A DNA stretch of 64,000 nucleotides from Planctomycetota bacterium (GCA_039190745.1 JBCCXZ010000012.1:1-64000); one strand, 5' to 3'; shown: positions 1 through 64,000, counted from the stretch's first letter. Made by a program: numbers and translations. Notes: a model not told the origin generated them from the sequence alone.

Positions 1-351
1 CAGCGCACAGAACATGCACTTGGTGTAGTCAATCGTGTAGCCGGTGATCTTGAAGCCCTTGCCGCCCTCGACCTTCTCTTTGCCGATGTAGATGCAGTCA
101 ACCGGGCAGGCCTTCGCACACTGGTCGCAAGAGATGCACGTCGTGAGGTCAAACCGGTGGAACCCACGGTAGCGGGCCGCAACGGGCACCGGCAGCTCAG
201 GGTACTCGAACTGCTCGGTAAACGTCTTGCGCTCTGGCCGGTAGGTCTTCAGCCATGTGCGCAAAGTGACGTACATGCCGGTAGCCACTGTGTAGACCGC
301 TTCAAGGACGTTTCCTAACCACGGAAAGACCTTCTTAACACGGGCGATCAT
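1..351 (-). CDS. nuoI: NADH-quinone oxidoreductase subunit I-like 2x[4Fe-4S] protein (3' end runs off the window)
   Basis: Manual translation from ATG at 351: MIARVKKVFPW...TEQFEYPELPVPVAARYRGFHRFDLTTCISCDQCAKACPVDCI...IDYTKCMFCAL. Has the YPE/RYRG signature, a CxxCxxCxxxCP motif and the start of a second ferredoxin motif. Confidence 0.85.
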   Translation of the reverse strand, partial: MIARVKKVFPWLGNVLEAVYTVATGMYVTLRTWLKTYRPERKTFTEQFEYPELPVPVAARYRGFHRFDLTTCISCDQCAKACPVDCIYIGKEKVEGGKGFKITGYTIDYTKCMFCAL

Positions 352-823
352 CGATTACCCAACTCCTCTAGGCACATCCAAACTGCCGACCAAACTAACA
401 CAGCATCCTTGTCTGCAATGCCGCGTGCTTGCGGCGTGGATTATAGAACGGCCCGAATTGGTCGCAACCGGCTCAAGCACTTTTCTTACAACCAGTTAGG
501 TTGTTTCGCATCCGGACGGGTCGGCTCACGGCCCGAGGCGCATGGTCGCTGGCTCAACTACCGCTCAAACCGCAGGAGCCTTGCGCATTTAAGTGCCCTG
601 CCCCTCCTACTTACTGCTGTCGATTGGCCGTTGCGTTAAACAAGAGACCATCGCCAGAAATCGAGAAAATCTGCAGAAGAGGCAGACTTGGCAGCTTACA
701 GCAAGATTCCGCCTAAAGCCGGATACGGTATTTAGTTAAGGGCAAGTTGGTCTGCAGGATCAAATCTCGTGCCGAATCCACCCGCTAAGGACTGAAAAGG
801 GCCCAGCCTCATCGAATCTTTGC

Positions 824-851
824 TTGACTCCCCCCGAACACCACGTAGAGT
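824..851 (+). promoter_or_regulatory. candidate sigma70-type promoter upstream of csrA
   Basis: TTGACT-N16-TAGAGT, about 170 bp before the csrA start. Confidence 0.4.
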
Positions 852-1018
852 GAACAGAGAGGGGAAGCGCCTCCAGGCGGAAAAAGTCAACCCGGTTGTC
901 GGCTTTTTTGCCGAAATGTGACCGAAAATGGCTGCCGGCGGGGAGTGTTTCAAGACGCCGATCGCTCTCGAATCCTACCTGGGTTGCGTATCGGCGGCAC
1001 ACACGAAGGAATCGTACC

Positions 1019-1237
1019 ATGTTGGTTCTATCTCGGAAGAAGAACGAGAGCATCGTCATCAACGACGACATCACGATCGTCGTTGTTGAGATCCGCGGCG
1101 ACAAAGTACGCCTTGGGGTAGAAGCCCCGAAGGAAGTGCCCGTTCACCGGAACGAGGTCTACGAGGCGATCCGTCGCAACCAGCAACAGGCTGACGACAC
1201 GCCCGCGACAACGCCCGAGCCCGGTGCCGCCGAGTAG
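1019..1237 (+). CDS. csrA: carbon storage regulator CsrA
   Basis: MLVLSRKKNESIVINDDITIVVVEIRGDKVRLGVEAPKEVPVHRNEVYEAI is canonical CsrA. AAGGA SD precedes the ATG at 1019. Confidence 0.95.
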   Translation: MLVLSRKKNESIVINDDITIVVVEIRGDKVRLGVEAPKEVPVHRNEVYEAIRRNQQQADDTPATTPEPGAAE

Positions 1238-1456
1238 CCCGCGGTTCCGTTGTGGCCCTCGATCCCTGCTGCTCTAGATTCCTTGTTATCTCTCGCTTTT
1301 GCGGTGCGGTTCCTGTCGCGTAACGCCTTCGCCCTTGACGGTGCGGCCCGCTGACATAACCCTATACTGCTACTGTGGCTTGCACGTTTTTGTGCTGCCC
1401 AAGCCCACACGGCACCGCCCGATCGGCCCCCAAGGCCGGCACGGCGTTCCCGCCAG

Positions 1457-1529
1457 GGCCCCGTCGTCTAGTGGTCTAGGACTCCGGCCTTTCACGCCGG
1501 CAACACGGGTTCGAGTCCCGTCGGGGTCA
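1457..1529 (+). tRNA. tRNA-Glu(TTC)
   Basis: Acceptor stem GGCCCCG/CGGGGTC, anticodon arm CCGGC-CTTTCAC-GCCGG, T-loop TTCGAGT. CCA not encoded. Confidence 0.95.
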
Positions 1530-1600
1530 CTTTCTTTCTCGCCTCGCGGCTGTCGCATCCTTCGGGACGGCGGTCCGCGCAGGGCGTTCTGGAGGAGCCG

Positions 1601-2668
1601 ATGCCTGCCGACGAACCCGCCCCCTACGACGCCGTGCTGCTGGTTTCCTTCGGCGGCCCCGAGGGGCCCGACGACGTAATGCCGTTCCTAGAGAACGTCC
1701 TCCGCGGCAAGAACGTCCCCCGCGAACGGATGCTCGAAGTCGCTGAGCACTACGACCACTTCGACGGCGTGAGCCCCATCAATGGCCAAAACCGGTCCCT
1801 CATCGCCGCCCTCGAGAAGGAACTCGCCGAGCACGGCCCACACCTGCCCGTCTACTGGGGCAACCGGAACTGGGACCCTATGCTCCCTGACACGCTGCAG
1901 AAAATGGCCGACGACGGCGTGAAGCGCTCCCTCGCGTTCTTCACCAGCGGCTTCAGCTGCTACTCCGGCTGCCGGCAGTACCGAGAGAACATCGCCGAGG
2001 CCCGCGAGCAGGTAGGCGACCAAGCCCCGCTGGTCGAGAAGGTCCGCATGTTCTTCAACCACCCAGGGTGGATCGAGACCATGGCCCATTCGGTGGGCGA
2101 CTGCCTCAGCAAAGTGCCCGGGGAACGTCGGGGCCAAACCACCGTCCTGTTCACCGCCCACAGCATCCCGATGTCGATGGCCGAGAACTGCACCTACGAG
2201 ATGCAGCTCCGCGAGTCGAGCAGACTCGTCGCCGAGGCGCTCGGGCACGAGCGTTGGGAACTCGTTTACCAAAGCCGCAGCGGCCCGCCCCAGCAGCCGT
2301 GGCTCGAGCCAGACGTCTGCGACCGGATCGAACAGCTGCACGCCGAGGGCGGCCTGCAAGACCTGATCATCCTCCCCATCGGCTTCGTCTCCGACCATAT
2401 GGAGGTGATGTTCGACCTCGACACCGAGGCCGCCGAGTTGTGCGACCAGCTGGGCGTCTCGATGCAGCGGGCCGCCACGGCCGGCACGCACCCGCGGTTC
2501 ATCACGATGATCCGCGAGCTGCTCCAGGAGCGGATCGACCAGGCAGAGGCTAGACCAGCGCTCGGCGACCTCGGCGCGTGGCACGATGTCTGCCCAGTCG
2601 ACTGCTGCCTCTACACGCCGCAGCGGCCGGGGGGGCAGCGGCCCGGACGCCCCGCCGCCGCCAGCTAG
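1601..2668 (+). CDS. hemH: ferrochelatase
   Basis: LLVSFGGPEGPDDVMPFL, GVSPIN, LFTAHSIP, YQSRSG..PWLEPD, IGFVSDHMEVMFDLD motifs. Confidence 0.93.
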   Translation: MPADEPAPYDAVLLVSFGGPEGPDDVMPFLENVLRGKNVPRERMLEVAEHYDHFDGVSPINGQNRSLIAALEKELAEHGPHLPVYWGNRNWDPMLPDTLQKMADDGVKRSLAFFTSGFSCYSGCRQYRENIAEAREQVGDQAPLVEKVRMFFNHPGWIETMAHSVGDCLSKVPGERRGQTTVLFTAHSIPMSMAENCTYEMQLRESSRLVAEALGHERWELVYQSRSGPPQQPWLEPDVCDRIEQLHAEGGLQDLIILPIGFVSDHMEVMFDLDTEAAELCDQLGVSMQRAATAGTHPRFITMIRELLQERIDQAEARPALGDLGAWHDVCPVDCCLYTPQRPGGQRPGRPAAAS

Positions 2669-2695
2669 TACCTTTACAGCAGGAGCCACGCCCGC

Positions 2696-3679
2696 GTGCC
2701 GATCGACCACAGCCAACTCCGTCAGCTCGGCAACAGCGACCTCCGCGTCTCGCCGGTCGCGTTCGGCGCCTGGCCCATCGCCGGCGTCACCTCGCTGGAG
2801 GTGAACGACGACGACAGCCTCGACACACTGCGGGCCTGCCTCGACGCGGGCGTCAACTTCATCGACGCCGCCTACTGCTACGGCCCCAACGGCGAGAGCG
2901 AGCGGCTCATTGGCCGAGCTCTGGGCGGAGTGCGCGACCAGCTGGTCATCGCCTCCAAGGGCGGCATCCACTACGAGCCCGACGGCAGCCAGGCCCAGGA
3001 CGGCCGCCCCGAGACGCTCCTCCGCGAGTGCGACAAGAGCCTCGCCCGGATGCGGACCGACCGGATCGACCTGCACTACCTCCACTCGCCCGACCCGAAC
3101 GTGCCGGTCGCCGAGTCGGCCGGGGCGATCGCCGAACTGATCGCCGCCGGCAAGGTCCGCTACGCGGGCGCCTCGAACTGCAACCTCGAGCAGATCCAAG
3201 CGTTCCACGCCGCGTGCCCTCTCACGGCCGTGCAGCTGCCCTACAACATGCTGCAACGAGGCATCGAAGAGCAAACGCTCCCCTGGTGCCGCGAGCACAA
3301 CGTCGGCGTGTGCGTCTACTGGGCCCTCATGAAGGGCCTTTTGGCCGGCAAGCTCGACAAGCAGCGTGGCCTCGACGAGGCCGACAACCGCCTGAAGTAC
3401 CCGCAGTACCAGGGCGACGAGTGGGAGCGGAACCTGGCGTTCGTCGAGCGGCTCCGCGGCGTCGCCGATCGCCTGGGACGCACCGTAGCCCAGCTCGCAG
3501 TGAACTGGACCGTCTCTCAGCCCGGCATCGACGTCGCCCTCTGCGGCGCCAAGCGGCGCTGGCAGATCGAAGAAACCGCCGGCTCCATGGGCTGGAGGCT
3601 CTCGCCCGAAGACGCCGCCGAGATCGAATCCGCCATCCACGACCGCGGCAAAGCCGCCGCGAAGCGGGTTTTCTCCTAG
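2696..3679 (+). CDS. aldo/keto reductase
   Basis: LGNSDLRVSPVAFG, FIDAAYCYG, IASKGG, IDLHYLHSPD, GKVRYAGASN, QLPYNML. GTG start. Confidence 0.9.
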   Translation: MPIDHSQLRQLGNSDLRVSPVAFGAWPIAGVTSLEVNDDDSLDTLRACLDAGVNFIDAAYCYGPNGESERLIGRALGGVRDQLVIASKGGIHYEPDGSQAQDGRPETLLRECDKSLARMRTDRIDLHYLHSPDPNVPVAESAGAIAELIAAGKVRYAGASNCNLEQIQAFHAACPLTAVQLPYNMLQRGIEEQTLPWCREHNVGVCVYWALMKGLLAGKLDKQRGLDEADNRLKYPQYQGDEWERNLAFVERLRGVADRLGRTVAQLAVNWTVSQPGIDVALCGAKRRWQIEETAGSMGWRLSPEDAAEIESAIHDRGKAAAKRVFS

Positions 3680-3687
3680 CCATTGCT

Positions 3688-3767
3688 GGGTGGCACTGGC
3701 ATCTTGCCAGTGCTGTTTCACTTCAAGCCTTCCGCCAGGTCCGGACTGGTGAGACGCCTGTGCACCC
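3688..3767. repeat. REP-like palindrome doublet (GGGTGGCACTGGCATCTTGCCAGTGC plus a degenerate inverted copy)
   Basis: Hairpin GCACTGGCA-TCT-TGCCAGTGC at 3693-3713. Degenerate reverse copy GGACTGGTGAGACGCCTGTGCACCC from about 3742. Confidence 0.7.
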
Positions 3768-3808
3768 CACGCCAGTGCAGTTTCACGATCCACAAAAAGG
3801 GCAAAGTT

Positions 3809-4099
3809 CGGGTGGCGCCGACTGTCGGCCGTCAGTTGCTTTCCTACAGCTAGAGCGCACAACACCAAAGCGAAGCGGCTTCTCCGTCGGAACATTCGGC
3901 GAACACATCGCCGCCGACGCTATACGTATGTGCGACTCGCACTAGACTCTGCCGGCGGAATGTCGGTGTCACTTGCGACAAGAGGTGATCAGGCTCATGA
4001 GCAAACCGTCTCGCCTCCTGTACTACGCACACAGACAATCGGCCAAGTGGTGTCTGCTCGCTCCGTGCGTCAACCGCGGCCGACAGTCCGTGCCACCCG
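3809..4099. repeat. 23-bp inverted repeat pair starting GGGTGGC, enclosing the 96-bp element
   Basis: 3809-3831 CGGGTGGCGCCGACTGTCGGCCG versus the reverse complement of 4077-4099 CGGGTGGCACGGACTGTCGGCCG (2 mismatches). Confidence 0.75.
3850..3945. mobile_element. 96-bp dispersed palindromic element (MITE-like), copy 1
   Basis: 89/96 identical to 35525-35620, bounded by CTAG at both ends, with nested inverted repeats. Confidence 0.65.
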
Positions 4100-4145
4100 G
4101 GATCCACGACTGCAGCGAAGCGAGTGTTTTCGTAGCTCCTCAATC

Positions 4146-4240
4146 GGGTGGCACTGCTGGCCGGGTGGCACTGCTGGCTCGTCCAGCAGTGGAATGCAAG
4201 CCGAGGGGGAACACTGCTGGACAAGCCAGCAGTGCCACCC
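4146..4240. repeat. REP doublet (REPIN-like) GGGTGGCACTGCTGGCTYGTCCAGCAGTG
   Basis: 4163-4191 and the inverted copy at 4212-4240 differ by 1 nt and are 20 nt apart. A partial tandem copy lies at 4146-4162. Confidence 0.85.
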
Positions 4241-4432
4241 CCGCTATGCCCTAGCGGTTCGGTTTAGACCGATTATCGCGATCCAGGCGAGCGCATCTCG
4301 CAATCCCGGCACGCCTGCACACACCCGCCAGCCCGCCGCGACGCCCCCGCACAAGCTAGGTTTTCAAACCGGCGCCACGCAGGCGACCGGGCTACCCAAG
4401 AAACCGCCGCCGGCGTCCCGGAGAGAACCGCT

Positions 4433-5398
4433 ATGCCTTCGTTCGGCCCCCTGCTGGAAAACTGGACCCCCGAGCAATCCGAGCGGATGGAGAAGGCGAT
4501 CTTCGTCGCCAACCACCGCCTGCAAGAGCTCGAAATGTTCAGCGACACGTCGCTCGCCGAGCTGATCGACCGGCACCCGGCGCACGCCCTCGGCATCAAC
4601 ACCATGGGCCGCGACCCCGCCGTCAACGAATGGCAAGAAGGCCTCCGCGGCGACCTCTCCGCCGAAGACCTGCTCGAGTCGGCCCGCCGCGGCCGGGTCT
4701 GGCTCAACTTCCGCCGCGTGATGGACTACCACCGCGAGTATCACGACCTCGTGCACGCCCTCTACGACGAACTGGAGAGCGTGTGCCCGGGGATGTTCAC
4801 CTTCAACCGCTCGGCCAACCTGCTGGTCTCCGCCCCGGGGGCTCAGGTGTACGCCCACGTCGACTCGCCGCTGAACATGCTCTGGCACGTCCGCGGCGTG
4901 AAGCGTGTCTGGGCCTACCCGCTGGAGACCGGCATCGTCTCCGCCGAGTCGATCGAGAAGTCGCTCGCCGGCGACAAGGCCGAAGAGATCGAGTTCAACC
5001 CCGAGTGGGACGACCTGGCCGTGGTGTACGACCTGCAGCCGGGCGAGATGGTCACCTGGCCGCAGCACACGCCGCACCGCGTGCAGAACACCGAAGGCAT
5101 GAACGTCTCGCTGTCCACTGAGCACTTCACCAAGCGTGCCCTGCGGAAGGTGAACGTCTACCTGGCCAACAAGCACTTCCGCACGCTGCTTCCCGGCGAC
5201 TTCCGCTCGACCGAGCTAGACGGGTTCGGGCCGGCCTTCAAAGAGTTCGCTCTGCGGATCGCCCGCCGCGTGCCGGGCATCCGCCCCGCCCCGACGAAGG
5301 GGTTCGAGTACCCGGTCTCGTTCCAGGTAGACCTCGACGCGCCAGACTGCATCCGTCCGCTCGACCCGCAAAAAGCAGAAGCCGCGCCGGTCTCGTAG
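4433..5398 (+). CDS. JmjC/cupin-like domain protein (putative Fe(II)/2-oxoglutarate oxygenase)
   Basis: HVD...NMLWHVRGVKRVWAYP...LQPGEMVTWPQHTPHRVQN gives an HxD...H triad in a JmjC-like context. Confidence 0.7.
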   Translation: MPSFGPLLENWTPEQSERMEKAIFVANHRLQELEMFSDTSLAELIDRHPAHALGINTMGRDPAVNEWQEGLRGDLSAEDLLESARRGRVWLNFRRVMDYHREYHDLVHALYDELESVCPGMFTFNRSANLLVSAPGAQVYAHVDSPLNMLWHVRGVKRVWAYPLETGIVSAESIEKSLAGDKAEEIEFNPEWDDLAVVYDLQPGEMVTWPQHTPHRVQNTEGMNVSLSTEHFTKRALRKVNVYLANKHFRTLLPGDFRSTELDGFGPAFKEFALRIARRVPGIRPAPTKGFEYPVSFQVDLDAPDCIRPLDPQKAEAAPVS

Positions 5399-5408
5399 CG
5401 CAGCCGGG

Positions 5409-5882
5409 TTACCGCTCGGCCGACTGGTAGGCCGCCTGCGCGGCCCGGTGGTTGGCGGTGATCGCCGGCGCCAGCCGGGTGAGAAACTGCCGCGCGTCAA
5501 CGTACCCGGGCGCCACCTCCAGCACGTCGCCCGCTGGCGAGACGACCAGCGAAGTGGGGAACCCCTGCACGCCTAGCTTCTGGGCCAGCTCCGCGTAGTC
5601 CCGCGTGTGGGCCAGCACGGTCACCGCGTTGCCCAGCAGCAGCCGCTCCACCCGCGGGTCGGAGTAGGTCTCCTGGAGCATCTTCGTGCAGTAGCCGCAG
5701 TGGTCGGTCGTGAACATCACGACTAGCGGCCGGCGCTGGGCGACGGCGGTCGCCCAGGCGGCCTGCACCGTCCGGTGGCGGAACAGCGGCCCGCGGTAAG
5801 CGTTCGGCTCGACGGCGCCCACGGGGCGGCACACACTGAGCGCGAGCAGAAAGACGATGGCGGTGCGGCGGGCGGCGGTCAT
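5409..5882 (-). CDS. exported thioredoxin-family protein (CGYC)
   Basis: Signal peptide, RPLVVMFTTDHCGYC, GVQGFPTSLVV. Start set at the ATG at 5882. Confidence 0.8.
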   Translation of the reverse strand: MTAARRTAIVFLLALSVCRPVGAVEPNAYRGPLFRHRTVQAAWATAVAQRRPLVVMFTTDHCGYCTKMLQETYSDPRVERLLLGNAVTVLAHTRDYAELAQKLGVQGFPTSLVVSPAGDVLEVAPGYVDARQFLTRLAPAITANHRAAQAAYQSAER

Positions 5883-6028
5883 GACGGGCTCGCGGGGACT
5901 CGGGCTGCGCGGCGGGGACAAGACACTTGGGGACAAGAACACTTATCGACGCCTGCGACACCCGCTCACTGTGAGGCGAGGCACACTGCCCCGAAATCCT
6001 GGCGGATAAGTTGTGAGCAGCGGCACAC

Positions 6029-6496
6029 TCAGCGGGTCGCCGTCGCCGCGGTCTGCACGGCAAGGTTCGTCTTGATCTTCCGCTTGAACTGCTGCGGCTC
6101 GATGTAGCCTTCGAGCTTCGCGAGCACCTTGTTGTTCGTGCCCACCAGGATCGTCGTCGGGTACCACTTGATGTGCAGTTTGCCGACCAGTTCCGCGTCG
6201 CGGTAACGGTCGACCGACACCGTCTCGAACGAGTCGTCCACCAGTTGCGTCACCTCGCCGCTGCCGTAGGTCTGTTCCAGCATCCGCACGCAGTGGGCGC
6301 ACTGCGGCATCGAGACATAGATCAGCACCGGGCGGTTGGACTTCTGCGAGGCCCGCCAGGCGTCCTGGTAAGTGCGGTGCCGGAACAGCTTGGCGTTCGG
6401 GCATTCCTCGGTCACTGTTTCGGCGGACCGCGCCGAAGAACCGACCAAGACAAAGAGGGCGGCCAAAGCCGCGATTCGACAGTTCACGTTGCGCAT
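6029..6496 (-). CDS. exported thioredoxin-family protein (CAHC)
   Basis: Signal peptide, RPVLIYVSMPQCAHC, IKWYPTTILV. Paralogue of the neighbouring gene. Confidence 0.8.
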   Translation of the reverse strand: MRNVNCRIAALAALFVLVGSSARSAETVTEECPNAKLFRHRTYQDAWRASQKSNRPVLIYVSMPQCAHCVRMLEQTYGSGEVTQLVDDSFETVSVDRYRDAELVGKLHIKWYPTTILVGTNNKVLAKLEGYIEPQQFKRKIKTNLAVQTAATATR

Positions 6497-6702
6497 AGGG
6501 ATGCACCTTGCCGGGGGGAGGGGGCGTGCCGGAGCGTGCTAACCCCTCGTATCGACCCCGCGGCGGGGCGTTCCCGCGAAGAATTCAGCCCGGGCGCTTA
6601 TCCCGCACCAAGCCCATAGCCTTGAAGAGCCGGCGCGCAACCGCAGCCCGCACAACCCGAACGGGACAACCCGCAAGACACGAAACGCTCAGCGTGCGCT
6701 TT

Positions 6703-7251
6703 TTAGACAGCCGCACCGCTCTGACGCGCCATCTGAACGCCGACGAAGCCGGCACGCGCCTTCATACAGGTACTCAAGAAAGACTGCGGGTGAGCCACGC
6801 CGGGCAGCCGGAACGTCTCGACGTCGCCGTTCTTGAAGACCAAGTCGGCCGCCTTGTACCACGCCTGCCCCGGCTGCTGCTCGGGCTCGATCGAGTCGAA
6901 CCGATCGAGCGAGACGCTCCGCTGCTCGCCACCTCCAAACGGCTGCTCCACCAGCACCCGGCGGTTCGTGAGCCGGTAGCGCAGGCACCACGGGTTCGGA
7001 ACCCCGGCCACCACAAACGGCAGCTTCGGCACGAGCATGTGGAAGTACATCGGCAAGATCGCCGGGATCGAAACCAGCGCCATGATCCGACCGAACGTGA
7101 CCGGAATCCCCAGCAGGTTGATCCCGACTTCGCTCTCGTAGATTCGCCCCCAAGTGCAGCCGTAGCCCGTCGCGGCGAGCGACGGCCAAGTGACCATCAC
7201 GGTGGCTTCTTTCTCGGTGGCGGGGACGACCCCGGGAATGGCTTGACCCAT
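6703..7251 (-). CDS. bacterial PH domain-containing membrane protein
   Basis: TM segment followed by RYRLTNRRVLVE, typical of bPH domains. Confidence 0.65.
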   Translation of the reverse strand: MGQAIPGVVPATEKEATVMVTWPSLAATGYGCTWGRIYESEVGINLLGIPVTFGRIMALVSIPAILPMYFHMLVPKLPFVVAGVPNPWCLRYRLTNRRVLVEQPFGGGEQRSVSLDRFDSIEPEQQPGQAWYKAADLVFKNGDVETFRLPGVAHPQSFLSTCMKARAGFVGVQMARQSGAAV

Positions 7252-7354
7252 CGGGTGATTTCTCAAACTGCGAGCTGATAATCTGGCGAGTGCGGACGGC
7301 CCACAATCGGCCGACCGCCATGGCTTGAAAACTAACAGCTACGCCCGGGGCTGG

Positions 7355-8368
7355 CTAGGCCCGCGGGGATCGGCCCGGCCTGCGAGCTCCCCAGAGCCCC
7401 GTCGCCAATGCGATCAGCACCCCGCAGCCGGGCTCGGGAACAGTCGAGATCGCCGCCGCCGGAGGCGGCGAGGACGCACCGACGGTGCCGGCAATATCGG
7501 ACCCGAACTGTCGTTGCAGTTCCAGGAAGTCCTTAACCGAGATCTCGTCGTCCCAGGTGGCGTCACCCGCCTGCTGCAGCGCCGCACCGCCGACGGTGCC
7601 AAAGCCTGTCTCCAAAATCGCCAGATCGGCGGCGTCGACCGTCAGGTCGCCATTGAAATCGGCAGAGAAGTCGACCGTCAGGTCGTCGACCACGGTATCC
7701 GCCCAAGCCTGAGCGTCGGCTAGGAGCGCCGCTGGCGTGCCATTCGTGCTGAACAAGACGAAGAAGGGTTTGCTGTTATCCAAATTGTGCATCCGGTTAC
7801 GGAGGGCGCCGAAATAGATCCCGTCGGCCGGGGCATTGGGCGTGCTTAGGTCTGCCACCGCCCAATCGCGGTGCTCGTGGAGCAAACCATCTCCGTCGGT
7901 TTCATTAATGATGCCCCCCGTCACCAAATCCGGGGTGGCGAAAACCGGGTGGTCCACTTCATCCTTGTCCCTCAAAGCCATGGCGTGGCCCGCCGGCGGC
8001 ATGCCGAACTCGACAGAGTCGAGCCCGTCCCAATAGAAGAGGTTCGAGACGACGCCGTCGATCTTCATCGGCAACCAGTCCCATTCCAGAGCCGTATCGG
8101 CCGGGAGCGGCTCTCCCCCGAACGGTAGATCTTCCGCGCCTTCACCAAACGTATTGAAACCGGGGTTGTCGGTAATGCTCGTGGTGCCGCTCAGCAGAAA
8201 CTCGTCGGAGAAAGTGCGTTGGCCAACCGTGAAATCCCCAACAACGTTGAAGAACCCCGTGGTGAGGCGATCGTTCATGTCAAACGCCACGATATCGGGG
8301 AATGCGCTCGCGCCCCGCGACGCAAGGCAGGCTGCGCAAACCAGACCACACAGAACGAAGCGTTTCAT
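7355..8368 (-). CDS. PEP-CTERM exported protein with HEH motif and dockerin-like repeat (candidate metal-binding protein)
   Basis: GGAGG SD, signal peptide, LLHEHRDW, ADFNGDLTVDAADL repeat, C-terminal VPEP + TM + Arg cluster. Confidence 0.8.
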   Translation of the reverse strand: MKRFVLCGLVCAACLASRGASAFPDIVAFDMNDRLTTGFFNVVGDFTVGQRTFSDEFLLSGTTSITDNPGFNTFGEGAEDLPFGGEPLPADTALEWDWLPMKIDGVVSNLFYWDGLDSVEFGMPPAGHAMALRDKDEVDHPVFATPDLVTGGIINETDGDGLLHEHRDWAVADLSTPNAPADGIYFGALRNRMHNLDNSKPFFVLFSTNGTPAALLADAQAWADTVVDDLTVDFSADFNGDLTVDAADLAILETGFGTVGGAALQQAGDATWDDEISVKDFLELQRQFGSDIAGTVGASSPPPAAAISTVPEPGCGVLIALATGLWGARRPGRSPRA

Positions 8369-8438
8369 CTTTGCCTCCAAGCAACGGGTTTAGCTCTGCT
8401 CTTTATCTTCTCTGCTCTCTCAGCGTGCGAACCGCGGC

Positions 8439-8466
8439 GACCCCGGCACGCGGCCGTGCCGGGGTC
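8439..8466. other. perfect 12-bp intercistronic stem-loop
   Basis: GACCCCGGCACG-CGGC-CGTGCCGGGGTC between the two PEP-CTERM genes, with no U-tract. Confidence 0.6.
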
Positions 8467-8492
8467 AACCGCATGTTACGCGTCTCTACAAC

Positions 8493-9320
8493 CTACTTCT
8501 TCCGGTTCCGGCCCAACACGCCAAAGCCCAGGCCGATGGCCAGGAACATGCTCGAGGGCTCGGGCAACGCTGCCGGGGCCGCCTCAAGGAGCTCGACCGC
8601 TTCCTCGTAGAAGGCAAAGTCCTTCATGGCGCCGCTTTCCAGCGTTGCGACGATGCCATCCTCGATAGCCTCTTCAGCAATCTCGGCGTCGTCTTCACTG
8701 AGGATCAAGGCGTCAGACAGCATCACGAGGGTGAGCGGGTCCGATGACTGAGCGATCCCGTCAACAGACACTATCGCCCGAATTGCGTAGACGCCGTCAG
8801 CCGGGACGCCCGGGTCGGCCTCAAGAACGAAGTCCGGGTGATTGTCCATCCCGCCGTTGGCGTTCGTGGTGCCAAAGGCAACCGAGGGATCAAACTCAAA
8901 AGTCGTGCTGGCGGGGGCCAGGCTGAAATCAACGGACCCAGTGCCGTCCCAGAAATACACATTGCTGACAAGGCTGACGCTTACGTCGGCCAGACCGGGC
9001 AGCGCCGAGGCGCCCAGCGTGGCGAGTTCGGCAGCGTCACTGACGCTGTTCAAGCCGAAGAAGCCCGGCTCCTCGGACTTGCGGTCGGCGGGCGGTTCTG
9101 TCGAGCCGAAGGGCGGCACGGAAGCATCAAAGAGGATCGACTCGAAGACCGTCGTAGTCAAATCGAAACTCGGGGTCAAGTTGAGATCCTCGGCGGCGCC
9201 GATCCCGACCTTTCCGCCGAGGTCGACGAGCAGCACGTCGCTGTGGCCGAAAGCGGCGCACGGCAACGAAGCAGCAACCAAAAGTGCGGCAAACTTCGCC
9301 GCGTTCACTCTAGCAGTCAT
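8493..9320 (-). CDS. PEP-CTERM exported protein, paralogue of 7355-8368
   Basis: Signal peptide ending AAFG followed by HSD. Shares PGF, (F/Y)WDG.xSVxF and PADG(I/V)Y with its neighbour. Ends LPEP + TM + RNRKK. Confidence 0.8.
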   Translation of the reverse strand: MTARVNAAKFAALLVAASLPCAAFGHSDVLLVDLGGKVGIGAAEDLNLTPSFDLTTTVFESILFDASVPPFGSTEPPADRKSEEPGFFGLNSVSDAAELATLGASALPGLADVSVSLVSNVYFWDGTGSVDFSLAPASTTFEFDPSVAFGTTNANGGMDNHPDFVLEADPGVPADGVYAIRAIVSVDGIAQSSDPLTLVMLSDALILSEDDAEIAEEAIEDGIVATLESGAMKDFAFYEEAVELLEAAPAALPEPSSMFLAIGLGFGVLGRNRKK

Positions 9321-9478
9321 TAGAACACTCCAATGCAATCAAAGGAAACTAAAACAGGGGTGAATACTCCGCGTCGTCGATGTCAATGCAAGCACGAATC
9401 AACGGTGGGCGGAACTGCATACACAAAAGCTGACTCTCCTGCGGGACACCCCGCAGGAACTCTCATCTCCGATAGCTC

Positions 9479-10237
9479 TCAATTCTGGGGCGGGATCGCG
9501 AAGTTAAAGCCCGACTCACACCACTCCGCGATCTGGTCCGACGCGATCGATTCCACGTGCCCGTCGGCGTACAGATAGTTGGCCGACGTGCTGTTATGCC
9601 GATTGACCGCTACGCTGAGCTGGACCTCCTCAAACACCTGACCGGGCTCAGGAGTCTCGTCTTCAAACCAGTCCTCCGAGTGCACATGATCGAAGTCCCC
9701 GGCGTCCGCCTGCTGCAGCTTCGTAACTTCGAACAGCATGATCGTGCGGTGGGTGGATACCAGGTCGTACAAATTCTCGACAAACCCTTCCGGGCTTTCC
9801 TGGAATCCGCCCCCGAACAGACTCTTCCCGGGAGGCGCTTTCCGCAGGTACCCGTTCATCATGTAACTCGTTCCGGGGGAATTGGTCGTCTTGGCTTTCT
9901 CCAGGAGCTCTACGTCCTCCGGGCAAAACCGCATCTCGTTGACGTTCTCGAGCCAGGGAGCGAGCGTGAAGATCCACGTCTGATCCCGGTCGACCCGGTC
10001 GCCTCCATCAGCATGCCAAACGAAGGGAAACCGCCCGCCGTGGCTGTTCGCGTGCTGGTGGATCGCGAGCCCGATTTGCCGCAGGTTGTTCGCGCACTGC
10101 ACACGCCGAGCCGATGCGCGAGCTGACTGGATCGCCGGCAGCAGCAAGCCGATCAGCACGCCGATGATGGCGATCACCACCAACAACTCGACGAGCGTGA
10201 AGCCAATCGGCTGTTGCTTACGAGCAAGCCTTGCCAC
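9479..10237 (-). CDS. DUF1559 prepilin-like protein with an HVH motif
   Basis: [46 protein letters not shown]-terminal [13 protein letters not shown], internal [10 protein letters not shown]. Confidence 0.92.
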
Positions 10238-10351
10238 AGGAGGGGCTCTCCGAGCTCGCGCAGTCGCTCGTTCGAACGAGCACCGCCAAAGGCGTGAACG
10301 GGACAGATACAGCGGGCAACCGACGCCGCCGCACGCAGAACGGCCGAGAAC

Positions 10352-10849
10352 TTAGCCGAGTGCAGGCGGGCCGCGTGCGGGGTACTGCAACGCGAGCCGC
10401 AGCGGCTCGGCAACGTCGGACACCGGCGGCTCGTGCGGAGCCGACCAGAAAGCAGCGGGCACTTCGACCCGCTGCTCAAGAACCCTCGCGAGCGAGAGCA
10501 GCGAGCATAGAGAGCAATCGTCGCAACCTTCTAACGAAACCTGGGCCAAGAGAGCCGGGTCCGAAGAAGGCTCTTCACTCGTGCTTCGGGGAGTTGCCGG
10601 TTGGCCGTGGCCAAAAGGACAGTCGCTGCAGCCACACAGCGAAGCAGACGAGCCCGATTCGTTGCCGCCGCCGTGGTGGGTGCTGTGATGGTGGATGCCG
10701 TGGTGGATGCCCGCCAGTCCGTGCAGCCCATAGCCCAAAGACGCAATACATGCATAGATCCCAATTAGGGACCATACAAGAATCGGCGATGAAGGGCGGG
10801 GAGACACGAGGCCGACGGGAGTAGAAGAACGCAGCGGGCGGGGGGACAA
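10352..10849 (-). CDS. DUF2946-like leader protein (TM segment, His-rich, CxxC, C-terminal ARGPP); start uncertain
   Basis: Hydrophobic segment, GIHHGIHHHSTHH, CGCSDC, CDDCSLC, ends YPARGPPALG*. Confidence 0.7.
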   Translation of the reverse strand: MSPRPLRSSTPVGLVSPRPSSPILVWSLIGIYACIASLGYGLHGLAGIHHGIHHHSTHHGGGNESGSSASLCGCSDCPFGHGQPATPRSTSEEPSSDPALLAQVSLEGCDDCSLCSLLSLARVLEQRVEVPAAFWSAPHEPPVSDVAEPLRLALQYPARGPPALG

Positions 10850-10883
10850 AGACTGCCTGCGAACAGAAGTTCACGACACGCCG

Positions 10884-10912
10884 AGTCTATGCGACCGGGG
10901 CCCGAGGGTCAA
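10884..10912 (-). promoter_or_regulatory. sigma70-type promoter for the leader-DUF1559-PEP-CTERM operon
   Basis: Minus strand TTGACC-N17-TAGACT. Confidence 0.65.
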
Positions 10913-10920
10913 ATCGTTTC

Positions 10921-10935
10921 TGCAAATCAATTGCA
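10921..10935. promoter_or_regulatory. candidate Fur-family (Zur-like) operator TGCAAATCAATTGCA
   Basis: TGCAA-N5-TTGCA palindrome, differing by 1 nt from the site at 25039 next to the Fur-family gene. Confidence 0.75.
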
Positions 10936-10965
10936 AATAGAGCGGCCCGCCCCCTGCCTCGCCAG

Positions 10966-11439
10966 TTACGCCAGCGGGGCGTCGTCCAACTCCACCAAAG
11001 CACTGATATACAGCAGCGAATTCCGCTGAGCCGGCGTCGGTGCTTGCCGCACCAAGTCGAGCGCCGCCCGCAACACGTCACGACGACTGATCTGCCCCAG
11101 CAAGCGACCCTCTTCCACAACCGGCAGACGCCGGTAACTCGTCAGCAAAAACAATTGTGCGATAGATAACAATTGCGTGTCGGCCGTGATCGTCTGCGCC
11201 TCGGTGTCCATGAACGCCCGCACACGATTGCTCGGCAACTGCTCGTACGCGGCGTCCAGCAGCACGTGCATCGAGCACTTCTCGCTGAACACGCCCAGGT
11301 ACCGGCCGTCGTCGTCCACGACGGGGGCGCCAGAGATACGCTTCTTCAGCAACAGCTGCACAGCGTTCAGCACGTCCATGTCTGGGTGCAGCGTGACGAG
11401 TTTCTTCACCATGAAGTCGCGGGCGGCGAGCTGCTTCAT
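10966..11439 (-). CDS. CBS-domain pair protein
   Basis: ARDFM...ISGAPVVDDDGRYLGVFSE...RRLPVVEEGRLLGQISRRDVL. Confidence 0.9.
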   Translation of the reverse strand: MKQLAARDFMVKKLVTLHPDMDVLNAVQLLLKKRISGAPVVDDDGRYLGVFSEKCSMHVLLDAAYEQLPSNRVRAFMDTEAQTITADTQLLSIAQLFLLTSYRRLPVVEEGRLLGQISRRDVLRAALDLVRQAPTPAQRNSLLYISALVELDDAPLA

Positions 11440-11597
11440 TGCCTGGGGTCCTCCTCGCCCAACAAGCGCGGGCGTCCATCAAGACAAGCGAGACAATAAG
11501 AAAAGGGCCGCGTTGGCTGGTTCTGTGTCGAACTCATTACGTCCGTAATCGGTGCGTCGCGGTTGCTCTATCGTATCCGAGAATCAGTGCCAAGAGA

Positions 11598-11615
11598 TTG
11601 TGAAAACATTCACAG
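11598..11615. promoter_or_regulatory. Rex-like operator (also fits CRP consensus) TTGTGAAAACATTCACAG
   Basis: One mismatch to TTGTGAA-N4-TTCACAA. Confidence 0.6.
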
Positions 11616-11644
11616 CCGCAAACCCGGGTGCAAAGAGCCGTAGC

Positions 11645-11662
11645 TTGTGAAAGAATTCACAA
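11645..11662. promoter_or_regulatory. Rex-like operator TTGTGAAAGAATTCACAA
   Basis: Perfect TTGTGAA-N4-TTCACAA, extendable by GC/GC flanks. Confidence 0.7.
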
Positions 11663-11716
11663 GCCGCTCACACCCGCCGAAGCCACGGGCTGTTCGGAAA
11701 CAGAGAAACCACCGCC

Positions 11717-13522
11717 ATGGACCTTAGCGACGCGCTCGACGCGATTTCCGCGGCGTTCTTCGCCCTCTTGGGCGTCTGGGCCGCACTCGACCGGCGGCAC
11801 TGGTTTCTGCGCTTCGCGGTAGTCTCGGTCTTTCTTTTTGCCTCGCTGCTGGTCCCCGCGTTCGAGATCGTCCTCGAATTCGGCGTCCTGATTTTATTGA
11901 TCAACGCCGGAGTTTGGCTCGCCATGCTCAGCCGAAACTGGCCGCCAAGGCTCTCCATGGAGTCGGCCCTCCTCGCGATGGTCGTCGTCGCGGTGCTCTC
12001 TGCAGTTGCCGGCGCGGTCCCCTCGCTCGACGCCCGCACGTGGGCGTTCTGCATGTCCGTGGCGTGCGGCGGAGCAGCGATCGCGCTGGGCTGCGTGCAG
12101 CTCGTCTTCGGTTCCCGGAGGCTGCTCGTCCGCATCGCTTTTTTCCCCGCGTTTGTCGCCGCCGCACTAGCGTCGATCGCCGTGATCCGGGGCATCAAGA
12201 ACTCAGCCCTCGGACGTGGGTTTACCTTGCTGCCCAACGGGCAGACCCTGGTCGACTTCGCGAAAGACCACGGCGGAGCGTTCGTCCTGGGGACCGTCCT
12301 AATCCTCGCCGCCCTCTTGCTTGCCCGTGAGACGCAGTGGTTCCACAACGCGCCAGAAGACACAACCCCGTCTCGATGGCGGCTCGTCGGCAGCCGCTGG
12401 ACGCTCGCCACCCTCGTCACGGCGATCTTCGCACCGCTCTTCCTGATCTTTCTGCGTCTGCTCTTCCCAACGCCGCTGCCGCCGATCGAACTGCCCAACC
12501 CCAACGGCTACGACGACATCGTCGCCGCCGGGCGGATAGCCCCGCTCAAGGAACTCCAAGGCATCGCCCGAGACAAAAAGTCGGGCGTGCCGCTGAGTAA
12601 AGCGATTGTCAAGCTGGAGCCGGTTTACGAGCTCATCGATCAGTCCCTGGCCAAACCCATAGTCTCACCTCACTACCACCCGAACGAGAGCGAGCAATCG
12701 CGCCGAGATACCGAAGCGGAGCTTTCGGCCTTGATGGCCCTCTCGTTCCGGGCAGACGCCGCCATCCGCCAATCTAAAATCGATCGCTCCGTCGATGACC
12801 TATTCAATATCTTGCGTGTCGGCAGAAGCCTCAAGAACGATATTGGCCACGCTTGGACGGCATCAAGGTGGTCCGAGTCGATCTTCATCAATCTTGTCAG
12901 CTCAGGCCTTCCGCACTTCGACCCCGGAACATGCAGGCAGATCGCACAACAGTGCATCTCGCACGACTCGACCCGCCAGCCAGTAAAGGACCTCACCCAA
13001 CGCCGACGCATCATCGACGACAACCACGACTGGAAGAACAACCTCTGGAACACACTCGCGGATATCTCGGGGGAGGATCACTACGCATGGATAGAGGATT
13101 GGCAGAAGAGCAAGTCGGTCGATATGCGGCTGCTGATCACCCAGCTCGGCGTGCAGGCTTACTACTCCGAGAGAGGCGCACTCCCCGCATCACTCGATCA
13201 ACTCGTCCCCAACTACCTCGACGCGATTCCACTCGACCCCTTCGGTGATGGCCCGCTCCGCAGCGTCCGCGGCCGCCGCTCGCTGACCGTCTACAGCGTC
13301 GGCCGCGACGGGCTCGACCAAACCAACGTCGTCAGTGATACGCCGATCACCGGCGACGACGTATCGGTACCTGCCCCGCGTTACGGGCTCGCCGAGTGCT
13401 TGTGGTTCATGCTCGCCGACCGCGTCGAACCGCTCGCCCGAACCCTCCAGCAGATTCTTGTAGAAAGTGGCCGCCTCATCCGAGATAATGCGGCCAGGCT
13501 CGAACAAGCCAACGTTCCTTGA
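11717..13522 (+). CDS. hypothetical multi-pass membrane protein with a C-terminal soluble domain
   Basis: About 8 hydrophobic segments, then LPNPNGYD and a pseudopilin-like tail LPASLDQLVPNYLDAIPLDPF...YSVGRDG. Confidence 0.7.
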   Translation: MDLSDALDAISAAFFALLGVWAALDRRHWFLRFAVVSVFLFASLLVPAFEIVLEFGVLILLINAGVWLAMLSRNWPPRLSMESALLAMVVVAVLSAVAGAVPSLDARTWAFCMSVACGGAAIALGCVQLVFGSRRLLVRIAFFPAFVAAALASIAVIRGIKNSALGRGFTLLPNGQTLVDFAKDHGGAFVLGTVLILAALLLARETQWFHNAPEDTTPSRWRLVGSRWTLATLVTAIFAPLFLIFLRLLFPTPLPPIELPNPNGYDDIVAAGRIAPLKELQGIARDKKSGVPLSKAIVKLEPVYELIDQSLAKPIVSPHYHPNESEQSRRDTEAELSALMALSFRADAAIRQSKIDRSVDDLFNILRVGRSLKNDIGHAWTASRWSESIFINLVSSGLPHFDPGTCRQIAQQCISHDSTRQPVKDLTQRRRIIDDNHDWKNNLWNTLADISGEDHYAWIEDWQKSKSVDMRLLITQLGVQAYYSERGALPASLDQLVPNYLDAIPLDPFGDGPLRSVRGRRSLTVYSVGRDGLDQTNVVSDTPITGDDVSVPAPRYGLAECLWFMLADRVEPLARTLQQILVESGRLIRDNAARLEQANVP

Positions 13523-13802
13523 CAACCGAATGGGGGGCGTTATCGCAGCGCTGATAGCCGCCGACCTACGCGTCGGCGGTGGTGCGTGAGAGGTCAATCG
13601 CAAACCCCAGTATCGAGAATCCCAATACTACGCCGCGAAAAACCCTGCACGAGATTACGTAAACCCCGAGTCGTTTTGCCCGCCGCTCGATAGCTGCGAC
13701 TCTACGAGTCGCTGGCGAACCCAAGACCGATGCGGTCAAAAGAAAGCGACTAGTGTCACGCCAGAGCGTGATCGCTGTTTTCACGCCAAAACTAAGCAGC
13801 GG

Positions 13803-14915
13803 CTACAGCCCCTCGTTGAGCCCCTGCAAGTCGGCCGGCACAAACCGCCCGTCCTTCCGCAGCAGCTCGCCGTCGAACCACACCTCGCCGCCGCCGTAGT
13901 CCTCCCGCTGGATCAGCACCATGTCCCAGTGGATCTGGCTGCGGTTGCCGTTGTCGGCGATCTCGTAAGCCTGGCCGGGCGTGAGGTGGAAGCTGCCGCC
14001 GATCTTCTCGTCGAACAGCGTGTCGAGCATCGGGTGACGCACCCGGTTGTTCGTGCCTAGCGACCACTCGCCGCAGTACCGGGCGCCTTCGTCGCACTGG
14101 AAGATCGCGTTCAGGTCGGCCGTCCGGTTCGAGGTCGCCTTCACGATCTCGCCGTTCTTGAACTCCAGTTCCACGTTCTCGAACACCTTGCCCTGATACT
14201 CGCTCGGCGTGTTGAACCGGATCACCCCGTTGATGCTGTCCCGCACCGGCGCGGTGAACACCTCGCCGTCGGGGATGTTCCGCTCCCCGTTGCAAGGGAT
14301 CACGGGGATGCCCTTGATCGAGAACTCCAGCTCGGTCCCCTCGGCCGTGATCCGCACATGGTCGGCCGCCTCCATCCGCTTGACCAGTGGCTTCTGAGCC
14401 TCGGCCATCGCCTTGTAGTCGGCCGTGCAGACGTCGAAGAAGAAGTCCTCGAAGGCCTCGGTGCTCATCCGAGCCGCCTGGGCGAACGAATCGGTCGGGT
14501 AGCGCAGCACGACCCACTTCGTCTCCGGCACCCGCGACTCGCCGTGCACGGGCTTCCACCAGTGCTCTTGGTAGAGGTCCATCCGCTCCTGCGGCACGTC
14601 AGCGAACTGCGTGGCGTTCGAGGAGCCGCGGATGGCGATGAAGGCGTCCATCGCGTCCATCCGCTCCTTCTCGAACCTGCCGGCGAGCTTCATGCTCTCC
14701 TCGGTCGCATGGCGGTAGAGCGACCGGAGGACTTCGTTACTCTGCCACTTTGCCAACGGCACAGCGCCCCGCTTGGCAGCCCCTTCGATGAGCGCACAAA
14801 CCAGCGCCGGCGAGGGCAGGTCTTCCGCTTCGATGAGGATCTTCTCACCACCCTTCAACTGGCAGCTGTGGTCGAGAAGGAGGTCGGCGAGCGTCTGGAT
14901 GCGGGGGTCGCGCAT
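13803..14915 (-). CDS. M29-family (AmpS/PepS-like) aminopeptidase
   Basis: MRDPRIQTLADLL, NIPDGEVFTAP, GEWSLG, LFDEKIGGSFHLTPG, SQIHWDMV. Confidence 0.9.
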   Translation of the reverse strand: MRDPRIQTLADLLLDHSCQLKGGEKILIEAEDLPSPALVCALIEGAAKRGAVPLAKWQSNEVLRSLYRHATEESMKLAGRFEKERMDAMDAFIAIRGSSNATQFADVPQERMDLYQEHWWKPVHGESRVPETKWVVLRYPTDSFAQAARMSTEAFEDFFFDVCTADYKAMAEAQKPLVKRMEAADHVRITAEGTELEFSIKGIPVIPCNGERNIPDGEVFTAPVRDSINGVIRFNTPSEYQGKVFENVELEFKNGEIVKATSNRTADLNAIFQCDEGARYCGEWSLGTNNRVRHPMLDTLFDEKIGGSFHLTPGQAYEIADNGNRSQIHWDMVLIQREDYGGGEVWFDGELLRKDGRFVPADLQGLNEGL

Positions 14916-15077
14916 GCGTGGGTGTCTCAATAGTGGCAAGCTGCAGGAACCGACGGAATCCCTACGATGCTACGGCTTTTGGAGGCCTTCCACAATCGGA
15001 CGAGAGCGCCCCGCGCGTTATAATTCAGGTGAGCCGGCACGAAGTCGGCGCAGCACGCTTTGCAGAACGAGAACCCC

Positions 15078-17000
15078 ATGGCTACCGGCGCCCCTTCCCC
15101 CCCCGGGACCGACCACAACGCCCCGTCGTTCGCTGAGACTGCGCTCACCCTCGGCGGCAAGAGCGCCGACGAGGCCCGCCGCACCGGAGCGATCGACAAG
15201 GCAGACGACCAGGTCGAAGCGCTCTTCGCACCGCAGTACCAGACGGTCAACAGCCCGGCCCACCGCGTGGTGTGGGAGAAGGGCGCCCCGGTGTCGTTGT
15301 TCCAGAGCGAGCCCGCCGCCGCCCCGCCCGAGGCCCAGCGGGTGATGGACGACTCGGTCGAGGTCGTCCGCCGCCACCGCCGCGGCGCCACGCTCCACGA
15401 CGAAGCCGGCAAGATCCGCCCCGAGGTGATGCAAGACCTCGGCGAGGCCGGCTACTGGGGACTGCTGGTCGACCCGCAGTACGGCGGCCAGGGGACCCCG
15501 TTCGCCGCGTTCGCGCCGTTCCTTACCCGAATGGCCACCGTCGACCCCACCATCGCCGGCCTGGCGTCGGTCCACGGCTGCATCGGGGCAGTCGACCCCG
15601 TCAGCAGCTTCGGCAACGACGAGCAGAAAGAACGGTTCCTGCCCGACCTGGCCAGCGGCCAGCGGCTGAGCGCCTTCGCCCTCACCGAGCCCGGCGCCGG
15701 CAGCGACCTCACCGCCCTCCGCACCCGCGCCGTCTTAGACGGCGACCACTACGTCGTCCACGGCGAGAAGCTGTTCATCACCAACGTCGTCCCGGGGCGC
15801 ACCATCGGCTTGGTCTGTCTCATCAACGACAAGCCCGCCGTGCTTGTCGTCGACCTGCCGGCCGAAGAGTCCGAACAGTTCCAGATCCGCAAGTACGGCC
15901 TCTGGGCGCTCAAGCACACGCACAACCAGGGCCTCGTGTTCAACGGCCTCCGCGTGCCGGCGGAGAACCTGCTCAAGCCGCCCCGCGGCAACGGCCTGAC
16001 CATTGCCTACCACGGCCTGAACCTCGGCCGCATCGCGCTCTGCGCCAACGCCGCGGGCACGATGCGGATCATGCTCGCCAGCATGATCCCGTGGTCCAAC
16101 TTCCGCGTCACGTACAGCGAGCCGATCGCCCGCCGCGAGCTGGTTCAGCGTCGCATGGGGCAGCTCGCCGGGCTGATCACCGCCAGCGATGCGCTGGTCG
16201 CCTGGTGCGCTCAGCTCATCGACCACGGCTACCGCGGCGAGATGGAGTGCACGATCGCCAAGGTGTTCGGCAGCGAGGCCCAGAAGCACGCGGCCATCGA
16301 ACTGTTCATGAAGACCCACGGCGGCCGGTCGTTCCTGCACGGCCACCTGCTGGGCGACAACGTCCACGAGTACCTCGCCCCCTGCATTTATGAGGGCGAA
16401 GGCGAGATGCTCAGCATGGCGTTCTTCAAGTCGCTCGTAAAACACCACGGTGTGACGTACTTCGAGCCGGTCGGTAAAGCCCTCGCCGCGGCGGGCATCA
16501 AGAAGCCCAACCCGCTGAACCCCGCCCACGCCTGGGCCCTGCGGAGCGTCGCACTGCCCTTCCTCAAGTGGATGGTCGCCCGTCGGCTTGCCCCCGCGGC
16601 GAAGACCGCCATGCCCGAGATGCCCCCCGCGCTCCGCGGCCACGCCGAGTTCGCCTGCGACGCCCTGCAGCGGATGGCCGTCGAAATCTCCGGCACGATG
16701 CAGAAATTCCAGCTCAAGCTCGCCGACCGGCAGTGCCGCATGGCCGAGCTCTCGCTCCGCTGCCAGGCGCTCATCACGGTGCTGTGCACCAGCCTCTACG
16801 GAGCGCGTCAGGAAGACGAGCTCAGCCGCGAGGCGGCGGACATCTTCTGCCAGGAGCAACGCCAGCAGTACATAGGACGCCGGCCCTCCAACCGCTACTA
16901 CAAGCAGGTCACGCAGCTCGGCGCCGCGATCGCCGAAGGCGGCTACCGGCCCATCGAGGGTCTGCAGCCGGATGAAGTGATGATGCCATACGAGGCGTAG
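15078..17000 (+). CDS. acyl-CoA dehydrogenase family protein
   Basis: AFALTEPGAGSD, GEKLFITN, LNLGRIAL, IYEGEGE. Confidence 0.9.
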   Translation: MATGAPSPPGTDHNAPSFAETALTLGGKSADEARRTGAIDKADDQVEALFAPQYQTVNSPAHRVVWEKGAPVSLFQSEPAAAPPEAQRVMDDSVEVVRRHRRGATLHDEAGKIRPEVMQDLGEAGYWGLLVDPQYGGQGTPFAAFAPFLTRMATVDPTIAGLASVHGCIGAVDPVSSFGNDEQKERFLPDLASGQRLSAFALTEPGAGSDLTALRTRAVLDGDHYVVHGEKLFITNVVPGRTIGLVCLINDKPAVLVVDLPAEESEQFQIRKYGLWALKHTHNQGLVFNGLRVPAENLLKPPRGNGLTIAYHGLNLGRIALCANAAGTMRIMLASMIPWSNFRVTYSEPIARRELVQRRMGQLAGLITASDALVAWCAQLIDHGYRGEMECTIAKVFGSEAQKHAAIELFMKTHGGRSFLHGHLLGDNVHEYLAPCIYEGEGEMLSMAFFKSLVKHHGVTYFEPVGKALAAAGIKKPNPLNPAHAWALRSVALPFLKWMVARRLAPAAKTAMPEMPPALRGHAEFACDALQRMAVEISGTMQKFQLKLADRQCRMAELSLRCQALITVLCTSLYGARQEDELSREAADIFCQEQRQQYIGRRPSNRYYKQVTQLGAAIAEGGYRPIEGLQPDEVMMPYEA

Positions 17001-17096
17001 TGGTCCGCGCCTTGGATTCTGTTCTACACGGTCAGCCCCACGAGAGTTCTAGGCAGTCACTCTGAACGACAACTGCAGCCATCGAGCTAGCTCAGT

Positions 17097-18401
17097 CTAC
17101 TCGTCCACAGGCAACTCTTTGACCTGGAGCTCTCCTACACGCAAATCCCCGTACAGAACCTTCGCCACCGCCGGTTCGTCGGCTTGACCGTCGGGTTTAG
17201 CGTGCCACCAGGCAACGATCTTGTCTGAGTCGCCGAACCGGACGCCTTCACCGCGGTAGCGCCACACCTGATCGGCGGCAATCTGTTCGAGGAACATCGC
17301 ACCCCGAGCGAACGATTGCTGCAGCTGCATGCCGATCTTCAGCCGCTCGAACCCTTCCGCCTCCAGGAGGTCCGGGCGGTTGAGCGCGTCGGCGAGCTTC
17401 TTCATCACGGCCGGTCGCTGCTGCTTGTCCCGAGCAGCCTCGAGCACCTGCTCCTGGATGATCGAGACCAGCGTCATGGTATTGAACCGCGCCGGAAACT
17501 CATCGTCGTTCAGCTTCACGATGAAGCGGATCAGGCCAACGAATTCCTCCTGCCCGCCGCCCTGGAGGTCGACCTCGAAACTCCGTAGCGAGTACCCCTC
17601 GGGGGGTTCTAGGCTGAAGAGCGACTCGTCGACCGGGGCGTTCCAAGCGAAGTCGGTCATGGTCATCCGGCTACCGGATTGAGTCGTATTGCGGGATTCG
17701 CTGAAGAGGATCTTCAGTGGCAGATTATTTTCGGGGTCGATCCAAATGGTGCAGAACTCTCCCTGGCGATCCACCAAGAATTTCAACGCGGACTGTTCTC
17801 CCACCTGCTCCCGGCCGACGTACTCCGCCGACTCATCGGTGAGTTTGCGGAACTCTTCGATCAGGTGCTTGTGCTGCGGTTCGCCGGGGCCGGCCGAGAG
17901 CTCCAAGGCATTGGCCTGCTTCACCGCCGGCATAAGCAACAGGCCTTTTTCTGCCCGGAAGTCGTACAGCTGCACGAAAGACGTGGGGCCGACCTCCATC
18001 TCCATCCTCATCCAGGCCGGTTCTAGCAGCGCGATCTGGCTGGCGACCTCCACTTCGTCATCCGAGTAGATCGTCAGCCGATAAGTCGCGGTCCGGATCT
18101 CCTGGAAGTGATCCAGCATCGCGGCGAAGGCGGCGCCCTGGCCGCCGTTCATCTGCACCAACAACCACCCCGCTGCGATAAGCACAACCAACACAGCGAC
18201 GGAAAGCACACGGCTCATGACTAATCCTCCGACGAGTCCAGGAAGGGGCGGAGGAGAGACCTCCTCCGGAGTTTGCGCCAGCTGCGCGACCAAACGCTTG
18301 TTCAAATCCTCGGGAGGCCCCTCGGGCACAGCCTGTCCAGCGAAGGCCTCGACCCACTGGTCGACGGGGTCAGGCGATGGTTCGGGATGATTTCGGTTCA
18401 T
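17097..18401 (-). CDS. putative anti-sigma factor with an extracytoplasmic LolA-like domain
   Basis: Overlaps the ECF gene end. Single TM, then IWIDPENNLPLKI...DFAWNAPVDESLFSLEPPEGY. Confidence 0.65.
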   Translation of the reverse strand: MNRNHPEPSPDPVDQWVEAFAGQAVPEGPPEDLNKRLVAQLAQTPEEVSPPPLPGLVGGLVMSRVLSVAVLVVLIAAGWLLVQMNGGQGAAFAAMLDHFQEIRTATYRLTIYSDDEVEVASQIALLEPAWMRMEMEVGPTSFVQLYDFRAEKGLLLMPAVKQANALELSAGPGEPQHKHLIEEFRKLTDESAEYVGREQVGEQSALKFLVDRQGEFCTIWIDPENNLPLKILFSESRNTTQSGSRMTMTDFAWNAPVDESLFSLEPPEGYSLRSFEVDLQGGGQEEFVGLIRFIVKLNDDEFPARFNTMTLVSIIQEQVLEAARDKQQRPAVMKKLADALNRPDLLEAEGFERLKIGMQLQQSFARGAMFLEQIAADQVWRYRGEGVRFGDSDKIVAWWHAKPDGQADEPAVAKVLYGDLRVGELQVKELPVDE

Positions 18402-18906
18402 CGTCGCACCTGTTCGTAGAATCCATGGGCCCCATGAGTTCGCGCAGCTTCTTCTTCGCCCGGTGCAGCCACACGGCGGATTGCTTCGCCGTGCAGTGCA
18501 GTACGCGGGCAATTTCTTCGTGACTGAGCTCTTCGATTTCTCGCAGCAAGAAGACCTCGGCCTGTTTTTTCGGGAGTTCCGACAAACAGCACCGAAGCCG
18601 CTGGACCTGTTCCTGGGTATCCATCCGGTGATCGGGCCCCGGCCCGGGCGCCGGCGGCTCGTACGGTTCGGGCAGTTCCTCGGTGCCGCGGTAACGCCTC
18701 CTGAGTCGGTCCATGGCCCTGGCAGTGGCGATCCGACGTAACAGCGTCGACCAGTTCCTCACCTCATTACGCGACGCAAAACGCATCGCCTGCATGAATG
18801 TCTCTTGATAGCAGTCTTCGGTGTCTTCACGATCCGAGAGCAGCCTGTACAGCGTGCGCCAGACCTCTCGGCCGTGCTGCTCCACGATGGCCGACCAATC
18901 GATCAC
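18370..18906 (-). CDS. ECF-type RNA polymerase sigma factor
   Basis: DTEDCYQETF (region 2) and LPKKQAEVFLLREIEELSHEEIARVL..WLHRAKKKLR (region 4). Confidence 0.9.
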   Translation of the reverse strand: MIDWSAIVEQHGREVWRTLYRLLSDREDTEDCYQETFMQAMRFASRNEVRNWSTLLRRIATARAMDRLRRRYRGTEELPEPYEPPAPGPGPDHRMDTQEQVQRLRCCLSELPKKQAEVFLLREIEELSHEEIARVLHCTAKQSAVWLHRAKKKLRELMGPMDSTNRCDDEPKSSRTIA

Positions 18907-19123
18907 GGCCCACTTGCCCGTCGGGTTTTGTTTCTCTATGCCGCACCCGGCTCGGTTTGCCGGGAGATTAGTGCCGCACGCAATACAGTAGTCGCATTGC
19001 CGAGGGAGTTATTGCAGCGACGCTAGAAAAAAACCCTGGCAGTCCACCCGTGGAACTCAACCGAGTGTATGTCCTATAACTGTTCTTGCGTTCCTGAATC
19101 GAGTGCTTTGAGCCCCCAGTACC

Positions 19124-19858
19124 ATGACGATTTCTGTGATCCTCCCCGCCGCCGGATCCAGCCAACGGTTCGGGGACAAGAACTACAAGAAGCCCTTTGC
19201 CCCGCTATCGGGCCGGGCCGTGTGGCTCCACTCCGCCGAGCGGTTCCTCAACCGCAAGGACGTCGTGCAGGTGATCGTCTGCATCGCCGACGACGACCGT
19301 GAGGAATTCCAACGCAAGTTCGGGGCGAACATTGCCATCCTCGGCGTCGACGTCGTTAGCGGCGGAACCGAGCGGGCCGACTCGATTCAGAACGCCCTTG
19401 CCAAGGTGAAGCCGGAAGCGGAGTTCGTCGCCGTGCACGACGCGGCTCGTCCCTGCCTCGCCGACAAGTGGGTCGATCGAGTGTTCGAGGCCGCCGCTAA
19501 GAGCGGCGCCGCGATTCTCGCCACACCGGTCGCCGCCACCGTCAAGCGCGTCGACTCCGGCCGGGTCGCCGAGACCGTCGACCGACGCGGCCTCTGGGCC
19601 GCCCAAACCCCGCAGGTCTTCCGACGCGAGCTGCTGGAGAAGGCCTACGCTTCTCGCAAAGGATCGAGCGCCACGGACGACGCCCAACTCGTCGAGGCCG
19701 TTGGGGCCGAGGTAGCGGTCGTGGAGGGCTCGCCGCTCAACCTGAAGATCACCACCCGCGACGACCTGAAGCTCGCGGAGCAGGTGCTCAAGGTGCTGCC
19801 CCGTCCGAAAGCCGACGGCATGGCGAACCCGTTTGCCGGCGACGACCTCTGGAGATAG
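19124..19858 (+). CDS. ispD: 2-C-methyl-D-erythritol 4-phosphate cytidylyltransferase
   Basis: ILPAAGSSQRFG, GGTERADS, VHDAARP, AQTPQVF, TDD, NLKITT. Confidence 0.95.
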   Translation: MTISVILPAAGSSQRFGDKNYKKPFAPLSGRAVWLHSAERFLNRKDVVQVIVCIADDDREEFQRKFGANIAILGVDVVSGGTERADSIQNALAKVKPEAEFVAVHDAARPCLADKWVDRVFEAAAKSGAAILATPVAATVKRVDSGRVAETVDRRGLWAAQTPQVFRRELLEKAYASRKGSSATDDAQLVEAVGAEVAVVEGSPLNLKITTRDDLKLAEQVLKVLPRPKADGMANPFAGDDLWR

Positions 19859-19962
19859 GGCTCTAGCGGCAGAGTGACATCAAGGCGACTGGCATTTCCT
19901 CTGCTGAGGGATGCTCTACGATAGGGCTCCCCTCACTCGGCTACACAAACCACATACCTGCT

Positions 19963-21252
19963 ATGAACCTGCTCGAAGACCTCCGCTGGCGCGGCGTCGT
20001 CCACCAGACCACCGATGAGGGGCTCGGCGATTGGCTCGAAGCCCAGCCGCGGACGGTGTACGTCGGGTTCGATCCCACCGCCGACAGCCTGCACGTCGGC
20101 AGCCTCCTGGGGCTGATCACGCTGCGGCGGTTGCAGCGGGCCGGCCACCGGCCGATCGCCGTTGTTGGCGGGGCAACCGGCATGATCGGCGACCCCAGCG
20201 GCAAGAGTGCCGAGCGGAACCTCCTCTCCAAAGAGCAGCTCCAAGCCAACCTCGACGGCATGGCCGCCCAGATGCGGCGGTTCCTCGACTTCGACTGCGG
20301 CGACAACTCCGCCCTGCTGCTGAACAACCACGACTGGACCGGCCCCTGGAGCTACCTCGACTTCTTGCGCGACGTAGGCAAGAACTTTCCGGTGAACGTG
20401 ATGCTCGCCAAGGACTCGGTGAAGAGCCGACTGGGTCGCCTCGAAGACGAGAAGCAATCCGGCGGTATGAGCTACACCGAATTCAGCTACATGCTGCTGC
20501 AGGCGTACGACTTCGTGCAGCTAGCGCGAGAGCACGGCTGCGAGCTGCAAGCCGGCGGCAGCGACCAGTGGGGCAACATCACCGCCGGCATCGATCTGGC
20601 CCGCCGCATGGACGGCCGCCAGCTCTACGGGTTCACCTGGCCGCTGCTAACCAAGAGCGACGGCTCGAAGATGGGCAAGACCGAGAGCGGCGCCGTCTGG
20701 CTCGCCGCCGAGCGCACGAGTCCTTACGAGTTCTACCAATACTGGATCAACACCGAAGACGCTGACGCCGGCAAGTGCCTGCGGATGCTCACCGACCTGA
20801 GCCGCGAGGAGATCGAATCGCTCGACGCCGCTCGCGAGTCCGAGCCCGGCAAACGCGCCAGCCAACGCCGGCTCGCGGAATCACTTACCCGGCTGACCCA
20901 CGGCGACGAGGGGCTGGCCGTCGCCGAGCGGGCCACCGCCATCTTCTTCGGCGCCGAGATCAGCGACCTCAACGACAACCAGCTCGGCGAGATCTTCGCC
21001 GACGTGCCCAGCAAGCAGCTCGACAAGCAAACGCTCTCCGCGGGGCTGACGCTGATCGACGCGCTCGTCGAGGCCGGCCTCGCCAAGAGCAAGGGCGACG
21101 CCCGGCGTACCGTCCAGCAAGGAGGCGCCTACGTCAACAACCGACGGGCCGAGGGCATCGAAACCACGCTCACACCGAAGCACCTCGCGGGCGAGACCAC
21201 CATGGTCCTCCGCAGCGGCAAGAAAAAGTACGCGGTGCTCCGGTTCCAGTAA
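19963..21252 (+). CDS. tyrS: tyrosine--tRNA ligase
   Basis: YVGFDPTADSLHVG, QAGGSDQWGNI, KMGKT, C-terminal S4-like domain. Confidence 0.97.
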   Translation: MNLLEDLRWRGVVHQTTDEGLGDWLEAQPRTVYVGFDPTADSLHVGSLLGLITLRRLQRAGHRPIAVVGGATGMIGDPSGKSAERNLLSKEQLQANLDGMAAQMRRFLDFDCGDNSALLLNNHDWTGPWSYLDFLRDVGKNFPVNVMLAKDSVKSRLGRLEDEKQSGGMSYTEFSYMLLQAYDFVQLAREHGCELQAGGSDQWGNITAGIDLARRMDGRQLYGFTWPLLTKSDGSKMGKTESGAVWLAAERTSPYEFYQYWINTEDADAGKCLRMLTDLSREEIESLDAARESEPGKRASQRRLAESLTRLTHGDEGLAVAERATAIFFGAEISDLNDNQLGEIFADVPSKQLDKQTLSAGLTLIDALVEAGLAKSKGDARRTVQQGGAYVNNRRAEGIETTLTPKHLAGETTMVLRSGKKKYAVLRFQ

Positions 21253-21273
21253 GCCGCCCGCAGGCGGAGCGGT

Positions 21274-21669
21274 TCACTCCAGTGTCAGTCCCCAAAGACT
21301 GCCGGGCTTTTCTGTCGTCAGCCGGACCGTGCCGACCAACCGATCGCCCTTGAGTTCTGCAGCGAGCTCCCGCTCCGAGAGCAGCCTCCACTCCAAAGGC
21401 CCTCGAGCTACCCGGCGGACCTCTCCACGCCCCCCGCTGATCGGCCCCTGGTAATCAAGGTAGTGCAAGCGGTGGTCGGGCAGTTGGCGGGCCGGGACCG
21501 TCTCGGGAGCCGACGGGTCGCCGCTCGGCAGGCCTCGCAGCCAGCCCTCCGGGAGGGTCAGCAGCTCCCAGGTCCGCAGCACGCCGTCAGATTCGAGCAT
21601 CAAATCCCAGTGATCCGCTCGCCCCGATCCAGTCGGCATCTTGTGTCGGAGCAGCACAAAACGCTCCAC
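21274..21669 (-). CDS. stand-alone LigD 3'-phosphoesterase-like domain protein
   Basis: RFVLLRH...HWDLMLE...LRTW...LPDHRLHYLDYQG. GTG start with AGGA SD. Confidence 0.7.
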   Translation of the reverse strand: MERFVLLRHKMPTGSGRADHWDLMLESDGVLRTWELLTLPEGWLRGLPSGDPSAPETVPARQLPDHRLHYLDYQGPISGGRGEVRRVARGPLEWRLLSERELAAELKGDRLVGTVRLTTEKPGSLWGLTLE

Positions 21670-21764
21670 GCGGCTATCCTCGCGTACGGGCCGTGTCTCG
21701 GTGAACCTTGACCCCAAACCCGGGGTCACTTACAAGAGCGTACAGAAGCAGCCGACAATCCGCG

Positions 21765-21839
21765 ATGTACTCCGTCATGCACCCCGCGTTAGACCTACTC
21801 CTAGGCCTCCTATTAACCCCCGCAGAGGGCGGGTCCTAG
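21765..21839 (+). CDS. leucine attenuator leader peptide MYSVMHPALDLLLGLLLTPAEGGS (alternative start 21777)
   Basis: Seven Leu codons within nine (TTA, CTA, CTC, CTA, CTC, CTA, TTA), directly upstream of a terminator and leuA. Confidence 0.85.
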   Translation: MYSVMHPALDLLLGLLLTPAEGGS

Positions 21840-21873
21840 GGTTGTTCTGCGGAATCACGACCGTATACACCAG

Positions 21874-21904
21874 ACCCTGGGGCCCGAAGCCCCGGGGTTT
21901 TTTT
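21874..21904 (+). terminator. attenuator intrinsic terminator of the leuA leader
   Basis: ACCCTGGGGC-CCGAA-GCCCCGGGGT followed by a T-run. Confidence 0.88.
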
Positions 21905-21977
21905 GTGGATCGAACTTCTCCAATTCACATGCCGCTTCTCACGCTAAGCACTCTGACGCGGCCCAAAGGAAGAAACG

Positions 21978-23561
21978 ATGGCTGAGCCCAGCCCGCATCC
22001 AACCGGATCCGACGATCAGCGTCGGATTGTGATCTTCGACACCACGCTCCGCGACGGCGAGCAGTCCCCCGGCTGCAGCATGAACCTGGATGAGAAGCTT
22101 GAGGTGGCCCAAGCTTTGGTCGATTTGGGGGTCGACGTCATCGAAGCCGGTTTCCCCATCGCTTCGCCAGGTGATTTTGAGGCGGTCCGCGAGATCGCCC
22201 GCTCGGTCCGCGGCAATACTATCTGCGGACTCGCACGGTGCAACGACAAAGACATCGACCGCGCCGCCGAGGCGCTCGCCGACGCACCCGACGCCCGCAT
22301 CCACGTGTTCCTCGCCACCAGCGCCATCCACCGTGAGTTTAAGCTCCGGATGGACAAGGCAGAAATCATCCAGCGGGCCACAGCAGGCGTCGAACGAGCC
22401 AAGGCCGCTTGCGACAACATCGAGTTCTCGCCCGAAGACGCCGCACGCACGGAGGTGGACTTCCTCTGCGAGGTGGTCGAGGCCGCTATCGCCGCCGGGG
22501 CCACCACCGTCAACATCCCCGACACGGTCGGCTACGCCACGCCCTCGCAGTACGGCGGCACAATCAAGACGCTCATCGACCGCGTGCCCAACATCGGTCA
22601 GGCCGTCATCAGCGTCCACTGCCACAACGACCTGGGGATGGCCGTCGCCAACAGCCTCTCGGCGGTCGAGAACGGCGCCGGGCAGATCGAGTGCACCATC
22701 AACGGCATCGGCGAGCGGGCCGGCAACTGCTCGCTTGAAGAAGTCGTCATGGCCATGCGCACCCGGAGCGACTACTACGGCGTCGATACCGGCATCAACA
22801 CGCAAAGGCTCGTCCCTACTAGCCGGCTCGTGACCGGCATCACCGGCATGCTGGTGCAACGAAACAAGGCGATCGTCGGCCGCAACGCCTTCGCGCACGA
22901 GGCGGGCATCCACCAAGACGGCATGCTCAAGGAACGCACGACCTACGAAATCATGCGGCCCGCCGATGTCGGTTTCGCTGACACCGATCTTGTTCTGGGC
23001 AAGCACAGCGGGCGCGCCGCCCTCGCCGACCGGGCCGCCGCTCTGGGCTACCCGCTTGAGGGTGAGCAGCTTGCCCGGGTCTTCGAGCGTTTCAAGGAAC
23101 TCGCCGACAAGAAAAAGGAAGTCTACGACGGAGACATCGTCGCGCTGGTCGAAGACCGCTCCGAAGAGGACGGCCGCGACGAATGGCGGCTGGAGTCCTA
23201 CGAAGTGCAGGCCGCCCACGGCCAGACGCCCACCGCCACGATCACGCTCCGTCGAGATGAAGACTCACGCACGGCCACGGTCTCCGCGGGCGACGGCCCG
23301 CTCGACGCGCTCTTCCGGGCAATCGAGGATCTGATCGGCAAGAGCGTCGTGGTACGAGACTTCCGCGTCCAGAGCGCCACCCGCGGAAAAGACGCCCAAG
23401 GCGAGTCGGTCGTCGAGGTCGAATACCAAAACCGACTCTACCGCGGCCGCGGCGTCTCGACCGATACGGTCGAGGCCGGGGTGCGGGCCTTCATCCACGC
23501 GCTCAACCGCGTCGAGGCGGGCGCCGGGCAGCCGCTGTCCGACCGACCTGAGAGCGTATGA
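21978..23561 (+). CDS. leuA: 2-isopropylmalate synthase
   Basis: [42 protein letters not shown], and a C-terminal regulatory domain with GDGPLDA. Confidence 0.96.
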
Positions 23562-23587
23562 GTCGGCCGCCGCATCCTACTCGACGG

Positions 23588-24070
23588 CTAAGAGACGAAA
23601 GCAAGCCAGTAGAAACACCAGCCGGTCACGGCAGTCAGCACCATGTCGGCCGCCGCGATGCGGGCCCAACGCAGGTGGAACCGACTGTGCTCCGCCGGCA
23701 TCGGAGGGTTCGGGAATTTCCGCAACGCCCGAATGAGCACCAACGGCCACAACACGACCGTGCTGATCGCGAACACGAGATGCACCTGCAGTGCCCGCCA
23801 CACGGCCTGCGAAGCCGACCCGCCGATCTCCCCGGAGGCGCGGTCCTCCCAGCCGAACACCCGCACGTCGACCTCAAACGCCCCCACGGCCACGGCCAGC
23901 ACCGCCCCCAGCGCTACCTGTACATTGCGGTGCAACACATACCGCCCGCGGCGAGCCTGCAGAACACTCCACCAAAGCACCGGCAGCACCGCGAACATGG
24001 CCAGAAACACCACGTCGGTCATGAACGAGGCGCGGGTGCCGAGGAATCCATCCCACCCTGGGTAACTCAT
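23588..24070 (-). CDS. DUF420-family membrane protein
   Basis: Four TM segments with spaced His residues (LHRNVQ, VHLVFA, HSRFH). Begins GFLGTRAS. Confidence 0.75.
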   Translation of the reverse strand: MSYPGWDGFLGTRASFMTDVVFLAMFAVLPVLWWSVLQARRGRYVLHRNVQVALGAVLAVAVGAFEVDVRVFGWEDRASGEIGGSASQAVWRALQVHLVFAISTVVLWPLVLIRALRKFPNPPMPAEHSRFHLRWARIAAADMVLTAVTGWCFYWLAFVS

Positions 24071-24272
24071 GCTCGGCCTAGCGACTGGAACTCGGGGCAT
24101 CAATCTGCTGGCTCGCGGGAAACTTCCGCATTGCCGCGGTTGGACCGAGGCCGGCCAGCCGCTAGTCTGGCCATCGGCTCCTGGCGCGATACGGAATCAG
24201 CTGGAGATTAATCGCTTCGGGATGCGCCGGTCGCAAGGCCCCAAACAGTACCGGCGCCCCAAGAAAGAACCA

Positions 24273-24358
24273 GGCCGAGTGGCGGAATTGGCAGACGCTC
24301 TGGACTTAAAATCCAGTGGGGGGTAACCCCCGTGAGGGTTCGAGTCCCTCCTCGGCTA
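24273..24358 (+). tRNA. tRNA-Leu(TAA)
   Basis: Acceptor GGCCGAG/CTCGGCT, anticodon arm CTGGA-CTTAAAA-TCCAG, long variable arm GGGGG-TAA-CCCCC, T-loop TTCGAGT. Confidence 0.95.
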
Positions 24359-24476
24359 CTAGACCAAGAAATTGAACGGCTCGAATCGCCATATGGAAAG
24401 CTCCAACGCCTTATGGCAACAGCGGTGTTGGTCGGGGGATAACGCTCAACGCTTCAGCGATTGCGTATCTTCCGCT

Positions 24477-24920
24477 CTAGCCTGACTCGCAGTGACCACA
24501 GTGGCCGCGGATCATAATCTCGGTGACAGTACCTAGCTTCTCCCGCCGACCGCCTCGCGAAGGCTTAATCTGAAACGAATAATCCTCCAGGCAGGTCAGC
24601 CGACCGCAATCGACGCACATAAAGTGTGGGTGGGTAAACTCCGACTTGCTATCCGCACCTCTCAGCTCAAACCGTCTAGTATGATCCCCTAGGTCAAGCC
24701 TCGTCACGAGGCCAGCGTCCGCGAGCTCGTTCAAGCAACGAAAGAGCGTGGACTGATCGAACCCGAAGTCGCTCAGGGATTCGACGACTTCGGCGTGGGT
24801 CATCGGGGATGCCTCCGACGCCAGCAGCCTCAGAACCGCCACCCTTGCGGCAGTGGCGCGCAGGGCCACGTTCCGGAGGGTCTGTTTCGCCCAAGTTGCG
24901 TTTTTCTTGGGGAGCTTCAT
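24477..24920 (-). CDS. Fur-family transcriptional regulator (Zur-like by context)
   Basis: LRATAARVAVL, STLFRCLNEL, HPHFMCVDCG, GHCGHC. Confidence 0.9.
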   Translation of the reverse strand: MKLPKKNATWAKQTLRNVALRATAARVAVLRLLASEASPMTHAEVVESLSDFGFDQSTLFRCLNELADAGLVTRLDLGDHTRRFELRGADSKSEFTHPHFMCVDCGRLTCLEDYSFQIKPSRGGRREKLGTVTEIMIRGHCGHCESG

Positions 24921-24978
24921 GCAATCTTCCTGCGGGACGAGAAGACTTTTTTAGAGCTTAGCCAAGCGCCAGCCCACT

Positions 24979-24993
24979 TGCAATTGCATTGCA
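24979..24993. promoter_or_regulatory. candidate Fur-family operator TGCAATTGCATTGCA
   Basis: TGCAA-N5-TTGCA in the divergent fur/COG0523 intergenic region. Confidence 0.75.
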
Positions 24994-25038
24994 CTTGCTG
25001 ATTTCGCCGTTTTGCCAAGACCATCATACCCGCGCTAT

Positions 25039-25053
25039 TGCAATTCAATTGCA
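25039..25053. promoter_or_regulatory. candidate Fur-family operator TGCAATTCAATTGCA
   Basis: Perfect 7-1-7 palindrome overlapping a possible -35 (TTGCAT) of the COG0523 gene. Confidence 0.8.
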
Positions 25054-25134
25054 TTAAGGTAGCTTGCGTTTAGATATTGTCCCATTAGGGATATAACTTC
25101 CGTCCAGAGCGAGCGATTCATCAGCGCATTGCCC

Positions 25135-26379
25135 ATGCAGAAATCACTCCCAGTCACGGTCCTTTCCGGCTTCCTCGGCGCCGGCAAGACAACGGTCCTC
25201 AACCACGTGCTCGCCAATCGATCGGGGCTCCGTGTCGCGGTGATCGTCAACGACATGAGCGAGGTGAACATCGACGCCTCGTTGGTCCGCGGCGGTCAGT
25301 CGACCCTAAGCCGCACCGAAGAGAAGCTCGTCGAGATGACGAACGGGTGCATCTGCTGCACGCTCCGCGAAGACTTGCTCCAAGAGGTAGCAGAACTAGC
25401 CAGGGACGGCCGCTTCGACTACCTGCTGGTCGAGTCGACCGGCATTAGCGAGCCGCTGCCGGTGGCAGAGACCTTCACGTTCGCTGACGAAGAGGGCGAC
25501 AGCCTGTCCGACGTGGCTACGCTCGACACGATGGTGACCGTCGTGGACGCCGGCTGTTTCCTGAGCGACTTCGGTTCGTCCGACGATCTGGTCGATCGAA
25601 AGATGGGGCTTAGCGACGAGGACGAACGCAATGTCGTAGACCTGTTAACCGATCAGGTTGAGTTCGCGAACGTGATCCTGCTCAATAAGTACGACCTGAT
25701 CGACGAGCCGGACAAGCTGATGCTGCTGGGCGTGCTGCGGAACCTCAACCCGAAGGCGCGGATCATCGAGACCCTGCACGGCAAGATCGACCCCGGAGCC
25801 ATCATGGGGACCGGGCTCTTCTCGATGGACGAAGCCAGCGCCCAGCCCGGCTGGCTGGAGGTGCCACGCGGCGAAGAGCAGCCCGAGACCGACGAGTACG
25901 GCATCACGAGCTTCGTCTACCGCGCCCGCCGGCCGTTCCACGCGGCCCGATTGTGGGATCGACTCAACCAGGAAGGCGGCATCCTGGCGGGCGTCCTGCG
26001 GTCGAAGGGGTTCCTCTGGGTCGCCTCTCGGCACGACTACGCATACGTCTGGGCCCACGCGGGGGTCTCGGTGCAGTTGAACCCAGCCGGCTTGTGGTGG
26101 GCGGCGGCGCCCGACGACGAGTGGCCCGAAGACACTCCCGAAAACGCCGAGCTGCTGGAAGATATCCGCAGCGAGTTTGATGACCCATTTGGCGACCGAC
26201 GCCAAGAGATCGTATTCATCGGCATCGAAATGGACCGCCCGGTCATCGAGTCGATGCTGGAAGACTGCCTCCTGACCGACGAAGAGCTTGCATTCGGACC
26301 GGACCGGTGGGTCGATTTCGAAGACCCGCTGCCCACCATCGAGTGGCAGGACGGGGAGCCGATCGAGGAGAACCTGTGA
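25135..26379 (+). CDS. COG0523/CobW-family G3E GTPase metallochaperone
   Basis: [63 protein letters not shown]. Confidence 0.95.
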
Positions 26380-26978
26380 GTCGTCTGGAGTCGATAGCGC
26401 CGGAATCGATTGAGAATGAAGCCTCCGATCACGGTACGGCCAACCCCTGGGCGGACCGGGCGGGGCTTGTAGCCTCGGTGGCGTGCGCCATCCATTGCGC
26501 GGCGATGCCGCTTGTGATCGGCTACCTGCCGATGCTTGGGTTGAGTTGGCTCGCGGACGAGTCGTTCCACAAGGTCATGGCACTGGTTTGCTTTGGCCTG
26601 GCGGCGTTGGCGTTCTTGCCGGGGTGGCGCAGGCATGGGAGCCTCGCCCCGGTGCTGGTTGGATCGACCGGGGTGGTTCTGCTGGCGGTCGCGGCCTTCG
26701 GGCTCGAATGCGATGGCTGCGCGACCTGCTCGGAAACTAGCCTAGCGGCCGCAGAAGAGCCAGTTTGCAGCGCAACGGATTGTGCCCATTGCGCAGAAGC
26801 AGAGCCGGAAACCGTGGGCGAAGCCGCGGCTGTCGGCTCGATCGCGTGGTTTACGCCGCTGGTAACTCCACTCGGGGGGGTGCTGCTCGTTGCCGGGCAC
26901 TTGACGAATCACCGGAAATCGTGCGCCTGCTGCGGAAAAGGCTGTCCGCATGATTCCGAGGCGTCTGCCGAATCATAG
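26376..26978 (+). CDS. MerC-domain membrane protein with a Cys-rich insertion
   Basis: [37 protein letters not shown] overlap with the GTPase stop. Confidence 0.85.
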
Positions 26979-27065
26979 CCGAAAATAGACGGCCTTTTTG
27001 CACCCAGTTCCTCGCCCAGGCAACCTCCCAGGCGCTGTGAAAAGCCTTATTCTTCCTTGCCTAGA

Positions 27066-27098
27066 AGGCTCTGCTGCAACACAATTGTAGTAGAGCCT
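27066..27098. promoter_or_regulatory. extended palindrome containing operator TGCAACACAATTGTA (27075-27089)
   Basis: AGGCTCTGCTGCAA-CACAA-TTGTAGTAGAGCCT. The core has 1 mismatch to TGCAA-N5-TTGCA. Confidence 0.65.
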
Positions 27099-27107
27099 AA
27101 TCTACTT

Positions 27108-27539
27108 ATGCACCGCATTCTCAACAAAACCGCCGCTTGGTTAGCACTAGCGCACGTTGTGCTAGTAGGTGGTCTCGGTACGGGCCTGCACGCCTTGCTA
27201 GGCTGCGAGCATGGGTTGACCGAAAACTGCTCCGCCGCCTGCTGTGTGTCCGCCAAGTCGACGAGCGCTAGCTGTGAAGACTGCGTCTACTGCAGGCGGG
27301 CGGCTGAAAAGCAAAACAGCAACGACCAGCAAGAAGAAACCCTCGTCGCCGATGCGGGCCAGTGCTGCGGCGGTTGCGCCGTCTGCGATCTGCTGGCCCA
27401 GTATCAGAGCGTGACGCCTTTCGCCGTCGAGCCGCTCGCGATCGAGTTGGCCTCGGGCGAAGCGCCGATACAGCACGAGAACGCGGTGATCGCCGCCGCG
27501 ATCCGTCTGTCCCATTCTCGCGGCCCACCCGTGGCTTGA
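27108..27539 (+). CDS. DUF2946-like leader protein (TM segment, Cys-rich, CxxC, C-terminal SRGPP)
   Basis: N-terminal hydrophobic segment with GLH, CEDCVYC, CCGGCAVC, ends SHSRGPPVA*. Confidence 0.75.
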   Translation: MHRILNKTAAWLALAHVVLVGGLGTGLHALLGCEHGLTENCSAACCVSAKSTSASCEDCVYCRRAAEKQNSNDQQEETLVADAGQCCGGCAVCDLLAQYQSVTPFAVEPLAIELASGEAPIQHENAVIAAAIRLSHSRGPPVA

Positions 27540-27590
27540 CCTTCGTTGCCTTCGCTCCGAAGGCTCGTCCGTTCAGTGCCGCTCTGCCAT

Positions 27591-27605
27591 TGCAACACTC
27601 TCGCA
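27591..27605. promoter_or_regulatory. candidate operator TGCAACACTCTCGCA
   Basis: One mismatch to TGCAA-N5-TTGCA, upstream of the first permease. Confidence 0.5.
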
Positions 27606-27654
27606 AGGAGTTGTGCGCGGGCACGCGGCGTCTCCGCCCGCTTATGGGTCACAG

Positions 27655-28809
27655 ATGCCAATCATCCAAGAGTTTTGCACCGCGTTCTGTGCGGTCCTGC
27701 TTGAGTCCGCGCCGCTGGTGGTGCTCGGGTTTGTGATCGCCGGTCTGCTGCACGAATTCGTGCCCGACAAAATTCTGCGGCGTGGTGTCGCTGGGCGTAG
27801 CCTGGCGCCTGTGGCGCGCGTCGTGGGCGTTGGCGCACTGCTGCCAATTTGCTCGTGCAGCACGATTCCACTGGGAGTTGGATTGACCCGGAGCGGCGCA
27901 TCGATCGGCACCGCCCTGGCGTTCATGACCAGCTCGCCGGCGATCTCGCCGGTTACGGTGGTGCTCGGCTGGGCTGTGCTAGGGCCCATGCTGCTGGGGT
28001 GGTATAGCCTGGTGGCGGTCGTGGCGGCCGTCGTGATTGGGCTCGTGGGCAACCACTGGCTCGGCGAAGTGCCCGAGCCAGCGAAAACCAAGTCCGCCTG
28101 CTCCTGCAGCTGCGGCGCCAATCCCCCAGCTGCCAACAAGCTGTCGAAGGCCCTCCGCTGGTCGTTCGACGAACTCGGGACAGACCTCAGCGGATCGCTG
28201 CTGCTGGGCCTCCTCGCGGCGTCGCTCATCCTCGTGGCCTTGCCCGAAGGCATAGTGAGCGGCTGGCTCGCCGAGCCGAGCTGGACCGCGATGGCCGCCG
28301 CGGTGGCCGTCTCACTGCCCGCCTACACCTGTTCGGTGCCGTCTCTGTTGATCGCCGGCAGCCTCTTGACCCGAGGGGTCGACCCGGGGGTGGCCGTGGC
28401 GTTCCTGATCGCCGGCCCCGCCACCAACCTCGGTGAGCTGAACGCGATCCGCGGGGCAATGGGCTCTCGAGCCGCCGCGTTCTACGGCGGTTCGCTGATC
28501 GCGATCGCGCTGGCGGCGGGCTCCGCGACGGCGTGGTTGCCAGAGGCCGCGGTGACGACGCCGCACGCCCACGCGGGCCACGACCACGGGCACGCCCTGG
28601 AGGCGGTCGTGCTCTCCGGCGAAGGCCAGGTATCGCTTAGCTCGACTCCACGCTGGCGTTGGTTGTTCGCGGGGTGCATTGCGGTTCTTGCTGTCCGCTC
28701 GATGCTGCGTTGCATGACGGCCGCGCACAAACACGGGCAAGACACGAAACACAAACCAGCCGCTGAGCCGGCCGGCGCGCCGCAACTCTACGGAGTCGCC
28801 ACGAAATGA
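27655..28809 (+). CDS. DUF318/ArsP-like permease with His-rich loop
   Basis: LLPICSCSTIP, AFMTSSP, YTCS, AFLIAGPATN, HAHAGHDHGH. Confidence 0.85.
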   Translation: MPIIQEFCTAFCAVLLESAPLVVLGFVIAGLLHEFVPDKILRRGVAGRSLAPVARVVGVGALLPICSCSTIPLGVGLTRSGASIGTALAFMTSSPAISPVTVVLGWAVLGPMLLGWYSLVAVVAAVVIGLVGNHWLGEVPEPAKTKSACSCSCGANPPAANKLSKALRWSFDELGTDLSGSLLLGLLAASLILVALPEGIVSGWLAEPSWTAMAAAVAVSLPAYTCSVPSLLIAGSLLTRGVDPGVAVAFLIAGPATNLGELNAIRGAMGSRAAAFYGGSLIAIALAAGSATAWLPEAAVTTPHAHAGHDHGHALEAVVLSGEGQVSLSSTPRWRWLFAGCIAVLAVRSMLRCMTAAHKHGQDTKHKPAAEPAGAPQLYGVATK

Positions 28810-30080
28810 GCCGACTGTTCACGAGCACGACCCGGGCGCCGCGGCCGCGAACCAAGCGTTCGTTGGCGGATTGGCTGAAGTGGGTCGCCCTCGAAGACCA
28901 TTGTGAATGGGCCAACCGCTACGTGGCGTGGCTGAAGACCCCGCTCGGCGTCCTCCTGGTCGGGGCATTTGTCTCGCTACTCAGCGGCCTGTTCGTTGCG
29001 CCGCAAGGGTTCGCGCTGCTGGCCGGCATCGTGATGGTCATCGCGGTTGGGCTCGCGTGGCCGTGGATCGCAATGCGGGGCATTCACGCGCAGCTTGAGT
29101 TCGCCTCTCGGCGAGGCCGTGAGGGAAAACCAACGGTCGCCAAGTTTGTTGTCAGCAACCGGTGGCCCTGGCCAGTCTGGGGACTCGCTGTTGACGACCC
29201 GTTCACTGCCGACTCCTCGGAAGCGGCGGCACTGGCCCGCATCGACGGCTGGTCGCGGGCAACCTTCGATTGCACGTTCACTCCCTCAATGCGGGGCGCA
29301 TACCCCCGGAAGAGTGTCCTCATCGGCACTGCCTTCCCTTTCGGCCTCTGGCGGGCATCGCGGCCTGTGAAGTCGGAAAAGCGTCTTATCGTTTGGCCGC
29401 AGACGTTTTGGCTCCCGCCGCTGGGCGACAGCAGCAGCCGCGTCGACTGGCGAGGCGTGCTCTCAGAAGACCGCGCAGGCGCGGAAGGCTTCCGGCTCGG
29501 CACGCGAGAGCATCGGCACGGCGATACGCTCCGCGACGTGCACTGGGCCAAGAGCGCACGCTACGACCGACTGATCGTGAGCGAACGCGAGGCTTCGGTT
29601 GTCCCTGAAATTGCCGTGTTCGTAGATACCGACCCAGCGAGGCACTCAGCGGCGGGCGGCGACTCGACCCTCGAGTGGTCGCTGCGCATCGCGGCGAGTA
29701 TCTGTGAGTCGGTGGTTGAGAAACAGGGGGGCGTTCAGCTTTGGCTAGGGAATAAAAGGGTCTGTGCCCACTCGACCGAACTGCACCTGCAGCGGCTTTT
29801 GGATGAAATCGCTCTGTTGCATCAGGACGGCGCGGAATCGTCACAATCCGGCGGCGCACCGCAACTCAGCAACGCGCCCGGCATCCGCGTCTCGATCGGC
29901 ACGCACCTGAGCCCGATCCGAACCAACCGGGCGATTGTCTTGAGCGGCTATGGATTCGGAGGAAAACAAGAGCGGGACGACATCAACGGCTGGATCGTTG
30001 TCGACACGCCCGAGGACGTAGCCGACCAGATTCTCAAAGGCTGGCGGAACGGCACGCGGAGGGTCAGCCGTGCCCGTTAG
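28806..30080 (+). CDS. DUF58 domain protein (MoxR-associated)
   Basis: N-terminal TMs, RGAYP...FPFGL, REHRHGDTLRDVHWAKSAR. ATGA overlap with the permease. Confidence 0.88.
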   Translation: MSRLFTSTTRAPRPRTKRSLADWLKWVALEDHCEWANRYVAWLKTPLGVLLVGAFVSLLSGLFVAPQGFALLAGIVMVIAVGLAWPWIAMRGIHAQLEFASRRGREGKPTVAKFVVSNRWPWPVWGLAVDDPFTADSSEAAALARIDGWSRATFDCTFTPSMRGAYPRKSVLIGTAFPFGLWRASRPVKSEKRLIVWPQTFWLPPLGDSSSRVDWRGVLSEDRAGAEGFRLGTREHRHGDTLRDVHWAKSARYDRLIVSEREASVVPEIAVFVDTDPARHSAAGGDSTLEWSLRIAASICESVVEKQGGVQLWLGNKRVCAHSTELHLQRLLDEIALLHQDGAESSQSGGAPQLSNAPGIRVSIGTHLSPIRTNRAIVLSGYGFGGKQERDDINGWIVVDTPEDVADQILKGWRNGTRRVSRAR

Positions 30081-32349
30081 CCAGCACCTTAGCCGTGTCA
30101 CTGTGGTGCTGGTTCTGATCGCGACCGCGCTCTTGCAATTTGCGCTAGACGGTCGCGGGGTGCACGATGGCCCTGCGTTGCTGGCCGTCTCCGTCGGAGG
30201 CGCGGTCTTCGTGGGGATGCTCGCCCGACGGCGTCGCTGGTCGGATTGGAACCTCGGCGCAGTTCTAAGCGTGCTCGCCCTTGCGTTGCTCCCCATCGTC
30301 TGGGATGGGGCCGCGCGGGTTTCCACACGGTTCGGCAACCCCTACGAAGTGCAGTTAGCGTGCGTTCTCCGGAACGCGATGCTCGGCTTGGCCGCAACGC
30401 CCCGCCTGCCGCGGGCCACGATCCAAGCCGCTTTCGCGAGCTTCTTCTTGGTCGTGTTCGGCTTCCTGTGGGCGACAGACTTCTGGTCTATCGGGCTGTT
30501 GGTCGCCTACTCGGCCGTCGGCGCGTGGTGGCTCTTCGCCGCGTACTGGGAAGGCCTCGGCGGACGGTTTGCCGACTCTTCAGAGCGTGCCGTCCCGGTG
30601 CGGCCAGCCCTCGCGGTCATCGCGTGCCTGGTGTTGTTGGCGTTGGCCGCGGCCCCCTTGGCGAGCCGGTCGAAAGCCACCACGGCCCTCGCCGGTTTCT
30701 TCCCGAGCTCCGGCGGGACGTTCTGGAACGACCCGTACGCGCAGGGAGGCGTCGGGGACGGCGATCAGATGGTTGCGGCGAAAGACCAGGCATCCGGCTT
30801 CGGACCGATCGATACCGATCTGTTCCTCGAATCAGAAATGCCGAGCCTCTACGACAGCTTTAGCGAGTTTTCCGAGGCGGAACCGGTCAAGAAGAAGCGC
30901 GTGCGGCGTGCCATACCGCTGGCGCCGTCCCAGATGCAGAGCAACCACAAGCGGCGCGGGCTCACGCAGCAATCCACCCGCGAGTTTGATACGGTCCGCC
31001 AAAACACGGCGCAGACCCCGGAGACCAAAGACCGGCTATCGGCGGCCTTGTTGCTGGTGAAGGGGCAAACCCCGCTGCACCTGGCGTTGGAGACCTACGA
31101 CCGCTGGGACGGCCGTTCGCTCATTGCCAGCAGCGAGCAGGCACCGCTGGAGACCAAGCTCCGCAACGCGGAAGAGGGCGGCCTCCGCTGGCTCGACCTT
31201 TCGATCACGCTGCCGAGTGACTGCTTTACGTCCTCTAGCCGGAACCAGGTGCGCATCGTCAATCTCAAGACAAAGCGGGTGCCAACACCCGCCGGAACGA
31301 GGAGCGTTACGCTCAGCCGGCTTCACTCGGGCTCGATGTTCACATTTGCCGACGACGGTTCTCTGGCGATGGCGGTCGACCACGTCCCTCAGCTTACAAT
31401 CTTCGAGTTCGAAGCCGGGCTCCGCGACAGGCACTCGACCCTCCAAATGGAGCAGTCGGCCCCAGAGGCAAGCGACGACGCGGCCACCCTCCTAGCCCGT
31501 GAGTGGGTGCGCGGCGTCCCCGCAGGATGGCCGCAAGTTGAGGCAGTGGTCGCTCGCCTGCGGCAAGACTACACACACGACCAGACCGCAATGGTTCCCA
31601 GCGATGCAGAAGACTCCGTAGAGTACTTCCTGAGCAATTCCAAGCGGGGTCCAGACTTTCTGTTCGCCGCCTCCGCCGCGGTGATGCTGCGGTCCCTGGG
31701 GTACGACACCCGAGTGCGGAGCGGGTTCTACGCCAACCCCGACCGATTCGAGCGCAACTCTGACTTGACCCCGGTCGTCGCCGAAGACGCCCACTTCTGG
31801 GTTGAGGTCCGCACCAGTAACGGGCTGCGGGTGACGAAAGGCGGTGAGAAACTAGCCGGCGTTTGGGCGACGGTTGAACCCACCCCGGGATACGAGTTGC
31901 TTTACGCCCCGGAAACGCTGCTGACCCGCTTTCGGCGAACGGTCGTGGCTTGCTTGTTGTTGCTCGCAGCCTACCCGATCGTTTCTTGCTCTGTACTGAT
32001 CGTCGCTGGCGTGGCTTTAGCGACCCGGCGCAGGTTGTTCGACGCGACGCTCGTGGGTTGGTGGTCGGTCCTTTCACGAGGGGCCAAGGCAGACCGGCTG
32101 GCTCGGCTAACGCTCCGCTTGCTGCAGTGGCGTGCGTGGGCTCATCGGCAGAGTCGCCCGATCGGGACCCCCCTTGGAAAATGGGAAACACTTTACGCCC
32201 ACGGCGACTTCGTCGCCCTCGCCTCGTGGGCGCTCTACGGCGAGGGCACACCGGCCCCCTTGCGGCCGCAGTGCGCCCGCCGAGCCTGCTGGGATGCAAT
32301 CCGAACACCTTTGCCACGAGCGGGTAGGCCGCAGGAAGGCCAACGATGA
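30070..32349 (+). CDS. membrane-anchored transglutaminase-like protein (catalytic Cys position is Asp)
   Basis: Multi-TM N-terminus, YDRWDG, RGPDFLFAASAAVMLRSLGYDTRVRSGFY, AHFWVEV, WATVEPT. Confidence 0.85.
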   Translation: MPVSQHLSRVTVVLVLIATALLQFALDGRGVHDGPALLAVSVGGAVFVGMLARRRRWSDWNLGAVLSVLALALLPIVWDGAARVSTRFGNPYEVQLACVLRNAMLGLAATPRLPRATIQAAFASFFLVVFGFLWATDFWSIGLLVAYSAVGAWWLFAAYWEGLGGRFADSSERAVPVRPALAVIACLVLLALAAAPLASRSKATTALAGFFPSSGGTFWNDPYAQGGVGDGDQMVAAKDQASGFGPIDTDLFLESEMPSLYDSFSEFSEAEPVKKKRVRRAIPLAPSQMQSNHKRRGLTQQSTREFDTVRQNTAQTPETKDRLSAALLLVKGQTPLHLALETYDRWDGRSLIASSEQAPLETKLRNAEEGGLRWLDLSITLPSDCFTSSSRNQVRIVNLKTKRVPTPAGTRSVTLSRLHSGSMFTFADDGSLAMAVDHVPQLTIFEFEAGLRDRHSTLQMEQSAPEASDDAATLLAREWVRGVPAGWPQVEAVVARLRQDYTHDQTAMVPSDAEDSVEYFLSNSKRGPDFLFAASAAVMLRSLGYDTRVRSGFYANPDRFERNSDLTPVVAEDAHFWVEVRTSNGLRVTKGGEKLAGVWATVEPTPGYELLYAPETLLTRFRRTVVACLLLLAAYPIVSCSVLIVAGVALATRRRLFDATLVGWWSVLSRGAKADRLARLTLRLLQWRAWAHRQSRPIGTPLGKWETLYAHGDFVALASWALYGEGTPAPLRPQCARRACWDAIRTPLPRAGRPQEGQR

Positions 32350-33305
32350 AGACTCTCGCCGAAACTTCGAGAATCGAGCACAACGCCGATCACGGGATCG
32401 TCGAAGAACTGCGTACCGAGTTGAACCAAGCGTTGCGTGGCAAAGCGGATGTCGTCGAGATGGTCCTTGCCTGCCTGCTGGCAAAAGGGCACCTGCTCTT
32501 GGAGGACCTGCCCGGTCTGGGCAAGACTACACTCGCCAAAGCCCTCGCGCACGCGGTTGGCGGCAGGTACTCCCGCGTCCAGTGCACGCCCGACCTGATG
32601 CCGAGCGACATCACGGGCTTCAACCTGCTGAACCAGAAGACCAGAGAGTTTGAGTTCAGCGAAGGCCCGGTGTTTACCGACGTGCTGCTCGCTGATGAAA
32701 TCAACCGAGCTACGCCGCGCACCCAGAGTGCGCTCTTCGAGGCGATGGCCGAACGTCAAGTCACCATCGACCGCGAACGCCGCCTGCTGCCGAGCACATT
32801 CTTCGTTATCGCGACGCAGAACCCTATCGAGAGCCACGGAGCTTACCCCCTCCCGGAGGCGCAGCTCGACCGCTTTGCGATGAAGCTGTCGATCGGTTAC
32901 CCCGACCCCGAGAGCGAACTGGCGATGCTCCAAGACGATGCGGCTACTGGAGGCGACAACGAAGAACGGTCGGCGGTCGTCGCCCCCGTCGCCCTTGGGG
33001 AACTCCAGGAGCACGCCCAGGCCACTATCGTCAGCGAAAAGGTCCAGCAGTACCTCGTCGCCATCGCGAGCGAGACCCGCGAGAACGAACACGTGACGCT
33101 CGGGCTCAGCCCCAGAGGGGTCCTCACCTGGCAACGAGTCGCGCAAGCGCGGGCTTTCCTCCAAGGCCGCAACTTCGTCACGCCCGACGACATACAAGAC
33201 GTTGCCGGTCCGGTGCTGCGTGTCCGGCTCGCCGGCGACTTCCCGGACGCAGACTCGTTCATCAAAGACCTGCTGGCACGCACGCCGGCGCCGACATTCG
33301 ATTAG
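32346..33305 (+). CDS. MoxR-family AAA+ ATPase
   Basis: HLLLEDLPGLGKT, RVQCTPDLMPSDITG, LLADEINRA, ATQNP, LPEAQLDRF, SPRG. Confidence 0.95.
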   Translation: MKTLAETSRIEHNADHGIVEELRTELNQALRGKADVVEMVLACLLAKGHLLLEDLPGLGKTTLAKALAHAVGGRYSRVQCTPDLMPSDITGFNLLNQKTREFEFSEGPVFTDVLLADEINRATPRTQSALFEAMAERQVTIDRERRLLPSTFFVIATQNPIESHGAYPLPEAQLDRFAMKLSIGYPDPESELAMLQDDAATGGDNEERSAVVAPVALGELQEHAQATIVSEKVQQYLVAIASETRENEHVTLGLSPRGVLTWQRVAQARAFLQGRNFVTPDDIQDVAGPVLRVRLAGDFPDADSFIKDLLARTPAPTFD

Positions 33306-33338
33306 CCCACTTCTTTACCCTTCTCAACAGAGCCTGCC

Positions 33339-33965
33339 GTGTTGCCAATAAGACTAATCCACAGATTCTGCCTGTTTACCGCGACTTCGGTTTGCCTCGC
33401 GTCGCTCGCCGGCTGCGGAACCAGCGGAGAGAGCGATTCCGAGCACTCGCACGGCCACGAGCATGACCACGACCACGGTCACAGCCACCGCCCGGAGTCG
33501 CTCCACGAAGCGGTCGCAGAGCTCGAAAGCCTTAGCGAGGCCATCCGGACGGCCATCGTTGACGGCGATCCGAAGGACGCCCACGACCCGCTGCACGAGA
33601 TCGGATATCTGCTCGAAGCGATCCCGGATGTCGCCGCAGAGACGGACCTGCCAGAAGAAGAATGGAACGCCGTGAAAGCCGCGAGCGAGCAGCTGTTCGA
33701 TGCTTTCGCCGAGATCGACAAGACTTACCACGTCGAGGACGGAGACAAGCAGGCGGTTTACGAAGACGTCTCCGCTGGTGTAGACGAGGCCATCGAGGAA
33801 ATCCGCTCGCGGCTGCCGCTCACTGGCGAGAAGCCTGATGCCAGTGACCACGATCACAGTGACCACGATCACGACGGCCACAGCCACGACGACGGCCACG
33901 ATCACGGTAGCGGGGACGAAGGCGAGGCCTCCGGGTCGGATGAGCGAGCCGAGGACTCGGAATGA
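33339..33965 (+). CDS. His-rich lipoprotein (candidate metal-binding protein)
   Basis: Lipobox SLAG-C, HSHGHEHDHDHGHSH, helical core with AHDPLHE, second His/Asp tract at the C-terminus. Confidence 0.8.
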   Translation: MLPIRLIHRFCLFTATSVCLASLAGCGTSGESDSEHSHGHEHDHDHGHSHRPESLHEAVAELESLSEAIRTAIVDGDPKDAHDPLHEIGYLLEAIPDVAAETDLPEEEWNAVKAASEQLFDAFAEIDKTYHVEDGDKQAVYEDVSAGVDEAIEEIRSRLPLTGEKPDASDHDHSDHDHDGHSHDDGHDHGSGDEGEASGSDERAEDSE

Positions 33966-35518
33966 GCGGCGCCGTCGAGGCGGTATTCTGGGGCGGGCTG
34001 CTCCGCTTTGCTCAAGCGACGCTCGCCGCCGCCCCGACCCTCTTGGTCGGGCTTGTTGTGGCCGGGGTCTTCCGGAAACTGCTCGGCCCCGATGCGACGC
34101 GCAAAGCATTCGGCGGCGACTCTTGGCGTAGCCTCCCACAAGCGTGGCTCTGGGGAATGCTATTGCCGGTCTGCTCTCTCGGGGTGATCCCCGTCGCGTA
34201 CGAACTAAGGCGCTCAGGCCTCTCAGGAGGGACGATCCTTGCCTTCTGCCTCACAGCGCCGCTCTTCAACCCGCTGTCCTTGCTCTACGGGCTGACACTT
34301 TCGTCTCCAACGGTGCTGATGGCCTTCGCGTTCGCATCGCTCTTGGTGGTCACCGTTGTTGGATTCACCTGGGACCGGTTGTTCCCTCACACTGCACAGC
34401 CTCCGTGCGAGGAACCCGCGGTGCCCCCGGGCTTGGGCAGGATCCTCTCGGTAGGTATGGCGTCCGCGAGGCACGCGGCCGGCCCGACACTCCTGTATTG
34501 TCTCATCGGGCTCTCGGGCAGCATGCTGCTGACGGTCATCTTCCCGCACGGGAGCCTGACCGACTCGATGGCCCACACCGACCGAACCGCCCCACTGCAG
34601 ATGCTACGGGTCGCGATCCCGGCCTACGCCACGCCGCTGAACGTCATGATGCAAGTCGGCGGAATGTTCGTTCACGGAAACTCGGTCGGAGCCGCCTACG
34701 TTCTGCTCGCCCTCGGCGCCGGCGCGAATCTCGGGCTCATCGCCTGGGCTTGGCGGACCTACGGCTTCGGCCGCGCTGCTACGTTCCTCTCGCTGCTGAT
34801 TGCGGTCGTCATGGTCATCGCTTACGCGGTCGAGGACCCCCTGTACTCGGCCGGCTCGGTCGAGCACCCGCACACCCATGCGTTCGACGTGTACGCTTGC
34901 CCGTTCCGTGCGGGCTCACGGAACCTTGCTGATCGGGCCCGGCGGCTACTCGCAGACGATATGCCGATGTACGAGCTTATCTCGCTAGCCGCGGTCGCAA
35001 CCTTTGTGGCGTCAGGGCTTGGGCTGCGGCGGTTCGATCCAGAAGGGCAGATCGAAGCCTCGCTGGCCAGCCGGGCACAGCCCGCAGAAGACGCACCGAA
35101 GTCGGTCTTGAACGCGGAGGTGCCGGGCCCGGTGCTCGGCGGCGTCGCGATCGCGGGCCTCGTCGCCCTGAGCATCGTGGGTTGCTTTATCTTCTACCCA
35201 GCTCCCGAAGAGACGCTGGAGGAAATGAGGTACGTCCGGGCCGACTTGTGGTCTTACGCCGCCTCGAAGGACGTGGAGAACACCGGCAGGTGCATCCAAC
35301 GGTACGACGACCTTACCCGCAGGCTGCAGGTCGGCTACTACCTGCGCACCCTCACGCTCACCGAGTTCCAGCAGTCCAAAGCACGCGTCCTGCGGGGGCG
35401 ACTGGAACAGCTGAAAGACGTTGTCGAGGCGGGCGAGTTCGACCGGGTACGAGAACTCAACACACGCGTGAGCGACGCCCACCAGAGAGTCCGCGAGGCG
35501 TTTGAAGGCAACGAGTAA
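33962..35518 (+). CDS. second DUF318-like permease with a C-terminal soluble domain
   Basis: LLPVCSLGVIP, LTAPLFNP, HPHTHAFD. ATGA overlap with the lipoprotein. Confidence 0.8.
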   Translation: MSGAVEAVFWGGLLRFAQATLAAAPTLLVGLVVAGVFRKLLGPDATRKAFGGDSWRSLPQAWLWGMLLPVCSLGVIPVAYELRRSGLSGGTILAFCLTAPLFNPLSLLYGLTLSSPTVLMAFAFASLLVVTVVGFTWDRLFPHTAQPPCEEPAVPPGLGRILSVGMASARHAAGPTLLYCLIGLSGSMLLTVIFPHGSLTDSMAHTDRTAPLQMLRVAIPAYATPLNVMMQVGGMFVHGNSVGAAYVLLALGAGANLGLIAWAWRTYGFGRAATFLSLLIAVVMVIAYAVEDPLYSAGSVEHPHTHAFDVYACPFRAGSRNLADRARRLLADDMPMYELISLAAVATFVASGLGLRRFDPEGQIEASLASRAQPAEDAPKSVLNAEVPGPVLGGVAIAGLVALSIVGCFIFYPAPEETLEEMRYVRADLWSYAASKDVENTGRCIQRYDDLTRRLQVGYYLRTLTLTEFQQSKARVLRGRLEQLKDVVEAGEFDRVRELNTRVSDAHQRVREAFEGNE

Positions 35519-35524
35519 TCGCGG

Positions 35525-35620
35525 CTAGAGCGCACAACACCGAAGCGTAGCGGCTTCTCCGTCGGAACAGTCGGCGAAAACATCGCCGTCGACGCTACAC
35601 GTATGTGCGACTCGCACTAA
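35525..35620. mobile_element. 96-bp dispersed palindromic element (MITE-like), copy 2
   Basis: 89/96 identical to 3850-3945. Confidence 0.65.
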
Positions 35621-36040
35621 TGGTAACTAGCACCTTGTTGCTTCCACGGTTCGGCGTTGTGGGCAGCATGGCGTCGGCGAGCGTCGTGAACGCATTGCTC
35701 GGCGTCTGCACGTTAGGCATGCACCGCGTCGGAAAACTAGCAGGTGCAGCACGACGCGACAGGAGCGGCGCCAGGTGCTCTTGCCGATGCTGCTGCACCC
35801 CAAGCCGGAGCGGGTCCGCTGCATCGGTCTGGCAACGGGGATCTCCGCCGGAGCGGCTATCGATCTCTCGCCAACGTGCGAGTTGACCGCGATTGAGATT
35901 TCGCCGTCGGTCACCGAAACGGCCAAACTCCTTATCGACGAATTCAACGCGGAGCTACCCAAGAGCCTACGAGGCAAGTTAATCGTGCAAGATAGTCGAA
36001 CTTACATCGCTGCTTGCGTCAACCAGTACGACGTTATCCG
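35620..36040 (+). pseudogene. relic of a membrane-fused spermidine synthase-like gene
   Basis: Fragment TLLLPRFGVVGSMASASVVNALLG in one frame, then QERRQVLLPMLLHPKPERVRCIGLATGISAG..TAIEIS..QDSRTYI..YDVI in another. Truncated at both ends. Confidence 0.65.
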
Positions 36041-36379
36041 TACCGCCCATAAGGCGCCGGCGAAGGGCGCCTCTACGGAGTTGAGCACTGCGCCGCCAAG
36101 TTTCTGCAGGGGTATCCTTCCGCGGAGCTCATCCGGGGGAAGGCCAGAACACCTTGCCACAATTAATCATTCACTGATCTCCGCAAGGCGAGATTCGTTG
36201 GACTCTACGAGGCAACACGGACTTAAGCTTGCCTAGGCAAACACAGTTGTGCTGATGCGTTTTCATGCAAAGCAAGATACGGCAACATTGGCGCCACGAA
36301 CAAAACAACAGGGGCAATAACGCCGCGCGGTTTGGGAGGAAAACTAAGCACAGGCCGCTATGGTCACCGTCACTTCCCG

Positions 36380-37975
36380 CTAGTTTGAGGCATCCGCCGA
36401 CAGTTCAAGCACGACGCACGACGAAACAGAATCGCCAACCGCTTGCAGTCGATCGGCCAAGGGCTTTGCGTCGCCACCGACCTTGAGCGTTGCGGGGACT
36501 TCCTCCGGCGTCACCGGCGTGCCTGTGAGCTCCTCGACCGCGGCGGCGTCTTGCACCGTTAAAATCGGCCCCAGCGTGAGCCTCGTCAGCCCGTTCGTTT
36601 TGAGATAGCCCCGGTTCGCTGCCAGCCGATTACCCGAGATGGTTGCGGTGGTCGCCTGCTCGTAAGTGTCGCCCCGGGCGGCCCGTTTGTCATGGTCGTC
36701 CAGCCGTTTCTCGGAGACCTCAAACGCGTAGTCGCCGTTTGAGACGCACGTGTTGTCCTGAACGAACACCCGTCGGCTGTTGCGGATGCGCACGCCGGAC
36801 TTCTTGTTGCCGACAATCATGTTGCCCGCGATCACATTGTCGGAACTCTCGTAAACCGCGACGCCTTGGTTGTTCAAATAGGCCCTGTTGTCGACGACGA
36901 CGTTGCCGGTGCACTCGCGGTCGAGCATGATCCCCGAGCCTGCGTTGCGGTGCGATTCATTCGCAAAGATAAAGCTGTCCGAGACGCCCCGGGAGCCGAT
37001 GATCCCGTGCCGCTCGACCGTCCCGGAAACGTTGTTCTGGGCGATGATCAGCCGGGTCGACCGGTCGTGGGGGTCGATCCCGTACTTGACGCAATCGCGG
37101 TACCGATTCCCAACGATCGCCACGTCGCGGGCCTCGTACGAATAAAAGCCGTAGAAGAGCCGTCGGAATTCATTGCCCACGAGAACCCCCGTCGGCCAGT
37201 CGTCGTTGACGCCCCCCCGCTCACGCTCGGGTTCGCTTGAGAGGCTGATCCCATACGACGTCGGGGCCGCGTAGCCCAAGTCCTGGAAGACGCTGTCGAG
37301 CAGCACGGTGTGCGAACGGATGTGCGACGCGAGATAAGGGCGGAAATGCTTGGGGTCAGACAGAGGGGTTGCCGCTCCCGAGTCTTCGTCCCAGGACGTG
37401 ACCAACGAATCCACAACCCACAGCGTCCCTGCGTTGATCACAAACGCCCCGTCGCCCGTCGACAGCCGCAATTCTCGCGTGTTCGAGCCGTTCACCACGA
37501 GGGTTGCGCCAGGCTGGATCAGTAGCGGCAGCCGCAGGGTCGCAACGCCCGCCTCCGACGAGGCAACCAGCGGGTCGTTGACCTGGGCTATCAACTCGCT
37601 GAGGGTGAGTGTCCCGCTCTGCGCGGCTAGCGCACGCAGGTCTTCGGTTCCCTGCCGCTCGACCAAATCGGCACGCCTGTTCGATTGGAGCGACTCCTCA
37701 AGAAAATCATCTCCGTCTGCCGCTATGAGACCCGCCACACCGTCCGAACCTGAGGGGAGGCCCCGGCGGACTGCAGCAGGCTCGAAAAGAGCGAGGTCCG
37801 GCAACTCGACATCCGGAGCCGCATAGACCTGGTCGCACGGGGCAACCACGTACTTCGATTCTTGGGCGAGCGCCGCCGGCTCGAAACCGCGACACGCCGT
37901 GGCGACCAGCAGCACAACCAACACCCGACCGCACGCACAGCCGCGTCGGGAGGACCCCGCAGGGGTTTCACTCAT
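36380..37975 (-). CDS. algG: AlgG-like poly(beta-D-mannuronate) C5-epimerase, exported beta-helix
   Basis: FRPYL, LGYAAPTSYGIS, YGFYSYEA, YGIDPHDRSTRLIIAQN, HGIIGSR..DSFIFAN, SGIMLDR, VYES and GVRIRNS, collinear with Pseudomonas AlgG as recalled. Confidence 0.85.
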   Translation of the reverse strand: MSETPAGSSRRGCACGRVLVVLLVATACRGFEPAALAQESKYVVAPCDQVYAAPDVELPDLALFEPAAVRRGLPSGSDGVAGLIAADGDDFLEESLQSNRRADLVERQGTEDLRALAAQSGTLTLSELIAQVNDPLVASSEAGVATLRLPLLIQPGATLVVNGSNTRELRLSTGDGAFVINAGTLWVVDSLVTSWDEDSGAATPLSDPKHFRPYLASHIRSHTVLLDSVFQDLGYAAPTSYGISLSSEPERERGGVNDDWPTGVLVGNEFRRLFYGFYSYEARDVAIVGNRYRDCVKYGIDPHDRSTRLIIAQNNVSGTVERHGIIGSRGVSDSFIFANESHRNAGSGIMLDRECTGNVVVDNRAYLNNQGVAVYESSDNVIAGNMIVGNKKSGVRIRNSRRVFVQDNTCVSNGDYAFEVSEKRLDDHDKRAARGDTYEQATTATISGNRLAANRGYLKTNGLTRLTLGPILTVQDAAAVEELTGTPVTPEEVPATLKVGGDAKPLADRLQAVGDSVSSCVVLELSADASN

Positions 37976-39236
37976 GGTTCTCCGCTCCCCGGTAAACCAA
38001 CTCGTTGAAATCGGTCTCCGACCGCCGCTTCGGTATCGCCTTCAAGAGTTCGAGCAGTTCCGGGGCCTGGTACTTCATAGCGCCCAAGTAGAGAATCTGG
38101 GCTTGCCGCGGCGAAATCTTGTAGGGCTTCAGCATCGGGTGCGGCCACTCTTGTTCCCCAGCCAGGTATGGTTCGAGGTACCGCAAGGCTCGGAGGAGCG
38201 CCGGGTCGTCCTCGGGGCAACGCCAGGCGTCCAGTCCCACGGCTTCCCCGACCCGGGCGGCGGTGCTGAGGGCGAGCAGATTGAATACGCTGTAGTGCAA
38301 CGAGATCGACCGCTTCAGCTCGTGCGGCTGGCGCCCTTGGTCGTCGATCTGCCGCTGAAGCCTTTGATCGATGACCTTCGTGACGATCTGCCTTGCTAGA
38401 TCGTCCCTGCCTACGAATACCGCGATCCGCCCGGCCTGGGCGGCGTGCCACGAGCCGTGGTTGTTCTCGGCTTGCTCTTCTTCTTGCCCGAGGTCGCTCT
38501 CGAGGAGCCAATCGAGGTAGCTCCGAAACCACTCCGCCAACGCGGCGCGGTCTTCCGAAGCGAGAAGCCCCGCCGAGTGCAGCAGCTCGACGCTGTCGAG
38601 CACCCTGATGAAGCTGCGCGTGTCGATCACCCCGACGCCCCGACCGACGGCTCTTCCCGGGACGGCTTGGCCGAAACGCAGGTGGGGGTTCATCCGGGTC
38701 TTCGCTTCCAGGAACCAGACGCGGACCAACTCGGCGGCGTGGCGAGAGTACCGGTCGTCGTCAAAGAAGTAACCTGCGAGCGTCAGGGCCTCGACGTCGT
38801 CCATCATCATCCCGATCGGCGTGCGGTCGCCGCGTTCAACCAGCGATCGGTTGACCACCCCGTCTCGCCGGACGTACGGCAGGCCGTCGTCGGTATCAGG
38901 GTTCGGCCACCAGTAACGGCTGAAGCTGATGTAGTCGTGCCGATCGCCGCTCGGAGCGAGCTCGTCTTTGAAAACAACCGAGTACGGACCGCGGTCCAAA
39001 GCAGTGTCAGCGTAAGACTTCAGACGCCGCAGCGCGTGGCGGATGCCGTCTGAATCCGCCGCCCCGGCTCGAACCTTTTCGATGTGCCGGAGGTCCCACA
39101 GGACAACGGTCGGCTCTGCGGCGTGCGACGCGGACGCCGCGACGACCAGTGCGATCCAGAGAAGGCTGCCAACGACCCGGGAGCGACGGGGCAGTCGAGG
39201 CCTGGGGTGGGTGGTAAGGCGACGGGAGCCGGGCAC
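37968..39236 (-). CDS. exported alginate lyase domain protein (PF05426; PL38-like)
   Basis: HDYISFSRYWWPNPDTDDGLPYVRRDG, TRMNPHL, NNHGSW, GRQPHELKR, HYSVFNL. Confidence 0.85.
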   Translation of the reverse strand: MPGSRRLTTHPRPRLPRRSRVVGSLLWIALVVAASASHAAEPTVVLWDLRHIEKVRAGAADSDGIRHALRRLKSYADTALDRGPYSVVFKDELAPSGDRHDYISFSRYWWPNPDTDDGLPYVRRDGVVNRSLVERGDRTPIGMMMDDVEALTLAGYFFDDDRYSRHAAELVRVWFLEAKTRMNPHLRFGQAVPGRAVGRGVGVIDTRSFIRVLDSVELLHSAGLLASEDRAALAEWFRSYLDWLLESDLGQEEEQAENNHGSWHAAQAGRIAVFVGRDDLARQIVTKVIDQRLQRQIDDQGRQPHELKRSISLHYSVFNLLALSTAARVGEAVGLDAWRCPEDDPALLRALRYLEPYLAGEQEWPHPMLKPYKISPRQAQILYLGAMKYQAPELLELLKAIPKRRSETDFNELVYRGAENHE

Positions 39237-39242
39237 GGCCTG

Positions 39243-40694
39243 TTACTCCGCTTCGCTGCGGAAGGACGACGCGGGCAGTTCGCGCTGGATCTCGTCGACG
39301 CGGTAACCGAACCCCGTCCCGCGGATAGTGCTGAGGTCGATCTGGCCGTTGCGACGGGCGTAGATGCCCGGGTGCACCTCGGCCTCGGGCGACGACGCTT
39401 CGGGGTAGAACTGCATGGCGTTGGTCTCCACGCCCATCATCGTGCCAGCGTGTGCCGCGAGCAGGACGTGCGGGATCTGCGCGAGCATCGGGTTTGTCAG
39501 GTCGTGCACCATCAGGTGCATGCCGTGGGCCTTCGCCCAGCAGAGCGAAAGGAGCGTCCCCGTCTGCGTCTTGCACGTCTTGAACGCGACGCCCGTCCAG
39601 CCGAGTGAGTGGCCCAGCTTGACGTGCTGCCAGTCGTCTGCGCTCTCGTCCATGAGCAGCGGCTTGCGCTGCGACACGCTGTTCACCACGATCCGGTTCG
39701 CCTTCATGTCGTACGGGAACGGTTGCTCCAGGAACAGGAGCATGCCGAATACCTCCGGGTTCTCCGCGGCGAGGCGGTCGAGGATATCGTTCACGTAGAG
39801 CGGGTCGGTCACCGTGCAGTTGAAATCGGCGCACAACCACTCCACGCCGGCACGCTGCCCGATGGTTGCGACACGCACCAGTCGTTCGAAATCCCAATGC
39901 GAGTCGTTGCCGCGCAGCTTCACCTTCAGGCAGCCAAGGCCGTCGCGCTCGATCCAGTCCGCAAGCAGCACCGGGTAGCCGTCCGATGGCTCCGAGCCGT
40001 CGAGGTCGGCCTTTTCGAGCGGGTCGAGCCCGCCGACCAGGTGCCACGCCGGCATGCGGTCGGCCCGCTGCGGCACGAAGTAGTCCTGCGGGTACATGCC
40101 CGCGAAATCGACCGACACCCCGTCCGCGGGCTCGAGATAGGAGAACAGATCGTGGCTGAGGAAGTCTGCGTTATACGTCTCGTAGACGGGCCTGCCCTGC
40201 GCATTGCCGTAAGCGTCGTGCAGTGCCAGGTCGAACGCCGAGCAGCAGACCAACGCCGCCAAGTGCGGGAGCTCGCCGCCCGCGGGCCGGTCCGCGTTGA
40301 ACTGAGCCCGAACGCTCTCAAGCGACAAGTGCTGGAAGGCGTGGCCGACCTCAAGGGCGTGCCCCCACGCCTCGAAGCGGGACCAGGCCGTGTTCAGCTC
40401 GTCGACGAACGAAACCGCGGCGTCGAAGCGTTCTTGGTAAGGCAGCGGGCTCGGCCAGATCCACTGGATGCTCAGCGGGGTCTCGCCCCAGCCCTCGAAC
40501 AGCCGCCCCTCCCGGTCGCGGACCGTCAGCCGCACCCGGACGCAGGTCACCGAGGTGAGTGTTTCGCTGCCGAACTTGAGCGGCACGCGTGTCACCACGG
40601 GCAGCAAGTAGACTTCCGACGCCACGACCCGGACATCGGTGGGACGATCGCCCAGCGGCAGCTCTCGCTTTGGTGTGGTTTCGACGGTGCTCAT
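39243..40694 (-). CDS. enolase-superfamily (mandelate racemase/muconate lactonising) protein, candidate sugar-acid dehydratase
   Basis: GWGE, AFDLALHD, KVKLRG (KxK), ADFN, LEQP, MDES metal-ligand pattern. Confidence 0.8.
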   Translation of the reverse strand: MSTVETTPKRELPLGDRPTDVRVVASEVYLLPVVTRVPLKFGSETLTSVTCVRVRLTVRDREGRLFEGWGETPLSIQWIWPSPLPYQERFDAAVSFVDELNTAWSRFEAWGHALEVGHAFQHLSLESVRAQFNADRPAGGELPHLAALVCCSAFDLALHDAYGNAQGRPVYETYNADFLSHDLFSYLEPADGVSVDFAGMYPQDYFVPQRADRMPAWHLVGGLDPLEKADLDGSEPSDGYPVLLADWIERDGLGCLKVKLRGNDSHWDFERLVRVATIGQRAGVEWLCADFNCTVTDPLYVNDILDRLAAENPEVFGMLLFLEQPFPYDMKANRIVVNSVSQRKPLLMDESADDWQHVKLGHSLGWTGVAFKTCKTQTGTLLSLCWAKAHGMHLMVHDLTNPMLAQIPHVLLAAHAGTMMGVETNAMQFYPEASSPEAEVHPGIYARRNGQIDLSTIRGTGFGYRVDEIQRELPASSFRSEAE

Positions 40695-40709
40695 TACGCC
40701 CTTAAAGAC

Positions 40710-42086
40710 TTAGACTTGCCACGGCTTGCGAGACTCGACGCCGAGCATCGCGTTGGCTTGCTCGCTGCCGCTGCCCTCGAAGGTCTCGCTCTCCGGGTCC
40801 CACTTCAGCTTTTTCGCCCCGAGCCGGACGGCGATATTGCCGAGATGGCAGATCGTCGCGCTCCTGTGGCCGACCTCGACCGGAGCGTTCGGCTCGCTCC
40901 GCGACTTGACGCAATCGATGAAGTTGCGCTGGTGGTCGTCGTTGCTGGCGTACACACGCAGGTCTTTCACTTTGCCGAGCGGCGCCTTCAGCTTGCGAGG
41001 AACCGTGACGAAGTTCTGGCCCTTGTTGTCCACGCGGACCATGCCCTCCTCGCCCTCGAAGACGGTTCGCACCGCAGGGTGCCCCGTGAAGCACTCCAGC
41101 ACCACGCCGTTGTCGTAGGTGCAGCGGAAGTTGGTGTGCGTTGCGGCGTTGAAGAGGCTGCCCTCCGGCAGGAATTCGGCGTAGACGCACTCGATCTTGG
41201 TCGGACCGGTGTTGTCCGTCCCCAATCCCCACTGGGCGATGTCGAGCGAGTGGGCCCCGAAGTTGGCCACCTGCCCGCCGGCGTAGTCGTAGTTAAACCG
41301 GAACCGGTACAGGCAACGGTCTTTGTGGTACGGAGCCTTCGGAGCAGGGCCGAGCCACATGTCGTAGTCGAAACCTTCCGGCACCGGCGTCGGCTCCCAC
41401 CCCGGTCCGGGGCCGACCTTGTTGTGCGTCCCGACGTGCGCGAGCACCCGCCGCACCTTGCCGATCGCGCCGCCGCGGACCAGGTCGACCGCCGCCCTAA
41501 TGACGGGGTTCGACCGCTCGTGGCTGCCCGTCTGCAAGACAACGTTGTTCTCCCGAACCGCCTTCACCATCGCCTGCTGCTCTTGAATGGTGAGCCCCAG
41601 CGGCTTCTCGCAGTAAACGTCCTTGCCCGCCTTGCAGGCCATCACCGTCATGCTGGCGTGCCAGTGGTCCGGCGTAGCGATCACCACCGCATCGATGTCG
41701 TCGCGTGTGAGGATCTCGCGGAAGTCGTTGTAGCCGTCGCAGCCCTTGTAAGAACCTGAAGCCGACTGCTTGCCGTAGTAAGACTCCACTTCCTTAACGG
41801 CGGGTTCGCGGCCGTAGATGTCTCTATCTTCTTTGTACCCGTTGCTGCCGCGGTTGACGTCGCACACCGCCAACACATGGCACTCGGCGTTGGTCAGGAA
41901 CCGCTTCATCACCGGGAAGCCTTGGTTCCCGACCCCGATGCAGGCGAGCGTCACACGGTTGCTCGGGGCCTCGGCGCCGAACACCCGCGCCGGGGCGAAG
42001 TAGGGGGCCGCGACCGCCGCAGCGGCCGCTGTCTTCACAAAGCCGCGGCGCGTCGTCGCGTCAGTTTTCTTGGGTGCGTCGGACAT
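40710..42086 (-). CDS. Tat-exported Gfo/Idh/MocA oxidoreductase
   Basis: TRRGFV signal, IGVGNQG, IATPDHWHA, DVYCEKP, GAHSLD. Confidence 0.92.
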   Translation of the reverse strand: MSDAPKKTDATTRRGFVKTAAAAAVAAPYFAPARVFGAEAPSNRVTLACIGVGNQGFPVMKRFLTNAECHVLAVCDVNRGSNGYKEDRDIYGREPAVKEVESYYGKQSASGSYKGCDGYNDFREILTRDDIDAVVIATPDHWHASMTVMACKAGKDVYCEKPLGLTIQEQQAMVKAVRENNVVLQTGSHERSNPVIRAAVDLVRGGAIGKVRRVLAHVGTHNKVGPGPGWEPTPVPEGFDYDMWLGPAPKAPYHKDRCLYRFRFNYDYAGGQVANFGAHSLDIAQWGLGTDNTGPTKIECVYAEFLPEGSLFNAATHTNFRCTYDNGVVLECFTGHPAVRTVFEGEEGMVRVDNKGQNFVTVPRKLKAPLGKVKDLRVYASNDDHQRNFIDCVKSRSEPNAPVEVGHRSATICHLGNIAVRLGAKKLKWDPESETFEGSGSEQANAMLGVESRKPWQV

Positions 42087-42092
42087 ACTAGA

Positions 42093-44399
42093 TCATCCTT
42101 TCCGTTCGGCGTCCGCCTGGCGGCGACGCCCGAAGAATACAAATACCGCGGCCCCGGCCGATGCCAGCAAAGCCGTTCCGGGCTCGGGGGTTTGGGTGAT
42201 TGCCGAGACAACAGCGACGCCGTTGCCGTAGTCGCGTTGCCACACGACGAGGTCGTTGAGGTCGACGTCGCCGTCTTCGTCGGCGTCCCCGTCCATGTGC
42301 GTGGCGCCCGAAGCCAAGCCGAAGCCGGCTTCCCACGCGGTCAGGTCGTCCGCGTCCACGTCGCCGTCTTCGTCGAAGTCGCCCGCGTCGAAGGTGATGT
42401 CGAACAAGGCGTCCAGCTCCGACTCGGACAGCGCCCCGTCGAGGTTCAGCACGAACGCGTCAAACTCGGCGAACCGCTCGCGTTTGCCGATCCGGAACTC
42501 CAGAGGCACGCCGACGTGCGACGCCGAAATCGTGAACTCCTCGCCCGTCTCCCAACGGTAAGTAGAGTCCGAGGAGAGGGTCTCGATGTCGTCGGGGTCC
42601 ACGCCGAAGTCGGTGGGCACGTAGATGCTGTCGGAACTGCCGTCGAATCCGCGTGCCCGGTAGTAAGCTGTGTAGGTGCCCGGTTGGTCAAACTCAAGGT
42701 CGTACACCGCGATCGTGTCGTGCGTGTCGCCGGGCAGGTCGACCCGGTCGGTGAACGGCGCACGCAGCGTCTCGCCGCCCAGAGCCAGCGGGTCAGTAAG
42801 TGTTGTCCACACATTGCTATCGCCGTCGGGATCGAGGATCACCGTATAGTCCTCGGCCTGAATCGCACAGCCAGCTGTGTTGCAGCCGCCCCCGCTCGGC
42901 GGCGGCGGCGAGAAGAGCCAATCGGGGCCGATGTCGCCCGCTTCGAGCGGCTTCCGGACAATCGCCGCGGCAGAGACCTCGTCGGCCCCCACGTCGAACA
43001 GCCCGATCCGCGGCTGGCCGTCCATGTCGTCCGAAAACACTCCGCTGTAGTCGCCCACGCCCGCGTTGATCACCGGGCTGGTCGCGGAAGGCCGCCAGAG
43101 GCCGTCGCTGCCTTGGGTCAACTCGGGGTCGACCACCGTAATACCCGGGTCGCCCGATTTGGGGCCGAGGCTCCCTCCGAAGGCGATGTTCCCCTCCCAG
43201 GTCCACCCACTGCCCCCGGTGCCCTCGGTACCCTCGAAGATGGTCGCGCCAGAGCTGCGGAAGACGTTGTTCGCCACGGTCACGTCCTCCGCAAGCAGCG
43301 TGCGGCCGCTGCTGCCGAAGCCGTCGTCGAAGGTGATCATCTCTTCGAGCGTGTTCACGATCGTGTTGTGGGCGATCACGGCGTCCTTCACCTGCACGTA
43401 ACCGTTCAGCGGCGTATTGGGGACGCCCGCCGAGATAGAAATCGCGCCACCGGCGCGGTCGTCAACGTTCGCGATGTAGTTGTTGACGACCGTCTGCCTC
43501 TCGCCGATGACGCGGATGGCGCCGCTGCGGTTCTTGCCCTCGCCGAGAAAAAAGTTCCCCTCCACCAGGCTGTCGTTGCCGTGCCTCAGGGTCAGCGTCC
43601 CGGCCGACTCGCGGAAGGTGTTGTAGCGGAACGTGTTGTTGCCGCTCTTGTTCGAGATGATCTCGATCTCGCCGTCGGTCCGCTCGAAGAGGTTGTTCTC
43701 GACCACCGTGAACGAATCGCTGAGCGACTGCCCGCTGGTGCCGACGCGGATAGTCTCGAACCCGTTCCCGTTGCCCTCGGGCCGGTCGGCAAAGTGGTTG
43801 CTGTCGATCAGGTGGCGATTCTGGGAAGCGTCGTCCCTGCGGACCACCACGGTCACGCCGGAGTGGTTGTGGTCTTCGAAGTAGTTGTTGTCGACACGGT
43901 TGTCCTGCCCGAACAGCTCCACCCAGTGGTACCGGTCGTTGATGCTGCCGGGGTTGTAGCTGATGATTGCCGAGTTGGTGAGACGGCTGTTGGTGGCGGC
44001 GCCGAAGTCGCCGCGGAACTCGACGATGGCCCGCCCGCCGTCCGCCAGGGCCCCGCCCTCGAAGCGCAGGCCGTCCGCCACAAGCCAGTCGCCCGAGATG
44101 TCGAGCGTCGAGTTGCCGTTGAGGATCACCCCGCCGGGCGTCTGCGCTTTGAGTGTGATCGGGTTGGCCGAGGTCCCGAAGCCGTTCAGCTCGATCTGCT
44201 GATTGGTCCAGACGCCGTCGGTCATAATGAGGTTGTCGCCCGGCTGGAGCGAACCGAGCGCGTTCTGGATGTCGTTGGCCGAAGACACAAGGATGTCCGC
44301 CGCCCCCGCCGTCCCGGCGACCGCGAACGCCCAGCACGCCAGTGCAGCGCCCAGCGGTGCGCGTATCGCGAGACGATGGAGTGTCGGAAGCCTGTTCAC
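42093..44399 (-). CDS. polysaccharide lyase family 6 (alginate lyase/chondroitinase B fold) with accessory domain, dockerin-like repeats and PEP-CTERM
   Basis: NGFETIRVG, GEIEIISNKS, LTLRHG, GDFDEDGDVDADDL repeats, TPEP + TM + RRR. GTG start at 44399 with AAGGA SD. Confidence 0.92.
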   Translation of the reverse strand: MNRLPTLHRLAIRAPLGAALACWAFAVAGTAGAADILVSSANDIQNALGSLQPGDNLIMTDGVWTNQQIELNGFGTSANPITLKAQTPGGVILNGNSTLDISGDWLVADGLRFEGGALADGGRAIVEFRGDFGAATNSRLTNSAIISYNPGSINDRYHWVELFGQDNRVDNNYFEDHNHSGVTVVVRRDDASQNRHLIDSNHFADRPEGNGNGFETIRVGTSGQSLSDSFTVVENNLFERTDGEIEIISNKSGNNTFRYNTFRESAGTLTLRHGNDSLVEGNFFLGEGKNRSGAIRVIGERQTVVNNYIANVDDRAGGAISISAGVPNTPLNGYVQVKDAVIAHNTIVNTLEEMITFDDGFGSSGRTLLAEDVTVANNVFRSSGATIFEGTEGTGGSGWTWEGNIAFGGSLGPKSGDPGITVVDPELTQGSDGLWRPSATSPVINAGVGDYSGVFSDDMDGQPRIGLFDVGADEVSAAAIVRKPLEAGDIGPDWLFSPPPPSGGGCNTAGCAIQAEDYTVILDPDGDSNVWTTLTDPLALGGETLRAPFTDRVDLPGDTHDTIAVYDLEFDQPGTYTAYYRARGFDGSSDSIYVPTDFGVDPDDIETLSSDSTYRWETGEEFTISASHVGVPLEFRIGKRERFAEFDAFVLNLDGALSESELDALFDITFDAGDFDEDGDVDADDLTAWEAGFGLASGATHMDGDADEDGDVDLNDLVVWQRDYGNGVAVVSAITQTPEPGTALLASAGAAVFVFFGRRRQADAERKG

Positions 44400-44419
44400 T
44401 CGGCGGGTCCTTGGCTGGC

Positions 44420-44869
44420 TCACTCGGTGAACGGCTTGCCGCCGTCCCAGGTGAGTTCGATGGTCAGGTCTTCGTTGGGTTCGTTGATCTCGAACGTCAG
44501 GTCCGAAGTCCGGAAGTCGGCGTACTTCTTCGGGGCGTGCCAGCGGACCTTGCTCTCGCCGAGGATCTCGCTGGCAGAAATCTGCACCCGGTGGCGCCCG
44601 GGGATCACGCCGTCGTTGCCGTCGTAGCAGGTCAATACAAACGAGCCGTCCGGCTGGACCTTGCCGGCTGAGGGACGGCCTCCGGAGGGAACAAACTTGA
44701 TGTTCCCCTGCGGCAGGGGCTGCCCGTCGATCAGCACCTTGCCGGCTACCTTGACGCGTGTCGGCAGGCCGTCGCCGCAACCGCTCGCCGCAAGAATGGT
44801 TCCTAAGATCGCAAAGAACAATCCACTCAGCGGGCGCCCCAGGGCGTTCTGTTTGGCTCGCGTGTTCAC
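44420..44869 (-). CDS. DUF1559-associated lipoprotein (carboxypeptidase-regulatory-like fold)
   Basis: Lipobox AASG-C, VAGKVLIDGQPL, GRHRVQI, PKKYADFRTSDL. Confidence 0.8.
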   Translation of the reverse strand: MNTRAKQNALGRPLSGLFFAILGTILAASGCGDGLPTRVKVAGKVLIDGQPLPQGNIKFVPSGGRPSAGKVQPDGSFVLTCYDGNDGVIPGRHRVQISASEILGESKVRWHAPKKYADFRTSDLTFEINEPNEDLTIELTWDGGKPFTE

Positions 44870-45465
44870 TCGGGCAGTCCCTCCACGTCTTCTTCAGCAG
44901 CCGGGTCGACCGGGGCGTTCTCGCCAATCTCTTCGGCAGCAGACCCATCCGAATCCGTCTGTGTTGGAATGTTCTCTTCAGACTCGACCAGCGGCTCCTC
45001 TTGAGACTCGACGTCGTCTCCTTCGGGCTTGTCAGGCTCGCTGCCTTCCCAAGTTAAGTCGATCTTTAGATCTTCCACCGGCCCCGTAATCTCGGTCTCA
45101 AGGCCCGAGGTACGGAAGTCCGCGTACTTAGCCGGCGCCCGCCAGATGACGTCTTCCGCGTCTTCACCGGTGATCTCCGATGCCGAAACGGCGATGCGGT
45201 AGTCACCGGGCGTAATCCCGTCTTGCATCGTCTGCCCAACGGTCACTTCAGCGAGCTGGAATGAGCCGTCTTCAAGGATCGCGCTGCTGACCGGCCGCCC
45301 CGAGGAAGGAAAGAACCGGATCGTGCCGCCTGCAAGTGGCTCACCGTCGACCGACACCCGACCCGCAACCGGCACAAGCCCCGACGGCTTCTCGCAGCCG
45401 TATAGCCCAGCCAACAGGCTCAATACCGGAAGAGACAGCAGCGTCTGTGCTCGCAATGGGTTCAT
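44866..45465 (-). CDS. DUF1559-associated lipoprotein with an acidic tail
   Basis: Lipobox LYG-C, VAGRVSVDGEPL, GDYRIAV, PAKYADFRTSGL. Paralogue of the neighbouring gene. Confidence 0.8.
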   Translation of the reverse strand: MNPLRAQTLLSLPVLSLLAGLYGCEKPSGLVPVAGRVSVDGEPLAGGTIRFFPSSGRPVSSAILEDGSFQLAEVTVGQTMQDGITPGDYRIAVSASEITGEDAEDVIWRAPAKYADFRTSGLETEITGPVEDLKIDLTWEGSEPDKPEGDDVESQEEPLVESEENIPTQTDSDGSAAEEIGENAPVDPAAEEDVEGLPE

Positions 45466-45510
45466 GTTGGGCCTCCAGCCGACAAGCGGCTTACGTTCAA
45501 AAAAACTTGC

Positions 45511-46578
45511 TTAACGCCGGCCGCGTGTTCGGGTCTTCAAGGCGGTGCACTCCGGATCGTCGATCTCGTCCATCGCCAGCGGCGGCCCCTTGATCGTGGA
45601 GAGCTCCTGGTAGAGTTCAAAATCAATGTCTTCGGTCAGGAACTCTATGTGTGCGTCACCGTAAGCAAAGTTTGCGCCACCAGGATGTCGGCTCGCGAAA
45701 GCCCCATTGACCTCCGCAGGCCAGCTGCCAACTTGTTTAGCGTCCACGCCAGGCGGAGTATTCAGAGCCACATCCGTTACGCGGTAAGTATCCAAGTACC
45801 GGTGCCCGTAGCTCCAAATGTTGGAGCCCTCAAACGTGTGATTCTCAATAGTCTCGCCCATCGAGATCGTGTTGCTTGTGCCATCCTCGACGTTCCTGAT
45901 CGCAATCGTGCTCGCGCCTAGCGGGCTGTTGTACAGGTGCAGCCCTGTGTTCTTGTGCTTGACCATGCAGGCGTCCACGACGAACCCGCCGTTGACGCCT
46001 CGGTGACCGGCAACAAACGCGTAGGACCCGGTTGCGGGCGGCGGATCGTACCTGTCCAAGTACTGCTCGACCTCGGTGAAAGGCTCAGAGTCATCCGACG
46101 GACAAACAAAGATCTGTGGGCGCGTGTTCATCGCCTGGAGTCGCTCTGGGGTGGCCCACACGCCGGACGAAAACTCCCCTGCCGGCCAGATACTTTCATT
46201 GTCGTAGATATCGAGCTGATTGAACAACGCATCTTGTTCTAGGAAAGGCAGCAAGAGTACAAACCCGCTCGCGCCCGATCGGAGTTCGGGCGTGTTCCAC
46301 GGCAGCAAGTAAAAGTCACCGGACGAGTCGGGCCCCAGACGGGCGTGCACGTAATGACCCTTCACGCCCTCATGGTTCATGTCCGCCAGGGCGAGGTTCT
46401 TGAGGTTGTTCACACAGCTCATCCGCCGCGCAGCCTCGCGGGCAGACTGTACCGCCGGCAGCAGTAGCGCCACCAACACGCCGATGATGGCGATCACCAC
46501 AAGCAGTTCGACGAGCGTAAATGCCCGCAAACGGGCGGGGAGACATTGACAGCGATTGCCGTGGTGGTGGCGGAACAT
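45511..46578 (-). CDS. DUF1559 prepilin-like protein
   Basis: [63 protein letters not shown]. Confidence 0.93.
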   Translation of the reverse strand: MFRHHHGNRCQCLPARLRAFTLVELLVVIAIIGVLVALLLPAVQSAREAARRMSCVNNLKNLALADMNHEGVKGHYVHARLGPDSSGDFYLLPWNTPELRSGASGFVLLLPFLEQDALFNQLDIYDNESIWPAGEFSSGVWATPERLQAMNTRPQIFVCPSDDSEPFTEVEQYLDRYDPPPATGSYAFVAGHRGVNGGFVVDACMVKHKNTGLHLYNSPLGASTIAIRNVEDGTSNTISMGETIENHTFEGSNIWSYGHRYLDTYRVTDVALNTPPGVDAKQVGSWPAEVNGAFASRHPGGANFAYGDAHIEFLTEDIDFELYQELSTIKGPPLAMDEIDDPECTALKTRTRGRR

Positions 46579-46787
46579 CGATTGGGTCCTAGAAGAGTGT
46601 TGCGGGAGCACGTTGGGTCCCTCCGTTAGTTCCATCGGGCAGATGGTTCACGCTGCCGCCAGCGTGCCGCTAGTGGATTGGGTTTCAGGGCTTAATTGAA
46701 GCCGGCGAGGCCGCTTCCGCGGCCGCCGCCGGCTGTCTCTTGCGTGCAGGCCCTCTAGCTCGCACGAATCAAATCACAGAGCAGCGG

Positions 46788-48329
46788 TTAGCGCTTCCGG
46801 CGCCGCGAAGCCAAAGCGACCAACCCGCCCGCCAGCATGGCCAGCGAGGCCGGCTCGGGCACGGCGCCAACGGCACTGACCGGCGACGAGCCGGTGCCGA
46901 ACCCGCCGTCCCAGTCGCCGCCAGCGGCAAGGTTCTCGCCGTTCCGCTGGCCCAGCAAAGCGTCGGCCACGTCTACGTCGCCGTCGCCGTCGAAGTCGCC
47001 CGGCACGCCGCCCGCGGCAATCACCTCAACCATGAAGTTGTCGATAATCCAGTCGAACTCATCGAGGTTGCCGATGGTTGCCATCGCAAAGTAGTCCCAG
47101 GAGTCGCTCTCGATGCCGCCGTCCGGATCGTTCGTACCGGCCACGCCAACCGGCTCATAGTCCGAGAGGCTAAACGTCTGAGCGGCAGCGATGTCGGTCA
47201 CCTCGAGCGTCGACAGGATCGTGTCGGCCGTGCCGCCCGAATCCGGGTCGGTAAAACGCTCCAGCGTCAGCGAAAGCGTGTAGGCCTTCTGGTAATCGAG
47301 GTTCACAAAGTTCGGAGTCACCTGGTTGGGCACCGCGACGCTGTCTTGCGGGCCGGTCAGGTACGCGAGGTCCGTCCCCGAACCGACCGAGTTGTCTTCC
47401 TCGACGATGCGGGCATCGGCGCCCCCGGCGAGCGGGCGGAAGAGCGGGTCGGGCTCATCGGGGTCTTCAATGGGCACCCGTGCGTACCAGCCCTTGTCGC
47501 CGTTGCCGCCGGCGCCGGGCAGGTCGCCGCGGAAGTTGCCGCCCTCCGAACCCCAGACGGCCGAAGTAAACGCATCGCCGGCAAAGGGGTTCGCTTGACC
47601 AAGCTGGCCGTCGGAGTCTTCGAACAAACCAAACCGGAGTTCCGAAACTGTCGGGATGTGCTGCAGCGTGTTGCCGTTGAAGTTCGGCGCGCTCATCCAG
47701 ACGCGGTAATCGAAGCTCACGCGGACCTTGTCACCCTCGTTGGGCCCCAGGGAAATCGTCCCCTGGTTGCCGTCGCTGTAGTCGTCGTCAAAGAACGCGG
47801 CGACCGAACTGCCCCGCCCCTTCGACTCATTCGCGAGCGCCAAGCCTGAACCCAGAGCAGCGACCGTGTTCTGCCCCGGGGTGTTCGGGCTGGTAAACCC
47901 GATCGCGGGGTTCGTGTCCGGCAGGGCGTTCACCGAGTCGTCGATGATCCGCGAGTTGGTCTTTGGGTCGTTCGGCGGGGTGGGGCCCGAAGTAAATCCA
48001 CGCGTGAAGTACCAGGGGACGCCCACGTCCGACGCGTCTTCGACCGCCGTGACCTCGTTCACCATCACCCCGTCGGCGAAAATCGTGTCCATCATCGAGC
48101 TCTGCACCGGCTCGTAAGAATCGCCCGGCGTGCCCAGGCCCGCGCTGCTGACATCGACGTCGTACGCCTCGAGCGGAACGCCGTTGTTGTCGAGGTCCGC
48201 GTCGCCGAAGCCGTCGGAAATCACGACCACGGCCGAAGCCTGGCCGCAAGCCATGAAGCCGATCGCCAAAGCAACCGCGGCCAGCGCCAGGTTGCGAGTG
48301 CTCCCCACGGAGCGTTGAACTCTGAACAT
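46788..48329 (-). CDS. PEP-CTERM exported protein of unknown function
   Basis: AAAGGA SD, signal peptide, GDFDGDGDVD repeat, VPEP + TM + RRRKR. Confidence 0.85.
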   Translation of the reverse strand: MFRVQRSVGSTRNLALAAVALAIGFMACGQASAVVVISDGFGDADLDNNGVPLEAYDVDVSSAGLGTPGDSYEPVQSSMMDTIFADGVMVNEVTAVEDASDVGVPWYFTRGFTSGPTPPNDPKTNSRIIDDSVNALPDTNPAIGFTSPNTPGQNTVAALGSGLALANESKGRGSSVAAFFDDDYSDGNQGTISLGPNEGDKVRVSFDYRVWMSAPNFNGNTLQHIPTVSELRFGLFEDSDGQLGQANPFAGDAFTSAVWGSEGGNFRGDLPGAGGNGDKGWYARVPIEDPDEPDPLFRPLAGGADARIVEEDNSVGSGTDLAYLTGPQDSVAVPNQVTPNFVNLDYQKAYTLSLTLERFTDPDSGGTADTILSTLEVTDIAAAQTFSLSDYEPVGVAGTNDPDGGIESDSWDYFAMATIGNLDEFDWIIDNFMVEVIAAGGVPGDFDGDGDVDVADALLGQRNGENLAAGGDWDGGFGTGSSPVSAVGAVPEPASLAMLAGGLVALASRRRKR

Positions 48330-48555
48330 CGTTGACAGTCCTTTCTCAGTGCCCTGCATTGTTGATGAGACAGCAGCGCTGATCGCCGCGCGCCCCCGAC
48401 GTCACGCCCGGGCGGGCATTGCCAGCTGAAGATTTGAGATCGTTGGAGAAGAAACTACCGCGTCTTGAAAAGCCGTCCGTGTCGAGCGGCCGCACCAGTG
48501 AAGACCCTGGATCGCCGCAACGCATTTCATCCTGTCTTGCAGATGTGTATTGGGC

Positions 48556-48585
48556 AATCCAACTATTCCGACATCGAATCCGTTT
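48556..48585 (-). promoter_or_regulatory. candidate XylR-type operator (two 9-mers, 21-bp phase)
   Basis: Plus-strand AATCCAACT (48556) and AATCCGTTT (48577). Confidence 0.45.
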
Positions 48586-48715
48586 TTCCGCATTGCGATC
48601 GGCCCTCGTTCAACTGACCGCTTTCACCAAGGTCATTCGCGGTCCCGCCGGGGTCGACAACGCGACTCCAATCGCAGCTAGGAAGCAGGAGAACTCGGCC
48701 ATGCCGCCAAGCGGT

Positions 48716-49885
48716 TCAATCGATATCGCGGAACTGTTTCCTGTATGCAGTGGCGGTCATGCCCATGTTCTTGCGGAAAACCTCGCAGAAGTACTTCGGC
48801 TCTTTGAACCCAGTCCGCAGGGCAATCCTCGAGATCGGCTGCTCGGTCTCGCACAGCAGGAGCTTCGCCCGCGTCAGCCGCACGCGAGTGATTTCCGCCT
48901 TGATTGTCCGGCCCAGCGTGGTCTTGATCCTTCGTTCGAGCGTACTGGGCGACTTGCGTGCCCGGCCGAGCACGTCCTGCACGAGGATGCCGTCGGTGGC
49001 GTTTTCTCGGATGAAACGGATGGCGGACGCCACGTCCTCGTCGTCCACCGACAGCATGTCGGTCGACTGCCGCGGCGCAACCCCGCGCGGGGGCCCCAAC
49101 AACGTCGGCCCCGGGGGGACTTCCTCTCCGGCCATCATCTGCGAGAGGATCCGCGCCGCCTCGTAACCAACCCGGCTCGGGTTGACGTCGATGCTCGTCA
49201 GCGGCGGCGTGCAGAGGTTGCAGAGGTACGAGTCGTTGTCGACTCCGATAACTGCGACCTCGTCGGGAACCGAGATCCCGGCCCGCCGACAGGCGTCCAA
49301 CACGTTGCGCCCGCGGTCGTCGTGGCACGTCATGACCCCAACCGGTTTGGGCAGACCCGACAGCCACTGAGCAATGCGCTGCTGCTCGGTTTCCCAATCG
49401 GTCGTCCTCACGTTCCGCGATTTACCGAGGTAAACCTCGCACTTCAGCCCGGCCTGCTGGACGCGTTCAACGAAGTAATCGCACCTCAGGTCCTGGTTGG
49501 GGTTCTCTCCGCGCGGAGTGCCGCAGAACGCGAAGTGCGGCAGCGCACAGTCCAGCAGATGATCAAACGCAAGCTTCGAAATGGGGCGATTATCGACGCC
49601 CACAAAAGGCATCTCGAGCCCCGACAGTGCGCCCCGGACATCCACGGCAGGTATGCCGGTGCTTTGGATGATCTCGGCCATCTTGTAGTCGTTGACACGG
49701 GCGAGCAAACCATCGCCCTTCCACGTCTTGATCCAAGACGGCAACGGGTCGTCCAGCCCGTGGGGCTCTAGGAAGATGGACCAGGGACCGTGTTGGCGAT
49801 GGTACCGAGAGACCCCGCGCAACAGGCCACGCGCGTACTCGCGGGAGGTCTCAATAATCAACGCAACTTTGAGCAAGTCTGCCAT
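48716..49885 (-). CDS. XylR-type regulator (LacI-like sensor domain + AraC HTH)
   Basis: VALIIETSREYARGLLRG, VPDEVAVIGVDND, PPLTSID, IALRTGF..YFCEVFRK. Confidence 0.92.
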   Translation of the reverse strand: MADLLKVALIIETSREYARGLLRGVSRYHRQHGPWSIFLEPHGLDDPLPSWIKTWKGDGLLARVNDYKMAEIIQSTGIPAVDVRGALSGLEMPFVGVDNRPISKLAFDHLLDCALPHFAFCGTPRGENPNQDLRCDYFVERVQQAGLKCEVYLGKSRNVRTTDWETEQQRIAQWLSGLPKPVGVMTCHDDRGRNVLDACRRAGISVPDEVAVIGVDNDSYLCNLCTPPLTSIDVNPSRVGYEAARILSQMMAGEEVPPGPTLLGPPRGVAPRQSTDMLSVDDEDVASAIRFIRENATDGILVQDVLGRARKSPSTLERRIKTTLGRTIKAEITRVRLTRAKLLLCETEQPISRIALRTGFKEPKYFCEVFRKNMGMTATAYRKQFRDID

Positions 49886-49955
49886 GGCGGAAGAGGTGTG
49901 CTGACTGCCTAACGAGAAGAGCTCGGCCACTGAAATGTGCGACCGCGGGAACAAG

Positions 49956-50117
49956 ATAATCGGAATCGAATTCCCCCTGAAATCCGATTATAGAGAATAA
50001 GAATCCGATTTTACGTCAAATTAATGACGGCCGTCCGCTTGTGCTTTTCGCTAATCAAGTGTGCATCTGCCATCCGCGGCGACGAGAAAGTGGAATCGGA
50101 ATCCAGCTAATTGGATT
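49956..50117. promoter_or_regulatory. divergent control region with candidate XylR-type operators
   Basis: AATCCGATT at 49981 and 50002 (21-bp phase), inverted ATAATCGGA at 49956, and an opposite-orientation pair AAGTGGAAT (50088) / AATTGGATT (50109). Confidence 0.55.
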
Positions 50118-50258
50118 GCCCGTTGCGAAGCTCCGGAAGACGATGGATACGCGGTCGGGGACCTTCGGGAGCGCCTAACACGTCGCCCGAATGGATGTCT
50201 TTTGGTCCGCACAAGGCGTTCGACGCCGCTCTTCTTTTGGACCTCATCGCTTCGCCTT

Positions 50259-53162
50259 ATGGATCGCCCTAATCTCATGGTTGGGTTGTGTAGGAACCCT
50301 GTCTGGTCCGCCCTTGTGTTGGTGAGTTCGCTAACCACGCCGGCGGTGGCCGTGGAGAGTGCGTGGGTGACCACGGGCGCGACGGGGCGTCTGGTCTACA
50401 CGCCCGACGCAGAGGGCGACCGCGTGCTCGACTTCTCCGACGTGGGCTACATGGGCGTCGGCATAGAGGCCATCCCCAGCACGGTCGCCAACGCCGTGAC
50501 CATCAGCCCGGTTTCGGGAGACGATACCGTCAGCATCCAGACGGCAATCAATCAAGTCTCAGCACTCCCGATCGGCCCCGACGGCTACCGCGGAGCGGTC
50601 CTCTTACAGCCGGGCACCTACGACATCAACACGCAGCTGCGCATCGAGGCCAGCGGCGTCGTGCTCCGTGGCTCGGGGCAGGACCTCGGAGGGAGCATCC
50701 TCAAAGGTCGGAACGCCGGCCCCAACGGAACCAACCAGCGCCAGTTGATTGAAGTCCTTGGCTCCGGCAGCCGCAGCAACATCGGGTCGACGCGGAACCT
50801 CATCGACAAAGTCGTGCCGGTCGGGTCGCGGAGCTTTCGCGTGGATGTCCCGGGCGAGTTCTCCGTAGGCGACACCGTCCGCATCGAGCGGCCCAGCACG
50901 CAGGCCTGGATCAACGCCCTCGGCATGGACAACCCGCCCAACGGCGACCCTCCCTGGCAGCCCGGCACCATGAACGTGCGGTACGACCGCGTCGTAACGC
51001 GCGTGGAGGGCGACCGCGTGTTCGTCGACGCCCCGCTCGCAACCGCGTTCGAGCAGCAGTACGGCGGCGGCACAATCCGCCGCTACAACTGGAATGGAGC
51101 GATCGAGAACGTCGGCATCGAGAACCTGCGCGGCGACTCCGACTTCGATTCCCCGACCGACGAAGACCACGCCTGGGAGTTCATCTCTATCGGAGCCGGC
51201 CAGAACAGCGACCGCGCCCAGAACGTCTGGGTGCGGGACGTCACGGCCCTCCACTTCGGCGACTCCGCCGTCGTCGCCAACCCCAGCGCTAAGTGGGTCA
51301 CGGTCGACAACGCCACCAGCCTCGAGCCGGTAAGCCAGATCACCGGCAGCCGCCGGTACACGTACGACTTGAGCGGAGAACTCGGCTTCGTGACAAATTC
51401 CTCGGCGGACGAGGGCCGCCACGACTTCGTCAACAACAGCACGAGACCGCCCGGGCCGAATGTCTTCCACAACTCGATCGCCACCAACGCCAACAGCGAC
51501 ACAGGCCCCCACCAGCGTTGGGCCAGCGGCACGCTCTTCGACAACATCACGGTCGAGGGCAACGCCATCAACGCACGCAACCGCGGCAGCTTCGGCACCA
51601 CCCACGGCTGGTCGGGAGCCAACATGGTCATCTGGAACTCCACCGCAGACAGCTACCGCGTCCAGAACCCGCCGACGGCCCAGAATTGGCTCGTTGGCTC
51701 TACGGGCACAATCGTGGAGGACACCACGTTCGGCCCGCAGCCCTCCGGGAACTACGACGCGCACAGCACGCCCGTCACGACCGGCGGAACCAACAGCCTC
51801 TACGAAGCACAACGCAACGACGCCCGCGACCTCAGGGTCTTCCGCTGGGTCGGCACAAACGATGATTGGACCGATGCGTCCGGCTGGGATCAGGCCGCTA
51901 CGCCGGGCGTCTACGCGGTCTCCATGAGAGACTACCTCATCGGCGACGTCGACGATTACACCTTCGACGGGCCCGGCAGCGACGACGACCTGTTCGTCGA
52001 CCCCGCCTGGGAGGCGTACATCCTCGGCTCGTCGTCGCATCCCATCGTCGGGCACGACACCGTGACCACGAATCAGAACGTCGCCTTCACCATCCAGACG
52101 CAGGTCGACCCCGGCGAACAAGTCGTCCACGCCACCCTCGCGCTGGCGATGAAGCAGTCCGGCGGCGACGTCGCAAGCGACTTCGTACGCGTGATCGACA
52201 ACTCCCTCTCGAACCGGTTCGACTTCGACGACCTCGGCTGGGACGCCCAGATCAACCCGACCAACACCTTCGTCGGCGTGCTCGACCTCGGCGGATCGCT
52301 CCCGGGCCTCCAGTCCGGCTCGGTCAATGTGCAGGTCAACGACGACACAGCCGTCGAGTGGGCCCTGTACACCGCAACTGTTGCGACGCCCAAGGCAGAC
52401 CCCGACGGAGCCGATGTGTTCCTAGACGCCGGGGGCGTCACGGGGCTGAACGCGGCGTTGCCGGCCATCCAGAGCCTCACAATCGGCGGGGCCGGCGCCG
52501 GCGAGCTCGACATGGGCTTTGCCGGCAGCCTCGAAATCAACGGCGACTTCTCTCAAGCAGCCAACGGCACGCTCGGCGTCGAGCTGCTCACCACGATCCC
52601 GACCGGCTTCAGCTCCATCCAGGTCGACGGGCAGGTTACCCTCGCCGGGGTGCTCGAGGTCTCGCTTGGCGACCTCGGCGGCTCGCCGCTCTCACCCGCC
52701 GCGGGCGACGCCTTCGAGTTGATCACTTCCGACAGCCTCACCGGGCAGTTCGATACGCTCGCCCTGCCCTCATTGGCCGACGGCCTGACCTGGGGCATCG
52801 ACTACGCCAACGACGACGTCACCCTCGGGGTCTTCTACCAGGGAGACTTCGACGAAGACGGCGACGTCGACGCGAACGACCTGGCCCTTTGGCAGGCCGG
52901 CTTCGGGCTCGCCGGCGCCGGTGTCGGTCACTCCGACGGCGACGCCGACGGCGACGGCGACGTCGACCTGGCCGACATCGCCGTGTGGCAGCAACAGTTC
53001 GGCAACGCCGCCGTGGTCGCGGCGTCGTACGCGGTCCCCGAGCCCGCGACGGCCTTAGCCCTTGCCGCTTTCTCTCTGACAATCACCGGCCGCGTGACGC
53101 GGCGACGCCCCCTCACCCCCCACTCGGCCAACACTCGCACAGGACCAGGATGCACGCACTAG
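50259..53162 (+). CDS. exported right-handed beta-helix polysaccharide-active protein with dockerin-like repeats and PEP-CTERM (start 50259 or 50277)
   Basis: Signal peptide, DDTVSIQTAIN...AVLLQPGTY..SGVVLRGSG (pectate-lyase-3-like N-terminus), GPHQRWASG, HGWSGAN, VPEP + TM. Confidence 0.8.
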   Translation: MDRPNLMVGLCRNPVWSALVLVSSLTTPAVAVESAWVTTGATGRLVYTPDAEGDRVLDFSDVGYMGVGIEAIPSTVANAVTISPVSGDDTVSIQTAINQVSALPIGPDGYRGAVLLQPGTYDINTQLRIEASGVVLRGSGQDLGGSILKGRNAGPNGTNQRQLIEVLGSGSRSNIGSTRNLIDKVVPVGSRSFRVDVPGEFSVGDTVRIERPSTQAWINALGMDNPPNGDPPWQPGTMNVRYDRVVTRVEGDRVFVDAPLATAFEQQYGGGTIRRYNWNGAIENVGIENLRGDSDFDSPTDEDHAWEFISIGAGQNSDRAQNVWVRDVTALHFGDSAVVANPSAKWVTVDNATSLEPVSQITGSRRYTYDLSGELGFVTNSSADEGRHDFVNNSTRPPGPNVFHNSIATNANSDTGPHQRWASGTLFDNITVEGNAINARNRGSFGTTHGWSGANMVIWNSTADSYRVQNPPTAQNWLVGSTGTIVEDTTFGPQPSGNYDAHSTPVTTGGTNSLYEAQRNDARDLRVFRWVGTNDDWTDASGWDQAATPGVYAVSMRDYLIGDVDDYTFDGPGSDDDLFVDPAWEAYILGSSSHPIVGHDTVTTNQNVAFTIQTQVDPGEQVVHATLALAMKQSGGDVASDFVRVIDNSLSNRFDFDDLGWDAQINPTNTFVGVLDLGGSLPGLQSGSVNVQVNDDTAVEWALYTATVATPKADPDGADVFLDAGGVTGLNAALPAIQSLTIGGAGAGELDMGFAGSLEINGDFSQAANGTLGVELLTTIPTGFSSIQVDGQVTLAGVLEVSLGDLGGSPLSPAAGDAFELITSDSLTGQFDTLALPSLADGLTWGIDYANDDVTLGVFYQGDFDEDGDVDANDLALWQAGFGLAGAGVGHSDGDADGDGDVDLADIAVWQQQFGNAAVVAASYAVPEPATALALAAFSLTITGRVTRRRPLTPHSANTRTGPGCTH

Positions 53163-54061
53163 ACCGACGCAACTTCCTCCAGCACGCCGCCACCGCGGCC
53201 TCGGTCGGCTTGGCGGGAGGGAAGATCGCCCGCGCCGCCGGGGGACACTCCTCCGGGGGGCACGCAGGCTTCGAGATCTGCGCCTTCGAGAAGTTCCTCC
53301 AAGACCTCAGCTTCGACGAGTTGGCCGACACGATCCAGTCGCTCGGCTTCAGCGGCATCGAAGCCACCGTCCGCAACAAGGGGCACATCCAGCCCGAACG
53401 CGTCGAGGAAGAGCTCCCCAAGATGGTCGAGGCGCTCCAGCAGCGCGGCCTCGAGGTCACGATCATGACCTCCGATGTGCTCAGCCCCGACCAACCGCTC
53501 ACCGAGAAGGTGCTCCGCACCGCTGCTTCGCTCGGCATCAAACGCTACCGGATGGGCTTCTACTTCTACGACCTGAAGAAACCTGTCATGGAGCAGCTCG
53601 ACGCCATCCGCCCCGCGGTCAAAGAGCTCGCTGCGATGAACCGCGAGATCGGCGTCAGCGCCCTCTACCAGAACCACTCCGACGCCAAGTTTGTGGGCGC
53701 AACGCTCTGGGACCTGCACCGGCTGCTCGAGGGCGTTTCCCCAGACGAGATCGCCTGCGCGTTCGACATCCGTCACACAACGATCGAAGCCGGCCTCGCT
53801 TGGCCCATCCTCTACGACATCATGAAGCCGCACATCGGTGCATTGTTCGTGAAAGACTTCCAGTGGAAGGGGAAGAAGGCCCAGCACGTGCCGCTCGGCA
53901 CGGGCCGGGTGAACCCCGACTTCTTCAAGACCGTGCAACAGGACGGCTTCAACAAGCCCATCTCTCTGCACGTGGAGTACCTCAAGAAGGAAGGCACGCA
54001 GGCCAACATCGACGCCCTCCGCAGAGACATGGCCGTGCTCCAAGACTGGCTCAAGGCCTAA
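53150..54061 (+). CDS. Tat-exported sugar-phosphate isomerase/epimerase (xylose-isomerase-like TIM barrel)
   Basis: DRRNFL signal, YQNH, FDIRH, VKDF, VPLGTG, SLHVEY. ATG at 53150 overlaps the upstream gene end. Confidence 0.85.
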   Translation: MHALDRRNFLQHAATAASVGLAGGKIARAAGGHSSGGHAGFEICAFEKFLQDLSFDELADTIQSLGFSGIEATVRNKGHIQPERVEEELPKMVEALQQRGLEVTIMTSDVLSPDQPLTEKVLRTAASLGIKRYRMGFYFYDLKKPVMEQLDAIRPAVKELAAMNREIGVSALYQNHSDAKFVGATLWDLHRLLEGVSPDEIACAFDIRHTTIEAGLAWPILYDIMKPHIGALFVKDFQWKGKKAQHVPLGTGRVNPDFFKTVQQDGFNKPISLHVEYLKKEGTQANIDALRRDMAVLQDWLKA

Positions 54062-54080
54062 GCAAGGAAAGCAACCCAAC

Positions 54081-54833
54081 GTGGATCTCCAAGGCAAGCG
54101 GGCTCTCATCACCGGCGGCACCAAAGGCATCGGCGCCGCCGTCGCGCTCGACCTGGCCAGCGGCGGCGCACAGGTCGCCGTCAACGCCAGGAACCAGGAC
54201 GAGTCGTTCAACGCCCTCAAGGGGCAGATCGAGAAGCTCGGGCAGGCGTGCCACTTCATCCCCGGCGACATGGCCGAGCCCGAGCAGGTCGAGCGGTGTG
54301 TTGCGCAGGCTGCCGAAGCGCTCGGCGGCCTCGATATCGTCATCCACTCCGCGGGGGGCCCTTCCGGCGGCAGCATTGAAAACGTTTCCACCGAGCAGTG
54401 GAACCAGACCTTCGCGGTGCACGTCGACGCCGCGTTCCACCTCTGCCGACACGCATTGCCGCACCTGCGAAAGAACAGCGAGGGGGCCATCCTCCTCATC
54501 TCGTCCGCCGCCGGCATCCGCGGCTGCCCCGGCGCGATCACCTACGGGACCGTAAAGGGAGCCGTGCTGCAGTTCACCAGAGCCCTGGCACGCGACGTGG
54601 CCGACGACAACATCCGTGTAAACTGCGTCGCCCCCGGCATCATCCGCACCCGCTTCCACGACGCGATGAGCGCCGAGCAACAAGAACACAACCTCGCCAA
54701 CCGCATTCCGCTCCACCGAGAGGGGACCGTCGAAGACGTGGCCCAGGTCGTGCGCTTGCTCGTGACCAACGAATTCATGACCGGCGAAACGGTCGTCGTC
54801 GACGGCGGCATGACGATGCAGATCGTGCGGTAG
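54081..54833 (+). CDS. short-chain dehydrogenase/reductase (candidate DEH reductase)
   Basis: TGGTKGIG, SS..YGTVK, IRVNCVAPG, VDGG. Confidence 0.88.
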   Translation: MDLQGKRALITGGTKGIGAAVALDLASGGAQVAVNARNQDESFNALKGQIEKLGQACHFIPGDMAEPEQVERCVAQAAEALGGLDIVIHSAGGPSGGSIENVSTEQWNQTFAVHVDAAFHLCRHALPHLRKNSEGAILLISSAAGIRGCPGAITYGTVKGAVLQFTRALARDVADDNIRVNCVAPGIIRTRFHDAMSAEQQEHNLANRIPLHREGTVEDVAQVVRLLVTNEFMTGETVVVDGGMTMQIVR

Positions 54834-54909
54834 AACGGCTCTTCTTGCTCCTCATCCTTGGCGCCCGCTCCGGCGCAGCTAGCCCCTCCGCCCCTCAGGA
54901 GGCAACGCC

Positions 54910-56613
54910 TTGCCCAATACCGACGAACGGACCGCCGCGGACCGCCAACTCCTCATCGACGCCGGCCAGCGGGGCAGAATCGCCACCCTGGGGGCCTACG
55001 CCAAGCTCTCCGGCCCCGGTTGGCTGCAGAGCGCGCTAACCCTCGGCGGTGGCTCGCTCGGCAGCAGCCTCTACCTGGGCATCCTCGGCGGGACCACGCT
55101 CCTGTGGCTGCAGCCGTTCGCGATGATCCTCGGCGTCATCATGATGAGCGCCATCAGCTACGTCGCCCTCTCCACGGGCCGCCGGCCTTTCCGCGCGATC
55201 AACGAGCATTTCAACCCCGTCCTGGGGTGGTCGTGGCTCGCCGCGACGCTGATCGCCAACATGGTCTGGTCGCTCCCGCAGTACTCGCTCTGCTTCGCGG
55301 TCTGCGAGCAGAACTTCTTCCCCGGCCTGTTTACCGGCGACGGGCCGCTGGCCCCGGGCGAGGCCGGCAGCGACCTCGGCAAGTGGGTCGTCTCGCTCGC
55401 CGTGCTCGCCCTCTGCACCCTCGTCACGTGGAGCTACGGCAGCGGCAGCTGGGGCGTCAAGCTCTACGACCTGATGCTTAAGCTCGTCGTCGCGTTAATC
55501 GTCGCCAGCTTCGTCGGCGTGGTCGTGCGGATGTCGTTCATCTCGCCCGGCATCGACTGGGCCGCCGTCCTCCGCGGCTTCCTGCCCGACCCCAAACAGC
55601 TCTCCGAGCCCGCGGCCAGCTTCGGGCCGCTGCTAGAAACCATCGCCGACCCCGCCGCCCGATCCTACTGGAGCGACCTGATCGTCAGCCAGCAGCGAGA
55701 CGTGATGCTCAGCGCCGGCGCCGCGGCCGTGGGGATCAACATGACCTTCCTGCTGCCCTACGCCCTGCTCTCCCGAGGCTGGGACATAACCTTCCGCGGC
55801 CTCACGATCTTCGACCTCTGCACGGGCACCTTTATCCCCTTCGTGCTCGCCACCTGCTGCATCGTGATCGCTTCCGCCGTGCAGTTCCACGCACAGCTGC
55901 CGACCGGTTTTGAGGTCAGCGGACTGGGCGCCCAGCCGCCGGAGCATTTCGCCGCGGAGTTCGACAAGATGGTGGATGCCCGGGGCGAGGCCCTGGGCCC
56001 GGGCGCCGCCGCCGTCTCGGTGGCAGAGCAGAAGCTCGCCGGCGTGCTCGTGCGCCGCGACACCTTCGACCTGGCTCAGTCGCTCGAGTCGCTGTTCGCC
56101 GACGAGAACGGAGAGGGCGGCGGCTTCTTCGCAAACGTCATCTTCGGCGCCGGCGTGGTCGGCATGACGCTCTCGTCGATCTCGTTGATGATGCTGATCT
56201 CCGGCTTCGTCGTCTGCGAGGTGCTCGACCGCCCCCCCACCGGCTGGGTCTTCCGCCTCGGCTGCATGGTCTCCGCCACCGGCGTCCTCTGGCCGCTGGT
56301 CTGGTCTGGCGGCGCCAAAGCCTACCTGACGATCGTCGCCGGCGTCTTCGGCTCGATGCTCATCCCGATCGCCTACGTCACCTTCCTGGTGATCATGAAC
56401 CAGAAGTCGCTCCTGCAAGACGAGCTGCCCGCCGGCTGGAAACGGGTCGCCTGGAACGTGCTGATGACGATCGCCGCGGTAGCCGCCTCCGCGGCCGGCG
56501 TGTCGGCGGTCATGAAGCGGATGGGCAACGCGGGCCTGGTCGTCGTCGGTTGTTACCTGGCACTCGTCATCGCCGTGCAACTCTCGAAGGAGCGGCGCCC
56601 GGAGTCCGCCTAG
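54910..56613 (+). CDS. NRAMP-like (APC fold) transporter
   Basis: SGPGWLQSALTLGGGS and about 11 TM segments. Lacks the DPGN metal motif of true NRAMPs. Confidence 0.75.
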   Translation: MPNTDERTAADRQLLIDAGQRGRIATLGAYAKLSGPGWLQSALTLGGGSLGSSLYLGILGGTTLLWLQPFAMILGVIMMSAISYVALSTGRRPFRAINEHFNPVLGWSWLAATLIANMVWSLPQYSLCFAVCEQNFFPGLFTGDGPLAPGEAGSDLGKWVVSLAVLALCTLVTWSYGSGSWGVKLYDLMLKLVVALIVASFVGVVVRMSFISPGIDWAAVLRGFLPDPKQLSEPAASFGPLLETIADPAARSYWSDLIVSQQRDVMLSAGAAAVGINMTFLLPYALLSRGWDITFRGLTIFDLCTGTFIPFVLATCCIVIASAVQFHAQLPTGFEVSGLGAQPPEHFAAEFDKMVDARGEALGPGAAAVSVAEQKLAGVLVRRDTFDLAQSLESLFADENGEGGGFFANVIFGAGVVGMTLSSISLMMLISGFVVCEVLDRPPTGWVFRLGCMVSATGVLWPLVWSGGAKAYLTIVAGVFGSMLIPIAYVTFLVIMNQKSLLQDELPAGWKRVAWNVLMTIAAVAASAAGVSAVMKRMGNAGLVVVGCYLALVIAVQLSKERRPESA

Positions 56614-56788
56614 AGGGCCGTCCCGTGGAACCGCCGCCCGGGCGTGCCTTTGTTCCTCTATCTCCCACCAACTGCTACTGCCCGCCCGGAAGCCAATGGT
56701 TCGCCAACTAAAAACAGGCTCTTGAGCAGCCAGAGGGCGGCCGCCCAAGAGCCCGTGCAAGGCTCGTAAGCTTCTCAACCAATCGCCG

Positions 56789-57727
56789 CTAGCGGCGTAG
56801 ACGCAGAGGCGCCACGGCCAACCCAACGAGCAGCAGCACCGCAGTCGTCGGCTCCGGAACAAACGTCCGGACGACGACGTTCGTCAGCGTGATGCCATTG
56901 TCAGGGTCGCCGGCCGAGTTCGTCGAACCAAAGGTGTTACTATTCACCCAGACGCCGAACATCCCGAAGTTGTTGCCTTGGCCGTTAGTGTCCGAGGCGC
57001 TGTCGATACGTGCTTCTTCATCCAGCAAGGCGCCGCCCGCTTCGCTCATGCTGCTGAAGACGACCATCTCGTCGACCGAAGTCCGGAGGACAGAGAATAC
57101 GCCCACGTAGTCCGTGTTGGCGGTGAACGAGTAACCGGCGTCCGGAGAGCTGCCGAGGTTGGTCCATTCGCCGGTCGTCCCCAGGAATCGGCCGTTGACG
57201 CCGTCCAGAGGGACAGGCGGGACCGTATTGTGCTCCCGGATCGAGACGTCGGCGGCCGAACCCGTATTCACGTCAAAGTCCGCCATAAATCCCGGCAAGG
57301 CGACGTACACGGGGTTGGCGGTGCTGGAGGACGAAGACAGGTCGTCCGCCAACGCCGCGTTCGTGCCGTCCATCAGGGCAACCTTCAGGGCCGTGCTCCT
57401 GTTGTTGCCGACAGTCGCCGGGGTGGTGAAGGCATACGTGACCTCGATTTTCTCGCCCACCGCTAGGTTCTGCGGTGCGAACGTCGCGTGGATACCGCGG
57501 CCGGACGTGCCGCTTCGCAGCCCGAGTCCCGTGCCGTCGATCTCGACCGAGTTGCCGCTGGTAGAGCTCGAAGACCACCAATCGGCGTCCAGGGCGCCCG
57601 TCTTGGTGCGGTCCACGTCGGAGAAATCGTCATCGACGATCAGGGCGGCCTGAGAAACCGCAGGGCCCAGAGCGAAGAGCCCAACCGCTAAAGCCAGCAA
57701 AAGGCCTAGACTGTGAGTACGTTTCAT
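56789..57727 (-). CDS. PEP-CTERM exported protein, distant paralogue of 46788-48329
   Basis: Signal peptide and VPEP + TM + RLRR. Shares DxFxDxD, GRG and G[DE]K[IV]xV[ST][FY] blocks. Confidence 0.85.
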   Translation of the reverse strand: MKRTHSLGLLLALAVGLFALGPAVSQAALIVDDDFSDVDRTKTGALDADWWSSSSTSGNSVEIDGTGLGLRSGTSGRGIHATFAPQNLAVGEKIEVTYAFTTPATVGNNRSTALKVALMDGTNAALADDLSSSSSTANPVYVALPGFMADFDVNTGSAADVSIREHNTVPPVPLDGVNGRFLGTTGEWTNLGSSPDAGYSFTANTDYVGVFSVLRTSVDEMVVFSSMSEAGGALLDEEARIDSASDTNGQGNNFGMFGVWVNSNTFGSTNSAGDPDNGITLTNVVVRTFVPEPTTAVLLLVGLAVAPLRLRR

Positions 57728-57800
57728 TAGATGCCTTCCATTGAATGAGAAGAGAAGCCAGAGAAGTACTACTATTTGGCTTCAATGCTCCGGCACCCAC

Positions 57801-57830
57801 AACCCTTTTTTCCGTAGTTGAATTCCGTTT
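57801..57830 (-). promoter_or_regulatory. candidate XylR-type operator (21-bp phase)
   Basis: Plus-strand AACCCTTTT (57801) and ATTCCGTTT (57822). The region resembles 48556-48590. Confidence 0.4.
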
Positions 57831-58131
57831 TCTCGTTTGCTGGCAAGCACGCACCTCACGTCACTCAATAGGCAACGAATCGCATTGAACGCTTCCAATT
57901 CGCGCCGGAGGCCTAAACGATTGTGCGGCCACACACCACAACGTCGACCTCCGAGAAAACGCATCTCGTCGGCCACAAATTCGGCAGCTCAGACCTGATA
58001 CGTCTGAGACCGCGGCGGCATGCAAGAGAACGCCCGCTGAGAGAAAGAAAAGTGCCACAGCTCCGGGGGCCGGTGGTACCGGCCCCCGTCGCTGCTGCAC
58101 TGCCTACCCAAGGCATCGTTCCAAAAGGTGG

Positions 58132-59481
58132 TTAAGGAGCCGACTCCGTCAGCGCCAACAGCGTCGTCGCCGTGTCGCTGAGGTTGGCCGTCGTCGCCGA
58201 CTGCTCCTCGATCGCCGCCGCCACGTTGTTGGTGTTGCTGCTCACTTCGGAGATGCTCGAGTTGATCTCCCCGGTCGAGTGCACTACCCGCGTGATCTGC
58301 GACTTAATCTCTGTCACCACCGTGTCGATATTCTTCGTCGCCTCCGCGGTGCCTTGGGCGAGCTGCTTCACCTCGCTCGCCACAACGGCAAAGCTGTGCC
58401 CGGCGTTCCCCGCACGAGCGGCTTCGATCGTGGCGTTGAGCGCCAGCACCTGCGTTTGGTCCGCGAGGTCCTCGATCACCCGAACAACCTCGCCGATGCT
58501 CTGGCTGCACTGGTCGAGCGAATGCACGATGTCGATCGTCGAGCTCGCCAGGTCCTTGGTCGTGCTCGCCAGCGAAGCGGTCCGGTTCACGTTCCGCGAG
58601 ATCTCGTCGATCGTCGCCGCCATCTCCGTCACGCTGTTTGCCACAGACTTGCCGATCTCCTCGGTCTGCTGCTTCGCCTGTTTGGCTGCAGTGATGTCGG
58701 TCGCAAACTTGATCACCTTGGTGACCTTCCCCCGGCCGTCGAACACGGGGTTGTACGAGGCCTGGATCCAGATCTCGCGTCCGCCCTTGGCCAGCCGGCA
58801 ATACTCCGCCGACTGATACTCCCCGCTGTTCAGGCTACGCCAGAAGGCCTTGTACTCCTCACCGGCCGCGTAGTCCGGGTGGACAAACATCCGGTGGTGC
58901 TGGCCGACGATCTCGTTCAGCGAGTATCCTACCGCGGCAAGAAAATTATCATTCGCCGTGATAATTGTGCCGTCGAGGTTGAACTCGATGACCGCCTGCG
59001 ACCGGTGGATCGAAGCAATCTGCGCTTTGTTCTCGGCGTTGTGGAGCTTCTCGGCCGTGATGTCGGTCGCAAACTTGACGACCTTCACCACCCGGCCCTC
59101 ACAGTCGAAGACCGGGTTGTACGTCGCCTGGATCCAGATCGAATGCCCGCCCTTCGCCACACGCATGTACTCCGCCGCCTCGAACTCGCCGCGTCGCAAG
59201 CGGTCCCAAAACTGCCGGTAAGCAACGCTCTCCGCCTCCGCCGGCTCAACGAACATCCGGTGGTGCTGGCCTTGGATCTCCTGCAGCGTGTACCCCACCG
59301 CGCCCAGGAAGTTCTCGTTCGCTGTGAGGATCGTGCCGTCCGGCTCGAACTCGATCACCGCCTGAGAGCGGTTCATCGCGTCGTACTTCGCTTCCAGCTC
59401 GCGGTGGTACGCCTCAACTTCGGGGTCGATCGCCGGAATTTCCTCAACAACTTTTTTGCCTCGACTCAACAGTGCCCGCAT
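58132..59481 (-). CDS. soluble methyl-accepting chemotaxis protein with two PAS domains (BdlA-like)
   Basis: Two repeats of [31 protein letters not shown], plus [19 protein letters not shown]. No TM. Confidence 0.92.
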
Positions 59482-59761
59482 CTTGTCGCCTCATCTTTGG
59501 GTAGAACGCAATACACCTCGGGGCGGCCCTCAAGGACCGCGGCCCGCCACACATCGGCTCGCGGAAGACCGCCCGGCTAACGCAAAGAATCAGGCAAACA
59601 GACCGTTCTTTGCAGAAACCGAAACGCTCAGCCCGGCCGGGCCGATAAGAGTGCTAGGTTTGAGAGGTTTCAAAACCTCCCAAAACTCGCACATCGAAAA
59701 CCTAGGACGGACTTGGGCGGCAGGCCGGCGAATTCTTGAGTTTTTTTTGGAGCCCCAGGGC

Positions 59762-60691
59762 ATGAAGAACCCACTCCTGAGCCCCAAGCAGGTTGCAGAC
59801 GCCTTGGGCGTGAGCCAATCCTCCGTCCGGCGGTGGTGCGACCAGGGAAAACTCGCCAGCACCCGCACCGCGGGGGGCCACCGGAAGTTCGCGGTTGAAG
59901 CGGTTATCCGGTTCGCACGCGAGATCGGTGCCGACATCCAGAACCCCGAGCTCCTAGGCAATCCCGTCCTGCAGCGCGGCGGCCTCTCCGCCTCTAGCGT
60001 GCAGGACTTTGTCCACGCCCTCCGCAACGACAAGCCGGCGTTCTGCGTCCAAGCACTCGTCGCGGCATTCAACGCCCCAACCAAGGTCTCCTCCCTGCTC
60101 GACGAACTCGTCGGACCGGCAATGCAGCAGATCGGCGCCCTTTGGGAATCGGGCGAAATCAGCGTCGATCAGGAACGCCGGTCCTGCCAAATCGTCCTCG
60201 CAGCGCTCGCGGAGCTAGAAGACCTCCTCCCCAAGCCTGCGGGCGGCGCCCCGCTTGCCATCGGCGGCACCCCCGCGGGTGACTTCGCCCAAATCGGCAC
60301 CAGGATGTGCGAGCTCGTACTGAAAGCCAACGGTTGGAATGCACGCCAACTCGGGGCCGGTCTGCCCCCGCAGTACCTGGCCGCGGCCTGCCGCCGAGAG
60401 AACCCCGACTTGCTCTGGATCAGCGCCATCCACCTGCTCGACCCGCAGGCCTTCGCCACCGAGTACCGAGACCGCCTCGGACCGCTCATCAACCAAGGGC
60501 TCCGCGTCGCGCTCGGCGGCAGAGAGATCAGCCCCCACCTGCGAGCCTGCCTGCCCCACGCTTTCTACGGAGAGTCAATGACACAACTCGACGCCTACTG
60601 CCGAGGGGTCCCCAAACGGCAGGTCGAAGCGCCGATCCCGAGCCTGCTCGCCGAACCCCAGAACACGCCATCGGCTCCGCTCAATTCCTGA
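59762..60691 (+). CDS. MerR-like HTH + B12-binding-like domain regulator (CarH/LitR architecture, degenerate ligands)
   Basis: LSPKQVADALGVSQSSVRRW..RTAGGHRKF, IGALWESGEISVDQER, and a Rossmann-like C-domain. Confidence 0.8.
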   Translation: MKNPLLSPKQVADALGVSQSSVRRWCDQGKLASTRTAGGHRKFAVEAVIRFAREIGADIQNPELLGNPVLQRGGLSASSVQDFVHALRNDKPAFCVQALVAAFNAPTKVSSLLDELVGPAMQQIGALWESGEISVDQERRSCQIVLAALAELEDLLPKPAGGAPLAIGGTPAGDFAQIGTRMCELVLKANGWNARQLGAGLPPQYLAAACRRENPDLLWISAIHLLDPQAFATEYRDRLGPLINQGLRVALGGREISPHLRACLPHAFYGESMTQLDAYCRGVPKRQVEAPIPSLLAEPQNTPSAPLNS

Positions 60692-60754
60692 GTCGAGTCT
60701 TCGGCGCGACTACTCTTCTGAAGAACAGCGGGTCTTCTGGAGAACAGCCGAGAG

Positions 60755-61681
60755 CTAGAACAGCCTCAGCGCAGCGTTCGCGTCGACGTACTCGTCGACC
60801 GCGGCCTTGTACGCCGCAGCGACACGCCGCGTGACCGGCCCGCCGCCTCCAGGCAGGTCCAACGACCGCTCACGAGAGAGCATCAAAGAAGCCACGGGCA
60901 TCACCTCCCGCGTCGAACTCGTCACAAAGCACTCCGATACATCGGCCAGGTCGTCGACCGAAAGTTCTCGAGCACCGACGGGAAAACCCTCCCGCTCGCT
61001 CATCTGCTCGATCGCCCACTTGGTGATCCCGCGCAGAATCCCCGAGGCGGGGCTCGGCGTTACCAACTCGCCGTCGAGAACGAAAAACACGTTACTCGTC
61101 GAGGCCTCGGTCACGTGCCCAGCCGCATTGAGCATCACGCAATCGTCGGCGCCCAGTTCGATCGCCTCGGACACCGCCAGGATATTGTTCAGGTAGTTCC
61201 CGCTCTTGATGTCCGGGTTCAGGGCGTCTGCCGCGTTCCTCCGAACGCTGGTCACCGCCACCCGCATGCCGTGGCTGTAGTGCTCCGGATTCCACTTAGG
61301 AACCGGTTTCACAAGCACGACTAACCGCGTCTCCGCGTCCGGCTGAGGGACCAAGTCCACCGGGCCCCCGCCCCGCGTGACGTGCCAGCGGACATAAACG
61401 TCCTCGCCGCTCGGCGGCTCCGCCGCTTCAATCGTCCGCCGGATCTCTCCGAGGATCTCCTCGCGGGTCTGCCCTAGCGTCATGTGGATCAACGCCGCCG
61501 AGTTCTCCATCCGGTCCATGTGCTCGTGGCAGAACAGCGGCACGCCCGAGTAGGTCCGGAACACCTCGTAAATCGAATCCCCATACAGGAACCCTCGGTC
61601 GAGCACCGAGACGCTCGCCTCTTCCAACGGAGAAATGGCCCCGTCCACGTTGGCCATAGGGCGGAGCGACTGCGCAATCAT
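60755..61681 (-). CDS. aminotransferase class IV (IlvE/D-amino acid aminotransferase/PabC-like)
   Basis: DRGFLYGDSIYE, IKSGNYL, EASTSNVF, GILRGIT, ECFVTSS. Confidence 0.9.
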   Translation of the reverse strand: MIAQSLRPMANVDGAISPLEEASVSVLDRGFLYGDSIYEVFRTYSGVPLFCHEHMDRMENSAALIHMTLGQTREEILGEIRRTIEAAEPPSGEDVYVRWHVTRGGGPVDLVPQPDAETRLVVLVKPVPKWNPEHYSHGMRVAVTSVRRNAADALNPDIKSGNYLNNILAVSEAIELGADDCVMLNAAGHVTEASTSNVFFVLDGELVTPSPASGILRGITKWAIEQMSEREGFPVGARELSVDDLADVSECFVTSSTREVMPVASLMLSRERSLDLPGGGGPVTRRVAAAYKAAVDEYVDANAALRLF

Positions 61682-61933
61682 CGGCGGGTCTCGGCGGTGG
61701 AGGGGCAGCGAACGCTAGGCCCTGGGCTGACCCAACCATTTGAACCTTGCCGGAGGACCGAGTCCACACTCCGGCGACACCACGCCCCGCGCAACCGCAT
61801 CTCTCGGGGGCCGGACCGCGGAAAATCCCCAATGATCCGAGAATTCAGACCAGCAACTCCTGCGATACGCGCAGTGGACTCTTCGATTTACTCCAAACAG
61901 CGCCCAACGCAGCAATACGCAAGCCCAGTCAAT

Positions 61934-63229
61934 TCACTCTAGGTGCTCTGGGTCGGCACTAAGCAGCACCGCAAACCAACGCGTCTGCTCAAAGTTTTCC
62001 ATCACGATTTTCACCACCATCGTTAGCGGCACCGAAAACAACAGCCCCACCGGCCCGAGCACCCAACCCCAAAAAACCAAAGACACAAACACCACCAGCG
62101 CCGAAAGCCCCAGGTCTTTGCCCATCACCTTTGGCTCCAGCAGGTTGCTCACTACGAGGTTAATCACCCCATAGCCCGCCGCGGTCAGCAGCCCGCGCGA
62201 CACGTTGAACAAATCCTCGTTCTGCGAAGGTTCGATCTCGATCAATGCGACAATTACCGCCGGGATCGCCGCGATGAACGAACCGATGTTCGGGATGAAG
62301 TTCAAGAGAAACGCCATCAAGGCCCACAGCTCCGCGTACTTCACGCCCAAAGCTCTGAGCAACAGCCACACGCACGCACCCAGCAGCAGGCTGATCCACG
62401 TCTTCAGCGTTGTGTAACGCAGCACCGCCACACGGATCTTCTCCGCCTGCTCCAAAGTCCGCGTCGTGCCGCCGGACAAGACAATCAGCTTCCGAGACAT
62501 CCCCGAAGCTTCCAGAAGCATGAACAGCACCGTCATCAACACGAGGAACGCATTGCTGAACAGAGTGCTCAGCCCCCCCAGAAAGCTCGTCAGGAAACCG
62601 ATCAACTGGCCGGCGAGTTTCCCGACTTCCTCGTTCACCGTCTCCTCAGGCTCTGTTTCTCCACCCCCTGCTTCCTCAGTCTCTGCTTCTTCAGTCGCTG
62701 CTTCCTCATTGGCTTCTCCGACGACGCCCTTCGAGTCCGACGCATCGCCAGGCTCCACGCCAGAAATGGCCTCTCCTTCCTCGCTCAGCCCCGCTACGGC
62801 TTGGTCAGCCTCTACAGACCCCGCCGGATCAACCGGCGAAAATTCAGGCTCACCATCGCCACGAAAGAGCGACGTCGACACGCCGTGAGCATCGAGCCAG
62901 TCCAAAGAGCGGTCGACCCCCACGCGGATCGCGGCCCGGTACTCGCTATCTTTCCCCACAAAGTCCGCAATCGACCGCGTCGCGATCCCCGCCGCCGCGA
63001 GCATCAAGAGCGTCACCCCCAAGATCACAACACCGAGCGCCACCATCTGCGGGAGCCCCCGCTTCTCTAACGCCTGCATCGCCGGGGCGCACAGCACCGC
63101 CAAGAACGCCGCCACCAAGAACGGCACGACCAACGGCTGCGCCGCACGCAGCCCCGCCACCACAATCACCAGGGCCGCCATCCCCAGAAGCCATCGGAAC
63201 GGATCGGCGCGGGTCTCGGGAGTCGACAT
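61934..63229 (-). CDS. AI-2E family transporter with an acidic insertion
   Basis: VPFLVAAFLAVL, AFLLNFIPNIG, LEPKVMG, FWGWVLGPVGLLFSVPLT. Confidence 0.9.
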   Translation of the reverse strand: MSTPETRADPFRWLLGMAALVIVVAGLRAAQPLVVPFLVAAFLAVLCAPAMQALEKRGLPQMVALGVVILGVTLLMLAAAGIATRSIADFVGKDSEYRAAIRVGVDRSLDWLDAHGVSTSLFRGDGEPEFSPVDPAGSVEADQAVAGLSEEGEAISGVEPGDASDSKGVVGEANEEAATEEAETEEAGGGETEPEETVNEEVGKLAGQLIGFLTSFLGGLSTLFSNAFLVLMTVLFMLLEASGMSRKLIVLSGGTTRTLEQAEKIRVAVLRYTTLKTWISLLLGACVWLLLRALGVKYAELWALMAFLLNFIPNIGSFIAAIPAVIVALIEIEPSQNEDLFNVSRGLLTAAGYGVINLVVSNLLEPKVMGKDLGLSALVVFVSLVFWGWVLGPVGLLFSVPLTMVVKIVMENFEQTRWFAVLLSADPEHLE

Positions 63230-63326
63230 CGCTGGGTGGCTCGGGGTTCGTAGATTCGTAAACCAGAGCCCGAAGTCTAGCCGGTCCGCCACCGAGCACC
63301 CACCCGACTCACGCCGTCCCCCCGAC

Positions 63327-64000
63327 TCATGCGATCCGCACGCCCCAGAACAGAGACACGTCCGAACCCTCCGCAACCAACGCCGAGTGGGGCTGCGACG
63401 ACAAGGCCGTCGCGAACTCCGCCCCGTAGAGCGACGCCACGTCCGCCTCGAACCGCACCGACTCCGCGTCCCACACCCCCCACCGCGGGTGCTCCACCGC
63501 GTACTCCAGCGTCCCGCCGTCCCGCTGACGAGAGTAACCCCAGTAGTGCTCCGTGATGAACTCCGCCAGCGAACCGTGCTCCAACGGCTTCAACGGACCA
63601 GCAGTCTCAGCACGCAGCGTCGACCACTCGTTCCCCTGCCGCCACTGGTAGCAGAAGTCCCCGCCCTGCGCCTTGTTGGCCTCGTCCCGCCAATCGATCC
63701 GGTAACGCATCGGCGCCCGCTCGTACTTCTCACGGAACAACGTCCTCGCCACGAAGGTCACGCTCCGGCTCGGCACGAGTTCTTTCACAAACACAACGCC
63801 CCGCCGCTCCTCCCCGTCCACAACCCGCTTCACGTAGAAACGCAGGTTGACCTCGTCGAACCGCCGGTGCAATGGGATCGGCACACGACCGAACAGCTTC
63901 GTGTCGTCGAACAGAAACCCGACCATACTCGCCAGGCACTCCCCGCGCCACAGGTCGAGTTCCGTCCCCCGCGGGACCATCGGTTCAAGCACCGCCGGGT
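63327..64000 (-). CDS. DUF2071/YqjF-family protein (5' end outside the window)
   Basis: FDEVNLRFYV, RGVVFVKE, EFITEHYWGY, EYAVEHPRW. Confidence 0.85.
   Translation of the reverse strand, partial: PAVLEPMVPRGTELDLWRGECLASMVGFLFDDTKLFGRVPIPLHRRFDEVNLRFYVKRVVDGEERRGVVFVKELVPSRSVTFVARTLFREKYERAPMRYRIDWRDEANKAQGGDFCYQWRQGNEWSTLRAETAGPLKPLEHGSLAEFITEHYWGYSRQRDGGTLEYAVEHPRWGVWDAESVRFEADVASLYGAEFATALSSQPHSALVAEGSDVSLFWGVRIA

Follow-up and report, generated by a model that had tools for sequence, protein, structure and literature searches.

Textbooks treat uronate C5-epimerases that act at the polymer level as biosynthetic enzymes. The alginate-utilisation loci of Bacteroidota and Gammaproteobacteria combine PL6 and PL7 with PL15 and PL17 lyases, KdgF, an SDR reductase, KdgK/Eda and a transporter. 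In Pseudomonas and Azotobacter, AlgG acts in the periplasm as mannuronan C5-epimerase, and according to the available part of a review, all alginate producers encode it in their synthesis cluster (PMC4444821). The same text describes a catalytic His, a Tyr that holds the water proposed as proton donor, and a neutralising Arg. The AlgE-type enzymes have Ca-dependent A-modules together with R-modules and tailor self-made alginate, and AlgE7 of Azotobacter vinelandii, in the partial accounts available, is a secreted bifunctional epimerase/lyase with a DPHD-bearing beta-helix, a precedent for one site doing both reactions. BoPL38 of Bacteroides ovatus (8BDQ) is an alginate lyase which, in the accessible sections of a preprint, cleaves polyM, polyG and polyMG, with an M-to-G epimerase side activity of ~4% (10.1101/2024.12.11.627697). 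It is fast on polyG and slow and lagging on polyM, and its authors read the lag as epimerisation preceding cleavage; its catalytic residues were defined as H243, R292 and Y298 (same preprint).

Here, we analysed a window of 64,000 nucleotides from a Planctomycetota bacterium (GCA_039190745.1 JBCCXZ010000012.1:1-64000), in which an AlgG-like gene lies in a locus of putative alginate lyases. This locus resembles those of Bacteroidota and Gammaproteobacteria in its clustered lyases (PL6, PL38 and, in Pirellulimonas nuda, PL7), its SDR, its transporter and its sugar-responsive regulator, but it also has a GFO oxidoreductase with a twin-arginine signal (TAT-GFO), enolase-superfamily, TIM-barrel, DUF1559 and PEP-CTERM proteins and, in some genomes, the AlgG-like gene. 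The literature that we searched on alginate loci mentions no epimerase, and the portions of text available to us describe neither an epimerase in an alginate degradation locus nor a PL38-AlgG fusion (including PMC11890756, PMC6110156, PMC12992946 and PMC11960938).

An AlgG-like protein at the end of a lyase gene string

Five genes follow one another in the order PL6, TAT-GFO oxidoreductase, enolase-superfamily protein, PL38-like lyase and AlgG-like protein, with gaps of 6, 15, 6 and -8 nt, as part of a ~20-kb locus around a XylR-type regulator that recurs in one planctomycete family (Table 1). The PL6 gene, which an earlier note on this DNA had placed in the same string, was confirmed by the match of its product, P0005, to PF14592 (E 4.8e-79). 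Its ORF, listed as 42093-44948, is over-extended at the 5' end, and the likely start lies near 44399. The closest solved relatives of P0005 are PL6 alginate lyases (8BWK, E 3.3e-78; AlyGC, 9.4e-74; range 3e-78 to 1e-49), and the match to chondroitinase B is far weaker (5e-22). The Lys of IISxKSG and the Arg of LTLRHG, which we take to be functional PL6 residues, are aligned with and identical to those of the solved PL6 enzymes. For the enolase-superfamily protein P0003, no solved relative was found by sequence, and the Atlas gave only unnamed enolase-type clusters.

Table 1. Features of the AlgG-like gene string and the surrounding locus; positions are those of the window.
Feature	Position	Strand	Remarks
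AlgG-like exported beta-helix protein P0001 (predicted)	36380..37975	-	531 aa
Lyase stop / AlgG-like ATG overlap	37968..37975	-	8 nt, ATGAGTGA; GGAG ~8 nt upstream
PL38-like alginate-lyase-family protein P0002	37968..39236	-	422 aa; signal-peptide-like N-terminus; PF05426 E 4.2e-79
Enolase-superfamily protein P0003	39243..40694	-	uncharacterised clade; no signal peptide seen
GFO/IDH/MocA oxidoreductase P0004	40710..42086	-	twin-arginine signal
PL6 lyase P0005	42093..44399	-	dockerin-like stretch; PEP-CTERM anchor
Small conserved protein	44866..45465	-	weak CarboxypepD_reg-like match; homologues precede PL6 in other loci
DUF1559 protein P0006	45511..46635	-	prepilin-type N-terminus
PEP-CTERM protein, no assigned family	46788..48359	-	523 aa; conserved at locus head
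XylR/AraC-type regulator	48716..49954	-	sugar-binding domain and HTH; 61-72% identical to related-locus regulators
Exported protein, no assigned family	50061..53162	+	1033 aa; conserved in MalM25 and G181 loci
Xylose-isomerase-like TIM barrel (AP_endonuc_2) homologue	53159..54061	+	start uncertain
SDR oxidoreductase	54081..54833	+	68% identical to SDR adjoining PL7 in Pirellulimonas nuda
Membrane transporter	54910..56613	+	weak Nramp match; conserved in locus

P0001 had been described as an exported, AlgG-type protein with a complete YGIDPHD motif, and the searches agree with each part of that description. Against NCBIfam NF038177 (AlgG) it gave E 5.2e-88 over residues 39-454 (model positions 38-453 of 519), with a score of 295.9 bits that lies below the equivalog cut-off of 700; the control, P. 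fluorescens AlgG, reached 1033 bits. The solved P. syringae AlgG (4NK6) was matched over residues 57-454 (E 2.6e-71). A predicted model built on a 63-sequence alignment (pLDDT 92.3) likewise found 4NK6 as its best structural match (Foldseek E 7.8e-29, TMt 0.92, rmsd 2.5), the next family coming at E 8e-7 or worse. By sequence and predicted model, P0001 is a true AlgG homologue with the AlgG fold, a right-handed parallel beta-helix. The match to the A-module of AlgE4 was weak and local (E 9.6e-9, residues 311-454; Foldseek TM 0.30-0.40), and the Pfam search found no R-module family in P0001, which, unlike the AlgE-type enzymes, belongs to a degradation locus.

The YGIDPHD motif occupies residues 298-304, and P0001 has Tyr298, Asp301, Pro302, His303, Asp304 and Arg329, that is, the DPHD motif and the AlgG catalytic set, with Tyr298, His303 and Arg329 aligned to Tyr314, His319 and Arg345 of P. 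syringae AlgG. The N-terminus, a basic and then a hydrophobic stretch, is signal-peptide-like. A hydrophobic N-terminal segment is present in 56 of the 62 closest homologues (P0007-P0068, overall identity 43-71%), the other six being truncated or marginal. P0001 is thus similar to AlgG in fold, motif, catalytic residues and predicted export, but differs from it in its identity to proven AlgGs of 33-39%, in a conserved C-terminal addition of ~75 aa, in the frequent fusion of its relatives to PL38, in having no alg operon around it, and in belonging to a planctomycete-type clade apart from the biosynthetic AlgGs (split support 99).

The catalytic Tyr, His and Arg, like Asp301, Pro302 and Asp304, are invariant in 62/62 planctomycete-type proteins and in 57/57 other homologues. 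Only two conserved positions differ between the planctomycete-type proteins and the biosynthetic AlgGs (Cys355 instead of Ser, and Gln370 instead of Asp), both located in the catalytic half of the P0001 helix. This conservation bears on the idea that the beta-helix is a non-catalytic module that binds the polymer or feeds it to the lyase. Gimmestad reportedly described in 2003 a structural role of AlgG in Pseudomonas that is independent of catalysis. AlgG also binds at least nine residues (PMC4444821, available part). The whole catalytic motif is nevertheless strict across the 62 proteins and their 43-71% identity, which would be unexpected for mere binding, and we regard such a module as extremely improbable.

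The PL38-like partner and its fused relatives

The PF05426 lyase encoded upstream, P0002, is by its best matches PL38-like and not PL5. It matched the solved PL38 structures 3NFV (E 1.3e-72) and BoPL38 (8BDQ, E 2.9e-59), and assignment to the AlgL/PL5 type was rejected, the PL5 enzymes AlgL and A1-III reaching only E 0.003-0.007. His260, Arg309 and Tyr315 of P0002 correspond to the catalytic His243, Arg292 and Tyr298 of BoPL38 and are invariant in 34/34 sequences.

The stop of this lyase gene overlaps the start of the AlgG-like gene, as the earlier note had reported, and the two share the eight bases ATGAGTGA. An independently assembled contig from a public marine metagenome spans 36380-39236, including the junction, and differs by a single substitution without any indel, which gives no sign of a frameshift artefact between the two genes; the run behind this contig is probably the source sample. 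Among the public sequencing runs listed as containing the stretch, none is RNA, and the only one that contains it in full is a marine metagenome, perhaps the source.

In 36 of the 62 closest homologues, PF05426 and the beta-helix are joined in one protein of ~900 aa. Fused and unfused forms interleave in the tree, where P0001 and P0007 together are sister to a fused protein (SH-aLRT 95). Judged from these comparisons, the overlapping pair P0002/P0001 is a split version of the PL38+AlgG-like polypeptide seen in most relatives. Two of the 62 homologues, P0022 (782 aa) and P0023 (784 aa), have a different N-terminal domain with a sub-threshold Cupin_2 match (E 0.02). The N-terminal half of the fusions matches BoPL38, as P0002 does, and BoPL38 combines lyase and epimerase chemistry in one alginate-degrading protein, as the PL38+AlgG-like proteins are predicted to do. 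The difference is that BoPL38 uses one active site for both reactions, whereas in the planctomycetes the lyase is supplemented by a dedicated AlgG-type unit, either a distinct domain or a distinct gene.

The C-terminal slot of these fusions is not always filled by the AlgG-like domain. In one relative, G299, PL38 carries a true PL6 lyase domain fused in this position, so the slot may simply hold a second lyase. This keeps alive an alternative in which the AlgG-like protein descends from an epimerase but acts chiefly as a lyase, or as a bifunctional epimerase/lyase, and complements the specificity of the PL38-like enzyme in a two-lyase system. The chemistry would allow it, as carboxylate neutralisation and abstraction of the C5 proton are common to lyases and epimerases (PMC4444821, in the part available), and AlgE7 and further epimerases with a lyase side activity, including PmC5A of Pseudomonas mendocina, are cited in the accessible part of the BoPL38 preprint (10.1101/2024.12.11.627697). 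PmC5A is presumably of AlgG type, and the clade-specific Cys355 and Gln370, in the catalytic half of the helix, would also fit this reading. These two residues are, however, the only conserved positions that separate the clade from the biosynthetic AlgGs, the fold matches AlgG far better than any PL family, and with Tyr, His and Arg invariant in all 62 proteins, nothing marks a loss of the epimerase step. A mainly lyase or bifunctional enzyme therefore seems unlikely to us, and an epimerase is favoured because all catalytic residues are kept.

The wider locus and the search for synthesis genes

Beyond the five genes, the locus extends through the regulator to a plus-strand group that includes the transporter. 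In MalM25 the AlgG-like gene comes directly after the transporter gene, and the Pirellulimonas nuda locus contains a PL7 (PF08787, E 2.9e-44). The SDR may be a candidate reductase for the unsaturated monomer. A promoter and terminator scan of 35500-50200 gave counts at the level of shuffled sequence. Several annotations were set aside: the label "Pectate-lyase-like" of the 1033-aa protein is merely the automatic label of its own cluster; by tblastn, two minus-strand ORFs of MalM25 (414 and 610 aa) are shadows of the TIM-barrel, SDR and transporter genes; and an ORF of the window antisense to the XylR gene was rejected, since tblastn identified the latter as the real gene.

A sample of 301 genomes from the order yielded 5 with the AlgG-like gene, and these belong to a single family; the gene is absent from most genomes that carry the locus. 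The enolase-superfamily and PL38 genes are adjacent in 14 genomes of the family, and the AlgG-like gene is immediately downstream or fused in only 3 of these. Where it is present, the same locus genes surround it in all eight planctomycete loci (8/8), in differing order, and the AlgG-like gene takes up at least five different placements in this locus.

Other alg genes lie within 10 kb in 76 of 77 non-planctomycete AlgG loci and in 0 of 8 planctomycete loci, and the window likewise holds no other alg gene, in agreement with the earlier note. That note had also pointed to a full alginate synthesis pathway elsewhere in the genome as the alternative to look for; the search was run and found nothing of the kind. 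The tblastn queries were the 12 proteins of the P. fluorescens alg operon, of which AlgK, AlgG and AlgL were named, algD and algA were typed by NCBIfam, and the other seven were identified by operon order. In the organism's own genome (95.5% complete), alg8, algK, algE, algX, algL, algJ and algF were not found with these queries, and only generic relatives of algD, algA and algI were detected, outside the window. Profile searches of the same genome with PF16822 (AlgX) and PF11182 (AlgF) were empty but uninformative, since these profiles matched nowhere in the controls either. Across the carriers, alg8, AlgK and algX were found in 0/5 genomes, a count in which two of the searches had no internal positive control and the sensitivity of the same queries was shown by tblastn only. 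Two candidates were rejected: a PF13372 "alginate export" porin on contig C3, a strong match that is flanked by peptidase, amidohydrolase and other unrelated genes, and an AlgI-like MBOAT on C1 (44% identity), which sits in a GT4/sulfotransferase cluster.

These searches bear on whether the AlgG-like protein remodels an exopolysaccharide made by the cell itself, through a synthase unrelated to Alg8, with the lyases trimming it as AlgL does in Pseudomonas. AlgG and the lyase AlgL do co-occur in biosynthesis operons, and the MBOAT, in its glycosyltransferase/sulfotransferase cluster, and the porin could be seen as parts of such a system. Both are on other contigs in unrelated contexts, though, and the searches of the five genomes yielded neither a polymerase or co-polymerase nor AlgK or AlgX. 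The locus itself, with a sugar-sensing regulator of XylR type, a transporter, an SDR and two to four lyases, is built like a utilisation locus. We consider remodelling of a self-made polymer very unlikely. A catabolic role of the AlgG-like gene is, by its genomic setting, well supported.

Alginate as the probable substrate and the proposed role in its breakdown

Alginate is the likely substrate, since P0005 resembles alginate lyases most and chondroitinase B far less. The PL15/17 C-domain (PF07940) and KDPG aldolase (PF01081) were not found in the organism's own 95.5%-complete genome, with controls matched in 2/14 and 9/14 genomes, respectively, and full alginate catabolism by the host is therefore putative. 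The locus could instead be directed at a different polyuronate, for instance beta-1,4-glucuronan or another algal or bacterial uronan, with the AlgG-like protein acting as the epimerase of that polymer, converting perhaps GlcA to IdoA. The missing canonical downstream genes would fit this, as would GFO, enolase-superfamily and TIM-barrel genes that fall outside known alginate pathways and the identity of P0001 to proven AlgGs, which is just 33-39%. PL38 itself includes endo- and exo-glucuronan lyases (PMC11890756, available text), which makes the substrate less than certain. Nevertheless, the PL6 enzyme is closest to alginate lyases, including AlyGC, a PL7 is present in the Pirellulimonas nuda locus, and, among characterised PL38 enzymes, the nearest one of known structure is a lyase of alginate. 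To our knowledge, every characterised AlgG-family member acts on mannuronan. A different polyuronate is thus, in our judgement, quite improbable.

With alginate as substrate, depolymerisation would fall to the PL6 with its PEP-CTERM anchor and to the secreted PL38-like enzyme, as their families suggest. The AlgG-like enzyme would work beside the PL38-like lyase, or tethered to it, in the same compartment, and might convert mannuronate in M-rich stretches to guluronate, yielding linkages that the partner lyases cut faster. The proposal of such M-to-G editing comes from BoPL38, which degrades polyG far more quickly than polyM and acts on the latter with a lag. For the direct partner of the AlgG-like enzyme, this is a stronger argument than the preference of PL6 for G or MG that the earlier note had invoked. 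As BoPL38 alone cleaves polyM, polyG and polyMG, the epimerase would not be strictly needed. The products may then pass to the conserved GFO, enolase-superfamily, SDR and TIM-barrel proteins and to the transporter, in roles suggested by family.

The earlier note had proposed either catabolic substrate editing or an AlgG-derived lyase. Its catabolic setting is strengthened by the fusion, the conserved lyase-rich XylR locus, the varied placement of the gene and the lack of a synthesis pathway in the searches made, and of the two proposals, the sequence favours the epimerase through its kept catalytic residues. Since the AlgG-like gene lies in a conserved lyase locus, is mostly fused to a lyase and has no synthesis genes found with it, epimerisation probably aids polymer breakdown and not synthesis. 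That P0001 is an exported, catalytically competent AlgG-family member and, together with this, has been taken up as an optional accessory in a XylR-regulated locus for alginate utilisation within one marine planctomycete family is a joint prediction on which our confidence is evenly balanced. We put forward a little more tentatively that the PL38+AlgG-like proteins and the split pair may be dedicated "epimerise, then cleave" machines that edit a foreign polysaccharide.

The locus points to an undescribed downstream route, built from TAT-GFO, enolase-superfamily, TIM-barrel and SDR proteins, in a genome where no KDPG aldolase was found. The presence of an intact AlgG clade only in lyase loci, mostly fused to PL38 and in genomes where the searches revealed no alginate synthase, points to a second use of this chemistry, in which the M/G pattern of dietary alginate would be edited for faster breakdown. 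If true, this would provide natural coupled epimerase-lyase pairs for the production of defined alginate oligosaccharides, give a biological context to the weak epimerase side activity of a PL38 lyase and help to account for the attack on M-rich alginate by planctomycetes that live with kelp. It would also represent a new accessory-enzyme principle for glycan catabolism, in a class of enzymes so far known only from synthesis and tailoring.

AlgG-like protein and its junction with a PL38-like lyase

By every criterion of sequence and predicted fold, the 531-aa protein P0001 is AlgG-like. The NCBIfam AlgG model matched it with an E value of 5.2e-88 (model positions 38 to 453 of 519), and the P. 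syringae AlgG structure 4NK6 aligned with residues 57 to 454 (E 2.6e-71). P0001 departs from the AlgG equivalog on two membership criteria, the score (295.9 bits, far under the 700-bit NCBIfam cutoff) and the biosynthetic context; its homologues are publicly annotated as "poly(beta-D-mannuronate) C5 epimerase" or "alginate lyase family protein". The structure predicted from 63 homologues (mean pLDDT, 92.3; pTM, 0.90) begins with 40 low-confidence residues containing one helix, then forms a long beta-helix and ends in a C-terminal extension, about 75 residues in length and predicted with confidence. A Foldseek search with this model placed AlgG on top (E 7.8e-29; TMt, 0.92; rmsd, 2.5), with all other families at E 8e-7 or worse. 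A hydrophobic N-terminal segment was present in 56 of the 62 members of the planctomycete-type clade, the remaining six being truncated or marginal.

In the mechanism described for AlgG, an arginine neutralizes the carboxylate, the histidine of the DPHD motif removes H5, and a water bound by Tyr314 is a possible proton donor (PMC4444821). The counterparts in P0001 are Arg329, His303, and Tyr298, the latter two lying within YGIDPHD (residues 298 to 304). All three were invariant in the alignment of the planctomycete-type clade (62/62) and of the other homologues (57/57), which favors a working epimerase; that the beta-helix is a noncatalytic binding module seems hardly credible. Lyase activity would also be compatible with these residues, because bifunctional beta-helix epimerase/lyases retain the same set (PMC4444821; BoPL38 preprint 10.1101/2024.12.11.627697). 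Only two positions were conserved differently between the clades, Cys355 (Ser in the others) and Gln370 (Asp in the others), and these are candidate determinants of any functional change between the degradation-locus and biosynthetic clades.

Immediately upstream lies the gene for P0002, which matched PF05426 at E 4.2e-79. The two genes overlap by 8 bases (ATGAGTGA), with GGAG directly upstream. A separately assembled public marine-metagenome contig covers both with one substitution and no indel; since that run is probably the source sample, its independence from the window sequence lies in the assembly only. The earlier description of an AlgG-type ORF with a complete YGIDPHD motif overlapping a PF05426 lyase was thereby confirmed by the models, 4NK6, the fold, the overlap, and this contig.

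The nearest solved structures to P0002 were 3NFV (E 1.3e-72) and the Bacteroides ovatus alginate lyase BoPL38 (8BDQ; E 2.9e-59), compared with E 0.003 to 0.007 for AlgL and A1-III of family PL5, and by sequence P0002 is a PL38-like lyase. Its His260, Arg309, and Tyr315 align with the key BoPL38 residues His243, Arg292, and Tyr298 (10.1101/2024.12.11.627697) and were invariant in 34/34 sequences (P0002 and 33 fused homologues). PL38 also includes glucuronan lyases (PMC11890756); we consider it improbable that the substrate here is another polyuronate. The genome carries one more PL38-like gene at another site (43% identity to P0002).

The window operon and wider locus

The operon runs from PL6 through a GFO/IDH/MocA oxidoreductase with a TAT signal and an enolase-superfamily protein to the PL38-like and AlgG-like genes, with spacings of 6, 15, 6, and -8 nt.

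Features of the window locus and of related loci (positions in the window unless a contig or locus is named)
Feature	Position	Strand	Remark
ArsP-type permease to second ArsP-type permease	27613-35518	+	Adjoining locus
AlgG-like protein, P0001	36380-37975	-
PL38-like lyase, P0002	37968-39236	-
TAT-GFO and enolase-superfamily pair	39243-42086		Conserved in locus
PL6 gene	42093-44399	-	Nearest solved PL6 alginate lyases: 8BWK, E 3.3e-78; AlyGC, 9.4e-74
PL6, longest ORF	42093-44948	-	Overlaps upstream gene
Small conserved protein	44866-45465	-	Upstream of PL6
DUF1559 protein; 523-aa PEP-CTERM protein		-	Upstream of PL6
XylR/AraC-type regulator	48716-49954	-	tblastn with P. nuda homologue
1033-aa exported protein	50061-53162	+	Divergent; regulator-adjacent in window, MalM25, and G181 loci
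Xylose-isomerase-like TIM barrel; SDR; membrane transporter	last ends at 56613	+	Divergent
Second PL38-like gene, own genome	G000 C24:36661-37854	+
Homologues of the 1033-aa protein	G228 C1 ~952915-955581; L100:2990-5908
PL38+PL6 fusion	L098:8166-11021 (G299 C1)		Another PL6 gene next
Tandem AlgG-like pair	L053:8042-11338		Rhodospirillales metagenome genome

Chondroitinase B was distant from the PL6 domain (4.6e-22). In the longest PL6 ORF, about 184 Arg-rich, low-complexity residues precede an evident signal peptide, and translation probably begins at a GTG near 44399.

The 1033-aa exported protein matched no family in a Pfam search and shares 50 to 57% identity among the window, MalM25, and G181 loci. 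Its C terminus is dockerin-like and PEP-CTERM-type, in common with PL6, and in the Atlas its own cluster bears the name "pectate lyase C family" (score 0.91), which raises the possibility of an undescribed beta-helix lyase. The ArsP-to-ArsP string, which also encodes a DUF58 protein, a transglutaminase-like protein, a MoxR AAA ATPase, and a small protein, is unconnected with the AlgG-like finding.

Fusions and locus arrangements in relatives

From 8000 candidates scored, 206 homologues had E ≤ 0.001. Among the best 120, the 62 closest (P0007 to P0068; 43 to 71% identity; Planctomycetota where named) included 36 in which PF05426 and the beta-helix are joined in a single polypeptide of about 900 aa with the lyase part N-terminal, the same order as the two window genes. 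P0007, the closest among the matches listed (71%), occurs as a separate protein and, like P0001, carries a signal-like N terminus of its own. In a fast maximum-likelihood tree with 119 rows (the 320-aa fragment P0068 left out), the planctomycete-type clade of 62 rows stood apart from 57 others with support of 99. Fused and unfused forms are mixed within it, starred branches forcing at least six changes, and a fused protein is sister to P0001 plus P0007 (support, 95); the tree is unrooted and does not distinguish fusion gain from loss. The window pair most plausibly represents the two-gene form of a fusion that has arisen or come apart on several occasions.

Of the 150 best cluster representatives, 16 long homologues were sampled; one of these carried AlgX (SGNH), one Sel1, and one TPR parts (the nonplanctomycete proteins P0159, P0211, and P0144); therefore, in this sample, the family outside the planctomycete clade joins synthesis partners, not lyases. 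Many AlgG homologues of 1,000 to 1,300 aa have about 700 N-terminal residues without a Pfam family.

The AlgG-like gene occurred in 5 of 301 genomes sampled from the order, own genome counted, all within the window's family (4 of the 33 others there). Three planctomycete loci were added from a species-representative collection, and gene orders were established by tblastn with 13 window-locus proteins plus Pfam. G249, L017, and L018 share the order PEP-CTERM protein, DUF1559, small protein, PL6, GFO, enolase, and PL38+AlgG-like fusion, with an additional PL6 downstream in L018; the window has this order except that PL38 and AlgG-like are separate genes. G190 has XylR, GFO, enolase, and the fusion. 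In Pirellulimonas nuda, a transporter, PL7, SDR, and TIM barrel lie divergent from XylR, GFO, enolase, and AlgG-like, without PL38, and L019 contains XylR, PEP-CTERM protein, DUF1559, small protein, PL6, TIM barrel, a 334-aa PEP-CTERM protein, and AlgG-like. Strain MalM25 (G228) has the complete window-type locus, with AlgG-like ending the other operon directly 3' of the transporter; G181 has the complete locus without it. Enolase-type and PL38-like proteins were found in 217/301 and 43/301 genomes, and by coordinates their genes are direct neighbors in 14 of the family's genomes, AlgG-like being directly attached or following in only three. Given these varied arrangements and this count, the AlgG-like gene is an optional and mobile addition to a lyase locus that is itself conserved.

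In G299, a 951-aa PL38+PL6 fusion (PF05426, 1.7e-87; PF14592, 5.5e-73) replaces PL38+AlgG-like. This PL6 domain, at the fusion position taken elsewhere by the AlgG-like part, is the best support for P0001 being a lyase or bifunctional enzyme, a reading that the invariant Arg329, His303, and Tyr298 speak against and that we hold to be unlikely.

Synthesis genes, product route, and proposed role

The search for alginate synthesis genes called for in the earlier note was run with the 12 proteins encoded by a full P. fluorescens alg operon (AlgK, AlgG, and AlgL named, algD and algA typed by NCBIfam, the other seven assigned by operon order), and it revealed no pathway in the own genome (3.89 Mb; completeness, 95.5%). 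By tblastn (E ≤ 1e-3), alg8, algK, algE, algX, algL, algJ, and algF gave no match; alg44 gave one weak 91-residue match, algD and algA generic relatives (33%), and algI a 44% MBOAT inside a GT4/sulfotransferase cluster. The same queries pick up alg genes down to 23 to 49% identity in distant bacteria. None of the five carrier genomes (three in 1 to 4 contigs) yielded alg8, the AlgK family, or algX; the two protein searches had no positive control of their own. At least one other alg gene lay within 10 kb at 76 of 77 nonplanctomycete AlgG loci versus none of eight planctomycete loci. At the sole nonplanctomycete exception, L053, two tandem AlgG-like genes sit amid housekeeping genes, flanked by FAD synthetase and uvrC, and neither alg genes nor lyases occur within 10 kb. 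Remodeling of a self-made polymer by P0001 appears very unlikely.

In the literature searched (few subscription papers, main texts only), no epimerase in an alginate degradation locus and no PL38-AlgG fusion was described. The own genome contained no PL15/17 C-domain (PF07940) and no KDPG aldolase (PF01081), search controls being positive, so the lyase products may take an undescribed route. Conserved members of the locus include GFO, enolase-superfamily, TIM-barrel, and SDR genes; that the route is oxidative and Udh/Gci-like is speculation.

BoPL38 cleaves polyM, polyG, and polyMG, with much higher activity on polyG; on polyM, M-to-G epimerization is a side activity of about 4%, and the enzyme shows a lag, interpreted by its authors as epimerization before cleavage (10.1101/2024.12.11.627697). 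For P0001, the reading we favor, at about an even chance, is that of an epimerase aiding cleavage. The exported enzyme, physically joined to the lyase in most relatives and, in the window, coupled to it through translation, would act on alginate chains or oligomers beside the PL38-like lyase. By analogy with BoPL38 and AlyGC, the partner lyases would prefer G-containing linkages, and conversion of M to G by P0001 would let them cleave M-rich stretches faster.
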